A stretch of DNA of 64,000 nucleotides from Candidatus Doudnabacteria bacterium (GTDB lineage: Bacteria; Patescibacteriota; Doudnabacteria; UBA920; 2-01-FULL-46-14), in assembly GCA_041497195.1 (NCBI GenBank), contig JBGQGB010000001.1:213504-277503 (forward strand), written 5' to 3'. Of the stretch, positions 1-64,000 are shown piece by piece. Each line of letters opens with the position of its first letter. Position 1 is the stretch's first letter. A program made the position numbers and the translations under genes. The notes under the pieces are model-generated. The model ran no database searches. It saw only the letters and a list, made by a program, of their open reading frames with translations, and was not told where the DNA came from.

Positions 1-19
1 CCCGCCCGCCTGACTCGTC

Positions 20-94
20 TGGTGACCTTGGTAGGAATCGAACCTACATCCGCGGCTTAGAAGGCCGCTGCTCTATCCATTGAGCTACAAGGCC
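20..94 (-). tRNA. tRNA-Arg (anticodon TCT), 75 nt including an encoded CCA
   Basis: The reverse complement folds as a cloverleaf: acceptor stem GGCCTTG/CAAGGTC, D arm GCTC-AATGGATA-GAGC, anticodon stem GCGGC/GCCGC with loop CTTCTAA, T arm GTAGG-TTCGATT-CCTAC, then discriminator A and CCA. Confidence 0.8.
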
Positions 95-111
95 GTCAGG
101 CGAGTCGGGCA

Positions 112-136
112 GGTATCCATTGAACTACGAGGGCTC
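112..136 (-). pseudogene. tRNA 5' fragment (acceptor plus D-arm, GCCCTCGTAGTTCAATGGATA) in tandem 17 nt upstream of tRNA-Arg(TCT)
   Basis: The sequence closely matches the 5' 21 nt of the tRNA-Arg(TCG) at 5214 (GCCCTCGTAGCTCAACGGATA) but lacks an anticodon arm and a 3' half. Confidence 0.3.
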
Positions 137-275
137 TTTTGACTGCTTGAAGTCTATCATTTTGTACCGCTCCCTTCAATCCACGACTCCAGTGAACAAA
201 TCCCAAGGCCTTGACCAACGAGGTTTTTTGGTCTATGATGAGCTGTCGTAATCATCCAAGGAGGATGTTGATTTT

Positions 276-725
276 ATGAAAAGGGTTCTTTTGGCGGTTA
301 TGGTAGTGATAGCCCTCGGAGTTGGCGGACTCCTGCGCCCCCAGCATATCTCAGTCACGAGCCTTCTCATCAGTGCCCTCATTGTGGTTTCGATTTTGGC
401 CGCGACCCTCGTGTTCATGCCAGTGACGAAATATATCGAGGTAGAAAAGCTGCTGGAACTGAGGCCGCCTAGTCTGGCTTTTTCACTCAACGGCTTGCGC
501 GGCGTTCCCGCGACCTTTCATTTCCGCCCAGGCACTGGCGAGCCCATCACTGGTAAACTCGTGGAGCGTCATAACTCCCGCGGCACTGTCGGCATCGAGG
601 TTGAAAAAAACGGCACGAAAATCATGGTCACAGTGCTTGTGGCCGACATATGCCGCCTTGGGGTCGAGGAATCAAATTGGCACAAAGCCAAAAGCCCGGC
701 CGAGGAGTACTCTGAAGCGAGATGA
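276..725 (+). CDS. hypothetical small membrane protein (149 aa, two N-terminal TM helices)
   Basis: A strong SD (AAGGAGGA) lies 8 nt upstream of the ATG. The N-terminus is hydrophobic. The stop overlaps the ORF-track ATG at 722. Confidence 0.5.
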   Translation: MKRVLLAVMVVIALGVGGLLRPQHISVTSLLISALIVVSILAATLVFMPVTKYIEVEKLLELRPPSLAFSLNGLRGVPATFHFRPGTGEPITGKLVERHNSRGTVGIEVEKNGTKIMVTVLVADICRLGVEESNWHKAKSPAEEYSEAR

Positions 726-752
726 AGCAAAGCAGATTCTTTCGCCACTCTA

Positions 753-792
753 GCGCCGAACCAGGCACCAACAGGTTCGGCGCTATTTTTTT
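753..792 (+). terminator. rho-independent terminator after gene 276-725
   Basis: A perfect 10-bp stem (GCGCCGAACC...GGTTCGGCGC) with an 11-nt loop is followed by TATTTTTTT. Confidence 0.6.
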
Positions 793-800
793 AGTCGTGT

Positions 801-809
801 GTTATAATC
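801..809 (+). promoter_or_regulatory. extended -10 promoter element (TGTGTTATAAT) for zwf
   Basis: A TGn plus TATAAT element sits 15 nt upstream of the zwf ATG at 824. There is no clear -35. Confidence 0.4.
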
Positions 810-823
810 AAAGTACTTTGATT

Positions 824-2269
824 ATGGAAAAAAAGCTAAAAATTAGAGTCGAACCGACTATCATCACTATCTTTGGCGCGACAGGAGAGCTGAATCGCAC
901 CCGTATCCTGCCTGCGCTTTTTGAATTGTACCGGCACAAGATGCTGCCGAAGATGTTCTATATCGTCGGTTTTGCGCGAAGTGAATTTTCTCACGAGGAG
1001 TTCAGAGAAAAGATCAAACTCGATGGAGACAAAAAACTTTGGAAAAAATTTGCCAAAAATATTTACTATGTCCCGGGCAACTTCACGAGCCACGAGGATT
1101 TTTTCAAGCTTTCCAAACAACTCCAGCAAATTGAAGGACGAGGCCACTCCTGCGCCAACCGGCTTTTCGTGTACGCCACCCTGCCCAGCCATTTCGAAAC
1201 CATTTCTCATGAATTGAAAAGGACTGGCTTGCTCATCGGCTGTGCGATGCACAAACGACAAACCCGTGTGATTGTCGAAAAACCTTTCGGCTCTGACTTG
1301 AGGTCAGCGCAAAAACTAGACATGGTGCTGGATCAATATTTCAAAGAGGAGCAAATCTACCGGATTGACCACTATCTCGGCAAAGAAGCGGTCCAAAACC
1401 TCATCGCATTTCGCTTCGCCAACACCATTTTTGAACCAGTCTGGAACCGCGAGTACGTCGATCATATCCAGATTTCCTCGCTCGAGGACACAGGTATCGG
1501 CAATCGCGGCGCCTACTATGAAGAAGCTGGGGTGCTGCGTGACATGATGCAAAATCACATGATGCAGCTCTTGGCTGTCACTGCCATGGAAATACCGGCA
1601 GAACAGATTCCTGACGCGACCCGCGATGAACGCGCCAAAGTCATCAGAGCGATTCGCAAGCCAAAAGAAAAAGATCTGCAAACTGACTTGGTGGTGGGGC
1701 AATACAAAAACTACCGTGCAGAACCGAATGTCTCCCCTCACTCCAAAATCGAAACATATGCCGCAGTCAAACTTTTCGTGGACAACCCGCGCTGGGAAGG
1801 AGTCCCCTTTTATCTGCGCACCGGCAAACAGCTGCGAAAAAAAATTGCTGAGATCTCGATCGTGTTCAAAGAACCTCTCGGCCACCTTTTCGACAATCAT
1901 GATGAACCGCCCAATGTTCTGACTTTTCAAATCCAGCCGGGCGAGTCTATCGATCTCGCCTTCCTGGTCAAAGACCCGGGATTTGTGACGCAGCTGCGGC
2001 CTCTGGCCATCGACCTGCCCTATGCCAAAAACCTCTCGAACGAAATTCCGGGAGCTTACGAACGGCTCTTGCTCAATTTCATGCAAGGCGACCAGGGTCT
2101 GTTCGCGCGTATGGACGAAATTGAAAACGCGTGGAAATATATTGATGTGCTCGCAGCACACCTTCGCCACAGCCACAAACAGCCAAGAGAATACGAACAA
2201 CGGTCTTGGGGCCCAAAACAAGCTGATAATTTGATAAACAAGGATAAACGACAATGGCTAATCAGATGA
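824..2269 (+). CDS. zwf: glucose-6-phosphate 1-dehydrogenase
   Basis: N-terminal IFGATGELNRTRILPALFEL (NADP-binding), EKPFG, and the RIDHYLGKE active-site signature. The start is moved to the Met after the terminator/promoter, since the ORF-track start at 722 runs through the terminator. Confidence 0.9.
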   Translation: MEKKLKIRVEPTIITIFGATGELNRTRILPALFELYRHKMLPKMFYIVGFARSEFSHEEFREKIKLDGDKKLWKKFAKNIYYVPGNFTSHEDFFKLSKQLQQIEGRGHSCANRLFVYATLPSHFETISHELKRTGLLIGCAMHKRQTRVIVEKPFGSDLRSAQKLDMVLDQYFKEEQIYRIDHYLGKEAVQNLIAFRFANTIFEPVWNREYVDHIQISSLEDTGIGNRGAYYEEAGVLRDMMQNHMMQLLAVTAMEIPAEQIPDATRDERAKVIRAIRKPKEKDLQTDLVVGQYKNYRAEPNVSPHSKIETYAAVKLFVDNPRWEGVPFYLRTGKQLRKKIAEISIVFKEPLGHLFDNHDEPPNVLTFQIQPGESIDLAFLVKDPGFVTQLRPLAIDLPYAKNLSNEIPGAYERLLLNFMQGDQGLFARMDEIENAWKYIDVLAAHLRHSHKQPREYEQRSWGPKQADNLINKDKRQWLIR

Positions 2270-3210
2270 GTCTGGGGGTCTTGGGTCTCGGCCGCATGGG
2301 TATGCAGATTGCTCGGCGGCTTCACAAAAACAAATTCAAGGTCGTGGCATGGAATAGAAGTCCCGAACCGCGCGAAGAATTCAAAAAATTCGCTCTTCGA
2401 CAAGACTCAGAGTCTGGGAGCGGAGTGGTTGCAACCCCGCAAGAACTGATTAAAGAGCTTCCGCAGCCAAGAATCCTCTGGTTTATGCTGCCAGCTGGCG
2501 ATCTTTTGGATGAGATGTTGTTTGGCGAAACAGGATTGGCAGCCGAACTGTCAAAAGGCGACATCATTATCGACGGGGGCAACTCCTTCTATCAGGATTC
2601 GCAGCGCCGCGCCCAGAAACTCGAGGGAGCTGGCGTGCATTTTTTCGACGCTGGCACTTCCGGCGGAGTCTGGGGGGGGAAAAACGGATTTTCCCTGATG
2701 GTCGGCGGCCCAGCACCACTTTGGTCAACAGTTGAACCAATTTTTAAGGCATTAGCAGCAGGGAACGGGAAAAACTACGGTTTAGTTGGAAAAAGTGGTG
2801 CCGGGCATTTTGTGAAAATGGTGCACAATGGCATCGAATATGGGATGATGGAGGCAATCGGTGAAGGCTTGGCTGTGCTCAAAGCTTCGGACTTTGATCT
2901 CAATCTTTCCCAAGTGACAGAAATTTGGAGCAAAGGCTCAGTTGTCTCTTCGTGGCTAGTGGAACTGGCGAAAAACGCTCTCGACACCGAAGATCTGAAT
3001 AAAGTCTTGGGCTACATCCACCACACTGGCGAGGGCGAGTGGACAATCAAAGAAGCAAAAAAACTCGGGGTCGACGTCCGAGTCATCGAAGATGCTTTCA
3101 AAATCCGCCAAGAATCAGCAGATCCGAAAAATCAAGAAAAATTTTCCAACAAAATCGTGGCACTCTTGCGCAAGCAATTCGGCGGCCATGACGTCAAGTA
3201 TAAAGAATAG
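2254..3210 (+). CDS. gnd: 6-phosphogluconate dehydrogenase, decarboxylating (short YqeC/Gnd-like form)
   Basis: N-terminal GVLGLGRMG Rossmann motif, GNSFYQDS, 318 aa, and a 16-nt overlap with zwf. Confidence 0.8.
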   Translation: MANQMSLGVLGLGRMGMQIARRLHKNKFKVVAWNRSPEPREEFKKFALRQDSESGSGVVATPQELIKELPQPRILWFMLPAGDLLDEMLFGETGLAAELSKGDIIIDGGNSFYQDSQRRAQKLEGAGVHFFDAGTSGGVWGGKNGFSLMVGGPAPLWSTVEPIFKALAAGNGKNYGLVGKSGAGHFVKMVHNGIEYGMMEAIGEGLAVLKASDFDLNLSQVTEIWSKGSVVSSWLVELAKNALDTEDLNKVLGYIHHTGEGEWTIKEAKKLGVDVRVIEDAFKIRQESADPKNQEKFSNKIVALLRKQFGGHDVKYKE

Positions 3211-3802
3211 CTCGCGCCGGAGAGCCATCACCGCCGATTAATTTGAGAGGTAAAATGACCAGGTTGTAGCGACCTGGTTTTACTTTTCCCAAATCCAATC
3301 CTTCCACCACGACTATTCCTGTTCGCAACAACTCTTTGTGCACCGGGTGTCCAGGAGCGCTTTTGGACTCAATCCCATAGTAATCAATCCCGACCAGGTC
3401 AATTTTTTTGGACGCCAAATAGCGCGCAGCCTCAAAAGATAGAGAAACGTAATCAGCAGTAAATTTCTTTTGCTTCAGAAGGCTTGAATTTCGCGTCTTA
3501 AACAAAATTTTATCCCCACGCTGCGGTTTGAATTTTTTTACTTCCGCCAAGGAAATAAGGCTTTGGGCCCTTGACCCCACTACCCGAGCCGGCCCCACTA
3601 ATTTCTGCAATGGCAGCCTGTCCACACCAGAGCTTTCGAACAGGAAATGCTTTGGTGCGTCGACATGCGTACCCGTGTGTGAAGACATCATGATTTTTGA
3701 GACGATGGCACTACTTCGACTCTCTACTCGCGAAAACTTGGTATCATTCGGCCACACTACCATCCCCTCTCGCACTGGCAATGTAATATCAATGAATTTC
3801 AT
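3194..3802 (-). CDS. cyclase-family protein (kynurenine formamidase/arylformamidase-like)
   Basis: HTGTHVDAPKHF matches the HxGTHxDxPxH metal-binding signature of the putative cyclase family. Confidence 0.55.
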   Translation of the reverse strand: MKFIDITLPVREGMVVWPNDTKFSRVESRSSAIVSKIMMSSHTGTHVDAPKHFLFESSGVDRLPLQKLVGPARVVGSRAQSLISLAEVKKFKPQRGDKILFKTRNSSLLKQKKFTADYVSLSFEAARYLASKKIDLVGIDYYGIESKSAPGHPVHKELLRTGIVVVEGLDLGKVKPGRYNLVILPLKLIGGDGSPARAILYT

Positions 3803-3809
3803 AAAATCT

Positions 3810-4868
3810 TTAGTGGACTCGTTCCGGCTCAGTAGCCTTGCGGAAAAATAATGTCAATAAAAGTTTTCCCGATTCCTCCGAGGTTTTAAGCCGGTAGTCG
3901 ATCGCCTTGAGATCCCGAAGCAGCCGGATGAGGCGAGTAGTTGTAAATTTTTTGGCAAGCTTGAGATTGATCCAGACGCGCCCCGGTTTCCAGTCGAGAA
4001 TTTTCGCAATTTCCTCAGGGGAATTCTGCCCTTCCAGATCCTTCACCAAAAGCAGTGACCGGATTTGCGCGGCCAGGATGCCAACGATTTGGATTGGCTG
4101 CGATTTGACATCGCTGGCTTGGACGTCCTGAAACATTTGTTCCATAAGTAATATCGCCTCCTGCAACTGGCCGTTGGCGACCAGGTCAGTGAGACCAAAT
4201 ATCTCCCGGGAAATATTGCGAAACCCTAGCTTCTGGACGTCTTGCGGTCCGATTGTCTTGTCATCCAGCCGATAGAGGATAAGTTTTTCCAATTCCGTCT
4301 CCACTTGCCACATGTCGTAGTCCTCCCCCAGTCTCGACACTAGATCTGCCATTGCCGCAGGTTTGATCTCGTAGCCGTCTCTGGCAAGACGATTCTTAAT
4401 CCAAGAAGTGAGGTCGCTCCCAGAGGGAATCTGAAAATCTTTTGTTTCAGCGATTTTTTGCAACTGTTTGAAAAAACGCAAACGTTTATCAGTACCCTCT
4501 TGCTCTACAAACAACGCTTCTACAGTTTTGCTGAGTTTGGGCAGGACTTCGAGTAAATACTTCCCTGTTTTCGGGCAATCGTTGAGCTCATCCACAAAAT
4601 CCCGCAAAATCAAAAATTTCCGGTCTGCGAACAGGCTGCGACTCTCCAACAGCTCCTGCAAACGAATCCGCAATGATTCATCCGTAAACCCTTCAGAACC
4701 CGAAAGTTCCTCTATCACTCCCTGCGGGTATTTCTGGCGAAACGTTTCGCGCAAAATTTGCACTTCCCGCAAAAGGTCTAGCGAATCTTCACCATAAAAC
4801 AAATAAACCCCGCTGCCGGTATCTCCTCGTTTGGTTGCTGATTTTTTTTCTAGCCTAACTCTCTCCAT
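3810..4868 (-). CDS. holA: DNA polymerase III delta subunit
   Basis: N-terminal LFYGEDSLDL, SLFADRKFLILRD, and a C-terminal region (IFGLTDLVANG...ILAAQIRSLLLVK) typical of HolA domain III. Confidence 0.55.
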   Translation of the reverse strand: MERVRLEKKSATKRGDTGSGVYLFYGEDSLDLLREVQILRETFRQKYPQGVIEELSGSEGFTDESLRIRLQELLESRSLFADRKFLILRDFVDELNDCPKTGKYLLEVLPKLSKTVEALFVEQEGTDKRLRFFKQLQKIAETKDFQIPSGSDLTSWIKNRLARDGYEIKPAAMADLVSRLGEDYDMWQVETELEKLILYRLDDKTIGPQDVQKLGFRNISREIFGLTDLVANGQLQEAILLMEQMFQDVQASDVKSQPIQIVGILAAQIRSLLLVKDLEGQNSPEEIAKILDWKPGRVWINLKLAKKFTTTRLIRLLRDLKAIDYRLKTSEESGKLLLTLFFRKATEPERVH

Positions 4869-4916
4869 TTTCTCTTGCTCTAAAAAATGAAAATGTACTG
4901 CAGCGAAAAAACTGAT

Positions 4917-5129
4917 TTAGAAAAGTCGCGATCCCTTATCCTCTCGGTTTATATTGATTCTCTGGTTGATGGTTTTGTTGAGGTCAATAACCCGCACTTT
5001 CCATTCTTTGCCAATTTTAAAAGCCGGGAGTTTGCCTTTTTTGCACCATTCCCAAATGGTTTTTTCGGTCACACCAAAAAACTTCGCCAGCTCCGGAGCG
5101 CCGTAAATTTTGTCCTTTTCGTCAGCCAT
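4917..5129 (-). CDS. excisionase/MerR-type helix-turn-helix DNA-binding protein (about 70 aa)
   Basis: The motif LAKFFGVTEKTIWEWCKKGKLPAFKIGKEWKV matches the excisionase-family HTH. The start is taken at MADEKDK because the longer ORF-track start would overlap the tRNA at 5214-5285. Confidence 0.6.
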   Translation of the reverse strand: MADEKDKIYGAPELAKFFGVTEKTIWEWCKKGKLPAFKIGKEWKVRVIDLNKTINQRININREDKGSRLF

Positions 5130-5213
5130 AGCTCCTCTATTATACCACTGCTGATTGAAAAAAATAAGCCTGTTCCCTATACTATTTACGCACGGGCTTC
5201 TGCCAATGCCTGT

Positions 5214-5285
5214 GCCCTCGTAGCTCAACGGATAGAGCACTGGTCTTCGGAACCAGTGATGTGGGTTCAATTCCTGCCGAGGGCA
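5214..5285 (+). tRNA. tRNA-Arg (anticodon TCG), CCA not encoded
   Basis: Acceptor stem GCCCTCG/CGAGGGC, D arm GCTC-AACGGATA-GAGC, anticodon stem CTGGT/ACCAG with loop CTTCGGA, and T arm GTGGG-TTCAATT-CCTGC with two G-U pairs. Confidence 0.7.
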
Positions 5286-5322
5286 ATGGCATTGGTGGAA
5301 CATCGATCCTCCAGTTTAGGCG

Positions 5323-5346
5323 GATCAAATCCCTCCGGGCGCACCA
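5323..5346 (+). repeat. tRNA 3'-end-like fragment (GATCAAATCCCTCCGGGCGCACCA) resembling the 3' end of tRNA-Lys at 6227-6302
   Basis: There is a 10/10 match to GGGCGCACCA, and with a 1-nt indel an ATCCCT match as well. It is in direct orientation, about 900 bp upstream of the intact tRNA-Lys. Confidence 0.4.
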
Positions 5347-5350
5347 ATAA

Positions 5351-5382
5351 AAAAACAGCCGATAGGGCTGTTTTTTTTTTTT
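5351..5382 (+). terminator. rho-independent terminator after tRNA-Arg(TCG)
   Basis: Stem AAACAGCC/GGCTGTTT with loop GATAG, followed by a 12-nt T run and preceded by an A run. Confidence 0.7.
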
Positions 5383-5482
5383 GCGTTCCTCAAAGTTGAC
5401 GAAGCTTAGAAAAAGTGTTAGTATCTTTTGTCAAGCTAAAACAACAGGCTTGCAATCCAACTAAAAGAGGAGGAACAAACTC

Positions 5483-6121
5483 ATGAGCCAAACCTGGCGA
5501 GAATGGCTTGCTGAAAGGCGAGCGGCGTCAAGTATGAGTGTTGAGGTAGTTCCACTCACAGACGTACCAGGCTGGGGCCTACAAGACGATGGCTCTTGCT
5601 ATCGCCGACCGGATAGAAAATTCTTTGAAATCGTTGGCATGCAAATCAGTGTCCCCAGACCAGAACAGCGCGAAGTTGTATCGTGGGGACAGCCTGCGAT
5701 CTGCGAGGTCGGCCAAGGAGCAGTAGTCTTGGTGGAAACCACGCTGGGCTTTCTGATTCAAGCTAAAGCCGAGCCAGGAAACGATGCTAAGGGACGGGTA
5801 CTTCTGGCCCCCACGCTCCAAGCAAGTCAATCCAACTTGGACGGCGCCCACGGAGGGCCTCGGCCGCCACGCGCTGACCTGCTGGATAATACGTTCCCTG
5901 CCTGGACCGAACTGCGGCAAGACGGCGGTCGGTTCTTCAACAAAGTCAACTGCTATGCAGCGATTTTTGTGGTCGGCGTTGGCAATGAACTTCAACTGCG
6001 CGAAGACGAGCGCTGGTTCACGCCGGCAGAACTGAACGAAGCCGTGCTCGCCGGAGAAGTCAACGAACACCTAACCCAGGTCTTCGCGATCTGGCACGCT
6101 CATAGCCACGGCAAAGGCTAA
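5483..6121 (+). CDS. single-domain NDP-hexose 2,3-dehydratase-like protein (Nudix-fold hexose dehydratase family), GC-rich
   Basis: WLAERRAA, VEVVPL..GW, FFEI.G, SWGQP and LIQAKAEPGN closely match motifs remembered from the N-terminal domain of TylX3/EvaA-type 2,3-dehydratases. A strong SD (AAAGAGGAGG) is present. GC is about 57% against about 45% in flanking DNA. Confidence 0.5.
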   Translation: MSQTWREWLAERRAASSMSVEVVPLTDVPGWGLQDDGSCYRRPDRKFFEIVGMQISVPRPEQREVVSWGQPAICEVGQGAVVLVETTLGFLIQAKAEPGNDAKGRVLLAPTLQASQSNLDGAHGGPRPPRADLLDNTFPAWTELRQDGGRFFNKVNCYAAIFVVGVGNELQLREDERWFTPAELNEAVLAGEVNEHLTQVFAIWHAHSHGKG

Positions 6122-6135
6122 GAAATCCAAGCGGC

Positions 6136-6181
6136 GGGGAATCGGTCTTCCGGTTCCTCGCCCAATTTTTTTATATTTGCT
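6136..6181 (+). terminator. rho-independent terminator after gene 5483-6121
   Basis: GC-rich hairpin GGCGGGGAATCGG-TCTT-CCGGTTCCTCGCC followed by TTTTTTT. Confidence 0.55.
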
Positions 6182-6206
6182 ATCTCAGCGAAAAATCTGA
6201 TAAAAT
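6177..6206 (+). promoter_or_regulatory. sigma70-type promoter for tRNA-Lys (-35 TTGCTA, 18-nt spacer, -10 TAAAAT)
   Basis: The hexamers are spaced for a transcription start about 14 nt upstream of the tRNA. Confidence 0.45.
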
Positions 6207-6226
6207 TTGAAGGCTCCTGATGTCGA

Positions 6227-6302
6227 GCGCCCATAGCTCAGTTGGTAGAGCAGTTGCCTCTTAAGCAAACGGTCGCAGGTTCGATCCCTGCTGGGCGCAC
6301 CA
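6227..6302 (+). tRNA. tRNA-Lys (anticodon CTT) with encoded CCA
   Basis: Acceptor stem GCGCCCA/TGGGCGC, D arm GCTC-AGTTGGTA-GAGC, anticodon loop CTCTTAA, T arm GCAGG-TTCGATC-CCTGC, then ACCA. Confidence 0.85.
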
Positions 6303-6327
6303 GAAACGTTCCTTAGTTCATGAAGGT

Positions 6328-6981
6328 ATGAATCCAGAAATTGAAACTCGTTTCGAGAATACCCGGAAATCCCAAACTTTTCACAACCTAGTCAGCGCTT
6401 TTGATTTGGACAAAAAAATGGTTTTGGACATCGGTTGCTCCTACGGCGAATTTCTCAACAATTTCGGCAGTGGCAGCGTCGGGATCACGATTGCCAAGGA
6501 AGAAATCGAATACGGCAAACAAAGGGGCCTAGATGTCAGATATGGCAATATTGAATCTGATAATTTTATTTTACAGGAAAAATTTGACGTTATTTTCGCC
6601 AACAATCTATTGGAACATTTATACTCGCCTCATAACTTTCTCTGGAAAATCAAAACATATCTCAAGCCCAACGGCATGCTGATCCTCGGCGTTCCTTGCA
6701 TACCAAAAATTGTTTCGCTGCTGCGTACGAAAAAATTTCAAGGAAGCTTGGCCGGAGCCCATATCAATTTTTTTACTAGGGAGACTCTAGTAAAAACCGT
6801 ACAGAGGGCCGGCTGGAAACCGGCCACAACAAGAGGTTTCCATTTTGCCAGCAAAATATTAGATTGGCTGTTGACCCCCATATATCCTCACTTTTACGTA
6901 GTCGCGACAGTCGAGCAGAATTTTCAATATCCAGAAAAGAGACAGAAAGAACTGGCAGATAGATTAGCACCAACAAGCTAA
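6328..6981 (+). CDS. class I SAM-dependent methyltransferase
   Basis: VLDIGCSYGEF glycine-rich SAM motif, with an acidic residue after the beta-2 strand. Confidence 0.65.
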   Translation: MNPEIETRFENTRKSQTFHNLVSAFDLDKKMVLDIGCSYGEFLNNFGSGSVGITIAKEEIEYGKQRGLDVRYGNIESDNFILQEKFDVIFANNLLEHLYSPHNFLWKIKTYLKPNGMLILGVPCIPKIVSLLRTKKFQGSLAGAHINFFTRETLVKTVQRAGWKPATTRGFHFASKILDWLLTPIYPHFYVVATVEQNFQYPEKRQKELADRLAPTS

Positions 6982-7137
6982 AAACATAGAAAACTTATAG
7001 AGATAGATCGGGAGTAGATTAAGTATTTCTTGTCGCTACAATTTCCGGCCAGCTATTCGCTTCCTCTCCGTCAATAATTCCTAATCCTGCCCATAGGTCT
7101 CTATACTTTGCGAAGTATCTCGATCTACACCCGAACC

Positions 7138-7173
7138 ACAACAAATTCCCGCCTAAAAGCGGGAATTTGTTGT
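7138..7173. terminator. perfect 15-bp inverted repeat (ACAACAAATTCCCGC-CTAAAA-GCGGGAATTTGTTGT) between convergent genes
   Basis: It is a strong hairpin but has no U-tract on either strand, so terminator function is uncertain. Confidence 0.35.
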
Positions 7174-7188
7174 CAGTTCAAAAAAAGT

Positions 7189-7485
7189 TTATTTATACTC
7201 TGCAACTGGATTTTCGCGACCATTGACCCCTTGTTGTAATTTATAAGGCGGCTCCACATAACCCTGTCTTGATTTTAGCCATGTTTGGAACTCTTGATCA
7301 GTTTTCGCATCAATTGTGATAGCCGGCTGGGCAGTTTGCTGCGGGGGTGTCTCGAGCTCCCGGAAGTTAAGATAGAGATATTTATACGTAACTAAAATCT
7401 CAACAAGGATCGTGATGAGAAACAGAACCCACAATATAGTCTGCAAGCTTAAATGGAAGCGAAGATTTTTCGCGGAAATTTTCAT
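7189..7485 (-). CDS. small membrane protein, last gene of the pilMNO operon (98 aa, one TM)
   Basis: Shares an ATGA overlap with pilO and has a hydrophobic segment ILWVLFLITILVEILV. Confidence 0.4.
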   Translation of the reverse strand: MKISAKNLRFHLSLQTILWVLFLITILVEILVTYKYLYLNFRELETPPQQTAQPAITIDAKTDQEFQTWLKSRQGYVEPPYKLQQGVNGRENPVAEYK

Positions 7486-8102
7486 GGCTTTTTAATCAAA
7501 AAAACACCTTCGATGTTACTAGTGACCGTCCCGACATTGCCCAAAAGCTGATTTGGTCCCGCTTGCTCTTTGTCTGCCGTCATACTTAAGGAACTTATCT
7601 CACTCATAAAAGAAAGATTTTCTAAATTGACAAAAAAATCAATCAACTGGCGGTATGTTCCCCCGAGTTTCAAAAAATAATGAACTTCTTCAACATTTTT
7701 GAGACCTGGCACCACTGAAGGAAGCTTCTCTTGACTTGCTTTACTTCCAGGGCCAGCCTCGGCACTATCTACAATTGATAAAACTGCGGTAGGTCCACTT
7801 TTATCAATAGCACTTTCAACTCCTTCTACCAATCCTACGATCTCCTCGCGTTTGGGAAACATTTCGTTTAGACTTTGCTGATCGCTACCCAATTGTTTGA
7901 GCTGAATTGATAAATTTTTCAAACTTTCAATATCTGCCTGGATTTGCTGGAAATCACTCTGATTCTGCTTGATCGCTTCATCCGTGCTTTGAAAATTGCG
8001 CAACATCGGAAGGATGAAAAAAGTTACAACCAAAACCGCCCCAACAATAACCGCGATGACGCTGAGAATAATTTTAGTTTGAGAAGAAAAAGCTCTGAAC
8101 AT
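7482..8102 (-). CDS. pilO: type IV pilus assembly protein PilO-like
   Basis: Single N-terminal TM, coiled-coil region, position after pilM/pilN. The start is moved to the Met at 8100-8102, 1 nt after the pilN stop. Confidence 0.55.
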   Translation of the reverse strand: MFRAFSSQTKIILSVIAVIVGAVLVVTFFILPMLRNFQSTDEAIKQNQSDFQQIQADIESLKNLSIQLKQLGSDQQSLNEMFPKREEIVGLVEGVESAIDKSGPTAVLSIVDSAEAGPGSKASQEKLPSVVPGLKNVEEVHYFLKLGGTYRQLIDFFVNLENLSFMSEISSLSMTADKEQAGPNQLLGNVGTVTSNIEGVFLIKKP

Positions 8103-8103
8103 A

Positions 8104-8658
8104 TTAGTTGAGTATTTCTGGTCGAATATAAAATCGAAACTTCCAAACTGCATCTGTTCGCTTTTCGAGATTCAGCAGAGGAAAATTGACGTTGTTAAAA
8201 TAAGAAGAAGCCAAGAGGTTTTGCCTTAATTGTAAAACGGATTTTCTATCACTGGCACGGCCGCTTGCCTCAACCTTCAGGCTACTTCTACTAATAGTCA
8301 AACTATCGACAGTCAGCCCCGCGGGTAACAATCTGGCAAATTCGATCAAAACTGGAGATAGATTTTGATGTCTGGCGCTAAGGGTCCGAAAATTAGTCAA
8401 ATTTAGATTGAAGTCACCTGCGGCTTTTTGAATTCCCTGCTCTTGAAGCTTGTTAAAAGCAATTTGTTCGGTCTGAACTCGTTGTTGTGAAATCTTTAAT
8501 TCTTCCTGCAAAAAAGTCTGGGCAGCAAAAATCAAAACCGCCAAAATAAGAAAACTTAACCCCAACCAAAATCCAAAACTCCATAACTCTGTATGAATTA
8601 GTTGGAGTTTATACTCCTTTTGCTCGTCAGACGGAAGAAGATTGACAAATTTTTTCAT
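8104..8658 (-). CDS. pilN: type IV pilus assembly protein PilN-like
   Basis: 184 aa with a single TM (FGFWLGLSFLILAVLIFAA) followed by coiled coil. It lies immediately downstream of pilM. Confidence 0.6.
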   Translation of the reverse strand: MKKFVNLLPSDEQKEYKLQLIHTELWSFGFWLGLSFLILAVLIFAAQTFLQEELKISQQRVQTEQIAFNKLQEQGIQKAAGDFNLNLTNFRTLSARHQNLSPVLIEFARLLPAGLTVDSLTISRSSLKVEASGRASDRKSVLQLRQNLLASSYFNNVNFPLLNLEKRTDAVWKFRFYIRPEILN

Positions 8659-8667
8659 AAAATGTCC

Positions 8668-9795
8668 CTAATCAATTTCCCTGAGTCCCAAACCTATTGC
8701 AGTTGCAAAACTCAAAGAATCATCACGTGATAATGGCGGGGTTTGGCCTTTTGCCAAAACATTTGCCCAAGGATTTCCCAATTCGATTTTCAAATCTAGA
8801 AGTGAACGAAGAGGATGAGCATTGTCAGTTTGATGAGAAAGTTTTTGGTGCAAAAAAGACGGCAGATGCTTCAATTTACTTGATCCTCCACAAAGTACCA
8901 AGCGTGAAATTTTGCTGCTCCCGCTGGAGTGTTCTTCAAAAAAACGAATAGTATTTTTTATTTCTTCGATCAAGTTATTTAGCGGCGATCTCAAAGCTTG
9001 CTTCACCGTCCCATGCTCCGCTTCTTCATCAATTCCCACCTCGCGTTTCAGCCGCTCAGCGACTTCTCTATCTATCCCCAAAGATTTGGCAATGGCATCG
9101 GTAAAAACATCTCCGGCGATTGCAAAGGATGACGTAAATTGAAGCGTGCCGTGATCGCTAATGATTAGACTTGTACGGACTGTATCAATATCCACAATCA
9201 AAACTGCCTCTTGCGTTTTGGACATCAGGCTGCGAGCAGTCGCTTGGGATTCCACTTCCAAAGCAACTGGTTGAAGTCCTGCATCTTTCAAAACTTTGAC
9301 CAAACTATCTACATAATCTTTCGGAGCCGCGGTAATGAGTACCGTCATTTTCTTGCCCGAGGTCTGTGCCTCTCCGCCCAAGTCTAAACTAGGTAAAGTG
9401 GGCGAAAGAACGACCCAATCGAGATAAACCTGACTAATAGGAAGGGGTATGTAAGCTTCGGCTTCCCAAGGAACTGCCTCAACGGCCTCTGCCTCGGATA
9501 ATGCAGGCATTTGAATTACCCGGACAAATGATTTTGTCTCCGGTATCGAGGCGACCACTTGTTTTGTAGTCACTTTGCCAAATTTCGGCGATGCGATGGC
9601 TGACCTAATCGTTTTGACCAGAGCATTTGGATCCTGAATTTTGTCGCCCGAAAAAATCGCCTTTGACATTGTGTAATCTGAATAAGCCTGAACGTTCTTT
9701 TTTCCGTCTAGCCGATAAAACTGAATCAACTTTACGGAAATATCACTAATATCAAGCCCCAAAGGTGATTTGTGGTCGCTGAAAATATTAAGCAT
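8668..9795 (-). CDS. pilM: type IV pilus assembly protein PilM (actin-like ATPase fold)
   Basis: N-terminal GLDISDISVKLIQ, LVVDIDTVRTSLII and GGSSKLKHLPSFL motifs are typical of PilM/FtsA-like proteins. Confidence 0.8.
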   Translation of the reverse strand: MLNIFSDHKSPLGLDISDISVKLIQFYRLDGKKNVQAYSDYTMSKAIFSGDKIQDPNALVKTIRSAIASPKFGKVTTKQVVASIPETKSFVRVIQMPALSEAEAVEAVPWEAEAYIPLPISQVYLDWVVLSPTLPSLDLGGEAQTSGKKMTVLITAAPKDYVDSLVKVLKDAGLQPVALEVESQATARSLMSKTQEAVLIVDIDTVRTSLIISDHGTLQFTSSFAIAGDVFTDAIAKSLGIDREVAERLKREVGIDEEAEHGTVKQALRSPLNNLIEEIKNTIRFFEEHSSGSSKISRLVLCGGSSKLKHLPSFLHQKLSHQTDNAHPLRSLLDLKIELGNPWANVLAKGQTPPLSRDDSLSFATAIGLGLREID

Positions 9796-9844
9796 TGGTT
9801 TGTCTAAGACAGAATTTTTGTTTCAATTTGGAGAACTTATTTAT

Positions 9845-9853
9845 ATTATAGCA
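9845..9853 (-). promoter_or_regulatory. extended -10 element (TGCTATAAT on minus strand) upstream of pilM
   Basis: Sits in the 110-nt gap between the 453-aa gene and pilM. The -35 is weak. Confidence 0.3.
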
Positions 9854-9905
9854 CAAATCGAACCAAAAGTAAAACAAAACGCAAAACGATACATCCAAGC
9901 TTTCT

Positions 9906-11267
9906 TCAATTTATTTCTCTCCAAGTACCTCGCTCAATTTTCCACGACCCACCAGGCCCACCAGTAAAATTAACACTAGCCAAACCAGTCTCATAAGTTA
10001 TTATTGAATTGTTTGACAAGGAAATCTGCCAGCCAGTAACTTCCCGAAGTTGGGCATTGTTCGCGACGGCCACGGTTCCGTTTGCCGCGTAAGCGATCAA
10101 AGCATCGGCGTTATTGGCGATTGAAAAAGCACTGCCACTAAATGAGGTCGTCAGCATCATTATATAACTACTCGGGCCGGCTTTTTGAAAAATTGCATCA
10201 TTGGAGACGTCGATTATTCCATCCGCAACGATGACCTCGCTACCGTTTCCATAACTCGGCGACAAAGTGATGATGGCGTTATTGGAAACTGAGATTTTTC
10301 CGTTTACCCAAATGGGGCCGGTCAAGGTCAATTCTGCTCCGTTTGAAAGCGTCAAATTTCCCGTTATTTTTTTTGGTCCGATAGTTGCTTGGGCGAAATT
10401 GCTCAAGGCATAATCTCCAATAATCGTCCCACCGCTTGTCGCCTGATTCTCCCAATCTGTGATTTCCTGATTAGAGATGGGTAAAGGAATGCTTTGTGGG
10501 TTAGGCTCGCCTGGATATGGAGTATTTTGCGATCCGCTGATTGTACAAGAAGTTTTTGTCGTATAAGAAGCGTTACCGCCGACCGTACAGTTACTAACTG
10601 AGTACATAAAAGCGCTTGCACCAACCGTGACATTGTCCATGGCGTAGCCATAGGCGTTGGCCCCGACAGCGACGTTAGTATCGATTTGATTGGCATGAGC
10701 GTTACCATCAATCTGCACACGATCAAAAATCCTACCGGTCGCACCGCTCGAATAAGCATCGCCGGTAATGTGGGCTCCGGCTGCACCATCAATGGTTCCA
10801 TCACTGTAAACACTGCCATTGATTAGAGAATTATTACTCATCACGAGTCCCCCCTGGCCAACTTGCACCCCATAATTAAAACTCACGTTCGTGGTGTCAA
10901 TACTCACCCGCACTTTTATCTGTTTCGTTACTTGCGGAGCGGCTTTGTTTGGAATATAACCTGTTGCAGTAATTTCTCGTAGACTTGAAGAAAGGTTGCT
11001 GATACTAGTATCAAAGACCCCGGCCCCTAGAATGGTTCCGGTTTCACCAGTATAACCACCTGCTGTTTGGTTCAGTTGCCAAACGGCTTTGTCGATAGCT
11101 GCTTCTGCCAATTGCAACGCTTGCTCTTTGGCCACCGCAATTCTTGTCGCGCGGACATTTAGAAAAACGTACGAAAGCAGAGCGGAAACCAAAGTCATAA
11201 CCACTACCAAAAAAATAATCGAAAGGATCATGATTTGACCAGACGAATATGATTTATTCATAGGCAT
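9906..11267 (-). CDS. pilus-associated secreted repeat protein (453 aa) with an N-terminal TM/pilin-like anchor and Gly/Asn/Ser/Thr-rich, beta-helix-like repeats
   Basis: Its start overlaps the stop of the pseudopilin gene by 1 nt. It has a hydrophobic N-terminus without the GFxxxE motif, and repeated (N/S)xxVGxN / GxAxxxG segments. Confidence 0.45.
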   Translation of the reverse strand: MPMNKSYSSGQIMILSIIFLVVVMTLVSALLSYVFLNVRATRIAVAKEQALQLAEAAIDKAVWQLNQTAGGYTGETGTILGAGVFDTSISNLSSSLREITATGYIPNKAAPQVTKQIKVRVSIDTTNVSFNYGVQVGQGGLVMSNNSLINGSVYSDGTIDGAAGAHITGDAYSSGATGRIFDRVQIDGNAHANQIDTNVAVGANAYGYAMDNVTVGASAFMYSVSNCTVGGNASYTTKTSCTISGSQNTPYPGEPNPQSIPLPISNQEITDWENQATSGGTIIGDYALSNFAQATIGPKKITGNLTLSNGAELTLTGPIWVNGKISVSNNAIITLSPSYGNGSEVIVADGIIDVSNDAIFQKAGPSSYIMMLTTSFSGSAFSIANNADALIAYAANGTVAVANNAQLREVTGWQISLSNNSIITYETGLASVNFTGGPGGSWKIERGTWREIN

Positions 11268-11860
11268 TATTTATTTCGTAAAGTCACGGAACCGCTTATT
11301 TGTTCTGAGGCAGGAAAACGACCGGAGTCAGCAAGGCTAAATTGATAATCGACAGCATGGGCCAAATTAAAATCAGAATTGTCATAGCTCAAATTGATAC
11401 TGTTCAATTTATTAGAAAGTTCAAGAAAACGACCGTGACGATTGCTAGCCGGGTCTGGCGCGACCGTCAGAATTAAACGAGCAGAATTGTTCGGGTCTTG
11501 ACCGATGATCGCGTAATCGTAAGTATTTGGAATTATTTGATTAGAGCTATCAAGTGACGGCAATTGCAAAACAATAAGGTTCGCCCCGGTCGTGTACGTT
11601 ACCGAATTGTAAACATGCGAAGGAACAAAAGCGATAGCGGTACGAACGTAAAGTACTAACTGATCTGCCGCTTCTCGAGCTTCATTGTTAAACCTAACCC
11701 CCCCGGATTGCGTCTGATAAAATTGATTGCTGGAAAGAAAAATACCTACCCCCAAAACTACCAAAATTGCCATCAAAGCAGTCACTACAAGAATTTCTGA
11801 CAAAGTAAAGCCAGAAAAAAACGATTCAAGAGTGAAGGTGCGGTTTTTATGGTTTGCCAA
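11267..11860 (-). CDS. pseudopilin/minor pilin with prepilin-type N-terminal cleavage/methylation domain
   Basis: SGFTLSEILVVTALMAILVV matches the class III signal (G-F-T-L-x-E). Confidence 0.7.
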   Translation of the reverse strand: MANHKNRTFTLESFFSGFTLSEILVVTALMAILVVLGVGIFLSSNQFYQTQSGGVRFNNEAREAADQLVLYVRTAIAFVPSHVYNSVTYTTGANLIVLQLPSLDSSNQIIPNTYDYAIIGQDPNNSARLILTVAPDPASNRHGRFLELSNKLNSINLSYDNSDFNLAHAVDYQFSLADSGRFPASEQISGSVTLRNK

Positions 11861-12224
11861 GTCCGATGCTGCCTATTAAAGTTTCTAAACTCACACTGTG
11901 CGAGCCGCTAGCGTCAGACCAAGAAATTGTCACGACCGCGTCCTTGATTTTAGCGCTACTCTGATAGCTAGCCACTGTCAAGTTTGCACTGCCGGAGGGC
12001 AATTCGGCCAGAGCCGCGTCATTGTAAGAACCACTGGCGGGCAGAGACGCATATGACGTATTTCGAAGTTCCTCAATTTTCTTCGCCGCCAGATGATACG
12101 CAAGGTTTTGATTCCGCGCCGTTTTTATCAGAGGAAGAGACGATATCACCAAACCGAAAATAGTCATGGTAACCAAAAGGAACGCCAGGGCAATAATTAC
12201 CTCCACAAGGGTAAAACCTTTCAT
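11847..12224 (-). CDS. type IV pilin (prepilin N-terminal methylation domain), Ser-rich C-terminal half
   Basis: MKGFTLVEVIIALAFLLV, 125 aa, with an ATGA overlap with pilC. Confidence 0.75.
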   Translation of the reverse strand: MKGFTLVEVIIALAFLLVTMTIFGLVISSLPLIKTARNQNLAYHLAAKKIEELRNTSYASLPASGSYNDAALAELPSGSANLTVASYQSSAKIKDAVVTISWSDASGSHSVSLETLIGSIGLGKP

Positions 12225-13438
12225 ATATTTTGACCAATATTGTAAATCGGCAAAATCAAACCCACGGCTAACACGCCGACAATCGCGCCAATCACAATCA
12301 CCAAGATAGGTTCGATGATTGATGAGAGATTTTTCATGGTATCGTCAACCTCCGTTTCGTAGAAATTGGCGACTTGGGCCAAAACTTTCTCCATGGTTCC
12401 TGATTCCTCGCCGACCTGAATCATTTGGGTGACCATTGACGTAAAAAGCTTGGGATATTTTTCCAGTGCGACCACGAGATCCACCCCAATTTTAACTTTG
12501 TCGGCAGCGTCGGCGAGAGCTTTCTGATAATAAATATTGGTCATCGTATCGCTTGTAATTTTCAAAGCTTGAACAATAGGCATCCCCGAACGCAACAAAC
12601 CGCTGAAAATAATGGTAAAGCGGGCCAGGTTGAGTTTTTTCACAATTTTGCCGATAATGGGCAGGGTGATATAAATTTTATGCATGACAGCGCGTCCTCC
12701 CTTGGTCTTTTGCCAAAACCAAAACGACGCAAATAGTGCGATAAAAACCAAAAGCACGAGAAATGAATATTTAGACATAATGTCAACGACTCTGATAATC
12801 ACGACGGTTAAGAGGGGTAACTGAGTATTAAACTCTTTGAAACTGGCAGTCAATTTCGGCAGGACGAATGCGAACATAAGATAGCCAATGATTACCAGGG
12901 CCACCAAAACCACTGCAGGATACATCAAAGCACCACGGGTCCTGCGCAACAAATTGTAGTCCCGGTCAATTTGCACTCCCAAATATTCTAAAGTCTCGTC
13001 CAGATTTCCGGTCTCCTCCCCGACTTTCACCATATTCGTGAGCATGGGCGAAAATACTTTCGGGAAGGCCTCCATACTTTCGGACAAAGTCTTACCCGTC
13101 TCCACATCATGGGCAATAGTCGCCACAACGCTTTGAAAATAGGGGTTTGGCATTTGTTTAGACAGGACGTGAATAGCCTTGGCAACTGGCAAACCGGCCT
13201 TGATAGTGACCGATAAATTGTTTATAAAGGTCAATTTTTCTAAAAGCGAAACATGGGAAAAAATTTTCCTAAAAAGATCGTTGAAATTCAGCGACCCTGA
13301 TCGTTTTTCCACGATTGCAGTCGGGAGAAGTCCTTGACTGCGCAGCATTTGTCCGACCGCTTCTCGCGACGGTGCATCAAGCACGTCGGTAATAGTTCTA
13401 CCTTCCCGATTACGGGCGGTATAAGCAAATGATGGCAT
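12221..13438 (-). CDS. pilC: type IV pilus platform protein PilC (GspF family)
   Basis: 405 aa, three TM segments and a duplicated GspF domain (..GETGNLDE.. and ..GEESGTMEK..). Confidence 0.85.
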   Translation of the reverse strand: MPSFAYTARNREGRTITDVLDAPSREAVGQMLRSQGLLPTAIVEKRSGSLNFNDLFRKIFSHVSLLEKLTFINNLSVTIKAGLPVAKAIHVLSKQMPNPYFQSVVATIAHDVETGKTLSESMEAFPKVFSPMLTNMVKVGEETGNLDETLEYLGVQIDRDYNLLRRTRGALMYPAVVLVALVIIGYLMFAFVLPKLTASFKEFNTQLPLLTVVIIRVVDIMSKYSFLVLLVFIALFASFWFWQKTKGGRAVMHKIYITLPIIGKIVKKLNLARFTIIFSGLLRSGMPIVQALKITSDTMTNIYYQKALADAADKVKIGVDLVVALEKYPKLFTSMVTQMIQVGEESGTMEKVLAQVANFYETEVDDTMKNLSSIIEPILVIVIGAIVGVLAVGLILPIYNIGQNI

Positions 13439-13441
13439 ATT

Positions 13442-15196
13442 TTATTCCTTACTTACTCTCAAAACCTCGGCAATTGTCGTCAAACCTAGATGAGCTTTGA
13501 TGAAACCATCTTGCCACATCAAGACCATCCCATCCTGAACAGCTTGCTCCTGGATTTGGTTGGTAGTCGAGCGAGCTAGAATCAATTTGGCGACGCTTTC
13601 CGTGATATCCAAAACTTCATAAATGCCCATGCGACTCTTATAACCAGAGTGTCCGCATTTATCACACCCGCGTCCTTCGTAAAATTCCGCGTCTTGGATG
13701 TGTTTTATCTTTTTGTCCAAAACCTGTTCCCGTTTCATAACCTCCAGCAAATGGTCAAGATTAAAATCCAGCGACAAACTCTGAACCATCTTCTCGTCCA
13801 ATTTTACCTGGGCTTTACAATCGGGACAAATTTTTCGAACCAAACGTTGACCAATGATAGTGTTGAGAGTTGAAGCGATGAGATAAGGCTCGACGCCAAT
13901 ATCCAACAACCGTGGAATCGCGCCGGCCGCATTATTGGTGTGTAGTGTCGACAAGACGATATGGCCGGTCATGGCCGCATGGACGGCTTCTTCCGAAGTC
14001 TCCAAATCACGAATTTCTCCGATCATAATGATATTGGGGTCTTGCCGCAACAGCGCCCGCAACCCAATCGCAAAAGTCAGTCCGATCTTCGGATTGACTT
14101 GCATTTGATTTACTCCAGGCATCCGGTATTCAATCGGGTCTTCGATGGTGCTGATGTTAATGCCTTTAACATTCAGTTTGGTCAAAAAGGTATACAAAGT
14201 GGTGGATTTGCCTGAACCGGTCGGGCCAGTGATGAGCGTCATTCCATGCGGCCTTGTTAAATTACGCTTGATGACCTCAAGCGACGTCCGCGCAAATCCG
14301 AGCTCTTCAAAAGTCAAGGCTTTGGCCCCTTCATCCAACAGACGCAAGACGACTTTTTCTCCGTCAAACACCGGAATAGTCGAGACTCGGAAAGAAATAT
14401 TATACTCGTCGGTTTGAAGCTTGAAACGCCCGTCTTGCGGCAACCGGTGTTCGTCTATTTTCAGATTGGACAGGACTTTCAGGCGGGCAACCAAGGCTGG
14501 TTGAATAATTTTTGGCAGAGTCATCACGTCATGAAGAATCCCGTCAATTCGATAGCGGACAATGACTTCCTTTTCTTGCGGTTCAATGTGGATGTCCGAA
14601 GCCCCTTCAAAAATTGCGTATTCGAGAAGGGTGTCGACTACGCGCACTACCGGAATTTCTTCGGCCATTTTCTTGAGGGACTGGTCTCCCTCACTTTCCA
14701 CACTTTCTGTCGCCGGAGCCCCTTGTTTTTTGGTAGTGAGGATTTTTTCAAACTCAGCCTTTAGGCTGCTATGGTACTGGGCGAGAGCGAATTCCATCCC
14801 GGTCTTTGTAGCGAGATGCGGCTTGATGACGAATCCGGTTTTCTTTTTGACAAATTCCCTGGTCTGCAGGTCCTCGGGGTCGGTCATGGCCAAATCCAAC
14901 TCCTCGCCGCGTTTTTTGAAAGCCACGACCTGGTGCCGATGCGCAATCGGCTCGGGGATAATCTTCAAAACTTCCTCGGGAATCTTAATCTGCGTCAAAT
15001 CCACGAGCGGAATTTTGAGAAAATCACTAACTAATTTGGCAAGCCGCTCCTCGGGAATAATTTTCCGGACAACTAAATAATTCACCAGGGGCTGCTTTTT
15101 GTCCTGGGCTTCTTTTTCCAATTCTGCAAAATCAACATCTTTGATTATCTGTTGATCCACAAGAATTCGCTTGAGGTCAGTTGAGGCCAGAGCCAT
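13442..15196 (-). CDS. pilB: type IV pilus assembly ATPase PilB (GspE family)
   Basis: N-terminal T2SSE_N domain, Walker A GPTGSGKST, Asp and His boxes, and a tetracysteine motif CPDC...CDKCGHSGY. Confidence 0.9.
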   Translation of the reverse strand: MALASTDLKRILVDQQIIKDVDFAELEKEAQDKKQPLVNYLVVRKIIPEERLAKLVSDFLKIPLVDLTQIKIPEEVLKIIPEPIAHRHQVVAFKKRGEELDLAMTDPEDLQTREFVKKKTGFVIKPHLATKTGMEFALAQYHSSLKAEFEKILTTKKQGAPATESVESEGDQSLKKMAEEIPVVRVVDTLLEYAIFEGASDIHIEPQEKEVIVRYRIDGILHDVMTLPKIIQPALVARLKVLSNLKIDEHRLPQDGRFKLQTDEYNISFRVSTIPVFDGEKVVLRLLDEGAKALTFEELGFARTSLEVIKRNLTRPHGMTLITGPTGSGKSTTLYTFLTKLNVKGINISTIEDPIEYRMPGVNQMQVNPKIGLTFAIGLRALLRQDPNIIMIGEIRDLETSEEAVHAAMTGHIVLSTLHTNNAAGAIPRLLDIGVEPYLIASTLNTIIGQRLVRKICPDCKAQVKLDEKMVQSLSLDFNLDHLLEVMKREQVLDKKIKHIQDAEFYEGRGCDKCGHSGYKSRMGIYEVLDITESVAKLILARSTTNQIQEQAVQDGMVLMWQDGFIKAHLGLTTIAEVLRVSKE

Positions 15197-15291
15197 ATTG
15201 GTTTTGATTTCAGGTGAAGCAGAAACAGCAAATACAAATATCAGATCAGAGTTCCCGACATCTGTATTGTTCTACGATGTAGAGTTATTTA

Positions 15292-15300
15292 ATTATATCA
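15292..15300 (-). promoter_or_regulatory. extended -10 element (TGATATAAT on minus strand) upstream of pilB
   Basis: About 95 nt upstream of the pilB ATG. It overlaps the last codons of the Wzy_C gene. Confidence 0.35.
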
Positions 15301-17748
15301 TTTTTTGCAGGTTGTTTCCAGTTCGTGCAAAAATTGCTGGCCCTGAACAGCGTAAGCATTGTCGATCTGGACTGCCGCCTGAACTTGCTCTCGCGCATTC
15401 ACCAAATCACACATTTGTCCGTATATCGAGGCCAACTGGGCATGCAGAACAGGACTACCCTGATTCATGACCAACGCTGCTTTGTAATTTTCGATGGCTT
15501 TAGAATTGTTGCCGGCTTGCAGATATGCTTGGGCCATGCTTTCGTATTCCTGTTCAGTAAAATGGATATTCAAAATATCAAGGATATATTTCGTCTCAGA
15601 GGCAACGAGACCCTCGCGTCCAGAAATGATTGCAGCCAACAAATAATTAAACCGTGTTTCTTTGGTGGTGGGGTTTAACTCCACTGCTTTTTGAAACTGG
15701 TACAGACCTGTCGGGTAATCTTTTTTGGAAAAATATGCCTGACCTAATTCAACATAAATCTGGGAACGAGTCGGGGAGAGACTCAAGGCCTTTTGCCCTA
15801 ATGTGACGACTTCGCTTAGGGCATTTTGATCGCTGGAATAACGATTTAAAAGACTCATCTCATACAAATAACTTTTCACATCTTGCGGGGCTTCCTTGAT
15901 GCTTTTCTGTATCTCGCTAGTCGCGTATTGATAAAACTCGGCCTTTTCCTGAGGAGACAGGTCCGGGCTGCCTTGCGCGGCGTTGACGTAATCAACCATC
16001 CGTTCCCTGATTTCTTGGTCCATATAAGTTCCGTACGATAGGGCGTGTTTGAAAGCCGGCTCCACCGCTCGATAATTTTGTAGAGCTCCCATTTTTATTC
16101 CCTGGGTCGCATAATAATTGGCAAAGGCTGGCTTGAAATTGACAAAAAGCGCGACAGTAAAAACAATCACTCCCAGAATTATCGGGAAAACTAATCCGGG
16201 ATTGTAGCTGGTTCCTGCCCCCGGCATTTGATCCTCGCTGTCAGAAAAGTTTTTGAGAAAGGCAATGAAACCCAAAAACGTAAAAAACATCAAATAGGTA
16301 GCCTGCGTATCGAAGACAAACATATTCTGGATGAAATAAGCCAAAAGCGTAACCGTCAAAATCAGCGGAAACTGCCAGGGCAAATCCGCAGCATTCTTTC
16401 TGAAAAGTTTCCACAATGTGCCAAAAGCGGCCCCAAAAATTCCCAAATATGCAATCAACCCGACTAAGCCAGAGGTGACGCCGACATCGAAAAATATATT
16501 GTGGGCTCGGTCAAACCAAATTTGACTGCCTTGTTTTTTGAAAATCCTGGCTGGGAAATATTTATTGAAAGCGACATTGTAATTTTCATAGCCGTAACCG
16601 AGAAAAAAACGATCCTTCCAACCCTTCCAAGAGGCTTGCCAGGTATCCAGACGAGACTGTGTCGTAGTATCGTTCACGGAAATGGTCGTCATTCTGAAAA
16701 GGGTACGATTTTGCTTGACCCAATTAGCGTTGCGACTAGCATAAATCAGCGCCGCGGAGAGAATGAGAAAAAAAAGCAGGCCTGATGACACTAATTTGAC
16801 AGATTTGCTAGAAGATTTAAAAATATAAAACAAAAAGTATACAAGCAGAGCAACGAACATGGCGACAAGCGCCCCGCGAGTTTGGGTTTGAAATAAAATC
16901 AACAACTGAAAGAAAAAGGCGGCAGCCAAAAACGGCTTGGTAAATTTTCCTGCCGCAAAAACCACGGCAGCAGCCACAACCAAGTAGACGACAAAATATG
17001 GAAAATAAATCAGCTGGCCGAAACTATCAAACGAGTGAGCTTCGTTGAGTTGAAACAGCAAAGCCAGAACGACTGCAAAAAGAGCCATCAGCCAAAGGGG
17101 TAAAGTAATCGGTTCGTCTTTTTTGATGGAAAAAAACAAATACAGGCTAAGAAATGCCCCGAAGATCAGGAAAGCAGCATAAAACGCGGCATTACCGATC
17201 GTCGCGGAGATCCGATCCCCCCCTGTCGGCAATAGCCTGGCGCAGAAAGCATTCTGGTCAGGTGAAATCTGGGCATTACAATTCAATTGGGCAAAACCAT
17301 ATAGAGCGGTACAGGTGATTATAATGATGGCAATTAGAAAAAAACGCGACCATTCCTTTTTCGATCGCAGGGTGCTGGCTAAAATCGTAAAATAAGCGGC
17401 GAAATGAAGAATCGTGACGATCCCTTCACCTCTCTCCACTGTGCCAAAGAAGCTGCGATGAAAATTCACGCCAAAAAGACTTGCAATCAAAATCACAGCG
17501 ACGTAAATCCACACCGCGCGCATTAGCCAGTTCCATCGCGGACGAACTTCTGGATACCGAAGCGCCAAAATCAAATAAATACAAAGAGCGATTTCGACCA
17601 ACAACCGGAAAAACAAAATTTTGGTAGTGATGAAGGGAAACAAAAACATGCTCCAGACCCACACAGGTGTGAGCAAAAGAGCATATAAAATAACCTTTAA
17701 AAATTTGTAAAGGCGGCTATCATCTAAGGCCGCGACTGGATTAGCCAT
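15298..17748 (-). CDS. Wzy_C (O-antigen ligase/PglL/PilO-like) polytopic membrane protein with C-terminal TPR repeats (816 aa)
   Basis: At least 10 TM helices, a periplasmic loop with R...H and the GYGYENYNVAF motif typical of Wzy_C, and a C-terminal roughly 300-aa TPR region. Confidence 0.6.
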   Translation of the reverse strand: MANPVAALDDSRLYKFLKVILYALLLTPVWVWSMFLFPFITTKILFFRLLVEIALCIYLILALRYPEVRPRWNWLMRAVWIYVAVILIASLFGVNFHRSFFGTVERGEGIVTILHFAAYFTILASTLRSKKEWSRFFLIAIIIITCTALYGFAQLNCNAQISPDQNAFCARLLPTGGDRISATIGNAAFYAAFLIFGAFLSLYLFFSIKKDEPITLPLWLMALFAVVLALLFQLNEAHSFDSFGQLIYFPYFVVYLVVAAAVVFAAGKFTKPFLAAAFFFQLLILFQTQTRGALVAMFVALLVYFLFYIFKSSSKSVKLVSSGLLFFLILSAALIYASRNANWVKQNRTLFRMTTISVNDTTTQSRLDTWQASWKGWKDRFFLGYGYENYNVAFNKYFPARIFKKQGSQIWFDRAHNIFFDVGVTSGLVGLIAYLGIFGAAFGTLWKLFRKNAADLPWQFPLILTVTLLAYFIQNMFVFDTQATYLMFFTFLGFIAFLKNFSDSEDQMPGAGTSYNPGLVFPIILGVIVFTVALFVNFKPAFANYYATQGIKMGALQNYRAVEPAFKHALSYGTYMDQEIRERMVDYVNAAQGSPDLSPQEKAEFYQYATSEIQKSIKEAPQDVKSYLYEMSLLNRYSSDQNALSEVVTLGQKALSLSPTRSQIYVELGQAYFSKKDYPTGLYQFQKAVELNPTTKETRFNYLLAAIISGREGLVASETKYILDILNIHFTEQEYESMAQAYLQAGNNSKAIENYKAALVMNQGSPVLHAQLASIYGQMCDLVNAREQVQAAVQIDNAYAVQGQQFLHELETTCKK

Positions 17749-17813
17749 GGACTCAGTTTAACGAATCCGGAATGACTGGTCAAATCTCGAAATTTTGCTA
17801 TAATTAGAAGGAA

Positions 17814-19193
17814 ATGTTGTTAAATCGCTTCAAAAAAATTTTCCTCTTCGTCGGAGATTTGGCAGTTTTGTACTCATCTTTGTATCTCACCCTGCTGATC
17901 CGTTTCCGTGCATTCCCGACCCTCCAGACCTGGAACGTCCACTTCAGGCCTTTCACCATCTTGTTTGTGGTGTGGGTTCTGGTTTTCTACATCGACGGAC
18001 TTTACGAAATCGCGACGAGTAAAAACGACGTCGAATTTTATAATAAAATCCTGCGAAATCTTCTGATAAACTATGGGCTGGCGGCCGCATATTTTTATCT
18101 CTTGACTAATAAGCTCTTTTCCATTAAGCCACAAACCGTATTTTTTATATTCATGGGCGTAGTGGCCGTATTATTTTTCCTGTGGCGATATTGGTATAAC
18201 GAACTGGTCCAAAGTCCTACCTTGTCACGCAACGTGCTCGTCATCGGGATGAAAGACGAGGCACGCGAGCTGATCGAGGAAATTATCAAAAAACCACAAC
18301 TTGGTTACCGTATTAGCGCTATCATTCACGATGGCTATCGAAAGGATTACGATTTTCCGAACGTGAAAATTTTTGGCAGTTCAGTGAGCCTAAAAAAATT
18401 GCTTCGAGAAGAAAAAATCAGCACTGTGGTGACTGCATTTGATCCCCACGCCAATCAGGCTCTCGTGCAGAATCTCTTTGAGAGTTTAGCCCTCAAACTT
18501 CAATTTTCTGATTTACCAACCTTTTACGAAAAGCTTACTGGCAAAATACCTGTCACCACGATTGGACATATCTGGTTTTTGGAAAATCTGGCGGAGAGCG
18601 AAAAAGATGTATATGATTCGATCAAGCGAGGATTAGATATTATCTTCGCCGTACTCGGCTTGATTATTTCCGTCCCTCTGATTCCGTTCATCAGCTTGGC
18701 AATCAAACTAAACGGCCATGGCACTTTACTGTTCAGACAAACTCGCGTCGGTCTTTTAGGCAAACATTTCGTGGCCACAAAATTTCGGAGCATGATTGTC
18801 GGTGCGGAAAAAGAGGGCGAACCGCAGTGGGCAAAAAAAAATGACCCGCGGGTGACAAATGTCGGCAAATTTCTCAGGAAAACCCGCATGGATGAAATTC
18901 CACAACTTTTCAACGTGTTGCGCGGAGAGATGTCTTTCATCGGACCACGACCGGAGCGCCCCGAGTTCGTGAAAAATTTACAAAGCATGATTCCTTTCTA
19001 TAACGAACGCCACTTGGTAAAACCCGGGCTGACGGGTTGGGCACAAATCAACTTCCAGTATGGCGCTTCAACCGGGGACGCTTTGAAAAAACTCCAATAT
19101 GATCTCTTTTACATCAAAAACCGATCCCTTGCTCTGGATGTCGGCGTGATGTTGAAAACGATCAATATCATTCTGACTGGGCGCGGACAATAA
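17814..19193 (+). CDS. polyprenyl-phosphate sugar-1-phosphate transferase (WbaP/bacterial sugar transferase family), the initiating enzyme
   Basis: C-terminal signature FRQTRVG..FVATKFRSM..DPRVTNVGKFLRKTRMDEIPQLFNVLRGEMSFIGPRPERPEF, with 4-5 N-terminal TM helices. Confidence 0.85.
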   Translation: MLLNRFKKIFLFVGDLAVLYSSLYLTLLIRFRAFPTLQTWNVHFRPFTILFVVWVLVFYIDGLYEIATSKNDVEFYNKILRNLLINYGLAAAYFYLLTNKLFSIKPQTVFFIFMGVVAVLFFLWRYWYNELVQSPTLSRNVLVIGMKDEARELIEEIIKKPQLGYRISAIIHDGYRKDYDFPNVKIFGSSVSLKKLLREEKISTVVTAFDPHANQALVQNLFESLALKLQFSDLPTFYEKLTGKIPVTTIGHIWFLENLAESEKDVYDSIKRGLDIIFAVLGLIISVPLIPFISLAIKLNGHGTLLFRQTRVGLLGKHFVATKFRSMIVGAEKEGEPQWAKKNDPRVTNVGKFLRKTRMDEIPQLFNVLRGEMSFIGPRPERPEFVKNLQSMIPFYNERHLVKPGLTGWAQINFQYGASTGDALKKLQYDLFYIKNRSLALDVGVMLKTINIILTGRGQ

Positions 19194-19199
19194 TAGAAT

Positions 19200-19562
19200 T
19201 TAGCGGGCGATGAGCACTAAACCGAAAATGACCAAAACGACGCCGGCGAATTGCATCAGACTGATTGTCTCGCGCAAAAACAACCAAGAAAAAAATAGCA
19301 CCAAAATGTAGTTCAAACTGGTAAAAGGTATCGCGACACTTAATTTCAGCTTGGACAGAACCAAGAGCCAGAACATAAAACCAAAACCGAGGCTCACCAA
19401 CCCCAGAAATAAATAGAGATTTGTGAAAACTTTCGGAATGAGGTCCAAAAAATTCCGCAGGGAAAACTCCACTACCCCAATTTTGGTCATGCCCAATTTG
19501 ATGAGCACTTGGGCCGCAACTGTCAGAATAATGCTGACGAACAACAATACGTAAGTTATCAT
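19200..19562 (-). CDS. small 4-TM membrane protein (SMR/EamA-like; ArnE/ArnF-type flippase candidate)
   Basis: 120 aa with four hydrophobic helices, sited in the glycan cluster. Confidence 0.4.
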   Translation of the reverse strand: MITYVLLFVSIILTVAAQVLIKLGMTKIGVVEFSLRNFLDLIPKVFTNLYLFLGLVSLGFGFMFWLLVLSKLKLSVAIPFTSLNYILVLFFSWLFLRETISLMQFAGVVLVIFGLVLIAR

Positions 19563-21589
19563 AATTGGTTTATTTGATTTAAAACGTAAATATCTACGGT
19601 TTGAAGCGAGCGTTGCAAATGATAAGAACTCTGAATGCCCCGGAGAAAATATTCGACCTGGTCATTGCGGTAAGCATCGCGGCCAACTAGCACTACAGGC
19701 AATCGGTTTTGCCGAACCTGACGAATGTATTTATCCATTTCGGACTGGAAATATATCGTGAAGGTATAATAAAAATCAAAATAATTCGCTTTGTCTGCAT
19801 ATATTAGAAATTTCGTGTCGTTCTTGGACATGATCGGGATGCGCTCGGTAGCGAAATTTTGGGAGACAAATTTGGCATCCTGATAAGTGCTCTGATCCTC
19901 CGGCCGCACTCCCAACAAATTCTGTCGCATTGTCGCATATTGTCTGACGGAGAATTCTACTGGCAGTTTAAAACAAAATAGCAATAAAGCATACACCAGT
20001 AATCCGAAAAACGCCCCGCTAATCAGCTTGCCGGAATCGCTCGGCCCCTCCCGGTCCTGAACATATTTAAAAGCGTAAAACACAATCAGGATGAACGGCA
20101 CCGTTACGACATAGAGTAGCTGCCACGTGGACTCTCCAACATAATAAATCAGCGAAGTCGCGCCAAAAGCTCCCAAAAAGAACAAGGGCATGTCAATCAT
20201 TGGTTCTTTTTTCCAGAGGCGGTAAACCGCGACTAGCAAAACAACTAGGTAAGAAAAATAAAAAAGCTCGTACAAACCAATAGGCGGCAATGGATACATT
20301 CCCGCGCCCTGAGTAAAGTACTTCGTTTCTTTGAGAAAAAGGTGCCAGTCTGGCCACCCGCCATAAATGCCATGATTAATGAGATTGATTGCGGCAAACA
20401 GACCCACCGCGTAAAGTCCGTAGAACAGGATGATTTTCAATACTCTCTTGAGATCCCAATTATGTGCCAACTCGCGATAGATGAGGGTCGCCACAGTCGC
20501 CACAGTCAGATATAATCCAGAATCAAAATTCCAAAATATGGCGACAGCAGATAGCGCCAAAGCCACGTGCATAAATTTTGGCTTTAGCGTTTTGGAATAT
20601 TGATAAATTGCCAATAAAGTCGGCAAATAGAGCCCCCACCGAAACGGGCTCATCCCGGGAAAAAACAAGACCGATCTTGAAAAACTGTTTTGAAAAAAAT
20701 AAAGGATAGAAACAATCGTCGCAGTCGCCAAGCTAGCGAGAGTGTAGGATTTTAGCCAAAGCCGGGCAAACAAAAAAATTCCGATAAAAAGCAAAAAATA
20801 ACACACAGTAATTATGAGGGCCAGCATCGGGTAAGTCATGGGAATAAGCTTAAACACCCCGGCCAGCAAGTATACGTCGAGCAATCCATATAGATGCGAA
20901 GACTCATATAACATGGCCTTACCGTGGTAGACGTCGTTCACTGCTCCAAGGTAATAATTGAAATGGTGGGTATCAAGCGGAAAACTTGGGTTAAAAATCA
21001 AGATTCCGAGGATAATAACCAAAACTGGCCAAAATCTTCGAAAAAATTTCTCCGTACGCTCGTGCGAATAAAATTTAGTATTGTATTTGCCCAGAAAATA
21101 AAAACCAGCCACAAACAAACCGCTCAAAAGCAAAACTGCGTGGGCGACTAGAATCCGCTTTGTCGTAAGCAACCACAAAATATGCCAGATCCCTTTTTTT
21201 TCCACAAGACTCAACAAAGCCCCCAGCTTAATGAGGCTCGAAAGTTTCTTTAGAACAACTGCTCCAGCGCCAAGCAAGGCAATCAAGGATAAACCGATTA
21301 GATGTTTTTTTCTGATTCGCGAAACGAGCGGCACCAATACTAAAGCTAAAGTTGGAACCACCAAATAACTCAGGACATAGAGCGGGGCCTCAAACGGCTC
21401 AGCTTGCATAAATGTCGGGCCAAAGCTGAGGAAAAGACCGACCGGCCTTCCATCAATGCCCATGTAATGATAAAGCCAATTCTGGAAATACCGGGCTGAC
21501 AAAAAATAAATGATTGTGCCGGTTCCGAGGGCCAGGAAATACTGTTTCTTGTTGCTCAGCACTGAATCCAAGCTCATTTCAATTCGCAA
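19559..21589 (-). CDS. large polytopic membrane protein (676 aa), GT-C-like candidate; paralog of 34681-36711
   Basis: At least 12 TM helices. Shares blocks with the second copy (PFExPLYxLSY, LYE..YG.L..YL.A, FWN.D.G.Y, YYVG.S.W). Confidence 0.45.
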   Translation of the reverse strand: MRIEMSLDSVLSNKKQYFLALGTGTIIYFLSARYFQNWLYHYMGIDGRPVGLFLSFGPTFMQAEPFEAPLYVLSYLVVPTLALVLVPLVSRIRKKHLIGLSLIALLGAGAVVLKKLSSLIKLGALLSLVEKKGIWHILWLLTTKRILVAHAVLLLSGLFVAGFYFLGKYNTKFYSHERTEKFFRRFWPVLVIILGILIFNPSFPLDTHHFNYYLGAVNDVYHGKAMLYESSHLYGLLDVYLLAGVFKLIPMTYPMLALIITVCYFLLFIGIFLFARLWLKSYTLASLATATIVSILYFFQNSFSRSVLFFPGMSPFRWGLYLPTLLAIYQYSKTLKPKFMHVALALSAVAIFWNFDSGLYLTVATVATLIYRELAHNWDLKRVLKIILFYGLYAVGLFAAINLINHGIYGGWPDWHLFLKETKYFTQGAGMYPLPPIGLYELFYFSYLVVLLVAVYRLWKKEPMIDMPLFFLGAFGATSLIYYVGESTWQLLYVVTVPFILIVFYAFKYVQDREGPSDSGKLISGAFFGLLVYALLLFCFKLPVEFSVRQYATMRQNLLGVRPEDQSTYQDAKFVSQNFATERIPIMSKNDTKFLIYADKANYFDFYYTFTIYFQSEMDKYIRQVRQNRLPVVLVGRDAYRNDQVEYFLRGIQSSYHLQRSLQTVDIYVLNQINQL

Positions 21590-21614
21590 ATATTAAGTAG
21601 GTAATCTAGGAATT

Positions 21615-22769
21615 TTATACGTCGATTGAAAAATCCTTTTGAAAGCGCAAACGGCCTTGCCGTCCGAATTCTCTGGCCAACTTCTTATCTCGAATCAGGG
21701 CGGCAATCGCGGCTGTAAACTCTTCTGTCTGCAAGGGATCCCGAATAAAACCTGTCTTCCCATCTTCCACCATTTCTCCGCTTCCCCCGAATATAGTGGC
21801 TACCACCGGACGCGCCGCCCGCATCGCTTCTAAAACCACGGTCGGCAGTGAATCAAAGCAAATTGAGGGAACAATCACCACACCGCAATCACGCATGGCC
21901 TCCTGATAACGAGTTTCATCCAACCAGCCGGTAAAGTTTAGTAAATTTTCCACGCCCAGACGGCGCGCCAAATCAAACATTTTTTCGGTTATCGGCCCCT
22001 GAGCTCCAACTATTCGCAACTTAACTTCAAGTTTATATTTTTCACGTAGTTTATGCAAATATTTTACCGCTTCCAATGCGCCTTTTGATGAAAAAAGTCT
22101 GCCCCCGAAAAAAATCGTGTCGTCAAAAATTTCGCTCGGCGCTTGCTTGAGGTCTGGGATTTTATTGTGCACAACTTTGTCAATCTCGATACCATTAGCG
22201 TTCAAAAAACTCGCCAGAGCTTGGCTTACGGCATAACGGACAGTGGCCAATCGCAAAAATCTGCGTATGAAAAAGTTGCGGAATGGATTGAAAGCAAACT
22301 TTGCTTGTTGCAGATGCCGCCACCAAGAATAGCGATACTGAAACCTGTAGCCATCGACCGAAGCACTATAAGGAATATTGCAGAATTTTACATACGGCGT
22401 AACGGAAACGACGTCGTGCAAAGTTATCACTGACTTGATGCCGCGACTCCTTAAAATGCGTAAACAATAATATGACCAGTTAGTGTGGATATTGTGAAGG
22501 TAGACTTCCTGCGGACGGAATCTGTTTAGCTCTTTCTGCAAAATTTTGATTGCGCGCGGGTGGTACAGTCCCAGATAGTTTCTCCACCGAGGATGATAAT
22601 CCAAATTATAAGTTCGGATCTGATACTCGGCCGGATTAAAACCAGCGGGGCTGTGGGCGGCAAGAACCAGGGCTTCATGCCCATGAGCCAAATGCTGGGC
22701 CTCTATCATAGCAATCGTGCCCGCTCCCCCGCCTGTGCCAAAATGGTCAGTCAAAATCAAAATTTTCAT
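21615..22769 (-). CDS. glycosyltransferase family 4
   Basis: Retaining GT-B layout, with a C-terminal ...FGGSGEMVEDGKTGF... (EX7E-like) motif. Confidence 0.7.
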   Translation of the reverse strand: MKILILTDHFGTGGGAGTIAMIEAQHLAHGHEALVLAAHSPAGFNPAEYQIRTYNLDYHPRWRNYLGLYHPRAIKILQKELNRFRPQEVYLHNIHTNWSYYCLRILRSRGIKSVITLHDVVSVTPYVKFCNIPYSASVDGYRFQYRYSWWRHLQQAKFAFNPFRNFFIRRFLRLATVRYAVSQALASFLNANGIEIDKVVHNKIPDLKQAPSEIFDDTIFFGGRLFSSKGALEAVKYLHKLREKYKLEVKLRIVGAQGPITEKMFDLARRLGVENLLNFTGWLDETRYQEAMRDCGVVIVPSICFDSLPTVVLEAMRAARPVVATIFGGSGEMVEDGKTGFIRDPLQTEEFTAAIAALIRDKKLAREFGRQGRLRFQKDFSIDV

Positions 22770-23452
22770 TTAGGTGATTTTTGAGAAGCTTCCTTGCGAC
22801 CTAAAAAATACATGCCGCCGGCAACCTTGGAAACATCCGGACGGCTTAGCAAAAAATAATCCAAATATTTCAGCGGAGCAACTAAAATTTTCATAGAATT
22901 TTTGAAGACAAATTTAAAAAAAGCACTTTTGGGCCAAAGCTGAGCGTACTCGACTAAGATCCAGGCGATCCCCGAACCTGGTCCATTGGTAATCCCTGTT
23001 TGCAGCTCTTTGAAATTCCGACACAGCAATCTCATTCCGCTGAGAGTCCAGCGCTGGTAATCTCCAGGCGCTTCATGATAGGGCTGTAAAAAGGGAAATT
23101 CAATATAAAGCTCCCCGCCAACTTTGAGCACGCGCCACGCTTCGTTAATTATTACTTGCGGCTCTTTCACATGTTCCAAAAGTCCACCATTGAATACGAC
23201 GTCTACGCTCTCGTCCAGAAAGGGCAAATTCTCCCCAAAAGCCTTGATAGTGTTTGGACCCCCTCGATAGGGATCAACATTTACAGCTCCCGGAACAGGA
23301 TCATAACCTCCGGATCCCACGTTGATAATTTTTTTCCCTTGTAAATTTTTATATCTTGCCAAAACTCTAGAATAATTATTGGTTGGATAGAAAATTCCGC
23401 CACGATAAAAAGACTTTCCTAACGTCTTTTTTATTTGCAAGAACATGTTCAC
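22766..23452 (-). CDS. class I SAM-dependent methyltransferase
   Basis: KIINVGSGG glycine-rich motif and an LKVGGELYIEF region. Shares an ATGA overlap with the upstream GT4. Confidence 0.6.
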   Translation of the reverse strand: MNMFLQIKKTLGKSFYRGGIFYPTNNYSRVLARYKNLQGKKIINVGSGGYDPVPGAVNVDPYRGGPNTIKAFGENLPFLDESVDVVFNGGLLEHVKEPQVIINEAWRVLKVGGELYIEFPFLQPYHEAPGDYQRWTLSGMRLLCRNFKELQTGITNGPGSGIAWILVEYAQLWPKSAFFKFVFKNSMKILVAPLKYLDYFLLSRPDVSKVAGGMYFLGRKEASQKSPK

Positions 23453-23459
23453 AAATTTA

Positions 23460-24218
23460 TCACTTTATCCCACAGGCTAAAATTTCAGTGAATAGATCAC
23501 GCTTAGTCGGCGGATCATATTCAATCATGAACGGATTCCATCCGAATAAAAAATAGAAAAAATTGACAAGCCAGGTCCCAAAATGCCTGTTACCAAAATT
23601 ACGAAATGTGTAACTATACAACCCATACCAAAAAATATGGTGAGTCAATTTGAGCTGAACCGCACTAAAATATTCTGCCATAATTTTTTCCAGTTCTTTC
23701 GGAAAAAACTCTCGGACATGATTCGAATCAGCAGGAATTTCTGAAAGCCGATGTGGAGTACTCAAAACCAATTTCCCTCCTGCACGCAAAACCCGCCTCG
23801 CTTCCATAAGCATTTTTTCCGGATACTGTAAATGCTCGATCACTTCGCAGCTAACCACCAAATCAAAGCTTTCTTCGGGAAAGGGCAATTCGTAAGCCGA
23901 GCCAAGGACAAAATCGTAACGAAGATTGTGTTTTCTATCTTGCGAAGCCAAATTTTCCTGTGCGAATTTAATTCCCAATTCTTCATTGTCGACGCCGGTA
24001 ATAATCGCCCCTTGTTCGGCCAAGAGAAAAGTCAGCGCCCCGTCCCCGCAACCCAGATCCAATATTTTCTTGCCCCGAATATCCCCGGCTATTTTGACGA
24101 TCCAATCATAACGAGCCTGCTGAAAAGCGTTAAATTTTCTAATGTCCCGACTGACCATCTCGCGCCAATGGATGCTGCCCCGGTCTTGGTACTTATTAAA
24201 TACTTTCTCTTCGGTCAT
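23460..24218 (-). CDS. class I SAM-dependent methyltransferase
   Basis: ILDLGCGDGALT and LRAGGKLVLSTP. The start is taken at MTEEK to limit overlap with the wzx gene. Confidence 0.65.
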   Translation of the reverse strand: MTEEKVFNKYQDRGSIHWREMVSRDIRKFNAFQQARYDWIVKIAGDIRGKKILDLGCGDGALTFLLAEQGAIITGVDNEELGIKFAQENLASQDRKHNLRYDFVLGSAYELPFPEESFDLVVSCEVIEHLQYPEKMLMEARRVLRAGGKLVLSTPHRLSEIPADSNHVREFFPKELEKIMAEYFSAVQLKLTHHIFWYGLYSYTFRNFGNRHFGTWLVNFFYFLFGWNPFMIEYDPPTKRDLFTEILACGIK

Positions 24219-25539
24219 TTTTTTGCGCAAAGAAAAATAAATATAAATAAGACAAAAAATTCGGCAGAAACGCAAAAATCAGAGTCGTCGCTATCAATCC
24301 TTTAATATGATGAAACCGAATTAGGTAATAAGAAGTGGGGATGAGGCACGTTAAATTGATGAACTGAATCGCAACCAAGACTCGCATTTTGTTCAGAGTT
24401 CGAAATAGCGGCGCAATGCCCACGTCCGCGGCAATGATTGCTGGATACAAAGCCAAACCGTAAATCAAGCGGATACTCGGTTTGTATTGCGGAAAAATCA
24501 GTTCAATGACCGGACTGGCTAACAAGACCATTAGGAGGATGATCGCTAGCATAACGGCTAAGGATACCAAACTGACTTGCCAAAACCGACGAAACAACTT
24601 CTGCGGACCCGCCGTTTGCGTAAAAGAAAATTGCACGTCCAAAAGTCTGGTTACTGGATCCAAAAGCAAAAGCGGCAAGGATACATAGGCCAAAGCAATC
24701 TTGTAAAATCCAATCCCTGAATCAGTTGCCATAAAATACCCCGTAAACAACAGCGGGACCGTACCTACAAATTTGATCAAATTTTTTCCCACCGCAATCT
24801 CCATGGAAAATCGGAAAAATTGCTTGAATTTTTTCCAGGAAAGTCGCTGGCGGAAAAATTCGCCCATCTTCGGGACCAATGGCTCGACTTTTACCAGCTG
24901 CTGATAAACTATAATGCCCACGATGCTAATGATTATGGTGGCAACAAGCTGGCCGATAACAATTCCGAAAACTTTGAGCCCCAGCAAAACCAAGCCCAAT
25001 GGGACGAGCGCCATCAAAATTTTGTTGCTGGATTCCAAAATCGCCAGTGATTTCATTTTCCGCCAGACCTGAAGAACAATCGCAGCCAAAGGGTAAAAAA
25101 AGGTCAGGGCCGTGATTGCCACGACAATTGCCGCCAACTCCCCTAAATACCGATCATGATAAAATTTGTCTCCTAAATACGGGGCCAACAGAAAACCCGC
25201 AAGACCGGTAGTGAAGAGACCGATGATTGAAACTAACCCAAAAAAATTCAAAACCTGGTTAGTTTCTGCAAAATCGTTCTGACTTCGAGCCCTGGCCAAA
25301 AGGTTGATAGCTGCCTGACCAATCCCAAAGTCTTGAAAGATATTGATCGTTCCACCCAAGGCAAATACTAAACCGTAAAAACCATACTGTTCCGGCCCCA
25401 GGATCCGGGCAAAAATTAAAGACGCCAATACCGCGACAGCCCGGGCGAGGATTGAAGAAGTCTGCAAAACCGCGACGTCTTTTGTAAACGGATGGGAGAC
25501 CCACTTCAAAATTTTTTCTTTCAGACTAGGCAGATTCAT
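24196..25539 (-). CDS. wzx: oligosaccharide/polysaccharide flippase (Wzx, MOP superfamily)
   Basis: 447 aa, about 12 TM helices, polysacc_synt-type topology. Confidence 0.65.
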   Translation of the reverse strand: MNLPSLKEKILKWVSHPFTKDVAVLQTSSILARAVAVLASLIFARILGPEQYGFYGLVFALGGTINIFQDFGIGQAAINLLARARSQNDFAETNQVLNFFGLVSIIGLFTTGLAGFLLAPYLGDKFYHDRYLGELAAIVVAITALTFFYPLAAIVLQVWRKMKSLAILESSNKILMALVPLGLVLLGLKVFGIVIGQLVATIIISIVGIIVYQQLVKVEPLVPKMGEFFRQRLSWKKFKQFFRFSMEIAVGKNLIKFVGTVPLLFTGYFMATDSGIGFYKIALAYVSLPLLLLDPVTRLLDVQFSFTQTAGPQKLFRRFWQVSLVSLAVMLAIILLMVLLASPVIELIFPQYKPSIRLIYGLALYPAIIAADVGIAPLFRTLNKMRVLVAIQFINLTCLIPTSYYLIRFHHIKGLIATTLIFAFLPNFLSYLYLFFFAQKNDRRESI

Positions 25540-27920
25540 AGAGTATATTGAAAAACTATCCTGTGTTTCCCTGGCGGTATTGGTATGGCTTGATTGAGAT
25601 AATTGGCCCGGTAAACGGTCACGGAAATACCGTCAATGGTTGCGCGCCACCCAGGATAAAAATTCTGACCAAACAACATAATCCGCGACGTCTGGGCGCT
25701 CACCATAAATTCAAAATCACTGTTCGAACTTTTAAGCTCCGTGATATTCCCTTCCCCTGCTTGGTTCGTCGGGCACGGCTGATCGCATTCAACTAGCACT
25801 GCATCTCTTGTAGCGGCTTCCAAATTCTTCTGCCAAGACTGAGCTTCAGATAAAAGATTGTCAAAAACCACGTTATTAGCCAAATAATACCGCGGCTTGA
25901 CTTGTAAATTTTGATAGAGATACAGAGGAATCTCATACTTTGTGGCACGCCAGGTAAACACCTCCTTCAAAGTCGGATCAGTCAGCGGATAGGCACTGAC
26001 GACATATTTGACGTTATATTCCGACAGCAGGGGCAATCTCTCAAGAAACAACTTTATTTTATCGTCCAGAGAAAGCTTTTCGTCCACGAGAATGCCAGAA
26101 GTTTCCAGGGAGCGGTCGCTGCCTAAATAGGCTAGGAGCCGACTGTGGCGGCGATCCATGATGTTATCATAATAATCCAACGAATCCACCCCGTAATAAG
26201 GACCAAGATTGGGAACCAGCAGATTTTTTAATAATTCTACGTTCTGAACCGAATCATAACCGTACGGGGTATCAAGCTTGTCAAAAACGGTAAAACCGGA
26301 AAACAAAGTCAGTACTCGAAAATTGCTCTGGTCTCTTTTCAAATATTCTACCAGCGGAGGTGGAGTATTGAGCTGCTGTGCGCTGACAAAATTGAAACTG
26401 GCAAAATCAATTAAAACCAAATTCAAAAAAGTCAAACTAACAACGTAAAAAATAAAGCGGCGCTCTCCTAGACTCCGCCTAAAATAAAACAGTGTCGAGC
26501 CGAGTGCCAGCGAAATAACTGCTGCCGAAATCGGTATGTTCGGAAAAGTCGTCCCTGTTTTGATCTTCCCGACTAACTGCTCCACTACTTGATAATAGTG
26601 CTCTGTTGGTAAAGTCAGGCTGCCGCTCATGGCTCGATTTTGGATATAATGTGCGGCTTTGCTACTAGCTAGAAAACTAATTGTAGGAAAAATTATGGAC
26701 CAGGAGGCAAATATTCCGGCGATTGATAAAGTAATTACCATTAAAAACTTTGAAAGTTTCAAACCTAATGCGGGCTGTCGTAATAGAGTCTCAAACCCGT
26801 ATGCAGAAACGACGGTGGCAGCAAAAATTCCCACGTAAACTAGTCTTGATAAACCTCGAAAGGATTGAAACAAAGGTAAATGATGTATCACCCACATGAG
26901 GGGTGAATATTTTACCGACGCTGCTATCGATAAAACAGCAAGCCAGGCAAAAAATTTGTAAAATGCGCCTTTCGCTCCAAAAAAAGAAAAAATGACTAGG
27001 AGCGACGGCACGGCGCCCAGATAAAACAAGCCGGGCTGGGTGATGCCGACGGGCAGAGATAGATTGGGAAAAATCAAAGACAGTAAATCGCCTGGCAAAA
27101 CAGCGCCCAATTGTGCGTCTGCAAAACTCACCCCGCCTGCCCGCGAAGACAGCTGACTAGCTAGCAACGACGCGTGAAACTGCGGCCAAAATAAAACGGC
27201 CGCGATAGCCAAAGTAAACCCGGCAAATACAAGGGTTTGAAATTTAAAGAGGACGACGGTTCCCAGGTGTTTATTGTGGAAGTCCAAAAACAGCGCCCAA
27301 ACCCCTGCTGCAAAAAGGGCCTGCAGAGACCATTGAAAATGAGCGGCCAGCATGACTGTCCCGATGAGTCCTCCGGCAAATATAGCCATCAAGATAGATT
27401 TTTTGTAAGACTGGCTCGTGGAAAAATATAAAAAGAAAAAAAACAAAGCAGGCAACAATATGTCTCCCGAAGTCACCGTCATATTTGCGGACCAAACAAA
27501 GTACGCTGCCGTCCAGGGTAAAACGAGTCCGGCAAAAACGGCCACGACTTTTCTCAACCCAAGCCGCGATACCAATTCGAAAGTAAAAATCGAGATCAGC
27601 CAGACATTCACAAAAGTGACCCAAGAAAAAACGGCTAGCACTGAAAAATTTTTATAAAGCAACTGGTTGAGCCATGACAGCAACCCCCCCATCAACCCGG
27701 CGACGGGAACAAAACCAGTGAGAACATGCGGATTCCAAAAAATCGACTTTCCCGCCAGCAATGATTCACGCAAAAACTGTAAACTTGTATATTGCTGCAA
27801 AATGACGTCGCCGTCGGCAAAAATTTGTTTGGCAAACAAAATCGGAAAAAAAATAACAAGCCCGGGCAGGGCGAGTATTGAATAAATGGTTAATTTGCGA
27901 AATATAGTCCTAAAATTCAT
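25536..27920 (-). CDS. YfhO-like GT-C membrane glycosyltransferase candidate (794 aa)
   Basis: N-terminal FAKQIFADGDVILQQYTSLQFLRESLLAGKSIFWNPHVLTGFP is typical of the YfhO family. Many TM helices and a C-terminal soluble domain. Confidence 0.5.
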   Translation of the reverse strand: MNFRTIFRKLTIYSILALPGLVIFFPILFAKQIFADGDVILQQYTSLQFLRESLLAGKSIFWNPHVLTGFVPVAGLMGGLLSWLNQLLYKNFSVLAVFSWVTFVNVWLISIFTFELVSRLGLRKVVAVFAGLVLPWTAAYFVWSANMTVTSGDILLPALFFFFLYFSTSQSYKKSILMAIFAGGLIGTVMLAAHFQWSLQALFAAGVWALFLDFHNKHLGTVVLFKFQTLVFAGFTLAIAAVLFWPQFHASLLASQLSSRAGGVSFADAQLGAVLPGDLLSLIFPNLSLPVGITQPGLFYLGAVPSLLVIFSFFGAKGAFYKFFAWLAVLSIAASVKYSPLMWVIHHLPLFQSFRGLSRLVYVGIFAATVVSAYGFETLLRQPALGLKLSKFLMVITLSIAGIFASWSIIFPTISFLASSKAAHYIQNRAMSGSLTLPTEHYYQVVEQLVGKIKTGTTFPNIPISAAVISLALGSTLFYFRRSLGERRFIFYVVSLTFLNLVLIDFASFNFVSAQQLNTPPPLVEYLKRDQSNFRVLTLFSGFTVFDKLDTPYGYDSVQNVELLKNLLVPNLGPYYGVDSLDYYDNIMDRRHSRLLAYLGSDRSLETSGILVDEKLSLDDKIKLFLERLPLLSEYNVKYVVSAYPLTDPTLKEVFTWRATKYEIPLYLYQNLQVKPRYYLANNVVFDNLLSEAQSWQKNLEAATRDAVLVECDQPCPTNQAGEGNITELKSSNSDFEFMVSAQTSRIMLFGQNFYPGWRATIDGISVTVYRANYLNQAIPIPPGKHRIVFQYTL

Positions 27921-27922
27921 AC

Positions 27923-28666
27923 TCAGCGAACTTTGCGTCCGATAATTATGACCGATGACCCGATCGGAAAACTTAAAAATCTCAAGAGCCGAGATTCAAT
28001 TTTAGAAAAAAACACGAACATTTTGTTGAGTACCTCCGGTAATTCCACGTAGCTGAATTGGGGATGAAATCGTTTTTCTTGAAAATGCCCGACCGCTCGA
28101 TAAAAAAATACGAGAGGAAATACGAAAAAGAAAATGTAACTTGATTTGACGGTCACAAACCCAGCTTCCGCCAATTTGGCTTCCAAGTCTTTTCTTCGAT
28201 AACGCCTCACATGATGCACCGCGTCGTCGAGCTCACTCCACAAAAACTTGAACGCCGGCACGCTTAGCAAAACATATCCACTCAGTTTCAGAATTCGATT
28301 AATCTCCTGCAGCGCCTTCTTGTCGTCTTCAAAATGCTCCAAGACATCAAACATGGTTACCAGATCGGCTGATTTGTCAGGCAAGCCAGTTTCGTAAAAT
28401 CCCTTCATCAGAGCGACAGTGTCCAAACCCTTGCTGCGACAAAAATCCAAGGCGCGGGGTTCTATATCTAAACCGAGGACTTTTCCGTGTTTTCGCAACA
28501 TTACAAAATTTCCCCCCGTCCCGCAACCAATATCTACGATTTTGCTACTCTGCGCCGGCTGATGAAAAAAACGCTCCAACAGCTTATCAAAAATATAACG
28601 ACGCCCCAGATACCACCAATACCGATTTTCAAGCTCATCAGTCTTATCGTAGGCCTCTTGCCGCAT
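27923..28666 (-). CDS. class I SAM-dependent methyltransferase
   Basis: IVDIGCGTGGN. The start is moved to the Met that overlaps the upstream stop by 1 nt (TAATG). Confidence 0.65.
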   Translation of the reverse strand: MRQEAYDKTDELENRYWWYLGRRYIFDKLLERFFHQPAQSSKIVDIGCGTGGNFVMLRKHGKVLGLDIEPRALDFCRSKGLDTVALMKGFYETGLPDKSADLVTMFDVLEHFEDDKKALQEINRILKLSGYVLLSVPAFKFLWSELDDAVHHVRRYRRKDLEAKLAEAGFVTVKSSYIFFFVFPLVFFYRAVGHFQEKRFHPQFSYVELPEVLNKMFVFFSKIESRLLRFLSFPIGSSVIIIGRKVR

Positions 28667-29919
28667 TACAAAATCCTTTCTGACCCGATGGGGACGATGA
28701 ATTTGCCTCCGTTCTGGCGAAAGTTTTGTTCTTTTTCCAGCACAACGTTTTTGTAATTCCAAGCCAACAGAAAAGCATAATCCGTGTGATCTTTCCGAAA
28801 TTCGGACACATGGACTACGGGAACGTGCGTTCCCGGGGTATAGAGACCGATTTTCGAAGGAAGCTCCTCAGTAGAATAATCAAGAATATCTATCCCGATA
28901 CCGAAATAATTCAAGAGGGTGTTCCCTTTTGCCGGCGCGCCATAACCAACTATTTTTTTCCCCTGTTTTTTAAGGTCCCGTAACAGACTCACAACTTCAG
29001 CTTTTAATTCTGCAATACGGCGAGCTAGGTCTGTGTATGAGTCCAACTGGTTCAGTTTTAATTTCAGCTCTTTCGCGACTAGATTTTGCACCGAGGGCAT
29101 TATTGGTCTGGCTCCGTGTTTGCAAGCAAAAACTCGAATGGAATTGCCCTGTATTGGGTGAATCTCCACGTCAAAAATGTCCATATCATGTTGAGCAAAA
29201 AGTCGCAATAAGGGACGGGCTGCCAAATACGACAAATGTTCGTGATAAATCGTATCGAACGAAAGGTTTTCAAACATGTCCAAAAGATACGGCGCCTCGA
29301 ACACAAACACCCCGTCATCCGTCAACAATTCCCTGACGCCCTTCGCCAGATCGTGATGATTGTTGATATGCGCGACCACATTGTTGCCAACAATCACTTT
29401 TGCCCGACCCTGCTTGGTGGCGATGTGTTTGGCAATTTTTTCGGAAAAAAAATCAGGCAAGGTCGGAATCCCCCGCTTGTTGGCGCTTTCGGCGATATTC
29501 TTCGCTGGATCAATCCCCAGAATCCGGCATCCTGATTCTTTCACCACCGCCAGGAAATGACCGTCATTACTGCCAATTTCAACGGCCAAGTCATCTTTTG
29601 ACCCAATAAATTTCTGTACTATCGACTCCGCATAATCGCGAAAATGTTTCGAGGCTGGCATTCCTGAAGAAAAGTATAAATAATCACGAAACATGATCTT
29701 TGGATCGACTACGTCCCGGAGTTGCACTAGTCCGCAATCGTTGCAAAATACCACCCTCAGTGGATAAACAGGCTCTGGGGTACTGAGCTGGTCGGCGCGC
29801 AAAAAGGAATTTGCCAGAGGCTGCTCTCCCAGATCTAAAAATTGGACTAAAGAAGCATTGCCGCAAATGCGACAGCTAGATATTTGCCTAACTCCAGCGG
29901 CCATTCGATTGTCTTTCAT
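28666..29919 (-). CDS. NDP-hexose C-methyltransferase (TylCIII/EvaC family: zinc-ribbon plus class I MTase plus C-terminal C-MT domain)
   Basis: N-terminal CRICGN...FCNDCGLVQL zinc ribbon, EIGSNDG SAM motif, 417 aa. Confidence 0.7.
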   Translation of the reverse strand: MKDNRMAAGVRQISSCRICGNASLVQFLDLGEQPLANSFLRADQLSTPEPVYPLRVVFCNDCGLVQLRDVVDPKIMFRDYLYFSSGMPASKHFRDYAESIVQKFIGSKDDLAVEIGSNDGHFLAVVKESGCRILGIDPAKNIAESANKRGIPTLPDFFSEKIAKHIATKQGRAKVIVGNNVVAHINNHHDLAKGVRELLTDDGVFVFEAPYLLDMFENLSFDTIYHEHLSYLAARPLLRLFAQHDMDIFDVEIHPIQGNSIRVFACKHGARPIMPSVQNLVAKELKLKLNQLDSYTDLARRIAELKAEVVSLLRDLKKQGKKIVGYGAPAKGNTLLNYFGIGIDILDYSTEELPSKIGLYTPGTHVPVVHVSEFRKDHTDYAFLLAWNYKNVVLEKEQNFRQNGGKFIVPIGSERIL

Positions 29920-30952
29920 AGTGATCCAAAAAACCAGGTTTCAGGCGGATATTCTTCCACCAAGACTCATTCGCAACATACCAATTTACAACCTCCTCGA
30001 TGGCATTTTGAAAACTATGAATGCGCGACCAACCCAACTCTTTCTGAAGCTTGGAGGAATCGGGAGCATAGCGATTATCAGCTCCCGGCCGATCATTCAC
30101 GTGATGCCTATGCTCTTCCGGATTTTTTTGCAAATGTTTGGCCAGCGCAGCAATAACGGCCAAATTGGATAACTCTTCGCCGGCGACATTATAAACTGAA
30201 TGATTGGAAGCTTGCTGAATGATCAGATCAATGGCTCGACAAAAATCCTGCACATGCAACCAGCTGCGGATATGGCGGCCATCGCCGTGAATGGGAACTT
30301 TTTTGCCTTCGAGCATGTTCGTGACGGCTAGTGGAATCAGCTTTTCCGGATACTGATACGGGCCGTAATTATTGGAGCCGCGAACGATGATGGCGGGCAG
30401 ATTATGAGTCCGCATATAAGCTTGAACCATCAGGTCAGCCCCGGCTTTCGAAGCAGAATAGGGATTGGAAGGCCTAAGCGGCGCTTCCTCAGACGCGTAG
30501 CCTTCGCTCATCGAGCCGTAAACCTCGTCGGTGGAAACATGGATAAACCGCGGAACGCCGTATTTTCTCGCCGCCTCGATCAAGCAACGGGTACCGTCGA
30601 TATTGGTGCGAATAAAATGGATCACGTTGAAGATCGCCCGGTCGACGTGTGACTCGGCGGCAAAATGCACGATCAGATCAAATTTATGTTCGGAAAAAAT
30701 TTGGTCCAAAAGAGACTCGTTGCAGATATCGCCTTGAATAAATTCATACCTGCCGTCTTTCGGCTCCAGCTGAGCCTCCCGAAATTCGATGTCCTTGAGA
30801 TTGTCGGGATTTCCGGCATAGGTCAACAAATCGAGGTTGGTGATTCGCGCATGCGGATAAGTATGATAGAAATAACGAATAAAATTCGAGCCGATAAAGC
30901 CCGAACCACCAGTAATCAAAACTTTATGAAACCGCTGACTGGCACCGTTCAT
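29888..30952 (-). CDS. rfbB: dTDP-glucose 4,6-dehydratase
   Basis: VLITGGSGFIGSNF, YSASKAGAD (YxxxK), extended SDR, 354 aa. Confidence 0.8.
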   Translation of the reverse strand: MNGASQRFHKVLITGGSGFIGSNFIRYFYHTYPHARITNLDLLTYAGNPDNLKDIEFREAQLEPKDGRYEFIQGDICNESLLDQIFSEHKFDLIVHFAAESHVDRAIFNVIHFIRTNIDGTRCLIEAARKYGVPRFIHVSTDEVYGSMSEGYASEEAPLRPSNPYSASKAGADLMVQAYMRTHNLPAIIVRGSNNYGPYQYPEKLIPLAVTNMLEGKKVPIHGDGRHIRSWLHVQDFCRAIDLIIQQASNHSVYNVAGEELSNLAVIAALAKHLQKNPEEHRHHVNDRPGADNRYAPDSSKLQKELGWSRIHSFQNAIEEVVNWYVANESWWKNIRLKPGFLDHYERQSNGRWS

Positions 30953-31683
30953 TTCTGAGAATACAATCCCTTCTTATTTCTGATTAAAATTTTGAACATC
31001 CCGATGATGGAACGCCATGATTCCCAAAGCGGCCTGACTTGCGAACCGCGATAATCCGTCCAATTGACAGGTAGTTCTTGAAACTTCCAGCCGCGTTTCT
31101 CCCCCGCATAGACTATTTCCGCCTCGGCCAAAAAACTATTGTCGAACTGGTGGTTAAAAATATCCAAAGCCGCCTCACGCCGAAACATTTTGAAACCATT
31201 TACCCGATCGATCATCCGCCAGCCGAACATAATATGAGCCAAAAGCACGAAACCCCAGCCGAGCGCGATGCGGTGAAGGGGCTGGGGCGAGAGCACGCGC
31301 GCCCCTTTGATGTTGCGGCTGCCAATCAATACTTGTACTTCGGGGTGCGATGCGAAATATTTCAAAAAATCAATTATCGCCTCTTCCCCCACACTGCCAT
31401 CCGCGTCGGTTTCCAAAACAAACTTGCCGTTGCTGGCAAAAACCGCATCGCGCACGACGGCACCGCGACCGCGGTTTTTCGGGAAAGACAGAAGCCGCAG
31501 CTTGGGATACATTTCCGCATATTGTTTCACTGCGGCAACCGTCCCATCCGTACTGCCGTCATCCGCCACAATGACCTCATAATCACCGTGGTAGTGCACG
31601 TAAAAATAATCGAAAAGGCGCTTCAGGGTCCCAGGCAAGCGCTCTTGCTCGTTGTAAGCCGGAATGATTACTGACAGTTCCAC
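30949..31683 (-). CDS. GT2 polyprenol-phosphate glycosyltransferase (DPM1/GtrB-like, soluble form)
   Basis: LSVIIPAYNE, ADDGSTDGT, ETDADGS (DxD). Confidence 0.75.
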   Translation of the reverse strand: MELSVIIPAYNEQERLPGTLKRLFDYFYVHYHGDYEVIVADDGSTDGTVAAVKQYAEMYPKLRLLSFPKNRGRGAVVRDAVFASNGKFVLETDADGSVGEEAIIDFLKYFASHPEVQVLIGSRNIKGARVLSPQPLHRIALGWGFVLLAHIMFGWRMIDRVNGFKMFRREAALDIFNHQFDNSFLAEAEIVYAGEKRGWKFQELPVNWTDYRGSQVRPLWESWRSIIGMFKILIRNKKGLYSQK

Positions 31684-31752
31684 GTGATTAAATACACAGT
31701 TAAAAAGTCCACTTCAGTATAACAAAAAAATGCCCTTATTTCAAGCATTTTC

Positions 31753-32640
31753 TTAGCCGAGGCGTCTGTAAATTTTCTCCAAATTTCTGGTCACCCGGAG
31801 GCCATGTGCGATCCCGGTAATCGGTGTCTCGCCAGTTTGCACAGATCTGATAAAATGTTCAAGCTCGCTACGCAGGGGTTCGGTATCCAGCACTGTCGGC
31901 AGCGCAACAACGCTGCCTTTTACCGCCATTTGCAACTGGGTTTGACCCTCGATTTCGGTAAATGTCGCGACTCCGTTCTCGGCTGCAAATGTCATGCGGC
32001 GGGTCTTTTGCGGCGCAACGCTCGAAACCGCAAACGCCAACTGCACTCTCCCCTCAAACTCGACCATGGTCTGCGCGAAATCATCAAACTTCTCCTGCGT
32101 GATTTTCAAAATACTTCCCTGGGCCGTCGCCACCTCTGGACCGTCGCAAAGCCAATCAATGATGGATAGAGCATGCGGAGCTGCGTCCCAAAACGCGCCC
32201 ACGTCTTCCCGCACCGGGCCGGGGTAGAAATGTTCATATGAAATAAACCGAACTCGACCGAGCCGGCCACTGGTTATTTCATTTTTCAGCAGCTGAAGAT
32301 GCGCGTTGTAAACATACTGGTGTCCGACCATCATGACGACAGGACTCTTGTCGAGTAAATTTTTGATCACTTCCGCCTGCGCCACACTCAGAACCATGGG
32401 TTTTTCCACCAGCACATGCTTGCCGGCTTCGATGCCTCGACGCAAATAATCAAAATGCGTCGCGGCCGGAGTGGCAATCACAACGCAGTCAATTTCTCGG
32501 TCCCGTAAAACCGCATCTGGATCGCCGGACGACCGACTGACTACGGTTTTGAGCACCGCGCCCGGAAGACTCTGCAATATCCTCACGTAATGCTGCCCGA
32601 AGCGACCAGTACCGATCACAGCAAATCTCAGTGCAGCCAT
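31753..32640 (-). CDS. Gfo/Idh/MocA-family NAD(P)-dependent sugar oxidoreductase
   Basis: RFAVIGTGRFG Rossmann motif and an EKP motif (VLVEKP). The start is taken at the internal Met to avoid overlap with the cupin gene. Confidence 0.7.
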   Translation of the reverse strand: MAALRFAVIGTGRFGQHYVRILQSLPGAVLKTVVSRSSGDPDAVLRDREIDCVVIATPAATHFDYLRRGIEAGKHVLVEKPMVLSVAQAEVIKNLLDKSPVVMMVGHQYVYNAHLQLLKNEITSGRLGRVRFISYEHFYPGPVREDVGAFWDAAPHALSIIDWLCDGPEVATAQGSILKITQEKFDDFAQTMVEFEGRVQLAFAVSSVAPQKTRRMTFAAENGVATFTEIEGQTQLQMAVKGSVVALPTVLDTEPLRSELEHFIRSVQTGETPITGIAHGLRVTRNLEKIYRRLG

Positions 32641-32645
32641 GTTCT

Positions 32646-33023
32646 TTAGATTAATTTGACCCGAATCGTATCGTCTTCGTAATGTGCCTGATTGCGCGGC
32701 TGGGTCGAGAAAGTCCAAAATACGGTGTCTTCAAGAAATTTGACAGCGTGGATCGTCAGCGGCGGCGTGCAAACCATGTCACCGGCATTCAAAATTTCTT
32801 TTTCAATTTCTCCTCCAGACGCCGGTTTTTCGTACCATTCGGCTTTACCGGAGACGATATAGCACCAGTGCTGATCTTTTTTGTGATAATGATTGGAGCG
32901 GACTGAGCCAGTTTTGGATGTGATATAAAGGATGCTGTGAATCGGCTCCTCCGTATCCAAAACCCGCATGATGACTCCCCGCTCCTCGATGATTTCCGGC
33001 TTGATGTTTCTGGTAATATTCAT
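32646..33023 (-). CDS. cupin-fold protein (WxcM/FdtA-like sugar ketoisomerase candidate)
   Basis: 125 aa, HYHKKDQHW ... cupin motifs. Lies next to an oxidoreductase. Confidence 0.4.
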   Translation of the reverse strand: MNITRNIKPEIIEERGVIMRVLDTEEPIHSILYITSKTGSVRSNHYHKKDQHWCYIVSGKAEWYEKPASGGEIEKEILNAGDMVCTPPLTIHAVKFLEDTVFWTFSTQPRNQAHYEDDTIRVKLI

Positions 33024-33159
33024 GGATTGTGCAAAAATTTTAAACGCGAATGCTCATTCAGCATAACAAAAAAAAAGTCTTCCCGCAACTATTTATTACG
33101 GTTGACACTCCTGGTTTTTTCAAATACACTGAGATATTGTAAAACGAGAAGGAGAAACT

Positions 33160-33810
33160 ATGAACCCTCATGGGTGGAACTCACTAAACTTGTTTCGCGC
33201 TCAAACTTTGGCTCTGAGCGACGGGCCGCCAAAACCTGTGGATGCAATTTTTCTCCACACTCGAGCCAAGGGCGACGATGACCAACTTTTTGAAATTGCC
33301 GCTAAAGCGCTCCGAACTGGACTCGCTCGCTACGTGATTACTAACGGTTCTGACGGGCAGTCCCACCGGCGTGGGCCAGGCAGTGGTTGGGCCGGAAAAG
33401 ACGCATGGGTGAAAGCCCTGCGGAAGCTTGGTATTCGCGAAACAGCAATTTTGCTCTGCCAGCCCGCTCTCGACACGCGGGAAGAAAACACTCAATTTTT
33501 AGAAACGGCCGTAAGTCACGGATTCAAACGAGTCGCAATTCTGGCACAACCTCACCAGGTGCTCCGCGCCATGCTCGGACTGTTGAAAGAAATGGATTTG
33601 CAGAAGCATTACTTGCAAGTTTACGTGATGACGCCTCAGTCCTGCCCGTGGTGGCGCAAGGTCTACGGCTCCCAAGGGCTTCATTTGAAACCCCGGTTTG
33701 AGCATATAGAGGACGAAGCTTCTCGCATCGAAAAATATGCTACAAAAGGAGATCTAGCTACTCCCAGTGAATACTTCGCGTACCTGAAACACCGCGACCA
33801 GGTGAAATAA
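33160..33810 (+). CDS. DUF218 (YdcF/ElyC/SanA-like) domain protein, GC-rich
   Basis: Core pattern ...YVITNGSDG...ALDTREENTQFL...VAILAQPHQVLRA resembles the DUF218 fold. Confidence 0.45.
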   Translation: MNPHGWNSLNLFRAQTLALSDGPPKPVDAIFLHTRAKGDDDQLFEIAAKALRTGLARYVITNGSDGQSHRRGPGSGWAGKDAWVKALRKLGIRETAILLCQPALDTREENTQFLETAVSHGFKRVAILAQPHQVLRAMLGLLKEMDLQKHYLQVYVMTPQSCPWWRKVYGSQGLHLKPRFEHIEDEASRIEKYATKGDLATPSEYFAYLKHRDQVK

Positions 33811-33828
33811 AGTGAACCAGCCTGCAGA

Positions 33829-33865
33829 GCTGCTTAGGATCAAGTGGTCCTAAGCAGCTTTTTTT
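33829..33865 (+). terminator. rho-independent terminator
   Basis: Perfect 11-bp stem GCTGCTTAGGA/TCCTAAGCAGC with an 8-nt loop, followed by TTTTTTT. Confidence 0.65.
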
Positions 33866-33887
33866 ATTTCCTGCTACTTTTGAGGGG

Positions 33888-33916
33888 TTGACAGAACGCC
33901 AAAATCCTGCTAAAAT
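33888..33916 (+). promoter_or_regulatory. consensus sigma70 promoter (-35 TTGACA, 17-nt spacer, -10 TAAAAT)
   Basis: Near-perfect hexamers about 55 nt upstream of the AGGAGG/ATG of the gene at 33973. Confidence 0.6.
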
Positions 33917-33972
33917 CCATTTTCAAATAAAAATCAAGATCGCACTTTTTGCAACGCCCATTAGGAGGGAAC

Positions 33973-34557
33973 ATGAAAAAACTAAGGGGAAGTTTGCTAC
34001 AGGAGATTAAGGCTCATCGGCTCATTCGGCCTGGCCGGCTAAACTGGACCAACCTCGAAATTGCAATCGCCGTGTCTATTCTCAAAAAGTTCGCCACGTG
34101 TCGCCAAAATGGATGGATCGTTCCCTTCGCGGTATTTGAGGCTCACGCTGAAGGCACGAAACTGGTGAACTCTGATGTGGCAATTATTGACCCTCGCGGC
34201 CGGATCTACCTAATAGAACGCGGGGCCAAAGAGCTATGGGCTGGCCAACTGCATTTGCCGGGGTGCACGCATGCCTACGAAACCCTCAAACAGGCCACGC
34301 AACGGCTCCTCGACAACGAACTCAAACTCTTTAGGCTCAAGCTGGCTGATCTGTGTCACATCGGCGAGCCTCTCGAAATGCAGGATCTACCAAGAGGCCC
34401 GATCCAATCCAACCTGTTCATTGCACGTATCGAAAGGATTCCCCAAGGAATCAAGGGTCGCTTCTATGCAGCAAAAGAAATTCTGTGGAAGCGACTGGTG
34501 GTCTCCCACCGGAAGGTCTCTCTTCCGTGGTTAATAAACCACCACTACCTCAAATAG
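33973..34557 (+). CDS. hypothetical protein (194 aa), possibly a divergent Nudix-like fold
   Basis: AGGAGG SD 7 nt upstream of the ATG. The ORF-track start is a TTG inside the SD region. Confidence 0.4.
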   Translation: MKKLRGSLLQEIKAHRLIRPGRLNWTNLEIAIAVSILKKFATCRQNGWIVPFAVFEAHAEGTKLVNSDVAIIDPRGRIYLIERGAKELWAGQLHLPGCTHAYETLKQATQRLLDNELKLFRLKLADLCHIGEPLEMQDLPRGPIQSNLFIARIERIPQGIKGRFYAAKEILWKRLVVSHRKVSLPWLINHHYLK

Positions 34558-34680
34558 GGTTTCCTCTATCCTCTATTTACCCGGCGACTGCTTCATTTCT
34601 GGCGGTCGTCGTTTTTTTTGCGCCGATTTTTGCGAAACTGGGAATAAATAAATTCGTTCCGTTTTACAGTTCCGCAGTAT

Positions 34681-36711
34681 TCAAAAACCTTTTAAACGAT
34701 AAATCTTCAGGGTGTTCAGGGTTTTTTCCAACTCGTAGTGTTGTTTTGCAAAATTCTCAAGATCAGCTATCCGGACGTCATAATTTTTGTAAAGAAAAAC
34801 GTGTTCGGGCTGCGAAGCAGCTAATTGTTCCGTCAGCGCTTTGACCTGGCTATGAAAGACGATTTGATAGTCATCATACACGCGGTATAACTTCTGGCCG
34901 TTTTGGGTACTATAGAAAAAATTTATCTTCCCCGCCATCAGCAGCAACTTTCCGTCGTCAGGATGGAATAGCGGTATGGCTTCTTCTGAGTAATGCTCCT
35001 TGATATATCGGGCATCTTCGTAAATCTGCTGGTCCTTTGGCGCGATTGCGGTCAAGCTTATTTTGGAATAATCGCGATAAGCAAACACTACCGGCAATTT
35101 GGCCAAGCTTAGTGTGGCAAAAAAAGCGAGAAACGCGCCCAGAGCTGCCGACATGAACCGTTTCCAAGTTTTTTGATCGGAAAACGCAAAATAGCGGTAA
35201 AACGCGGACCACAACAAAAGCAGCATGGACAAAGACGTTGCATTCAAATAACTCCAGGCAGAATTACCGACATAATAAGTCAAAGCAAAAATGCCGTAAA
35301 CGGTGAAAAAAACGGTAAGTAAATGTTCGGGGCGCCGGCGCCACAACCCCGTCGCTATCCAAACGGCAAAGCCCGAATAGACCAGCACGAAGATTTCAAA
35401 CAGGCCGACTTTCGGCATCGGGAGCTTGCCAAACCCCTGCTCAAATCCGGTCAAAACCAACCAGACGAATCTCCATTTCGGCCACTGATGATAGAGGAGC
35501 CGATTGAGGCCGCCAATCACCCCAAAAACTATGGCGATATAGCCCGCCTGTTCCAAACCGGCAATCAGTATTTTTCGAAGTTTCGGCCAAAACCGGGCGA
35601 CGCGAATGTGAACGTCATAGCCCAAGGTGGCAAACACTGCGATATTGACATAAATTCCCGTATCAACGTTCCAAAATAAAGCCAAAGCCGAGAAAAAAAG
35701 AAGCAATTGTCTCTTTCCTGTACTGGGAAATTTAACGTACCGGGAGATCAGCCAAGCTAATACTATGTAAAACCCCTGCCGGTATACCGTCTGGCCGGGA
35801 AAATCATACGGCGTGAGATAAGGATCAGTAAGGAGGAAAAAATTCACGACAACCGCGAGCCATGTCCCCACCAGAGCGAACAGATCTGAATTCATCCAGT
35901 TTTTCAAGGTCCGGTAAACCAAAACGAAAAAGGTAAAATACAATACCATCAGGATTACCGAGAAAGCCTGGTACGATATCGGCAGCAGAAATTTCATGAT
36001 TGCGGCCACCAAATAAGTGTTCAAGATCCCATAGATACCGACGGTTTCATACAGCAGGGGTTGGCCCCGCAGCATCAGATCGACGGGAGAGACTACCATG
36101 TTCGTATATCCTTCGGCAGAAGGAAAATTGGGATGAAAAACGATCAGGGCTAGAAAGACAAAAAAATAAGGGACAATTTTTTTCAGGCGCGGAGACTGGT
36201 TGAGGGTCTGTAACCAGAGGGTTTTACTTTGCCGCCAAAACACGACCGAAAATGCAAAAATTGCGGCCAAAAAGGATAGCCGGACGATGTAAATCCTTTT
36301 GGTGAACAAAAGCCAAGCCAAGTGCCAGAGGCTTCTTCTCTGAAAATATCCCGTCGCAAAAGCCCAGCTTGGAAGATGGACGCGAAAAACCAGCCTCGAC
36401 GCATAAACAATACCCGCCAGGACCGCAGTTCCGGCAACATACTGGAAAACTTTCGAATTGCGCAGAGAATAAAAAACCAAGGCCAGAAGCGGGATGACCG
36501 CATAGCTGAGAAAATAAAGGGGAATTTCGAACGGTTCGGGCAAGATGGGAAATCCCGGATAGGCGTCAACCATTTCAAAATTCCAAAACGTGAAGTGGTT
36601 CTGAAACACCCGGGACGCAATAAAATAGATTAGTACGCTTGGTACCAGCCACAGCGCGTAACTGGCGAAATCGAATGTTTTGAATGATTCGAAAAATTTT
36701 ATGGACTTCAT
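34681..36711 (-). CDS. large polytopic membrane protein (676 aa), GT-C-like candidate; paralog of 19559-21589
   Basis: Same length and shared blocks with the first copy. At least 12 TM helices. Confidence 0.45.
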   Translation of the reverse strand: MKSIKFFESFKTFDFASYALWLVPSVLIYFIASRVFQNHFTFWNFEMVDAYPGFPILPEPFEIPLYFLSYAVIPLLALVFYSLRNSKVFQYVAGTAVLAGIVYASRLVFRVHLPSWAFATGYFQRRSLWHLAWLLFTKRIYIVRLSFLAAIFAFSVVFWRQSKTLWLQTLNQSPRLKKIVPYFFVFLALIVFHPNFPSAEGYTNMVVSPVDLMLRGQPLLYETVGIYGILNTYLVAAIMKFLLPISYQAFSVILMVLYFTFFVLVYRTLKNWMNSDLFALVGTWLAVVVNFFLLTDPYLTPYDFPGQTVYRQGFYIVLAWLISRYVKFPSTGKRQLLLFFSALALFWNVDTGIYVNIAVFATLGYDVHIRVARFWPKLRKILIAGLEQAGYIAIVFGVIGGLNRLLYHQWPKWRFVWLVLTGFEQGFGKLPMPKVGLFEIFVLVYSGFAVWIATGLWRRRPEHLLTVFFTVYGIFALTYYVGNSAWSYLNATSLSMLLLLWSAFYRYFAFSDQKTWKRFMSAALGAFLAFFATLSLAKLPVVFAYRDYSKISLTAIAPKDQQIYEDARYIKEHYSEEAIPLFHPDDGKLLLMAGKINFFYSTQNGQKLYRVYDDYQIVFHSQVKALTEQLAASQPEHVFLYKNYDVRIADLENFAKQHYELEKTLNTLKIYRLKGF

Positions 36712-37334
36712 AAATCACCGCTATTTTTAGTCGGTTCTTGTCTTTTAAGCCTGGCCAAAACCGCTACCGCTTCTGTAGAAAACTTCTTTCCTTGTTTCAC
36801 TTTAAGGATATCGAAATATTCCCTAATCAAACCTAGGTGTTTGTTTAGAGGGCGAATAAATTTGCCCCGATCATGGGAAGTCAAAAATCTCCCGATGTAA
36901 TTGTCCGGGCTTTGCTCAATTGGATCAAACGCAACGAGATATCCGGAAGTACGTTTAGCTAAACTGGCTAGCAGATCACGGGCATCGGGATCGGAAATGT
37001 GATGAAGTAAATCAACTAGCAGGGCGATCTCAAAAGTTCGTCCCTGTAAATCTGCATCCTGAAGCTTCACACATTGGAATTTCTTCTTTTCAGTCCCGTA
37101 ATGTTTGCTCGCGTATTCAATATACCGGCAATCCATGTCAATACCCAAATATTCTCCATCGGTCAGAGCGGAATGTTGTCCCGTCCCGCAGCCCACGTCA
37201 AGCATCGACACCGAACGATCAATATCGAACTCTCTAACTATTGCGTCTACGCCCCTATAACTGCCGAAGCATAAATCCAAAAGTTTGCGGAAAAAATTCC
37301 AAACATAGACGTTGTCAAGTACATGCATTGGCAA
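36708..37334 (-). CDS. class I SAM-dependent methyltransferase
   Basis: MLDVGCGTGQHS. Shares an ATGA overlap with the downstream paralogous membrane protein. Confidence 0.65.
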   Translation of the reverse strand: MPMHVLDNVYVWNFFRKLLDLCFGSYRGVDAIVREFDIDRSVSMLDVGCGTGQHSALTDGEYLGIDMDCRYIEYASKHYGTEKKKFQCVKLQDADLQGRTFEIALLVDLLHHISDPDARDLLASLAKRTSGYLVAFDPIEQSPDNYIGRFLTSHDRGKFIRPLNKHLGLIREYFDILKVKQGKKFSTEAVAVLARLKRQEPTKNSGDL

Positions 37335-37337
37335 AGT

Positions 37338-38558
37338 TTAAAAATATTTAGCCAAAAAAAACTTGAGTTTTGATTCCAAATATTGAAGTTGCAAATCGGC
37401 TAACCCCTGATGGCACCCAACGACAAAAGCATTTCGCATAATGTATTCAGTGTTGGAAAAATTCCGCGAACCAATCTTTCTGGGAATTTCTCTGAATCCC
37501 GGCTGTTTAAGAATATCCCCGGTAAATACCGGGCGAGTCTGGATATTATTTGCTTCCAAATATTTTACAATCTCGAGGCGGGAAAAAGGGGCATTTTTTT
37601 TAATAATCAATGGGAAAGCCAGCCAAGCCGTATAACTTTTGGCGGTTTGGGCTGGTAGGATAAAATACCTTTCGTAACGCTTGAAAAAATTATAAAGCCG
37701 CCTAAAGTTTTTTTGCCTGATTTTCACGAAGCCCGGAAACTTCTTGAGTTGGACCAAAGCGAAAGCGGCAGAGATCTCAAGCGGCAAAAAATTGTATCCG
37801 ATTTCCGAAAAAATGAACTTGGCGTCATATGGTATGCCGGAAAGTTTGGTTCGAAACCTATTTTCCACAAGTTCGGAACTTTGTTTCTCTCCAAACAATG
37901 AAGATTGTCTACCCCAACCGCGCAAAACTAGCAGCCTTTTGTACCAACGCGGATCATTGACGCAAACCATCCCGCCCCCACCAGCACCGTTAATAATGTG
38001 CGAGCCATAAAAACTGGTCGTGGAAATGTCAGAATAGGCACCGCTCGGCTTGCCCACAAATCTGCCGCCCAAAGTATCGCAGGAGTCTTCAATGAACCAG
38101 AGCTTGTGTTTACGCGCAATCTGCTGGAGCATCTTTAAATTGGGAATATTGCCAAGCAGGGACGGAATCATCAGGGCGCGGGTACGTTTGGTGATATTTT
38201 TTTCTATCTGCTCGATATCGATCAGATAGGTTCCCAAGCTGACATCAATAAATACCGGCACGAGTCCTTTTTGCACTATTGGCGCGACAGTGGTGGCAAA
38301 AGTCAAAAGCGGAGTAATCACTTCACTTCCTTTGGGCAGATTCAGAATCTCCAACGCCAAAAGATTGGCTGACGAGCCCGAATTGACCATGACTCCATAT
38401 TTTTTCCCGAAAAGTCTGGCGATTCGGTTTTCAAATTCCTGAGTTTTATCACCCAGGGCCGTATTGCCTCTGAGCACTTTTACTACAGCCTCTATCTCTT
38501 CGGGGCCATGAACCGAGAGTGCGTACGGCACGGATACAGATTTTTTTAGTTTCAACAT
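37338..38558 (-). CDS. DegT/DnrJ/EryC1/StrS-family PLP-dependent sugar aminotransferase/dehydrase
   Basis: 406 aa. N-terminus ...HGPEEIEAVVKVL..GDKTQEFE..FGKKYGVMVNSGSSANLLAL. The Lys-containing region is conserved. Confidence 0.8.
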   Translation of the reverse strand: MLKLKKSVSVPYALSVHGPEEIEAVVKVLRGNTALGDKTQEFENRIARLFGKKYGVMVNSGSSANLLALEILNLPKGSEVITPLLTFATTVAPIVQKGLVPVFIDVSLGTYLIDIEQIEKNITKRTRALMIPSLLGNIPNLKMLQQIARKHKLWFIEDSCDTLGGRFVGKPSGAYSDISTTSFYGSHIINGAGGGGMVCVNDPRWYKRLLVLRGWGRQSSLFGEKQSSELVENRFRTKLSGIPYDAKFIFSEIGYNFLPLEISAAFALVQLKKFPGFVKIRQKNFRRLYNFFKRYERYFILPAQTAKSYTAWLAFPLIIKKNAPFSRLEIVKYLEANNIQTRPVFTGDILKQPGFREIPRKIGSRNFSNTEYIMRNAFVVGCHQGLADLQLQYLESKLKFFLAKYF

Positions 38559-38604
38559 TAAAAAAAGGATATTAAGGCTTTCTTTTCTTATTATAGCAAG
38601 ATAT

Positions 38605-38662
38605 CAAACTCTGACAAAAAAAATACACCGGCTCTCGGAGAACAAAATTCGTCTCCAAAAGC
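38605..38662 (-). terminator. rho-independent terminator after gene 38694-39299
   Basis: Stem CACCGGCT/AGCCGGTG with an inner hairpin, followed on the minus strand by a T run. Confidence 0.45.
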
Positions 38663-38693
38663 CGGTGAACAAACCGGTTTTGCTGCAAGGGCA

Positions 38694-39299
38694 TCAAAGC
38701 CGCAAATTCTCACGCTTGAGAAAGTACTCTACCCCTGCTGGGATAAGCTTCTCCAGGTGGTGTGGGCAAACGTTTGGCGGGAGTTCCTTCACAGGAAACC
38801 AGCCCGTGCCCTCACCTGGCTGGTCGACGGGATCCGTCTCGAAAAACACGGCTACCGGCATGTGACAATACCACCCGCGTTCCTCCTGTTGGAAAAACTC
38901 CTTCCCGTAAAGGACTGAAAACTTTGCAACCGGGGCCTTGAATTTCGCTTCGGCCACCCGTCGCACGACTACCGCGTAATCTTCCCCATTCTGAATGGCG
39001 CTCCCTCCCACCTCATACTGGTTAGGGTAAGCTTCGTTGGGGCCACGCAAACGCAACCAGACCTCGAGTTTTTGTGTCTTCTGATTGCGACGAACGCAGA
39101 CTCCCTCGACGGCAAGGTGTGGATCAAGCCTGTTCAGCTCGTTAAACAGCTTGGCGCCATAGGGCTGGTCGGCATCGATCAGAGACAAAACTTTCGCCGC
39201 AAACAGCCGGAGCCGCTCGTGGAAAGTCTCTTGTGCTGATGCAGGGTTAAACAGACTGTGGAATGCTTGCCAAATCACTTCCCATGCTTCTTGCAACAT
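38694..39299 (-). CDS. hypothetical protein (201 aa), GC about 53%
   Basis: Strong SD (AAGGAGGAGGAGAG). No family recognised. Confidence 0.4.
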   Translation of the reverse strand: MLQEAWEVIWQAFHSLFNPASAQETFHERLRLFAAKVLSLIDADQPYGAKLFNELNRLDPHLAVEGVCVRRNQKTQKLEVWLRLRGPNEAYPNQYEVGGSAIQNGEDYAVVVRRVAEAKFKAPVAKFSVLYGKEFFQQEERGWYCHMPVAVFFETDPVDQPGEGTGWFPVKELPPNVCPHHLEKLIPAGVEYFLKRENLRL

Positions 39300-39471
39300 A
39301 TCTCTCCTCCTCCTTGAGTGCTTGCCCTAGAAAAACGACAATCCGAACAACCTGAGAAAGTGGATAATACCAATTTTTTCCTCTACTGTCAAGAGTATAA
39401 GGTGGGGTTGTTTCAAAACAAAAAACAGAATCTCTCGACCCTGTTTTTACCGATGAGAATTGGCGCTATAC

Positions 39472-39942
39472 CTATCTTTTCAGTTTCTTTCGGACTTTCT
39501 CCCAAACGTCTTTGTGTTCGTTGATTATAGCCCGCGGCATCTTGCCAAAAAACTTCCCATGTACGGGTTTCGTTTCGGTTTCACATAAAAAGACGAGAGA
39601 CACCGCATGGCCGCGTGGTCCACTCGTGTAATTCACTGGAAACAAAAATTTTGAGCGTACTACATCGACTCCAAGTTCTGTCAGCGCCGTCTGTTGAATC
39701 CGTTCCTCAAAAGTCTCGTTATACCGCAACAATCCCCCGGGAAAATGCCATCCTGTCCACCATTGATCGCGCCGCCACGTCAATAAAATCTGTTTCTTCG
39801 AGTTAACGACGACCAGTTCACACGCCACAAATGGAACAACTCTGACAAAACCGTTAAATACCGCGGGCGGCAACCCTTCGTGGGGATGGTCAATTTTCTT
39901 TAAAATTTTCAGCAACTGTCGGATCTCTTTGCTTCCTAACAT
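39472..39942 (-). CDS. NUDIX hydrolase
   Basis: The Nudix box PGGLLRYNETFEERIQQTALTELGV fits GX5EX7REUXEEXGU. Confidence 0.6.
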   Translation of the reverse strand: MLGSKEIRQLLKILKKIDHPHEGLPPAVFNGFVRVVPFVACELVVVNSKKQILLTWRRDQWWTGWHFPGGLLRYNETFEERIQQTALTELGVDVVRSKFLFPVNYTSGPRGHAVSLVFLCETETKPVHGKFFGKMPRAIINEHKDVWEKVRKKLKR

Positions 39943-39945
39943 AAT

Positions 39946-40338
39946 CTACGTTTTGAAAGTCCAGTGTTTATGGGCGAAAAAAGAAAACAGGACCATCACC
40001 ACCAAAAGCACGGTCTGGGCCGCAATCGGACGCCACTTTACCCACTCCACGAGCACCACCAGCCCGCCCAGACCAATCAGGTACTGGACGGCGTAAACGG
40101 CAAAAAACTTCAGAATTTCTCCGAAACGCCGGCTGGCAATGCGAAAGGTAAAGTATTTATTCCACAAATAGCTGTTGGTCACGGCTAGCGCGAAAGACAA
40201 AACTGACGCCAGCACGTAGTGCAATTTTAAAAAAACGAACAGGACGAAAAAACCATAGGCCACGCCGGTATTGAGCGCTCCCACCAAAAGAAATCTCGAA
40301 AACGGAGAGTTATTAACCCGGCTCCACGGTCCGTTCAT
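39946..40338 (-). CDS. GtrA-family 4-TM protein (polyprenol-P-sugar flippase candidate)
   Basis: 130 aa, FLLVGALNTGVAYGFFVLFV..., GtrA-like topology. Adjacent to a GtrB-like GT2. Confidence 0.65.
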   Translation of the reverse strand: MNGPWSRVNNSPFSRFLLVGALNTGVAYGFFVLFVFLKLHYVLASVLSFALAVTNSYLWNKYFTFRIASRRFGEILKFFAVYAVQYLIGLGGLVVLVEWVKWRPIAAQTVLLVVMVLFSFFAHKHWTFKT

Positions 40339-41278
40339 GCTTGTTCTGCGTCACTACCTCTTTAACAATGTAATTGGGGCGGTTTTTGGTTTCCTCGAAA
40401 ATAATAGCTATGTACTTGCCAACTACACTGATAGCCAAAACTTGGATGCCACCGAAAAACATGATCCCTAAAAATAACGTGGCCGATCCTTGAATCGGGT
40501 TGCCGGCGACAAGAACCCAGGCGATGTAAATAATTATTGAAATCACCGACAAGAACACAAAAAATAAACCAAGGTAGGTGATGAAATCGAGTGGCACGTT
40601 GGAAAAAGCAACCAGACCAGATTCGGCCGATTTCAAATAATTGAAAAAACTGTAACTGGACTTTCCATATTTCCGGGCTTGCCGATCATAAGGAATGAAT
40701 GTCCGTCGAAACCCGGCCCAAGCCAAAAGTCCCCGGTGAAACCGGTGCCTTTCGGGCATTTGTATGACTTCTCGATTTACCCGAGCATCATAAAGTCCAA
40801 ACCCTGTTACTCCGCGAGGAATATCTATATACGAAGTTTCTTTTAGTAATTTGTAGAAGAACCGTCGAAACCATCCAATCAAAAAATTATCTTCTGTTTT
40901 TTGAGTCTGCCCCAAAACCAAATCGTAGCCTTCCTCCCATTTCTTAATGAACTGCGGGATCAAACTTGGCGGTTCCTGAAGATCGGCAGGCAATGGAATG
41001 ATCGCCTCTCCGTGGGCATGGCGCAGCCCGGCCAAACCCGAGGCCTCGGGGCCAAAATTACGCGACAGCAAAACCGCTACGACTTTCGGGTCCTCACGAG
41101 CCAGCTTTTTCATCAATGCTGCCGACTGATCCATGCTCCCATTGTCGACAAAAATGATTTCATGTTCGTAATTAGGTAAGGTCGCCAAAACTCTCTTTAC
41201 CTCTTTGTAAGTATTGTTGATGTTTTCTTCCTCGTTATAACAAGGAATAACAATAGATATCAATTTCCGTTGTGTCAT
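40313..41278 (-). CDS. GT2 polyprenol-phosphate glycosyltransferase (GtrB/CsbB-like, two C-terminal TM helices)
   Basis: ISIVIPCYNEEENI, VDNGSMD and a DxD-equivalent, with C-terminal TMs. The start is taken at the internal Met MTQRK. Confidence 0.75.
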   Translation of the reverse strand: MTQRKLISIVIPCYNEEENINNTYKEVKRVLATLPNYEHEIIFVDNGSMDQSAALMKKLAREDPKVVAVLLSRNFGPEASGLAGLRHAHGEAIIPLPADLQEPPSLIPQFIKKWEEGYDLVLGQTQKTEDNFLIGWFRRFFYKLLKETSYIDIPRGVTGFGLYDARVNREVIQMPERHRFHRGLLAWAGFRRTFIPYDRQARKYGKSSYSFFNYLKSAESGLVAFSNVPLDFITYLGLFFVFLSVISIIIYIAWVLVAGNPIQGSATLFLGIMFFGGIQVLAISVVGKYIAIIFEETKNRPNYIVKEVVTQNKHERTVEPG

Positions 41279-41282
41279 AAAA

Positions 41283-42905
41283 TTACTCTTTTTTCGGCGA
41301 CCACTTACCAAGCGGCATCTCCTTCGAATCGGTAAATATCTCGCAAAGCACGGGGCCGGAAGACCGCAGGGCCTTGCGGGTAACGTTTATCAGATCAGCC
41401 CGATCGGCAATTCGAAAATAGCGCATATTAAAAGCGGCGGCGATCTTTTTCATATCCGGAATCCCTACACCGCTTTTTATCCCTGCGCCGTAAATCCGAC
41501 CAAAGTAGTTAAGCTGCGTGCGCGAAATGGATAAATAACCGTCGTTATTCATCACAAATAATTTAATGGGGAGCTTATGATAACTGATTGTTTCCAATTC
41601 TTGCAAATTGAACATAAGCGAGCCTTCGCCATCCACGCAGACCACAGGTTTCTTATCGACTGCAAAACAAGTTCCCACAGCCGCCGGCAAGGCGTGACCC
41701 ATTGATCCCATGCCCAAATTGACAATCAGACGCTGATTCTTTTTCAACGCTAAGGTTTTAAATGCCGCAACCGAAGCCGATGGACCGTTACCTACAACAA
41801 TCGGCAATTTGGTATCTAAGTGATCAAAAAACTCATAGGAAGCGAGTTTTTTAGGCAGCTTGTATCGCTGGGGTTTTACTTGCACTGGCCATCTATGTAA
41901 AAGTAAAGGCTCTTTTAATAAGGCTCTTAAAAAATCTTTTATATCTGCCGCAACTGGCAGGTTCAAGCTTAAAGTTTTTTTATGCAGTTCGGCCGGATCA
42001 ATGTCTACCATAATCTGGTAAGCTTGCCTGGCAAAATATTCATAATCAAAGGAAACCTGCTGGATGCTCATACGCGTGCCCAAGATTAAAAGCAAATCAC
42101 ATTCCCCTACCGCTTGATTAGCCGTCTCCCCTCCAGCCATTCCCTGCAAGCCCAAAAAATAAGGATAAGCCTTGGTGACTAAGCCCAAACCACTAACGGA
42201 AACCACGGCATTAATTTTGGTTCTGGCTAAAAGCTTCTGGAGTTCCGATTCTGCGTGAGCCAACCTCACTCCGTTGCCAACCAATAACAAAGGATGTTTC
42301 GCTGCCCTCAACTTTTGGGCGACTTTTTTAATTAACTCAGCTGATACGACGTGTCTTAGTTTTGGCGGTCGAAACCCTTTTAATTTTTCCGGATTAATTT
42401 TCGTCCGTTGGATGTCCAAAGGAATATCCAACCAGACCGGGCCAGGCCTTCCATGGGTCGCAATATGCAGAGCCTTCTCCAGTTCGTAACGAATCAACCG
42501 GGGGTCGGTGATCATTACTATGTATTTAGTAACCGGCTGGGCAATCTTTTTGATATCAGCCTCCTGTTCGGCCAGGAGCCGCAAACCCCCACTGGCTTGG
42601 ACTTGAGTCCGGACCTGACCGCTCAAAATGATCATGGGTATAGAATCGGTCCAAGCACCAGCCACTCCATTTAGAGCATTGAGACTTGCTGGACCGCTGG
42701 TAATACAAATAGCGCCCATGCTTCCAGTCATGCGCGCGTAAGCCTCCGCGGCCATTGCGCAAGCTTGCTCGTGATGACAACACACGTAATTCATACCAAG
42801 CCGTCCAATACTGTCGTTCAGATACATGGCACTGCCACCAGTGACCATAAATATCGTCTTGACATGCTTTTTTATTTCTAGAATTACGTAATCGGACAAC
42901 AACAT
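41283..42905 (-). CDS. thiamine-pyrophosphate-dependent enzyme, acetolactate-synthase large-subunit-like (YerE-like branched-sugar synthase candidate)
   Basis: 540 aa, TPP N-, central and C-domains (GGSAMYLND...; GDG-like motif GMGSMGHALPAAVG; ...NNDGYLSI). Confidence 0.7.
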   Translation of the reverse strand: MLLSDYVILEIKKHVKTIFMVTGGSAMYLNDSIGRLGMNYVCCHHEQACAMAAEAYARMTGSMGAICITSGPASLNALNGVAGAWTDSIPMIILSGQVRTQVQASGGLRLLAEQEADIKKIAQPVTKYIVMITDPRLIRYELEKALHIATHGRPGPVWLDIPLDIQRTKINPEKLKGFRPPKLRHVVSAELIKKVAQKLRAAKHPLLLVGNGVRLAHAESELQKLLARTKINAVVSVSGLGLVTKAYPYFLGLQGMAGGETANQAVGECDLLLILGTRMSIQQVSFDYEYFARQAYQIMVDIDPAELHKKTLSLNLPVAADIKDFLRALLKEPLLLHRWPVQVKPQRYKLPKKLASYEFFDHLDTKLPIVVGNGPSASVAAFKTLALKKNQRLIVNLGMGSMGHALPAAVGTCFAVDKKPVVCVDGEGSLMFNLQELETISYHKLPIKLFVMNNDGYLSISRTQLNYFGRIYGAGIKSGVGIPDMKKIAAAFNMRYFRIADRADLINVTRKALRSSGPVLCEIFTDSKEMPLGKWSPKKE

Positions 42906-42933
42906 AAAAAAATAAATTATCGGATTTACTGAT

Positions 42934-43866
42934 CTAATTCTTAGGCCTGGTCTGAGCGCGGACTTGAACTAGATACTCATCATTAATTATTGCTTCCCTG
43001 TCTAATTGAGAGGCTAGACCTTTGTAGTAATCGAATAAACTCTTGATCCCGTCCCTGATACCAGTAAATTGGACTCCGGGTAATTCTTGTCGCAACCGGG
43101 CGTTGCTGCCAGTGTATTCATAGCTGTTTCCCTGATTCAAGGTCGAGACCTTGGATTGAAACTCGGAAATGCCATTGATCATCTGACAAATGTCCACCAA
43201 TTCCACTGTTTGGTCTGGGACCACGTTGTAACTTTTATAATGCGCTTTGTGTGTGAGAAAATACTCTACAACCGGCCCAAGATCGGTAACGTATAGATAA
43301 CTAAATTTGGCGTTTCGGTTGACTTTCAGGTCCTGCTTGAGAAGATTTTTTACAATACTGTTAGAAATAAAGGAAAAAAGATAATTTTCCCCAGGCCCGT
43401 AAATACCAAATAGGCGCAAGCAAATCAGATTTTCTGCTCGCTCAATATATTGAGAGATAGCGTATTTATAAAATCCGTAGTCGTCTTTAGGAACGTACTT
43501 TCCAAACTCCTCCTCACCAACCTTCACGAGAGGGCGAAATTTGCCATACTCCGCGCCCGAACCGAGAACAATGAACTTTTCCAAGTGATCTAAGTTTGCC
43601 GCCAGGTTAAAAAAAATTCGCAAATTGCGTTCCACCATTTCGTAGGACTCAGATGACTTCCCCGGTTTTTGGTGAGCACAGTGCACAACAGCGGCGATCT
43701 GGTTTACGGCTATGTAATCTACAACTGCTTGCGCATCAGTCAACTCTAGTTCATCGTGTCGCGGCGCAAAAATTTTATAGCTCTGCTCCAAATAGCGCTT
43801 TAAGTATCCTCCAATAAACCCGCTTCCACCGGTAACGATAATATTCGTCTTTTTGGATGAAATCAT
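42934..43866 (-). CDS. NAD(P)-dependent SDR epimerase/reductase (dTDP-4-dehydrorhamnose-reductase/YerF-like)
   Basis: IIVTGGSGFIGGYL Rossmann motif, YxxxK (YKYAISQYIE). The start is taken at MISSKK. Confidence 0.6.
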   Translation of the reverse strand: MISSKKTNIIVTGGSGFIGGYLKRYLEQSYKIFAPRHDELELTDAQAVVDYIAVNQIAAVVHCAHQKPGKSSESYEMVERNLRIFFNLAANLDHLEKFIVLGSGAEYGKFRPLVKVGEEEFGKYVPKDDYGFYKYAISQYIERAENLICLRLFGIYGPGENYLFSFISNSIVKNLLKQDLKVNRNAKFSYLYVTDLGPVVEYFLTHKAHYKSYNVVPDQTVELVDICQMINGISEFQSKVSTLNQGNSYEYTGSNARLRQELPGVQFTGIRDGIKSLFDYYKGLASQLDREAIINDEYLVQVRAQTRPKN

Positions 43867-44041
43867 ATATTTTATTTGCGACGCTGCGCAAGCACGTGTC
43901 ACCAGACTTCTTTTCTCCCTGCATTATAGAATAATCGTCTGAATTTGGAAAGGTGCTCTCGTCAGCTGAATTCTGGGTTTGGTAGTTGATTTTTTACGAC
44001 AAATCTTTTAAAATATGCGTAGATGCCAAATTTAAAAAACG

Positions 44042-45043
44042 ATGAATCACTACGACAACAAAGCCATTCTCATCACCGGCGGGACCGGATCATTTGGTAA
44101 AAATTTTACCAAGTTCCTTCTGAAAAATCCACTCGTAAAACGAGTCACAATCTTCAGTCGTGACGAGTTCAAGCAGCACTACATGCAAAAGGAGCTCACT
44201 GACCCTCGACTGCGTTTTTTTATCGGCGACGTGCGTGACCTGCCTAGACTAGAACGCGCTTTTCAAGGAGTGGATATCGTTATTCACGCGGCCGCTCTCA
44301 AACATATTCCCGCCCTCGAATACAATCCTTTTGAGGCAGTAAAAACTAATATCATGGGGACTCAAAATGTCATTGAAGCTGCCATCGATCAAAAAGTTGC
44401 TCAGGTACTCTTGATTTCGACTGATAAAGCCGCTCAACCAACTAATTTGTATGGCGCCACCAAACTCTGCGCGGAAAAACTATTCGTATCCGGCAACTCC
44501 TACACCCGCGGCAAAACTACTTTTAGCGCCGTAAGATACGGCAACGTCATAGGAAGTCGTGGCAGTATTGTCGAAATGTTATTAGAAAACAAAGGCAGCG
44601 GCAAAGTCCCAATTACCGATCTGGAAATGACCAGATTTTGGATTACTTTTGCACAAAGTTTTCAACTCGTGACTTTTGCCTTAGAAAATATGGAGGGAGG
44701 CGAAATTTTCGTCCCCAAAATTCCCAGCATGAAATTGATTGATCTTTTTAATATTTTGGCTCCTGGGGTTGAAAAAGAAGTTATCGGAATTAGGCCGGGG
44801 GAAAAACTGCATGAAGTACTGCTGACCGAGCATGAATCGAGACATACCATTGAACTTTCTGACTATTTTGTCATCTTACCGGAATTCACGCACTTTAGCG
44901 GGGAGAGAGGACTTTACGGTAAATACAAAGAGCGGGGGCAAAAACTCGATTCAAAATTCTCTTTTGTGAGCCATACAAATGAAAAATGGCTGACGTCTGA
45001 AGAACTGATATTGATTTTAAAAGAAGCTAGCCTGGAATTATGA
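44042..45043 (+). CDS. pseB: UDP-N-acetylglucosamine 4,6-dehydratase (inverting), PseB/FlaA1/CapD-like
   Basis: ILITGGTGSFGKNF, RVTIFSRDEFKQ, FIGDVRD. Confidence 0.8.
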   Translation: MNHYDNKAILITGGTGSFGKNFTKFLLKNPLVKRVTIFSRDEFKQHYMQKELTDPRLRFFIGDVRDLPRLERAFQGVDIVIHAAALKHIPALEYNPFEAVKTNIMGTQNVIEAAIDQKVAQVLLISTDKAAQPTNLYGATKLCAEKLFVSGNSYTRGKTTFSAVRYGNVIGSRGSIVEMLLENKGSGKVPITDLEMTRFWITFAQSFQLVTFALENMEGGEIFVPKIPSMKLIDLFNILAPGVEKEVIGIRPGEKLHEVLLTEHESRHTIELSDYFVILPEFTHFSGERGLYGKYKERGQKLDSKFSFVSHTNEKWLTSEELILILKEASLEL

Positions 45044-46146
45044 TTCCCTATGGTCACCAAACTGTCGATAAGCTGGACATCCAAGCGGTTAAAAAAGTTT
45101 TAGAATCGGACTATCTGACGACCGGGCCGAAAGTAGTAGAATTTGAATCAGCTGCGAGTAAACTAATAGGAACAAAGTACGCTGTAGCCGTAGCAAACGG
45201 CACTGCGGCTTTACATTTATCCTATTTGGCTGCCGGACTGGGTCCGGGGGATGAAGTCATTACTAGCCCAAACACTTTTGTCGCAACTACTAACATGCTT
45301 TTAGCGGTCGGGGCTAAACCGGTTTTCTGCGACATCCGCACGGATACTCACAATATAGACGAGGATAAAATCGAAAAACTAATCAATCGTAAGACCCGCG
45401 CCATCGTTCCGATGCATTTTGCCGGACATCCGTGCGAGATGGATAAAATTTGGAGATTGGCAAAAAAAAATAAGCTTTTGGTGATTGAAGACGCGGCCCA
45501 CGCTTTTGGAGCAAAATACCGCAATCGCTATATCGGAGGCGGCAAGAGCGACTTAACGACGTTTAGTTTTCATCCTGTCAAATCGATAACCACTGGCGAA
45601 GGCGGTCTGATAGTGACCAACAATCCAAAATTGCACGTAAAACTAAAACTTTTACGCAATCACGGCATAAAAAAAGATAAAAACGGTTTTAATGTGATGA
45701 CCGTTCTGGGCTACAATTTCCGCCTGACCGAGCTACAAGCAGCTTTGGGACTGAGTCAACTGAGCAAACTAAAAAAATTCCTAAACTTGCGCCACCAAAT
45801 GGCGAAATTGTACCGAAATAATTTGAAGCGTCTCCCACAAATTGCGCTACCGGTGGAACACCAGGATTGTTACAGCGCCTGGCACATCTATGTTATTAAT
45901 CTAAAAAATCCGAAACATCGGCTACCTCTTTACCGGCACTTACTCAAAAATGGCATCGGTGCCAACTTCCATTACCCTGCCGTCTATAAGCATCCTTACT
46001 ACCGAAAACTAAATTTGACGGCCTCCTGTCCAGTAGCAGATAACTATAGCGCATCGGCTATAACTTTACCCTTATTCCCTGAACTATCTTCCACTGAAGT
46101 AAAATTTATCTGCAACAAAATTTCAGAATATTTTCAAGCTTTATAA
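45040..46146 (+). CDS. pseC: DegT-family aminotransferase, PseC-like (UDP-4-amino-4,6-dideoxy sugar transaminase)
   Basis: IPYGHQTVDKLDIQAVKKVLESDYLTTGPKVVEFE. The Lys region FSFHPVKSITTGEGG. ATGA overlap with pseB. Confidence 0.75.
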   Translation: MIPYGHQTVDKLDIQAVKKVLESDYLTTGPKVVEFESAASKLIGTKYAVAVANGTAALHLSYLAAGLGPGDEVITSPNTFVATTNMLLAVGAKPVFCDIRTDTHNIDEDKIEKLINRKTRAIVPMHFAGHPCEMDKIWRLAKKNKLLVIEDAAHAFGAKYRNRYIGGGKSDLTTFSFHPVKSITTGEGGLIVTNNPKLHVKLKLLRNHGIKKDKNGFNVMTVLGYNFRLTELQAALGLSQLSKLKKFLNLRHQMAKLYRNNLKRLPQIALPVEHQDCYSAWHIYVINLKNPKHRLPLYRHLLKNGIGANFHYPAVYKHPYYRKLNLTASCPVADNYSASAITLPLFPELSSTEVKFICNKISEYFQAL

Positions 46147-46154
46147 CTCTTTGC

Positions 46155-46772
46155 ATGGCCAAGGAAAAAACCGCTATTATCATTTTGGGAGGAGGTTTGA
46201 AAAGGAATAAAAATGGAAGCTGGCGAACAGCCAATTATGGCAAAGCAGGCGACAAATTCGGCATGACCGGGGACCGCTTGCGGATAATCGCCGGCGCATA
46301 TTTGGCTCAAGACCACGGCGAATACCTTGTTCTTGCGGCGGGCGGGCGGGGCCAATATAAAAATATCCCCGGGTCTCCTAATATTTCTAGGGTAATTAAA
46401 AATGAGCTTCTAGAACTAGGGGTCCCTAAAAAACAAATTCTGGAAGAGAGCAAGTCAGATACGACTTACCGGCAGCTGCAGAATGTCACCAGATTAGTTC
46501 GCAAGCTGCGAGTTATTAAAGTTTTTATCCTAACCAACCAATGGCATATTCCGCGAATTCTGGCTTTACTAAAACATAACCCTGGGCTACGTAAACTCGC
46601 CGGATACGAGCCAGAACTGCTCTCAGCGGAAACCATTGTGTTAAAATATGATCGGAAAAAATGGAGAAAAATCATTCAAACAGCCCGTTCCAGCAAAGAG
46701 TTTAAAAAACGTGTGAAGCTTGAAATGAATGGCATTAAAGCTATTAAAAATCAAACCTACTTTTACAAATAA
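46155..46772 (+). CDS. DUF218 (YdcF/ElyC/SanA-like) domain protein
   Basis: AIIILGGG...LVLAAGGRG...SKSDTTYRQL pattern. Confidence 0.5.
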   Translation: MAKEKTAIIILGGGLKRNKNGSWRTANYGKAGDKFGMTGDRLRIIAGAYLAQDHGEYLVLAAGGRGQYKNIPGSPNISRVIKNELLELGVPKKQILEESKSDTTYRQLQNVTRLVRKLRVIKVFILTNQWHIPRILALLKHNPGLRKLAGYEPELLSAETIVLKYDRKKWRKIIQTARSSKEFKKRVKLEMNGIKAIKNQTYFYK

Positions 46773-46775
46773 TAT

Positions 46776-47858
46776 ATGAGCCGGAAAATAACAATTCAAA
46801 CACCCAAAGGGAAACGCCACATTGGCCCTAACGAACCGGTTTTTATTGTCGCTGAAATGTCTGGCAATCATAATCAGGATATCAACCGAGCGTTTGCGAT
46901 TATTGATGCGGCAGCAGAAGCGGGCGCCGATGCCGTCAAATTGCAGACGTATACCGCTGATACTTTGACTATAAATTCGGATAAAAAATGGTTCCGGGTC
47001 GAAGTTAACAAAGCATGGAAAGGACGGACTTTGTACCAATTATACCAGGAGGCCCATACGCCCTGGGATTGGCAACCCAAACTAAAAAAATATGCGGAAA
47101 GCAAAGGCCTGGTCTTGTTTTCGACACCTTTTGACGAAACCTCGGTAGATTTCTTGGAGAGATTGGATGTTCAACTCTATAAAATTGCCTCTTTTGAAAA
47201 CGGCGATTTAGAATTGTTACAAAAAATTGGCCAAACGAAAAAACCAGTAATCATATCGCGTGGCATGAGTTCGATCGAGGATTTAAAGCTCTCCCTCCGG
47301 ACGCTCAGATCGGCTGGTGCTCCGGAAATTGCCGTACTGCACTGCATCAGTTCCTACCCCGCAACCCCTGATCAGATGAATTTGGCAACGATTCCCGACA
47401 TCGCCAAACGTTTCAAAGTCATATCGGGATTGTCTGATCACACCCTCGGCATTAATGTGGCTATAGGTGCCGTAGCTCTGGGGGCATCCATCATAGAGAA
47501 ACATTTTACGCTCAAACGATCGGGCGGAGGGGTGGATGCCGAGTTTTCCCTCGAACCGCATGAGCTAAAAAAGCTGGTGCAAGCCATACGAGAAACAGAA
47601 ATAGCCATCGGCAAGCCCACTTACGAAATAGAATCTAAAGAGGCCGAAAATCTAGTCTTCCGCCGCTCATTATTTATCGTAAAAAACATCAAGGCCGGAG
47701 AAAAACTGACTTCAAAAAACGTTAGATCAATTCGTCCGGGATACGGGCTTCCGCCTAAATATCTAAAGAGAATTTTGGGAAAAACCGTAAAAAAAAATTT
47801 AGATCGAGGAACTCCGCTGTCTTGGAGTTTAATAAATTCGGGAAGCAATGTTGATTAA
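46776..47858 (+). CDS. pseI: NeuB-family nonulosonic acid synthase (pseudaminic/legionaminic/sialic acid synthase) with C-terminal SAF domain
   Basis: IVAEMSGNHNQDINRAFAIIDAAAEAGADAVKLQTY and a C-terminal antifreeze-like domain. Confidence 0.8.
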   Translation: MSRKITIQTPKGKRHIGPNEPVFIVAEMSGNHNQDINRAFAIIDAAAEAGADAVKLQTYTADTLTINSDKKWFRVEVNKAWKGRTLYQLYQEAHTPWDWQPKLKKYAESKGLVLFSTPFDETSVDFLERLDVQLYKIASFENGDLELLQKIGQTKKPVIISRGMSSIEDLKLSLRTLRSAGAPEIAVLHCISSYPATPDQMNLATIPDIAKRFKVISGLSDHTLGINVAIGAVALGASIIEKHFTLKRSGGGVDAEFSLEPHELKKLVQAIRETEIAIGKPTYEIESKEAENLVFRRSLFIVKNIKAGEKLTSKNVRSIRPGYGLPPKYLKRILGKTVKKNLDRGTPLSWSLINSGSNVD

Positions 47859-48516
47859 TATAGTCACTGACAATAAAAAAAGCTGGTTTTACAGCAAAGT
47901 TATAAGACTGGCCAAACGGATCAGAGCCCTCAGCCACCGTGTTAAAATATTATCTGATGCCGCAAAATTGCCGAGTCGCTCGGATATTACATTTTTTTTA
48001 AGCTACGAAAACTACATTCCCCGCAAAGTCCGCTACCAAAGCCGTCATAATATCGTGATTCACGCCAGTGATCTGCCACGAGGCCGCGGCATGTCCCCGG
48101 CTACATGGCAAATTGTAGCTGGGCAAAAAACGATCCCGGTTACGTTATTTGAGGTTGCCGACGGTTTTGACTCGGGGGATTTCTACCTAAAAGACAAATT
48201 TCATCTAGACGGGACAGAATTGATAGAGGAGTGGCGGGAAAAACTTTACCTATGCATGGAGAGAATGATTTTGAAATTTGTAAATAATATTAACAACCTG
48301 GAACCTCTGAAACAACGGGGAAAAATAAGCGTCTATCCACGTCGGACTTTCGAAAACAGCAAGCTTGATATCAACAAGTCGCTAAAATCGCAGTTCAACC
48401 TTCTGAGAGTGACAGACAACGAAAGGTACCCCGCCTTTTTCAACCACCGCGGTAACAAATATATTTTGAAGGTTTATAAAAAATCGGCAAATCACAAAGG
48501 TAATAAAGAAAAATAG
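47848..48516 (+). CDS. formyltransferase-family protein (Fmt/PurN N-domain-like; sugar N-formyltransferase candidate)
   Basis: HASDLPRGRGMSPATWQIVAGQK contains the conserved Asn/His/Asp catalytic-region pattern of formyltransferases. 222 aa. Confidence 0.6.
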   Translation: MLINIVTDNKKSWFYSKVIRLAKRIRALSHRVKILSDAAKLPSRSDITFFLSYENYIPRKVRYQSRHNIVIHASDLPRGRGMSPATWQIVAGQKTIPVTLFEVADGFDSGDFYLKDKFHLDGTELIEEWREKLYLCMERMILKFVNNINNLEPLKQRGKISVYPRRTFENSKLDINKSLKSQFNLLRVTDNERYPAFFNHRGNKYILKVYKKSANHKGNKEK

Positions 48517-48653
48517 CTGATCATAGTCAGTTGTCTAAGCGTATTCGAGGTGAACTCTGGTCAAATTTCCAAAACATCTCCTGGCGAAAAAGCGCCGGGA
48601 TTTCTTTCTGCTTTATAAAGCGGAAATAAATATTTTAATTCCTCAATTTTATA

Positions 48654-49511
48654 TTAAAACACAATTTCAGCGCGCAAATTGTTTGCCAGTCCCAACCAAC
48701 AATCAACTGGCAGAACCCTTAGAATGCGCAACAAAGACGACAAAAACGGCCCCTCCGGAATGCAATTCACCTCCTCCAGCCTACGAATCCCCCGCTGGCG
48801 CACTGTGCAGGAAACACCAAGACCGGATACCATGGCGCGCAGCGATCGAGAGGTGAACAGATTGATGTGGGCTGACGCTACCGTCGGAACAGCTCCAATT
48901 GCCCGATACAACCTCGCTCTCCATTTCAGTCCTCGTTCGTTCGGCACGTCTATCAGTACTTTGGACCTTGGAGGCAAGATCGTTTTCAAAAAAACGAATA
49001 TCTCTCTCGGATTGACCAAATGTTCAAGCACATTATCAAGGTACACCAATACTGGTCCGTTCAACTGCCTGAGCGCTTCCTCCAGGGAGGCGTGAATTGT
49101 TACCCTGTCGCCCAGTCTCTGTTTCAACTGCTTTACGAAAAAAGTATAAGGTTCAACAACGTGATATGAAACGTCCGGCTGCAATTCCAAAAAAGCCTCA
49201 GCGGCCAACCCCAGGCCGGGACCGACTTCCAACACCGACATTCCTCTGTGAAAGGCGCTGATCAGCCAAACCGCCTGATTTTTAGCAAAGAACTTACGAC
49301 GTTCGAAAAATGCTGGTTCAAGGTAAACATTGTCATAATTTTTGGCCATGAGCTCAGGGTTCTCAATCTCCCCGATATACGGATCTTTATGCCCGCCACC
49401 GCAAGACCGACATCGCACCCAAAAGTGGCCATTCCAAGTTAAGTACGGCTCAAAAACAGACTGCATGCCACAAATCGGGCATGACCCAATCACCGCCGCA
49501 CTTAATTCCAT
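48654..49511 (-). CDS. SAM-dependent methyltransferase with N-terminal zinc ribbon
   Basis: CPICG...CRSCGGGH, then VLEVGPGLGLAAEAF. Confidence 0.55.
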   Translation of the reverse strand: MELSAAVIGSCPICGMQSVFEPYLTWNGHFWVRCRSCGGGHKDPYIGEIENPELMAKNYDNVYLEPAFFERRKFFAKNQAVWLISAFHRGMSVLEVGPGLGLAAEAFLELQPDVSYHVVEPYTFFVKQLKQRLGDRVTIHASLEEALRQLNGPVLVYLDNVLEHLVNPREIFVFLKTILPPRSKVLIDVPNERGLKWRARLYRAIGAVPTVASAHINLFTSRSLRAMVSGLGVSCTVRQRGIRRLEEVNCIPEGPFLSSLLRILRVLPVDCWLGLANNLRAEIVF

Positions 49512-49687
49512 AATTTGCTCTTTGTTATTATCAAGATATTCTTTCTCAATAGATATCTAACTGAGCCCTGCTTTGCAACTAACGTTTTTTTATATCACAG
49601 GCGCCTCTTTCGCCATACTTTTACGCCACCTGCTTAAAAAGATGATAATCTAGAAATTCTGGCACAAATAAATTTTTTAATATCTTT

Positions 49688-50662
49688 CTATTTATTTGGA
49701 GTTTCTTCAAAATATTTTTTATACCAAATGTAAGTTTCCTTAACCCCTTCTTCGAAACTGTATTTCGGCTCCCAAGCCAAAAGCCGTCGCGCTTTCTCAT
49801 TGCTAATGCTTTGCTCCTGAATTTCATTTTTATGATTATTCAAGACTCGGTACTGACAAGTTTGTCCTAAAATTGAGGAAATTTTTTCGATCATTGCTTT
49901 TACGGAAAAATTGGAGTTCGCGCTAAAATTGAATGCCTCACCGGCAATCTTATCAATTTTCTCAGCCAATAATACATACCCCTCCACTACGTCTTTGACG
50001 TAAAGATAGTCCCGTGTAAAATTTCCGTCACTTCTGACTTCTAAAACCTTTTGGTTTATGACGGCATCCATGATCCCCGGGATCAAACGACTAAAGTTTA
50101 GGTCTCCCGGGCCGAAAATATTTCCAAACCTGCTCACGGCAACTGGTAACCCATAAGTTTTATAATAAGAAAGAGCGATCAGGTCGGCACTCGATTTGGA
50201 AACTTCATAAGGATGATCGCCCGCGAGTTTTTGAACCTCAGTAGCCTTCAGGCAGTCTTTGCCGTAAGCCTTATCACTTGACGCCACGATGACCGCTTTT
50301 ATATAAGGCGAGCGGCGCGCCGCTTCCAAAATATGCACGGTGCCCATGACGTTCGTTAAAAAAGTCTCATACGGATTGACGTAAGCGGCTGTAACCGTAG
50401 ACTGAGCGGCCACATGAAAAATATATTCGATTTCGTATTTGGTGACTACGTCTATGACCCGTCGAAAATCGGTTATGTCGCACCACGCGTTCACAACCTT
50501 TGTCCCTAAGCTGCGACCAGCAAAATAGGATTGCGGATTATGAGACCGGGTGGTGATGTGGACCTTGGCACCCCGGGCAACTAAGCTTTCCGTCAAATGT
50601 CCGCCGACTAGCCCGGTACCACCCGTAACCAAAACCCTTTTTTTTGTCAGTGCTTGCATCAT
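49688..50662 (-). CDS. rfbG: CDP-glucose 4,6-dehydratase-like SDR
   Basis: VLVTGGTGLVGGHL, YEVSKSSAD (YxxxK). Lies directly downstream of the cytidylyltransferase. Confidence 0.7.
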   Translation of the reverse strand: MMQALTKKRVLVTGGTGLVGGHLTESLVARGAKVHITTRSHNPQSYFAGRSLGTKVVNAWCDITDFRRVIDVVTKYEIEYIFHVAAQSTVTAAYVNPYETFLTNVMGTVHILEAARRSPYIKAVIVASSDKAYGKDCLKATEVQKLAGDHPYEVSKSSADLIALSYYKTYGLPVAVSRFGNIFGPGDLNFSRLIPGIMDAVINQKVLEVRSDGNFTRDYLYVKDVVEGYVLLAEKIDKIAGEAFNFSANSNFSVKAMIEKISSILGQTCQYRVLNNHKNEIQEQSISNEKARRLLAWEPKYSFEEGVKETYIWYKKYFEETPNK

Positions 50663-50664
50663 AT

Positions 50665-51492
50665 CTATTTTTCATCCTTCCAGACTTTCCAAAAAGGTTC
50701 ATGTGCCCACTGCGAATTCAATTCTTCCATATCCCGATGGGTATCCATACACTTCCAACCCCCAGGGTGACTATACATGGACAATTGTTTAATTTCCGAC
50801 AACGGAACAAATACCTCTTCGATCATACTGTTGAGTTGTACGAAATCGAAAACTTCCTTTTTAAAAACCATAAAACCGCCATTAATATAATCTTGCCCTG
50901 TGCCCGCACGCGAATTTTGTAATTTTTTTGCATTTTCACTTAGACTGACAACCCCGGATTGGTGAAATCCCGTGACCTTTTGCCGGCTGCCGTCAAGCAA
51001 AATAACTCCAAAACGAGTCAAAAGGCGAACCCCGGTAATCGTGCCGATAGTATTTTGCTCTTTATGAAACTTCAAAAGTTCAATCAGGTTGACGTCGCCT
51101 ACACCGTCGCCGTAGGTGACCATAAAATTTTCGTCCCCGTCCAAATAAGGCGCAACGCGGCGTAATCGTTCTCCTGTCAGGGTATCTTGTCCGGTATCGA
51201 CGAATGTAACCTTAAAACCGTCGCCATTATCATTATGAAAGACTAATTTGTTTGTCTCGGTATTTAAAGAAAAATCATTCGCATAAATCCGCTGCCTTAA
51301 GAAATAATCCTTGATCATATCCCCCTTATACCCCAAACATAAAATAAAATCTTTGTAGCCATAATGAGAATAAATTTTCATAATATGCCAAAGAATCGGT
51401 CTTCCTCCGATTTCTACCAAGGGTTTGGGTTTAAATTCAGTTTCTTCGCGCAGGCGAGTGCCCTTGCCTCCGCACAAAATAACGACTTTCAT
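50665..51492 (-). CDS. rfbF: glucose-1-phosphate cytidylyltransferase
   Basis: MKVVILCGGKGTRLREETEFKPKPLVEIGGRPILWHIMKIYSHYGYKDFILCLGYKG. Confidence 0.85.
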   Translation of the reverse strand: MKVVILCGGKGTRLREETEFKPKPLVEIGGRPILWHIMKIYSHYGYKDFILCLGYKGDMIKDYFLRQRIYANDFSLNTETNKLVFHNDNGDGFKVTFVDTGQDTLTGERLRRVAPYLDGDENFMVTYGDGVGDVNLIELLKFHKEQNTIGTITGVRLLTRFGVILLDGSRQKVTGFHQSGVVSLSENAKKLQNSRAGTGQDYINGGFMVFKKEVFDFVQLNSMIEEVFVPLSEIKQLSMYSHPGGWKCMDTHRDMEELNSQWAHEPFWKVWKDEK

Positions 51493-51533
51493 AGTAAGAA
51501 AATTATACTAGAATGAAACAAAATTATCAAGCC

Positions 51534-52559
51534 TCAAGGAATCATGGAAAATCCTGCAAGTGTCATCAGCAACAATGACTGAAAAACTGAACGGTTGCCG
51601 CCCCAGGCAAAGTCTATGAACAGTCCCGATTTCTCGCTGAATATAATCGCCAGGGAATCATACAAACCCCCTACGGACAGATATTCAACTCGACCAAAAA
51701 TTAAATCCATAAGCCCCCGGATCTTCATAGTCGTCATTAGATTGCTCTCTGGTAGATCTACGCCAATAAATTGCAGATACTTCCGATCCAGGTCATCAGG
51801 TGTTTGGTCTTGCCCGTCCAAACGCAGTCCTCGGTAAATCCCACCCTCGACCTTATAATCAAGGCGAGACAGGTTAGGGCCGCTCAAATCATAATCCGCG
51901 ATCGCACCGCCCTCTCCGATTATATGGAACTTGCCGACGCTGTAGTCGCGCGGCTCGACAATGCTCGCTTTGATCCCGTTCCGGAATATTATTTGCCGTT
52001 CGGCAATTTTCCCGTGCGAATAGGTATTTTTTATTTTGGAAATATAATTTACCCCGGTTAGCATTTTCAAAGTTGCCAGGGCATGATAACGATAGCCGCT
52101 GTGAATCAAGCTTATTTCTTTAATCTTGCCGATCTGGCCTTGGTCAATAAGTTTGCGCGCCAGCACAAAAGGGGGCAAAGTGATTGAGTCTTCCGAAACG
52201 CCAACGGATCTAAATTTTTTAAAATATCTGGCACAGCGGATGTCATGCAAACTCAAAACAGGCGTATCAATCAGTAATCGCACGTGCTGTGTATTATAAA
52301 CGGCCAATTTCTTGAGCACATCGGGAACCTGTTCCAAAGTTACTGCCACCATAATCAAATCCAGGGATCGAAAATCGATTCTCGAGAAATCATTGATCGT
52401 CTGGATTTGCATTTTCCGGTTGAAAAGCGAAATATCTTTAATTGACCGCGAATAAACAGCAAGCAATTCAAATTCATCTTGCAAGCAGTAGATTGCCGGC
52501 AAAATAGTATTTTGGACCCGCTGACCTGAACCAATCACCAGAACGTTTTTCTTAGGCAT
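51534..52559 (-). CDS. Gfo/Idh/MocA-like oxidoreductase (divergent)
   Basis: NVLVIGSGQRVQNTILPAI N-terminal Rossmann-like motif. The start is set at MPKKN, 8 nt overlapping the upstream stop. Confidence 0.4.
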   Translation of the reverse strand: MPKKNVLVIGSGQRVQNTILPAIYCLQDEFELLAVYSRSIKDISLFNRKMQIQTINDFSRIDFRSLDLIMVAVTLEQVPDVLKKLAVYNTQHVRLLIDTPVLSLHDIRCARYFKKFRSVGVSEDSITLPPFVLARKLIDQGQIGKIKEISLIHSGYRYHALATLKMLTGVNYISKIKNTYSHGKIAERQIIFRNGIKASIVEPRDYSVGKFHIIGEGGAIADYDLSGPNLSRLDYKVEGGIYRGLRLDGQDQTPDDLDRKYLQFIGVDLPESNLMTTMKIRGLMDLIFGRVEYLSVGGLYDSLAIIFSEKSGLFIDFAWGGNRSVFQSLLLMTLAGFSMIP

Positions 52560-53991
52560 TTGATTTGATATGATCAGCCAGTCTGATCGCCAAGGCAATA
52601 ATAGTTGCCGTGGGATGTGCATACCCAGCAGTCGGAAATAGCGAACTGCCTGCGACGTATAAATTATTAAGCGTATGGACTTTGCAGTTTTGGTCCACGA
52701 CAGACGTTTTCGGCTCAGTTCCCATGCGCGTCGTACCCATGTGATGCGAAGCGTCAGTTTTGATTGGCCATTCGGCCGCAGTCTCATCCAACAAGGGACT
52801 CTCCAAATCCCCTATTTTCATTCGGTTTAATTCCGCCTTGAGGGTCTCATGCAAGATGCGCATGGTTTTTTTCTCCAAATTGCTTACTGACCAAAAAATT
52901 TCGGCCCGCGGCCTGCCGAACGCGTCCCGAGTCTGACCCAATGCAATCCGGTTCTCCGGATTCGGCTCCTGCTCCATGAAGTTCCGGAGTGAAATCGAGA
53001 CCGGCTTTGGATTGACAATTTTCCGGATGAATTTGGCAAAAATTGAAGATCGTCCAAAATTCGGCTGTAGCTGAACATAGCTGTTCAGAACTTGTTCGTG
53101 TTTCTGGATCTGTTCGCTCAAGCCCAGCCCAATGAAGTACTGTCCGAATTGGTCGTAGCCGTCCCAAAAACCGCTCAAATCCAGATTCTGATCGGATAAC
53201 CTAATCGTTCCCACTTTTCCTTTAGGATGGTCCATATAGTATCGGCCAACCTGGTCAGATTCGTTTCCGATGCCAGATAGCAAAAGCAAACGAGCATTTT
53301 CAATCCCGCCGCAAGCCAAAATGAAGACTTTCGCATTAACACGGAAAGCATTACCGGCGAAAGTTTTCACCGCCACGTTCTCCACTCCGGAATTAGCTGC
53401 CCCAGCCGGCAAATTCAAAGCAACGGCATTGAAATAGACTTGGATATTTGACGATTGTTCAAAACGAGTATAAAAAACTTTTGCAAAATTGATTTTGTCC
53501 TGGTCCATGCGCCGCACGATGGTCGGGTTTACAGTACTCCGGGCAAATAAATTTTCATGGGGCCCAAAGGCTTCTGGGCTTGGAGCCTGGACCAATTTCG
53601 CAGCCCGTTCGTAATACGCGTCCAAATCCTCCCGGCCTATCGGCCAGCCCGAATGCGGCACCCAAGGCCGTGCAGCAAAATCAATCTGGTCATGGAGTTT
53701 CCAAATGCCGGCCCAGACCTGCGTCGTCCCACCAAAGCCTTGGGTCCGGGATTTTGGCGAGATTGGCAAACCAGTTGTTCCAAACTCATACAGTGCATCA
53801 AGTTCGGTCTGATTTTCCAGCGCGCCGCTTTCCAAAACGCAGATGCTTTTTTGTTGACTTTCCAGTTCGAGCGCCAGCGGGATACCTGCCGCGCCCGTGC
53901 CGATGATACAAATATCAGCCTCGATAATCGTATCATCTGCAATGGTCCGCGCGTCAATGAACATATTCCAAGCCTTTCCAAACTTCCGCAA
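52552..53991 (-). CDS. GMC-family FAD-dependent oxidoreductase
   Basis: DICIIGTGAAGIPLALEL (FAD GxGxxG) and C-terminal HHMGTTRMG (GMC active-site His region). Confidence 0.75.
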   Translation of the reverse strand: MRKFGKAWNMFIDARTIADDTIIEADICIIGTGAAGIPLALELESQQKSICVLESGALENQTELDALYEFGTTGLPISPKSRTQGFGGTTQVWAGIWKLHDQIDFAARPWVPHSGWPIGREDLDAYYERAAKLVQAPSPEAFGPHENLFARSTVNPTIVRRMDQDKINFAKVFYTRFEQSSNIQVYFNAVALNLPAGAANSGVENVAVKTFAGNAFRVNAKVFILACGGIENARLLLLSGIGNESDQVGRYYMDHPKGKVGTIRLSDQNLDLSGFWDGYDQFGQYFIGLGLSEQIQKHEQVLNSYVQLQPNFGRSSIFAKFIRKIVNPKPVSISLRNFMEQEPNPENRIALGQTRDAFGRPRAEIFWSVSNLEKKTMRILHETLKAELNRMKIGDLESPLLDETAAEWPIKTDASHHMGTTRMGTEPKTSVVDQNCKVHTLNNLYVAGSSLFPTAGYAHPTATIIALAIRLADHIKSNA

Positions 53992-55012
53992 AGGTAATAT
54001 CTCTCATGCAGCGGGAAAAATCCTCGCGCAAAGCATTCGGGCAATTCATCATGTAGCATTTCGGATGTACTGGCTCCTGGCACTCGCCCACAATCACAGC
54101 TTTTGCTCCCTGCGGGCGCTGGCTCGTGCTACAGCACGGGCCCATTAAATCCACCACCGGCACAGCCAAAGCGTCAGCGATATACAAGGGTCCAGTATCA
54201 GCGGAAACAAACACTGAAAAAATGCTTACTAAAGCTGCCAATTGACTTAATGAAAACAAACCTGCTGTATTGAAAAACATGCCGCGGTCCACACTTAAGG
54301 CCAGTTTCTCCAATTTCTCCCGCTCCGGTAGCGAACCGACTCCAATCACGCAAAATCCAGACTCATTTAATCGGTTCACCAAGTGCGCAAAGTTCTCAAT
54401 TCCCCATTCTTTGAAATCCTTTCCCGCAGTGACGGAGATTCCCGCTAACTTTTTGCCTTGTAATCCGTACTGGTTTAAAAATTGGTCGGCTACCACGCGA
54501 TCTTGCGCATCAAAATAAACCTCTCGCCGCCGGACCGGATTTGTGACCCCCAATGCTTTCGCCATCTCCAAATAATGATCCTGGGCCGCGGTGACGAAAT
54601 CATAGTTAAACTTCTTGGTCAAAAAAAACGAATAAAGTTTTTCCTTTTTTGACATTTTGTCATGCACGGTCCCGAGCAAATTCGGAATTCCCGCGACAAC
54701 GCACCTTTTCAAGATTTCCACGCTGGGCATCAAAATCAATACGTGCGAATATTGTTTCTGTCTGAGTATCCGGATACTTACTGTTCTGGGCAAAATTTCT
54801 CCGACCGCATCATTGCCTTTCAGAACTTCTTCAGCAAAAGTACCGGCTACTACATCAACCGGTTCGGCAAAATTGTTTTTCAGCGTTCGAAACAAAGGCG
54901 TCGTGCAGACCAAATCCCCGATTTTTCCCTCTTGTACGACTAAAACCCGGCGCCTGCCGGTAGACGATTTCAAAAATAAGCGAGCCGTGAGCGTTGTGAG
55001 GAAATCAAACAT
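53954..55012 (-). CDS. glycosyltransferase family 9 (ADP-heptose-dependent heptosyltransferase)
   Basis: VLVVQEGKIGDLVCTTPLFRTLK N-terminal motif. GT-B, 352 aa. Confidence 0.7.
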   Translation of the reverse strand: MFDFLTTLTARLFLKSSTGRRRVLVVQEGKIGDLVCTTPLFRTLKNNFAEPVDVVAGTFAEEVLKGNDAVGEILPRTVSIRILRQKQYSHVLILMPSVEILKRCVVAGIPNLLGTVHDKMSKKEKLYSFFLTKKFNYDFVTAAQDHYLEMAKALGVTNPVRRREVYFDAQDRVVADQFLNQYGLQGKKLAGISVTAGKDFKEWGIENFAHLVNRLNESGFCVIGVGSLPEREKLEKLALSVDRGMFFNTAGLFSLSQLAALVSIFSVFVSADTGPLYIADALAVPVVDLMGPCCSTSQRPQGAKAVIVGECQEPVHPKCYMMNCPNALREDFSRCMRDITFAEVWKGLEYVH

Positions 55013-55964
55013 TCAAGTAATTTTTGACATAATCATTGATGCCGTCTTCCAATTCGAAAAAGGCTTCCGAATAACCGGCTCTCCGCAAACTGCTGACATC
55101 AGCTTGAGTGAAATACTGATACTTTTGCCGAATCTCCCGGGGCATCTCGAAAAATTCTAGATTTGGCTCTCGGTTGAGCGAGGCGAAAAGTGCTTTACCC
55201 AGATCCAGAAAACTCCTAGCCTTTCCCGTCCCGACATTAAATATCCCGCTGTGTTGCGGATTATCCAAAAAAAACATAATCACCTTCAGCACATCCTTGG
55301 CGTAAACGAAATCTCGCTTCTCGCCCCCATCCGCCAATCCGGGCTGGGATGACTTAAATAAACGCATCTTCCCGGTTTGTTTTATTTGTTCATAGCCCTG
55401 GCAGATAAGCGAGGCCATCTTACCTTTATGACCCTCATTCGGCCCATAGACATTGAAAAATTTCAAGCCGACCCATTGACCGGGTTTTTGCCTGCTATCC
55501 AAGACCATTTCGTCAAACCAATATTTCGAATAACCATACAGATTCAGCGGGGTGAACCGCCGTGCCTGATCGCTGAACCCTTGACTGCCGTCTCCATACG
55601 TTGCTGCCGAAGACCCGTAAATAAAGCGCGAGCCGGCTCGAACGCAATAATCAAACAAAACTTTTGAGTACTGGGTGTTGTTCTCGCGGAAATATTGCTC
55701 ATCCTGCACGGTAGTATCCGTACAGGCGCCCAAATGGATGATGGTTTCGATTCCCGTAAGCTCGGGGAGTATAGTTAAAAATTCGTTCTTGCCAAAATAG
55801 CGCTCGTATTTCAAATTTTGCAAATGAGTTTTTTTCCGCTCATAGTCAAGCTGATCCACGACATAAAGCGACTGGAGGCCACGCAGGTTCAGCGCCTGGA
55901 CCAAATTTGAGCCGATGAACCCGGCGGCTCCAGTGACGACGATTTTGTTACTTTGCTCCGACAT
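55005..55964 (-). CDS. hldD: ADP-L-glycero-D-manno-heptose 6-epimerase
   Basis: IVVTGAAGFIGSN, YGSSAATYG, NLYGYSKYWFDE, FNVYGPNEGHKG, KRDFVY, FNVGTG, YFTQAD, LRRAGY. Block-by-block match to E. coli HldD. Confidence 0.9.
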   Translation of the reverse strand: MSEQSNKIVVTGAAGFIGSNLVQALNLRGLQSLYVVDQLDYERKKTHLQNLKYERYFGKNEFLTILPELTGIETIIHLGACTDTTVQDEQYFRENNTQYSKVLFDYCVRAGSRFIYGSSAATYGDGSQGFSDQARRFTPLNLYGYSKYWFDEMVLDSRQKPGQWVGLKFFNVYGPNEGHKGKMASLICQGYEQIKQTGKMRLFKSSQPGLADGGEKRDFVYAKDVLKVIMFFLDNPQHSGIFNVGTGKARSFLDLGKALFASLNREPNLEFFEMPREIRQKYQYFTQADVSSLRRAGYSEAFFELEDGINDYVKNYLNV

Positions 55965-56958
55965 TGAAAATCTTACTTACTGCGCTTTTCAGGTCGCGGG
56001 CATAAAAATTCGGCTCCAGTTTTAGATCTCTAGGCATGGGGGGACCCAGCTTAATCGTGTTTGCATTGACCTCACGGCCCATAACAATATCCGCAGGTCC
56101 ATCTCCAATCACCCAACTATGATTGAGGTTCAAATGAAAATCTTTTACTGCCTGCATGATGAGTACTGTCCCTGGTTTCCGGCAATCGCAGTGATCAGCG
56201 GGTTTGTGTGGACAAATATAAATGGCATCGAGCCGGATACCCCGCATGCGGAGTTCCCGCTTCATGTGTTGGTGAAGTTTTATGGTGTGGCTTTTCGGAA
56301 AATAGCCGCGACCGATGCCAGATTGATTGGTAATCACAATGATTTTATACTCCGATTTACTGAGTCTCTTTAGGGCCTGGGGAGTGCCGGGTACGAATTC
56401 GAAGTCTTCGATTTTGTGAATGTATCCCCGTTTATTTAAATTAATCGTTCCGTCTCTATCAAGGAAGACAGCTCGAGGCGAGGAGCTGGCATTTGCGTTT
56501 TTGAATTTTTTTATCAAATTCGAAGTTGAGTAGCCTAGCTTCAATTTTATTACCGCGACGCGGCCACCGTATCTCTCAACGGTAGCGCGTTCAATGCAAT
56601 TTTTTCCCCAGTCCGACCCGTTTGCGTGAATCGCCGGGCGTACAACAGACAAAATTATTTTTGGGTTGATCTCGTCAAACAAACACACATAATCAACGCA
56701 CTCCAAAGCCGCAAGCAAAACCGCACGGGCGTTCTGGTCAAGAATCGGCCGCTGCGACCCTTTATAGCTTCTGACTGACTTATCGCTATTCAAAAGAACC
56801 GCGAGCCGATCGCCTTGGGCCCTGGCTTGGCGCAACAACTCCAAATGGCCGGGGTGCAGAATATCAAAACTCCCGTTCACGGTGACCAGCTTTTGTTTCT
56901 GGTTTTTCATTTGACGGGAGATGGCGGCTAACTGCTTTCTGGATCTAAACTTTTTCAT
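55948..56958 (-). CDS. hldC: fusion of D-beta-D-heptose-1-phosphate adenylyltransferase (HldE domain II/HldC) and D,D-heptose-1,7-bisphosphate phosphatase (GmhB)
   Basis: N-half: LVTVNGSFDILHPGHLELLRQARAQGDRLAVLLNSD..GYSTSNLIKK (cytidylyltransferase-like). C-half: LDRDGTIN..., ITNQSGIGRGYF and CDCRKP (HAD/GmhB). The start is set at MKKFRSRKQ. Confidence 0.75.
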   Translation of the reverse strand: MKKFRSRKQLAAISRQMKNQKQKLVTVNGSFDILHPGHLELLRQARAQGDRLAVLLNSDKSVRSYKGSQRPILDQNARAVLLAALECVDYVCLFDEINPKIILSVVRPAIHANGSDWGKNCIERATVERYGGRVAVIKLKLGYSTSNLIKKFKNANASSSPRAVFLDRDGTINLNKRGYIHKIEDFEFVPGTPQALKRLSKSEYKIIVITNQSGIGRGYFPKSHTIKLHQHMKRELRMRGIRLDAIYICPHKPADHCDCRKPGTVLIMQAVKDFHLNLNHSWVIGDGPADIVMGREVNANTIKLGPPMPRDLKLEPNFYARDLKSAVSKIFNVGAK

Positions 56959-58264
56959 AATCGCCGAGGTTGATTTTTTTGCTTTCTTCAAAACGATTAG
57001 TATCAGCTTCCTCGTGATGTGTACTGATCTCCAAAATTTCCGAGTTCTCCATTCCCGTGAAACGGTGTACGGTCCCTGGAGGGATCCGAATATAATTATT
57101 CTCCCGGAGATGCAAAACTTTGTCACCTAGCTCCAAACGAACATGCCCTTTGGTGATGAGAAACATCTCATCTTTCACCTTGTGGGAGTGCAGACTGCAT
57201 TGATACCCTTTATTCAAAGACAGCAATTTGGAGCAATATTTGTCGTTATTTTCAAGCCACTTTTCAAATCCCCAAACCTTTGGAACAACTTCCACAGCGC
57301 TCACATCATGGTGAGAGACGAGAGCTGACAGTAATTCTTCAGCTGAGAGAGTGGCAGTACCAAATTTTTGCACGACTATTTCACCCGCCAAATTTCCTAA
57401 ATGGGCCGCCTCTGCCAAGTTCAAGTCGCACACCATGCCCAAAGCCACTACCGCGACAACCGTATCTCCCGCGCCGCTGACGTCAAATACTTTGACTTTT
57501 CTCGAGGGTAAATGCTTCGCCGGTTTTGCTTTTTCGAAAACATAAATTCCGTTTTCTCCCATGGTCAAAACTACAGATGCATTGAAATCTTTGACTAATT
57601 GCGGGCCAATTTCTTCGAGAGTAATGGAACCGGTCATTTCCATACCTTCTTTTACGTTTGGCGTTATCACGTCAACGCCATAAAAAATTTTTTTATTGCT
57701 TGGCTTGAGGTCGGCAACGATTAACTTGTGGCCTTTTTTCCCCAGCTTGATGATCTCCGCCACCGCCCGTTCGGACAAAGCCCCTTTCGCATAGTCGGAA
57801 AAAATTATCGCCTCGCAGGCTGGCAGCAGCCGTTTGACTGTTGTAATCAGCCGATCCTCCTCGTCCGTATCCAAAGACTTCACAACCTCGTCATCAACGC
57901 GGAGAAGCTGATGGCCAGCTGCCACTAGCCGATGCTTCAAAATTGTCGGACGAGTGGTGAAATCCAGAACGCCAGCGGCAGAAATCCGATTCTTCTTCAA
58001 TAATTCGAGAATCTTGGTTTTCCTTGAATCGTCCCCAACAAAACCACAGAGAGTAACGCGGGCGCCCAAGGCCGCTGCATTATTGGCCACATTTGCCGCC
58101 CCTCCCAACACAAAATTTTCCTCTAATTTATGCAGTATCGGGACCGGGGCTTCGGGCGACATACGTGTTACTTCGCCATAGGTGTACTGGTCGAGCATGA
58201 TGTCGCCGACTACTAAAATCCCTTTTCCGGCAAATTGTTTGATGGCGCGGCGCAGATGTTCCAT
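56945..58264 (-). CDS. hldA: D-beta-D-heptose-7-phosphate kinase (HldE domain I/HldA, PfkB family) fused to a C-terminal phosphomannose-isomerase type II-like cupin domain
   Basis: N-terminus ILVVGDIMLDQYTYGEVTRMSPEAPVPIL...GGAANVANN...GFVGDD, and a GAGD motif later. The C-terminal roughly 115 aa (VPKVWGFEKWL...SLHSHKVKDEMFLITKGHVRLE...YIRIPPGTVHRF..ILEIS..EEADTNRFE) matches the cupin PMI domain of ManC/AlgA-type enzymes. Confidence 0.75.
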   Translation of the reverse strand: MEHLRRAIKQFAGKGILVVGDIMLDQYTYGEVTRMSPEAPVPILHKLEENFVLGGAANVANNAAALGARVTLCGFVGDDSRKTKILELLKKNRISAAGVLDFTTRPTILKHRLVAAGHQLLRVDDEVVKSLDTDEEDRLITTVKRLLPACEAIIFSDYAKGALSERAVAEIIKLGKKGHKLIVADLKPSNKKIFYGVDVITPNVKEGMEMTGSITLEEIGPQLVKDFNASVVLTMGENGIYVFEKAKPAKHLPSRKVKVFDVSGAGDTVVAVVALGMVCDLNLAEAAHLGNLAGEIVVQKFGTATLSAEELLSALVSHHDVSAVEVVPKVWGFEKWLENNDKYCSKLLSLNKGYQCSLHSHKVKDEMFLITKGHVRLELGDKVLHLRENNYIRIPPGTVHRFTGMENSEILEISTHHEEADTNRFEESKKINLGDYEKV

Positions 58265-58277
58265 AGGTTTTTAAATT

Positions 58278-59414
58278 CTATTTTATTTTTCGAGAGGAGT
58301 CAATGCTCGCCAAGATGTGCAGTACTCGTTCCTGCCATGAATACTGCCATACGAAATTCCGGTTTTCTGAAAAATCTCGGGCTTGGGCTCGGCGGATTGC
58401 TTGTGCCAAAGCCACGGGGTCGTCCGGACGAGTAAACTCAACCTGGGACTTAGAAACAATTTCCCGCACCGAGGGCAAATCGGCAGCCACGATTGGTCGT
58501 CCTATGGCTAAATACTCAAACAGTTTCAAGGGTGAGGTATACAAACTGGATATTTCAGCTTTTGCAGAATTGGGCAAAACCAAAACATCGGCCGCGTTCA
58601 GGTACTGAGGAATTTTGTCATAGGAGATATGGCCAACCAACATGATATTGCCGGGCTGGTGCAGTTTTTCCCCCAGATATTTTTTAAAAGCGCTCATCTC
58701 GTGGGGTGAACCGCCGACCAAAACAAATAAATAATCATCCGCAAAACTCCGCGCTGCTTCAGCCAGAACATACACTCCCTTCCAAGCAAAAAAATTCCCA
58801 GTATACATGATGATCTGTTTGTCCTGCGGCAGTCCAAGCTGTTGCCGACTATGGGTTTTCGATTCAGTTATCTGGAACTGTTTGAGGTCAACCCCGTCGG
58901 GTAAAACAATAATTTTTTCTGCCGGATAGCCCAATCGTTCCAAAGCTTCCCGCAGGCCGTGGCTGATCACAACAATTCGCTGTAAACGCTTGGCCAACGG
59001 CTGGACGCTGCGCCGAATGGTGCGTGAAATATTGTGCACTTCCAAAAACACCGGCGCTCCGGGCGGAAACCCGCGCGCTGATAATTCGTCGCGGGTATAG
59101 ATCAAATCGGACTGATGGTGTCCCAGATACCTGCGGACTGCTCTGGCAAATGACCAGCTCTGCAAAACGCTCAAGAGCTTCGGAATCAAATCGCTCCACC
59201 GGATCAAATCCAAAGTCGGCAGATACACTATCTCAAACGAGGGCTTGAGCCCATAGTATACAAAAGCGTTACCAGCAATATGAGAGACCCGACGCGGGAC
59301 TATCAATACTACCTCGTGATTAAGGTTGGCAAAAGCTTCGCACATTTTCATGATTTGAACGCCGTGGGCTTTCTCCGTGGGAATACGGGCATTGGCAATA
59401 TAAAATATTTTCAT
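58278..59414 (-). CDS. glycosyltransferase family 4
   Basis: GT-B group 1 layout. The C-terminal domain has the conserved acidic EX7E-like region. Confidence 0.65.
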   Translation of the reverse strand: MKIFYIANARIPTEKAHGVQIMKMCEAFANLNHEVVLIVPRRVSHIAGNAFVYYGLKPSFEIVYLPTLDLIRWSDLIPKLLSVLQSWSFARAVRRYLGHHQSDLIYTRDELSARGFPPGAPVFLEVHNISRTIRRSVQPLAKRLQRIVVISHGLREALERLGYPAEKIIVLPDGVDLKQFQITESKTHSRQQLGLPQDKQIIMYTGNFFAWKGVYVLAEAARSFADDYLFVLVGGSPHEMSAFKKYLGEKLHQPGNIMLVGHISYDKIPQYLNAADVLVLPNSAKAEISSLYTSPLKLFEYLAIGRPIVAADLPSVREIVSKSQVEFTRPDDPVALAQAIRRAQARDFSENRNFVWQYSWQERVLHILASIDSSRKIK

Positions 59415-59419
59415 GATTC

Positions 59420-60478
59420 TTAATTCAAGTTTAATTGAAACAAAAGCTCCTGACCAATGGCAAGGGGAGTGAATTTTTGAGTGTAAAGCTCGTAGGTATT
59501 CTGCGCCAATGTCTCACGAAGAGCCTGATCGTCGCGAAGGGACAATATCGCTTCTGCCAATGCGCGCGGATCTGCTGGCGCGCAAGTTATCAGGGTTCCG
59601 CTCGGAAATGCCTCCCTGATTGCCGGGGTGTCGGCCGTGATGACTGGCTTGCGGCATGCAACGGCTTCAAAAATTTTATTCGGTACGACTAGCGCGGTTT
59701 TTTTATTCTTTCCAAAAACCCCCAAACAGAGATCAGCCTGGTTCAGAGCGTCAGCTAGCCCGTGATAATCAGTCTCCGGAAAAAACACTATATTGTGAAG
59801 TTGTAATTGTTGGGCCTGGACTTTCAAACTTCGATATTGACTATTAAACCGGGTAATCAGATGAAATTCTATGTCTGGCCTTGATTGGAGCAATGCCGCG
59901 GCCTGCAAAATTGTCTCTGCCCCGTGGAAAGGAACAATATGTCCGTGCCAGTGCACGACAAATTTGGAAAGGCTTGTTGTCGGCGAAGGTCGTGCCCGAG
60001 GAAAAAAAATTTCATTATCTGCTCCCACCAGAACCCGAATAAATTTTTGGGGGGAAAGGTGGTATTGGGTGACGAAATAATCTATCTGTACTTGGGTATC
60101 CAGAAGCACCCGGTAAGCCAAGTTGCAAGCGGATTTTTCCAAACATCGCAGGTACCAGCTCCGCCACCCGTTCCGCGGCGACCGAGCCCGATCCTCAATC
60201 TCAGTCAAATAGAGAGACACAAACGCATCTAGAACCACTGGTTTTTTAGTCAGCAACCGGGCAAACCACATCAATGAATAGCCGGCCATGCCGACCAGCA
60301 AAACATCGTAGGAATTTTTCAGCCTGCGATGCTGCCGATACAAACCCCAATATTTTGCGAAGCCGCGGCGGCGGGTTTGACATTCGACGATATGGACGCC
60401 ATTTGCCGTCAAGCCTTTCTTCAGCACCACAATGCGCGGGTAATCGGGAATATAATTTCCAAAAAAACAGATGGTCAT
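59420..60478 (-). CDS. glycosyltransferase family 4-like
   Basis: GT-B group 1-like, 352 aa. Confidence 0.6.
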   Translation of the reverse strand: MTICFFGNYIPDYPRIVVLKKGLTANGVHIVECQTRRRGFAKYWGLYRQHRRLKNSYDVLLVGMAGYSLMWFARLLTKKPVVLDAFVSLYLTEIEDRARSPRNGWRSWYLRCLEKSACNLAYRVLLDTQVQIDYFVTQYHLSPQKFIRVLVGADNEIFFPRARPSPTTSLSKFVVHWHGHIVPFHGAETILQAAALLQSRPDIEFHLITRFNSQYRSLKVQAQQLQLHNIVFFPETDYHGLADALNQADLCLGVFGKNKKTALVVPNKIFEAVACRKPVITADTPAIREAFPSGTLITCAPADPRALAEAILSLRDDQALRETLAQNTYELYTQKFTPLAIGQELLFQLNLN

Positions 60479-61392
60479 GACAAAATCCGTTGCTTTAGGA
60501 TCCTAATACCCTCAAACCAATATTCTTCCCGACGAGGCCTTGTGTAATGCTTGACTACCGTATTTTGATCGACTCTGCCGCGAATGAAATATGTTTGCTT
60601 GTCGAGCGCCTGGATGCGGTTGTGGCGGCTTAAAACATACGCATGACCAGCCTGTTCAAAGAAATATAAATCACTTTGCGGACCAATTTTTTGGCAAAAT
60701 TCCTCCAAATCCGCTAATTGATAGTCCTGTTTTGCATAGCCGATTATCCCGGCGTTTAAAGTGGCAATATCGGCGGGAAATTTATTGTCTGCAAAAACAA
60801 AATTCATAGGCACGCGGCCGGCCAAAAAAAACGGGTGCGTTTGTTTATGAAGGAGGTCGAGAATTTCCGTAGGCGTGCGAAACCACAAAACATCGGTATC
60901 CAAAAGCAGACGCGCGGATGCTGGGGAGACAAAATATGGATCAACTAACTTGGTGGCAAAAACGACTTTTTGGTTTTGCCGAAACGAACGGGCATAAGGC
61001 GAGTTTTTAAGCCAAATTTCCAAAGCTTGTGTTGTCGCCCATTCATAATCAATAATTTCCGCCTGCGGAAATAATTTCGCGACAATTTTTCTATCCTCTT
61101 CAGAAAAACTCCCATCTTCGTGAATATAGACCCGACCTGACTGCAAAACAACCTGATACCATGATGCGAGCGACCAGAGCAGCATGTCGAGGTCTGTATG
61201 GGAGCAGAGAAAGTGAATGGAATAACTGGGGTCGAAGCTGGCCTGATCGAGCGGGTGCTCTAGAGTTCTGATCTTTGGGCCGAGGAAAAAACGATAATAA
61301 GCATAGGACAGAGGGCGGCGGTAGTGGAAAAAAACACGATAAAGATAGCGCAATTCTTGGTAAAAACGAAGTTTTTTTATAGAATTTTTCAT
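60475..61392 (-). CDS. hypothetical protein, possible GT-A-fold nucleotide-sugar transferase (DxD: LLDTDVLW)
   Basis: Context between GT4 genes with ATGA overlaps. It has a DxD-like motif only. Confidence 0.3.
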   Translation of the reverse strand: MKNSIKKLRFYQELRYLYRVFFHYRRPLSYAYYRFFLGPKIRTLEHPLDQASFDPSYSIHFLCSHTDLDMLLWSLASWYQVVLQSGRVYIHEDGSFSEEDRKIVAKLFPQAEIIDYEWATTQALEIWLKNSPYARSFRQNQKVVFATKLVDPYFVSPASARLLLDTDVLWFRTPTEILDLLHKQTHPFFLAGRVPMNFVFADNKFPADIATLNAGIIGYAKQDYQLADLEEFCQKIGPQSDLYFFEQAGHAYVLSRHNRIQALDKQTYFIRGRVDQNTVVKHYTRPRREEYWFEGIRILKQRILS

Positions 61393-62474
61393 CCAGAAAA
61401 CTCCTTCCCTATTCGTTTCACCAAGTTTTCAAGATTATGCTCCGCTTCCACCCAAAAACGCAGTTTCTCAGTTAATTTCTCTCGTTCACTAAGCGGTAAA
61501 TTCTTAAGATACAAAATTTTCCCAGCCAAATCATTAGGGTTATTACTTTCAAATAACAGCAACGGAGAAATTTTTTTCAGGGGCTGGAGGAATGCTTCGT
61601 TTGAAGTAAGTACCAAAGTCCCCGAGGCGGCTGCTTCCAAAACGGATTTATCCATACTCCCGGTCTGGCTCAAATTAACAAACAAATCACCTTCTCGATA
61701 TTGCTCCTGCACCTGCTCGTAATTTTGTTTCCCTTTAAATTCCACAATTCCCTCCAGACCAGTCTCGCGGACGAGTGCCACCAGTGAATCAAAATAAGAT
61801 TGCTGCGTGGGCAAGCCCAGGCCGCCGTAAATGTCAATCTTCAAATTTTTTTCTCCCTGATCGCGTAAAATCTTGGCGGCTTTGATCAAAATTTCATAAC
61901 TTTTGACTGGGCTAATCCGACCTATACTCACTATCCGAAAATCTGGCGATTGTTTTTTCGAGACTGGATGAAATTTCTCTAAATCAATGCCGTGACCAAC
62001 GACTTTAACTTTGTGGGAAGTGAGGCGAAAACTCTCCTTTGAAGCCGTCAAAACTGCGTCAACGAGCCAGGTTGCGAGTCGCAATTTTAGATCGACTGAT
62101 TTATGTGTATACCAGAGAACCATTTTGGCGCCTTTTTTGCCGAACAACTTCAGCAAAGGCCAAGCTGCAATGGCATAGATTGGGTGCATGTGAATAAAAA
62201 TTCCGTCTGCTCCGGGGAGCAATTCTCTCAAATACCTCCAATAATTCAGAAGTTCTCTGCTGCGTGATTTTCCTTTCTCTTTGCCCATGGAATAAACGGT
62301 CGCATTAGCCGGAAGGCCAGAATCGTCGCCACACTCCAAACAAATGATTTCAATACGTGCGACTGCGACCGAAAGCTTTTCCAACCACATAAAAACAAAC
62401 CCTGTCCGGGCATCTCCTCGATCGATTTTGCGCGTCACAAAAATTAGCTTCATCGGTGCACTACCTCTTTCCAA
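61389..62474 (-). CDS. glycosyltransferase family 4
   Basis: GRISPVKSYEIL...TGSMDKSVLEAAASGTLVLTSNE. Confidence 0.7.
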   Translation of the reverse strand: MERGSAPMKLIFVTRKIDRGDARTGFVFMWLEKLSVAVARIEIICLECGDDSGLPANATVYSMGKEKGKSRSRELLNYWRYLRELLPGADGIFIHMHPIYAIAAWPLLKLFGKKGAKMVLWYTHKSVDLKLRLATWLVDAVLTASKESFRLTSHKVKVVGHGIDLEKFHPVSKKQSPDFRIVSIGRISPVKSYEILIKAAKILRDQGEKNLKIDIYGGLGLPTQQSYFDSLVALVRETGLEGIVEFKGKQNYEQVQEQYREGDLFVNLSQTGSMDKSVLEAAASGTLVLTSNEAFLQPLKKISPLLLFESNNPNDLAGKILYLKNLPLSEREKLTEKLRFWVEAEHNLENLVKRIGKEFSG

Positions 62475-63535
62475 AAATTAACAATCGACTCGATTGCTCT
62501 ATCGTTATCGACTCTGATGGTTTGCTCTGCCTTGAACCCCAATTGCCTGGCCAAATCAGGATTGCCCAAAAGCTCGAGTATTGCTGCTGTTAATGCTTCG
62601 GCCTCGTTGATCGGAACTAGTATGCCATTTTCATGATCTCGGATGAGAGTACCGGGACCGGCCGTCAGTGTGGCAACAACAGGCTTGCCTGAAGCAGCGG
62701 CTTCTACAATCACTTTCCCATAACTTTCCACTGTTGAGGGAAGGACGAGAAAATTGCAGGCCGCATAATAATCGCGCAACTCCTGGGAAGAAAAAGTGCC
62801 TAAAAAATTGACTCGTTTGAGCTCCTGAGCTTGTTTGACGAGTTTTAATTTTTCCGAACCGTCACCTAAGACCAAAAGTCGGGCAGTTGGCGACCTGTCC
62901 TCGACCGCGCGCCAGCTTTTCAGCAACAAAGAAACATTTTTTTCCGGTTCCAAGCGGCCTACATATAAAACCAAACTTTCCTGCGGGAAGAGCTTCAAGA
63001 TTTTTTCCCCGTCCCCGTTAGCAACCTTTTGGGCATCCACTGGCGTTGGTAAAACAAAAATTGTTCCCGGGTCAAAACCTAGCGCATTCAGTTTCCGCTG
63101 CTGAGGCGGAGTATTGACCTTGATAGCATCAGCGCGACGCAAATTGCTCTCTCCTATTTTCAATTTGAGCGGGTGAGCATACCCCCAAAAATCACCGTGT
63201 AGATTGATAATCAATTTGGCCCGAGGGTGATATCTCCGAAACCACCTCGCTAAAATTGCCGTCCAGAAAGGGTCCTGGGCCAGAAAAATATCATAATGAT
63301 TCTGCCGGGCCAGGCCCCTACCTATCCCGTAAGCCACAAAAAAACGCACCAGCTTGCTGCCTCCGGGACTGGGATATGTCCTGAGTTTTCCCAAATTCCA
63401 GGAGCGGCCATCAGTCAAAACAATATCATCAATCTGCCCGGCTAAGGCTGCATACTTTTGGTGCCGCAGGAGGGCCTCAGCGTCCTCAACCGGCCCTACC
63501 AGGCTCGGGTCCAGGCTAAACATCAAAATCTTCAT
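62450..63535 (-). CDS. glycosyltransferase family 4
   Basis: GRLEPEKNVSLLL...ESYGKVIVEAAASGKPVVAT. Confidence 0.7.
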   Translation of the reverse strand: MKILMFSLDPSLVGPVEDAEALLRHQKYAALAGQIDDIVLTDGRSWNLGKLRTYPSPGGSKLVRFFVAYGIGRGLARQNHYDIFLAQDPFWTAILARWFRRYHPRAKLIINLHGDFWGYAHPLKLKIGESNLRRADAIKVNTPPQQRKLNALGFDPGTIFVLPTPVDAQKVANGDGEKILKLFPQESLVLYVGRLEPEKNVSLLLKSWRAVEDRSPTARLLVLGDGSEKLKLVKQAQELKRVNFLGTFSSQELRDYYAACNFLVLPSTVESYGKVIVEAAASGKPVVATLTAGPGTLIRDHENGILVPINEAEALTAAILELLGNPDLARQLGFKAEQTIRVDNDRAIESIVNFWKEVVHR

Positions 63536-64000
63536 AAAAGCCTCCCGAGGGAGACGATGGTGTCATTGACCATTCTGTCAAAACCAAACTTTTCCTGAAC
63601 CAAGGTTTTTCCGTTTCTGATGATATGCTTGCGCAAACCCTCGTCATGCAAAAATCGCAAAATTTCTCGTTCAAATACTGCCAAATCATTGTAGGGAAAC
63701 AATAAACCAGTGAGGCCTGCCTGAACAATCTCACGATTGCCGCCCACGTCCGAAACCAACACCGGAGTTCCCGCAGCCAAGCTCTCCAAAATCACGTGCG
63801 AAAGGCCTTCCCAAGAGGAATTCAAAACGAACAAATCAGCGGCGGCGATATACTCGGCAGTCTCAGTTTGAGAAAGCCGGCCGGTCAGACGGACGTGATT
63901 TTGCAAACCTAGTTTTTCGATCAGCGCTTTGAGCCTGCCTTCCTCCTGCCCCTCGCCGACAATCACCAAGTATAAATCAGGAATTTTATCCCGAAGGCGG
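63532..64000 (-). CDS. glycosyltransferase family 4, C-terminal part only (5' end beyond window edge)
   Basis: SSWEGLSHVILESLAAGTPVLVSDVGGNREIV. The reading frame stays open to the window end. Confidence 0.65.
   Translation of the reverse strand, partial: RLRDKIPDLYLVIVGEGQEEGRLKALIEKLGLQNHVRLTGRLSQTETAEYIAAADLFVLNSSWEGLSHVILESLAAGTPVLVSDVGGNREIVQAGLTGLLFPYNDLAVFEREILRFLHDEGLRKHIIRNGKTLVQEKFGFDRMVNDTIVSLGRLL

Follow-up and report, generated by a model that had tools for sequence, protein, structure and literature searches.

ADP-heptose is a precursor of lipopolysaccharide (LPS) and strongly activates ALPK1, an innate-immune receptor of vertebrates. Patescibacteria are presumed to be without an outer membrane or LPS. 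An operon from a member of this group, Candidatus Doudnabacteria bacterium, raises the question of which steps towards ADP-heptose it encodes and in which combination of domains. The operon lies in the window analysed here, a stretch of 64,000 nucleotides. A sequence-only reading had proposed that the adenylyltransferase domain familiar from HldE has the phosphatase GmhB as its fusion partner in place of the kinase, and that a gene of its own encodes the kinase together with a cupin domain. Profile searches bear out both proposals, with E-values well outside the range of chance matches. TIGR02199 and NF006506 match a single ORF of 336 aa, and the gene upstream carries TIGR02198 at aa 8-315 followed by Cupin_2/PF01050 at aa 325-430 (Table 1). 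The 336-aa protein is probably a single polypeptide for steps 3 and 4 of the ADP-heptose (beta/ADP) pathway, with a probability of roughly 85%; the covalent pairing of these steps, as first proposed, follows from the homology of both halves.

Table 1. Features of the heptose operon, with positions given in the window.
Feature	Position	Strand	Evidence
Bifunctional HldC-GmhB gene (336 aa + stop)	55948..56958	minus	ORF call, domain profiles, homologue alignment
HldC domain, aa 13-153	56500..56922	minus	TIGR02199 rfaE_dom_II 157.9 bits, E 1.4e-46
HPGH, aa 35-38, HxGH nucleotide-binding signature of the cytidylyl/adenylyltransferase fold	56845..56856	minus	alignment
LKLGYSTS, aa 139-146, second nucleotidyltransferase motif	56521..56544	minus	motif definition PMC11573728
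GmhB domain, aa 161-336, HAD-IIIA D,D-heptose-1,7-bisphosphate 7-phosphatase type	55951..56478	minus	NF006506 166.2 bits, E 5.2e-49
DRDGT, aa 167-171, HAD motif 1, nucleophile Asp167 and acid/base Asp169	56446..56460	minus	alignment
CPHKPADHCDCRKP, aa 249-262, Cys-His-Cys-Cys zinc loop typical of GmhB/HisB-N and HAD motif 3 Lys261	56173..56214	minus	alignment
HldA-type heptose-7-phosphate kinase + PMI-type cupin gene (439 aa), upstream partner	56945..58264	minus	Pfam, NCBIfam
PfkB/HldA kinase domain, aa 8-315	57320..58243	minus	TIGR02198 315 bits, E 4.8e-94
Cupin domain, aa 325-430, candidate sedoheptulose-7-phosphate isomerase	56975..57292	minus	PF01050 35.6 bits, Cupin_2 38 bits
hldD, ADP-L-glycero-D-manno-heptose 6-epimerase	55005..55964	minus	TIGR02197 383.6 bits, above cut-off 274.6
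GT9-family heptosyltransferase	53954..55012	minus	PF01075 75.2 bits; TIGR02195 74 bits, below cut-off

The two halves of the HldC-GmhB protein

The HldC-GmhB ORF runs on the minus strand from an ATG at 56958 to a stop at 55948-55950, exactly as originally delimited. An alternative GTG start at 57126 was rejected, since the N-termini of homologues lie only a few residues from the Met that the ATG encodes. The genes follow one another in the order HldA-cupin, HldC-GmhB, HldD, and GT9 with overlapping stops and starts: the ATG of HldC-GmhB overlaps the stop of the kinase-cupin gene by 14 nt, and its own stop lies 17 nt inside hldD. The HldC-GmhB gene is probably translationally coupled within one operon. 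The same gene set surrounds homologues in six other loci (L004, L007, L008, L169, L170, and L174).

For the N-terminal half the top family is TIGR02199, of which profile positions 2-143 of 144 are covered, with a score 24 bits below the equivalog cut-off of 181.5 bits; the broader TIGR00125 model is passed, and Pfam places CTP_transf_like and HAD families on the protein. GSFDILHPGH can be read directly at aa 29-38, and the second (S/T)T(S/T) motif is S144-T145-S146. Across 26 homologues (50-58% identity), G29, F31, D32, H35, G37, H38, and S144 are invariant, while T145, D167, D169, and C259 are kept in at least 90%. The closest solved structure is HldC of Burkholderia pseudomallei (5xf2/5x9q; 41-44% identity, TMt 0.84, phmmer E 1.6e-24), as against 24-27% identity and a phmmer E of 4.2e-07 for TagD (1coz/2b7l) and 26% for the Fom1 CyTase. 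TagD models likewise reach 34.9 bits, compared with 157.9 for HldC. TagD, singled out in advance as the competing identity, and other cytidylyltransferases were rejected on these HMM scores and structural identities, which point to a predicted HldC-type heptose-1-phosphate adenylyltransferase as the N-terminal half. Some heptose nucleotidyltransferases take CTP or UTP (PMC11573728). Tyr143 stands where the promiscuous ‘STTR5’ motif has Arg, a residue present in only 1/26 homologues; its absence is the one feature that suggests ATP as the nucleotide here.

The C-terminal half has NF006506, the GmhB (beta) model, as its top family. The match spans aa 161-302, a domain end near 331 is also given, and the score is 12 bits below the equivalog cut-off of 178 bits. 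The subfamily models TIGR01656 (138 vs 84 bits) and TIGR01662 (104 vs 45) are passed, and the HisB-N model yields 103.6 bits (cut-off 140) compared with 166 for GmhB. Escherichia coli GmhB (2gmw) aligns at E 1.7e-29, TMt 0.87, rmsd 2.1, and 33-34% identity. The motifs initially quoted are present by direct reading, DRDGTIN at aa 167-173 and CDCRKP at aa 257-262. All four HAD motifs are intact (D167-R-D169-G-T171; T210-N-Q-S; K261; G285-D286...D290), and the zinc-loop residues C249, H251, C257, and C259 align to the same loop in E. coli GmhB. C249, H251, C257, R260, K261, and P262 are invariant in the 26 homologues.

Because the HldC half, the GmhB half, and the kinase (315 vs 345 bits) all score slightly under their equivalog cut-offs, NCBIfam thresholds leave the exact substrates uncertified. 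Together with the passing of TIGR01656, a ‘histidinol-ppas’ model, and the use of CTP or UTP elsewhere in the family (PMC11573728), these scores would allow other jobs for the domains: a TagD-like or CDP/UDP-heptose-forming N-terminal half, or a HisB-N-like or generic HAD phosphatase at the C-terminus. Such assignments are nevertheless quite unlikely in view of the TagD and HisB-N comparisons above, the Tyr at the promiscuity-linked position, and the location of the gene, which in many genomes lies between that for the HldA kinase and those for HldD/GT9.

In the proposed pathway, the kinase-cupin protein encoded upstream would supply heptose bisphosphate. The GmhB half is predicted to carry out step 3, for which it has Asp167 as nucleophile, a site for Mg, and a Zn loop with a structural role, and the HldC half would then adenylylate heptose-1-phosphate to ADP-heptose in step 4. 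HldD, encoded downstream, would epimerise C6'', and the GT9 heptosyltransferase, the likely consumer of ADP-heptose, would put the product into a surface glycan. As Patescibacteria are presumed to be without LPS, heptose would be routed via GT9 into surface glycans, possibly those of pili or other surface proteins. The kinase is of the PfkB type, and the GmhB half gains 166 bits on the beta model as against 124 on the alpha model; both point to the beta/ADP route. The benefit of the fusion may lie in a fixed 1:1 stoichiometry and in the proximity of consecutive steps.

The cupin domain and the first step

The isomerase GmhA is missing from this set. No GmhA-like ORF was found in the window by tblastn or phmmer using an E. 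coli GmhA sequence as probe, which recovered the isomerase elsewhere in over 25 loci (1e-19 to 1e-47), and no called gene within ±10 kb matched a SIS domain. The cupin domain of the kinase-cupin protein exceeds the PF01050 cut-off of 23.6 bits over profile positions 11-115 of 116. Its metal ligands are present (H359, H361, E366, and H400), the first being His where canonical phosphomannose isomerases (PMIs) have Gln. For the cupin, with an AlphaFold2 (AF2) pLDDT of 93.9, the best fold match (TMq 0.77) is the PMI of Thermococcus kodakarensis (7zvy), which is also its best single-domain profile match. An RmlC-like 3,5-epimerase was considered and rejected, with marginal matches only (E 0.11-0.13) and no match to PF00908.

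Searching with the cupin alone gave at least 29 protein matches, and the full-length kinase-cupin query was more informative. More distant relatives of the cupin adjoin a mannose-1-phosphate-type NTP transferase. The cupins of heptose clusters form a subgroup of their own, with 54-66% identity as against 34-40% to the PMI-like group, and carry SLH[YS]H where the latter has SLQ[FY]H.

The cupin and GmhA are mutually exclusive in heptose clusters. They occur together in 0/38 kinase-containing loci, and independent heptose clusters comprise 11 with the cupin and without GmhA, 16 with GmhA and without the cupin, and none with both (Fisher p = 7e-4, uncorrected for phylogeny). This exclusivity suggests that the cupin replaces GmhA. 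Fusion of the cupin to heptose enzymes has taken two forms: 120+ clusters have HldA-cupin, and one protein (P0188), in which the fusion arose independently, has GmhB-cupin-HldC. One kinase-cupin gene adjoins genes for transketolase, Rpe, and RpiB, enzymes that make sedoheptulose 7-phosphate. With odds slightly better than even, the cupin is a metal-dependent sedoheptulose-7-phosphate isomerase and a non-homologous replacement of GmhA, in which case an isomerase-kinase and an adenylyltransferase-phosphatase would carry all four steps from sedoheptulose 7-phosphate to ADP-heptose; the alternatives are that gmhA lies elsewhere in these genomes or that the cupin serves another purpose. Only if the cupin is the isomerase are steps 1 and 2 paired on the kinase-cupin protein. 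Such an enzyme would explain why gmhA can look ‘missing’ and add a new analogous isomerase at the first committed step; no cupin acting as sedoheptulose-7-phosphate isomerase or replacing GmhA was found in the searchable literature.

The PF01050 membership of the cupin, its closest solved relative being a PMI, and the neighbours of its distant relatives would also fit an ADP-hexose product, ADP-beta-mannose, with a true PMI as the cupin and with the kinase, phosphatase, and adenylyltransferase acting on mannose phosphates. This is improbable, as HldD, which acts at C6'' of the heptose, scores above its equivalog cut-off and is kept in most clusters, and as the cupin alternates with GmhA and not with PMI. 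The separate SLH[YS]H subgroup and the kinase-cupin gene beside transketolase, Rpe, and RpiB also speak against mannose phosphates as substrates.

Reality and spread of the fusion

The identical 336-aa protein is encoded in three independent assemblies (JGI 3300052992, JGI 3300053056, and Logan SRR35962460), and the HldC-GmhB architecture is common to over 120 clusters (90% identity), in which a linker of constant length, about 10 aa, joins the domains without gaps. At the domain junction, KKFKNANASSSPRAVFLDRDGT, direct reading finds neither a stop nor a change of frame, and the ORF came intact through a frameshift check set beforehand. Although adjacent or overlapping hldE and gmhB in different frames exist in Desulfuromonadales (L018, L054, and L059) and mimic a fusion in tblastn, the chance that hldC and gmhB are separate genes here, merged by a frameshift in sequencing or assembly, is negligible given the three assemblies, the clean junction, and the recurrence in over 120 clusters (90% identity) and 73+ (50% identity). 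The AF2 model (pLDDT 88.7, pTM 0.84) is consistent with a compact two-domain protein.

Comparison with related architectures, as had been suggested, finds the fusion recurring. Among the best 150 representatives at 50% identity, HldC-GmhB is the majority architecture, counted in 73; a further 23 are GmhB-HldC, 10 have a C-terminal extension, and four are HldA-HldC-GmhB. GmhB-cupin-HldC and HldC-GmhB-GmhA also occur in the census. These counts were taken from protein searches and not from contig scans; among the matches listed by a tblastn scan of genome and metagenome contigs, most are single-domain relatives and about 20 are true fusions. Seven apparently ‘full-length’ tblastn matches, from Desulfuromonadales, Sedimentisphaerales, and Eubacterium (L018, L043, L054, L059, L061, L069, and L075), were left out of the counts, since in each of them gmhB overlaps the preceding hldE in a different frame. 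Because both domain orders occur, HldC and GmhB have been joined independently at least twice. Recurrence in both orders indicates that linkage of the two domains is under selection, but is no evidence for substrate channelling, which the sequence-only reading had suggested.

HldC-GmhB is not peculiar to the source genome but belongs to a large family found mainly in Patescibacteria; relatives also occur among DPANN archaea, methanogenic archaea, and some other bacteria. Saccharibacteria MAGs are among the organisms that bear the operon. Organisms presumed to be without an outer membrane thus keep a complete ADP-L,D-heptose operon. In databases the protein is named ‘HAD-IIIA family hydrolase’, ‘GmhB’ only, or, in one pipeline, ‘rfaE bifunctional protein nucleotidyltransferase chain/domain’. 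Owing to this misnaming, ADP-heptose synthesis is undercounted in pathway reconstructions of Patescibacteria and DPANN. The searchable literature yielded neither the HldC-GmhB fusion, nor a biochemically characterised member, nor a mention of ADP-heptose in Patescibacteria/CPR.

Comparison with known systems

The cupin shares PF01050 and the HxH...E...H metal site with the minimal cupin PMIs of Thermococcus (7zvy and 7zvm) and the type II PMI domain of ManC/AlgA, and the chemistry would be analogous, from a ketose phosphate to a manno-configured aldose phosphate. However, sequence identity is only about 17%, SLHSH is found here as opposed to SLQKH in the ManC of one of the rejected loci (L043), and the partners of the cupin are heptose enzymes instead of a mannose-1-phosphate guanylyltransferase. 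The cupin phosphoglucose isomerase (PGI) PF06560, also present in some CPR, stands in for a SIS-fold sugar-phosphate isomerase (PMC7304191). It offers a precedent for the replacement of a SIS enzyme by a cupin, but acts on another substrate and belongs to another cupin family.

HldE (RfaE) of E. coli contains an adenylyltransferase of the same family (residues 6-154 correspond to HldE 324-473, NF008454) and serves the same pathway and product. In HldE this domain is C-terminal to the kinase and steps 2 and 4 are combined, whereas in the present protein it forms the N-terminal part, ahead of the phosphatase, and steps 4 and 3 are combined. HldE is defined by a kinase and an adenylyltransferase on one polypeptide; the kinase is here encoded separately (58264..56945), and HldE is not an appropriate name for the HldC-GmhB protein. 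Because it pairs consecutive steps, unlike HldE, the fusion offers a clean test system for kinetic coupling. Kinase and adenylyltransferase are also unlinked in the HldA and HldC of Burkholderia, but that HldC stands alone with about 160 aa and lacks the GmhB domain attached to it here. E. coli GmhB (2gmw, 3l8e) shares the capless HAD-IIIA fold, DxDGT, the CxH...CxC Zn loop, and RKP, yet stands alone instead of forming the C-terminal domain of a fusion.

Three types of heptose nucleotidyltransferase are distinguished by Tang et al., as related in PMC11573728: mono-domain, kinase/nucleotidyltransferase, and isomerase/kinase/nucleotidyltransferase. They have the catalytic domain and pathway logic in common with the present protein, and fusions of pathway domains are already recognised in that scheme. 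A nucleotidyltransferase/phosphatase didomain is absent from the three types as given there (PMC11573728), beside which it would form a fourth, abundant type.

Domains of the fusion protein

The gene at issue encodes an adenylyltransferase half followed by a phosphatase half on one polypeptide. A mechanical ORF list gives it an upstream-extended GTG start at 57126; because 25 homologues have their N-termini within a few residues of the Met encoded by the ATG, the ATG is the real start. The sequence-only reading had placed an adenylyltransferase fused N-terminally to GmhB at exactly the position of this ORF, and NCBIfam and Pfam annotation, motifs and PDB comparisons agree with it.

Features of the heptose operon and of its surroundings in the window (aa, residues of the fusion protein)
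Feature	Position	Strand	Details
HldC-GmhB ORF	ATG 56958 to stop 55948-55950	-	336 aa
HldC half	aa 13-153		NCBIfam TIGR02199 (RfaE domain II, heptose-1-phosphate adenylyltransferase), 157.9 bits, E 1.4e-46
GSFDILHPGH	aa 29-38		present
DRDGTIN	aa 167-173		present
CDCRKP	aa 257-262		present
Kinase-cupin gene	58264..56945	-	439 aa; HldA-type PfkB kinase (TIGR02198, E 4.8e-94), C-terminal cupin
PMI-type cupin domain	56975-57292	-
hldD	downstream of fusion gene		TIGR02197, 383.6 bits, exceeds cut-off
GT9 heptosyltransferase gene	downstream of hldD
GMC-family oxidoreductase and 341-aa protein	51534-53991	-	oxidoreductase 470 aa in the gene calls of L001, the window-matching locus
DegT-type aminotransferase, DUF218, NeuB-type synthase, formyltransferase-like gene	45040-48516	+	consecutive
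Wzy_C protein with TPR repeats	15298-17748	-	816 aa; O-antigen-ligase/O-oligosaccharyltransferase family
PilB-like T2SSE	13442-15196	-	type IV pilus
PilC-like T2SSF	12221-13438	-	type IV pilus
PilM	8668-9795	-	type IV pilus
Glucose-6-phosphate dehydrogenase and short 6-phosphogluconate dehydrogenase	722-3210	+	side by side

For the C-half, NCBIfam matches residues 161-302 to its beta-type GmhB model (NF006506, 166.2 bits, E 5.2e-49). Pfam finds CTP_transf_like, then HAD families. By sequence, the closest PDB entries are Burkholderia pseudomallei HldC for the N-half (5x9q/5xf2, E 1.6e-24) and Escherichia coli GmhB for the C-half (2gmw, E 1.7e-29), with no solved chain spanning both. An AlphaFold2 model (pLDDT 88.7, about 57-64 in the linker; pTM 0.84) receives the same assignment from Foldseek against the PDB: 2gmw at TMt 0.87, rmsd 2.1 Å and 33-34% identity, and 5xf2 at TMt 0.84, 2.3 Å and 41-44%. 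The alternative that the N-half is TagD finds fold matches (1coz, 2b7l; TMt 0.82-0.86, rmsd 2.1-2.7 Å), but at 24-27% identity; with HldC the closer in sequence, TagD is rejected.

The phosphatase half carries all four HAD motifs (D167xD169GT, T210, K261, G285-D286...D290) and a zinc loop (Cys249/His251/Cys257/Cys259) of the type characteristic of GmhB and HisB-N. Its score of 166 bits with the beta-anomer model against 124 with the alpha-anomer one, the PfkB-type rather than GHMP-type kinase and the HldC-type rather than HddC-type transferase point to the ADP/beta route. Tang et al. tie an (F/L)xxGRSTT motif to CTP/UTP promiscuity (PMC11573728). The fusion protein has LKLGYSTS at this position and the Arg occurs in only one of 26 homologues, making ATP the likeliest nucleotide as judged from sequence. 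The HldC, GmhB and HldA scores all lie slightly under NCBIfam's curated equivalog cut-offs, which probably explains the NCBI names ‘HAD-IIIA family hydrolase’ and ‘PfkB family carbohydrate kinase’. The probability that the fusion protein serves the ADP-heptose pathway as both GmhB and HldC is put at roughly 0.85.

Occurrence of the fusion

The fusion is real. An identical protein is present in three independent assemblies, one from Logan and two from JGI metagenomes. Among 5.8 billion proteins searched, at least 120 clusters (90% identity) matched, all of them 324-353 aa long, with both Pfam domains and 50-58% identity to the query. Across an alignment of 26 homologues, the linker of about 10 residues is constant in length, and the catalytic residues in either half vary little or not at all. 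The recurrence of the protein and its constant linker speak against a frameshift artefact joining separate hldC and gmhB genes.

Exhaustive phmmer searching of 1.84 billion representatives at 50% identity yielded 355 proteins at E ≤ 1e-30, the best 150 of which were sorted by architecture using domain probes, with examples checked in Pfam. HldC-GmhB is the commonest arrangement among these 150 (73 proteins), followed by the reverse order GmhB-HldC (23), HldC-GmhB with a C-terminal extension of 250-300 aa (10), HldA-HldC-GmhB (four), and one each of GmhB-HldC-HldA, HldC-GmhB-GmhA and GmhB-cupin-HldC; the remainder are single-domain proteins or fragments. Since both orders occur, the two activities have been joined at least twice, once per order, a recurrence that points to selection for keeping them linked. 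Several seemingly full-length matches, in Desulfuromonadales among other groups, consist of hldE and a downstream gmhB that overlaps it in a different frame, and were left out of the fusion counts. In both extended proteins scanned (from P0169, P0183, P0195, P0197, P0198, P0202, P0205, P0216, P0217 and P0254), the extension contains a HATPase_c domain of histidine-kinase type.

Named relatives belong mostly to Patescibacteria (Saccharibacteria, Microgenomates, Kerfeldbacteria, Parcubacteria/Paceibacterota, Daviesbacteria, Liptonbacteria). Remoter fusions, 33-43% identical, come from Methanosarcinales, from several unclassified bacteria and from Bdellovibrionota, and no heptose cluster surrounds the gene in the bacterial cases. 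Three of these loci from unclassified bacteria (L010, L013, L015; 33-38% identity, longer linker) adjoin a uvrC-like gene; with no kinase, GmhA or GT9 within about 10 kb around, this subgroup has no operon link to heptose genes.

The cupin as a candidate isomerase

The kinase, which lies upstream, is a separate gene fused to a cupin, as the sequence-only reading had proposed. Besides its TIGR02198 match, the protein matches Cupin_2 (38 bits) and PF01050, the type II phosphomannose isomerase (PMI) C-terminal domain (35.6 bits; cut-off 23.6), and its H359, H361, E366 and H400 form a canonical metallo-cupin site. The AlphaFold2 model of the cupin (pLDDT 93.9) best matches the minimal cupin PMI of Thermococcus kodakarensis (7zvy; TMq 0.77, TMt 0.81-0.85), also the best single-domain PDB match of the cupin-family profile. 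D-lyxose/mannose isomerases rank high as well, and since many cupins reach similar structural scores, the fold match is weak on its own. The PMI reaction (fructose 6-phosphate to mannose 6-phosphate) has its seven-carbon counterpart in that of GmhA (sedoheptulose 7-phosphate to D-glycero-D-manno-heptose 7-phosphate).

Within flanks of 8-10 kb per side, 11 independent heptose clusters contain the cupin and no detectable GmhA: the window, L004, L007, L008, L089, L170 and L174 with the HldC-GmhB fusion, L175 and L176, and L171 and L031, where each domain is a separate gene. Another 16 have GmhA near the kinase and no cupin, and the two co-occur in none of the clusters compared (Fisher p = 7e-4; restricted to fusion-bearing loci, p = 1.4e-3; both values ignoring shared ancestry). 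Of the GmhA loci, L043 alone has a cupin match, and this lies within a canonical ManC-type GMP/PMI protein. In one patescibacterial locus (L168, 8957-12870), HldA and the fusion precede a GlmS-like gene (GATase and SIS); it is the only kinase-bearing fusion locus lacking both the cupin and GmhA within 10 kb.

HldA-cupin fusions make up 120 or more clusters at 90% identity, and GmhB-cupin-HldC (P0188) is a second type of cupin fusion to heptose enzymes; both may be read as Rosetta-stone evidence for the cupin's role. One of the kinase-cupin genes faces GAPDH-RpiB-Rpe-transketolase, a sedoheptulose 7-phosphate source, head-to-head. The heptose-associated cupins are a subgroup of their own, sharing 54-66% identity with one another and 34-40% with a PMI-annotated group (122-143 aa, most 138 aa; one member, P0147, adjoins an NTP transferase). 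At the first metal ligand the two groups differ, with SLH[YS]H in the heptose-associated cupins and SLQ[FY]H in the PMI-annotated ones. A cupin of 108 aa, sharing 54% identity with that of the window, occurs on a phage-like 46-kb Logan contig (ERR3200796; L173, 8001-8327) with a large terminase, many small unannotated ORFs and no heptose genes near the cupin. Cupin-type phosphoglucose isomerases replacing a SIS-fold sugar-phosphate isomerase, CPR included, provide a precedent (PMC7304191). The balance tips slightly towards the PMI-type cupin being a non-homologous sedoheptulose-7-phosphate isomerase in place of GmhA, and the suggested pairing of steps 1 and 2, isomerase and kinase, on one polypeptide is plausible.

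Genomic setting and comparison with known systems

Overlapping stops and starts (kinase-cupin/fusion, 14 nt; fusion/hldD, 17 nt; hldD/GT9, 8 nt) make these four genes one translationally coupled operon, which sits within a surface-glycan synthesis region of about 45 kb. Directly after GT9, the same operon continues with the GMC-family oxidoreductase and the 341-aa protein, which has no Pfam match. The gene row at 45040-48516 looks like a nonulosonic-acid (pseudaminic/legionaminic-type) sugar pathway inside the same island. The Wzy_C gene immediately follows the pilus genes, and two Wzy_C genes lie directly upstream of the kinase-cupin gene in L174; a heptose-containing glycan may thus be attached to pilin or another surface protein. 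The two dehydrogenases give an oxidative pentose-phosphate branch able to feed sedoheptulose 7-phosphate, which is probably uncommon in reduced Patescibacteria genomes.

In the proposed pathway, the C-terminal GmhB domain would remove the 7-phosphate, the N-terminal HldC domain would adenylylate heptose 1-phosphate, HldD would epimerise C6'', and the GT9 enzyme would transfer the heptose. The ADP-heptose route is a textbook pathway, and all the catalytic domains come from well-known families. What is new is how they are combined, in an under-described yet abundant architecture: public databases contain many such sequences, filed under partial names, and the literature searched gave no description of a transferase/phosphatase didomain, a cupin sedoheptulose-7-phosphate isomerase or ADP-heptose in Patescibacteria. 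The architecture is no surprise of principle; the companion cupin hypothesis is more interesting, being the part that reaches beyond simple domain shuffling.

A cross-kingdom survey of heptose enzymes distinguishes mono-domain, kinase/transferase and isomerase/kinase/transferase nucleotidyltransferases, and the transferase/phosphatase didomain is not among them (PMC11573728). The fusion protein lacks the kinase-transferase linkage that defines HldE and so should not be filed as HldE. The earlier interpretation of the fusion is supported, with steps 3 and 4 covalently paired as GmhB and HldC domains of one polypeptide, which guarantees their 1:1 stoichiometry and proximity; the substrate channelling hinted at in that interpretation is a suggestion that goes further. 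Whereas E. coli HldE joins the non-consecutive steps 2 and 4, the HldC-GmhB protein joins the consecutive steps 3 and 4.
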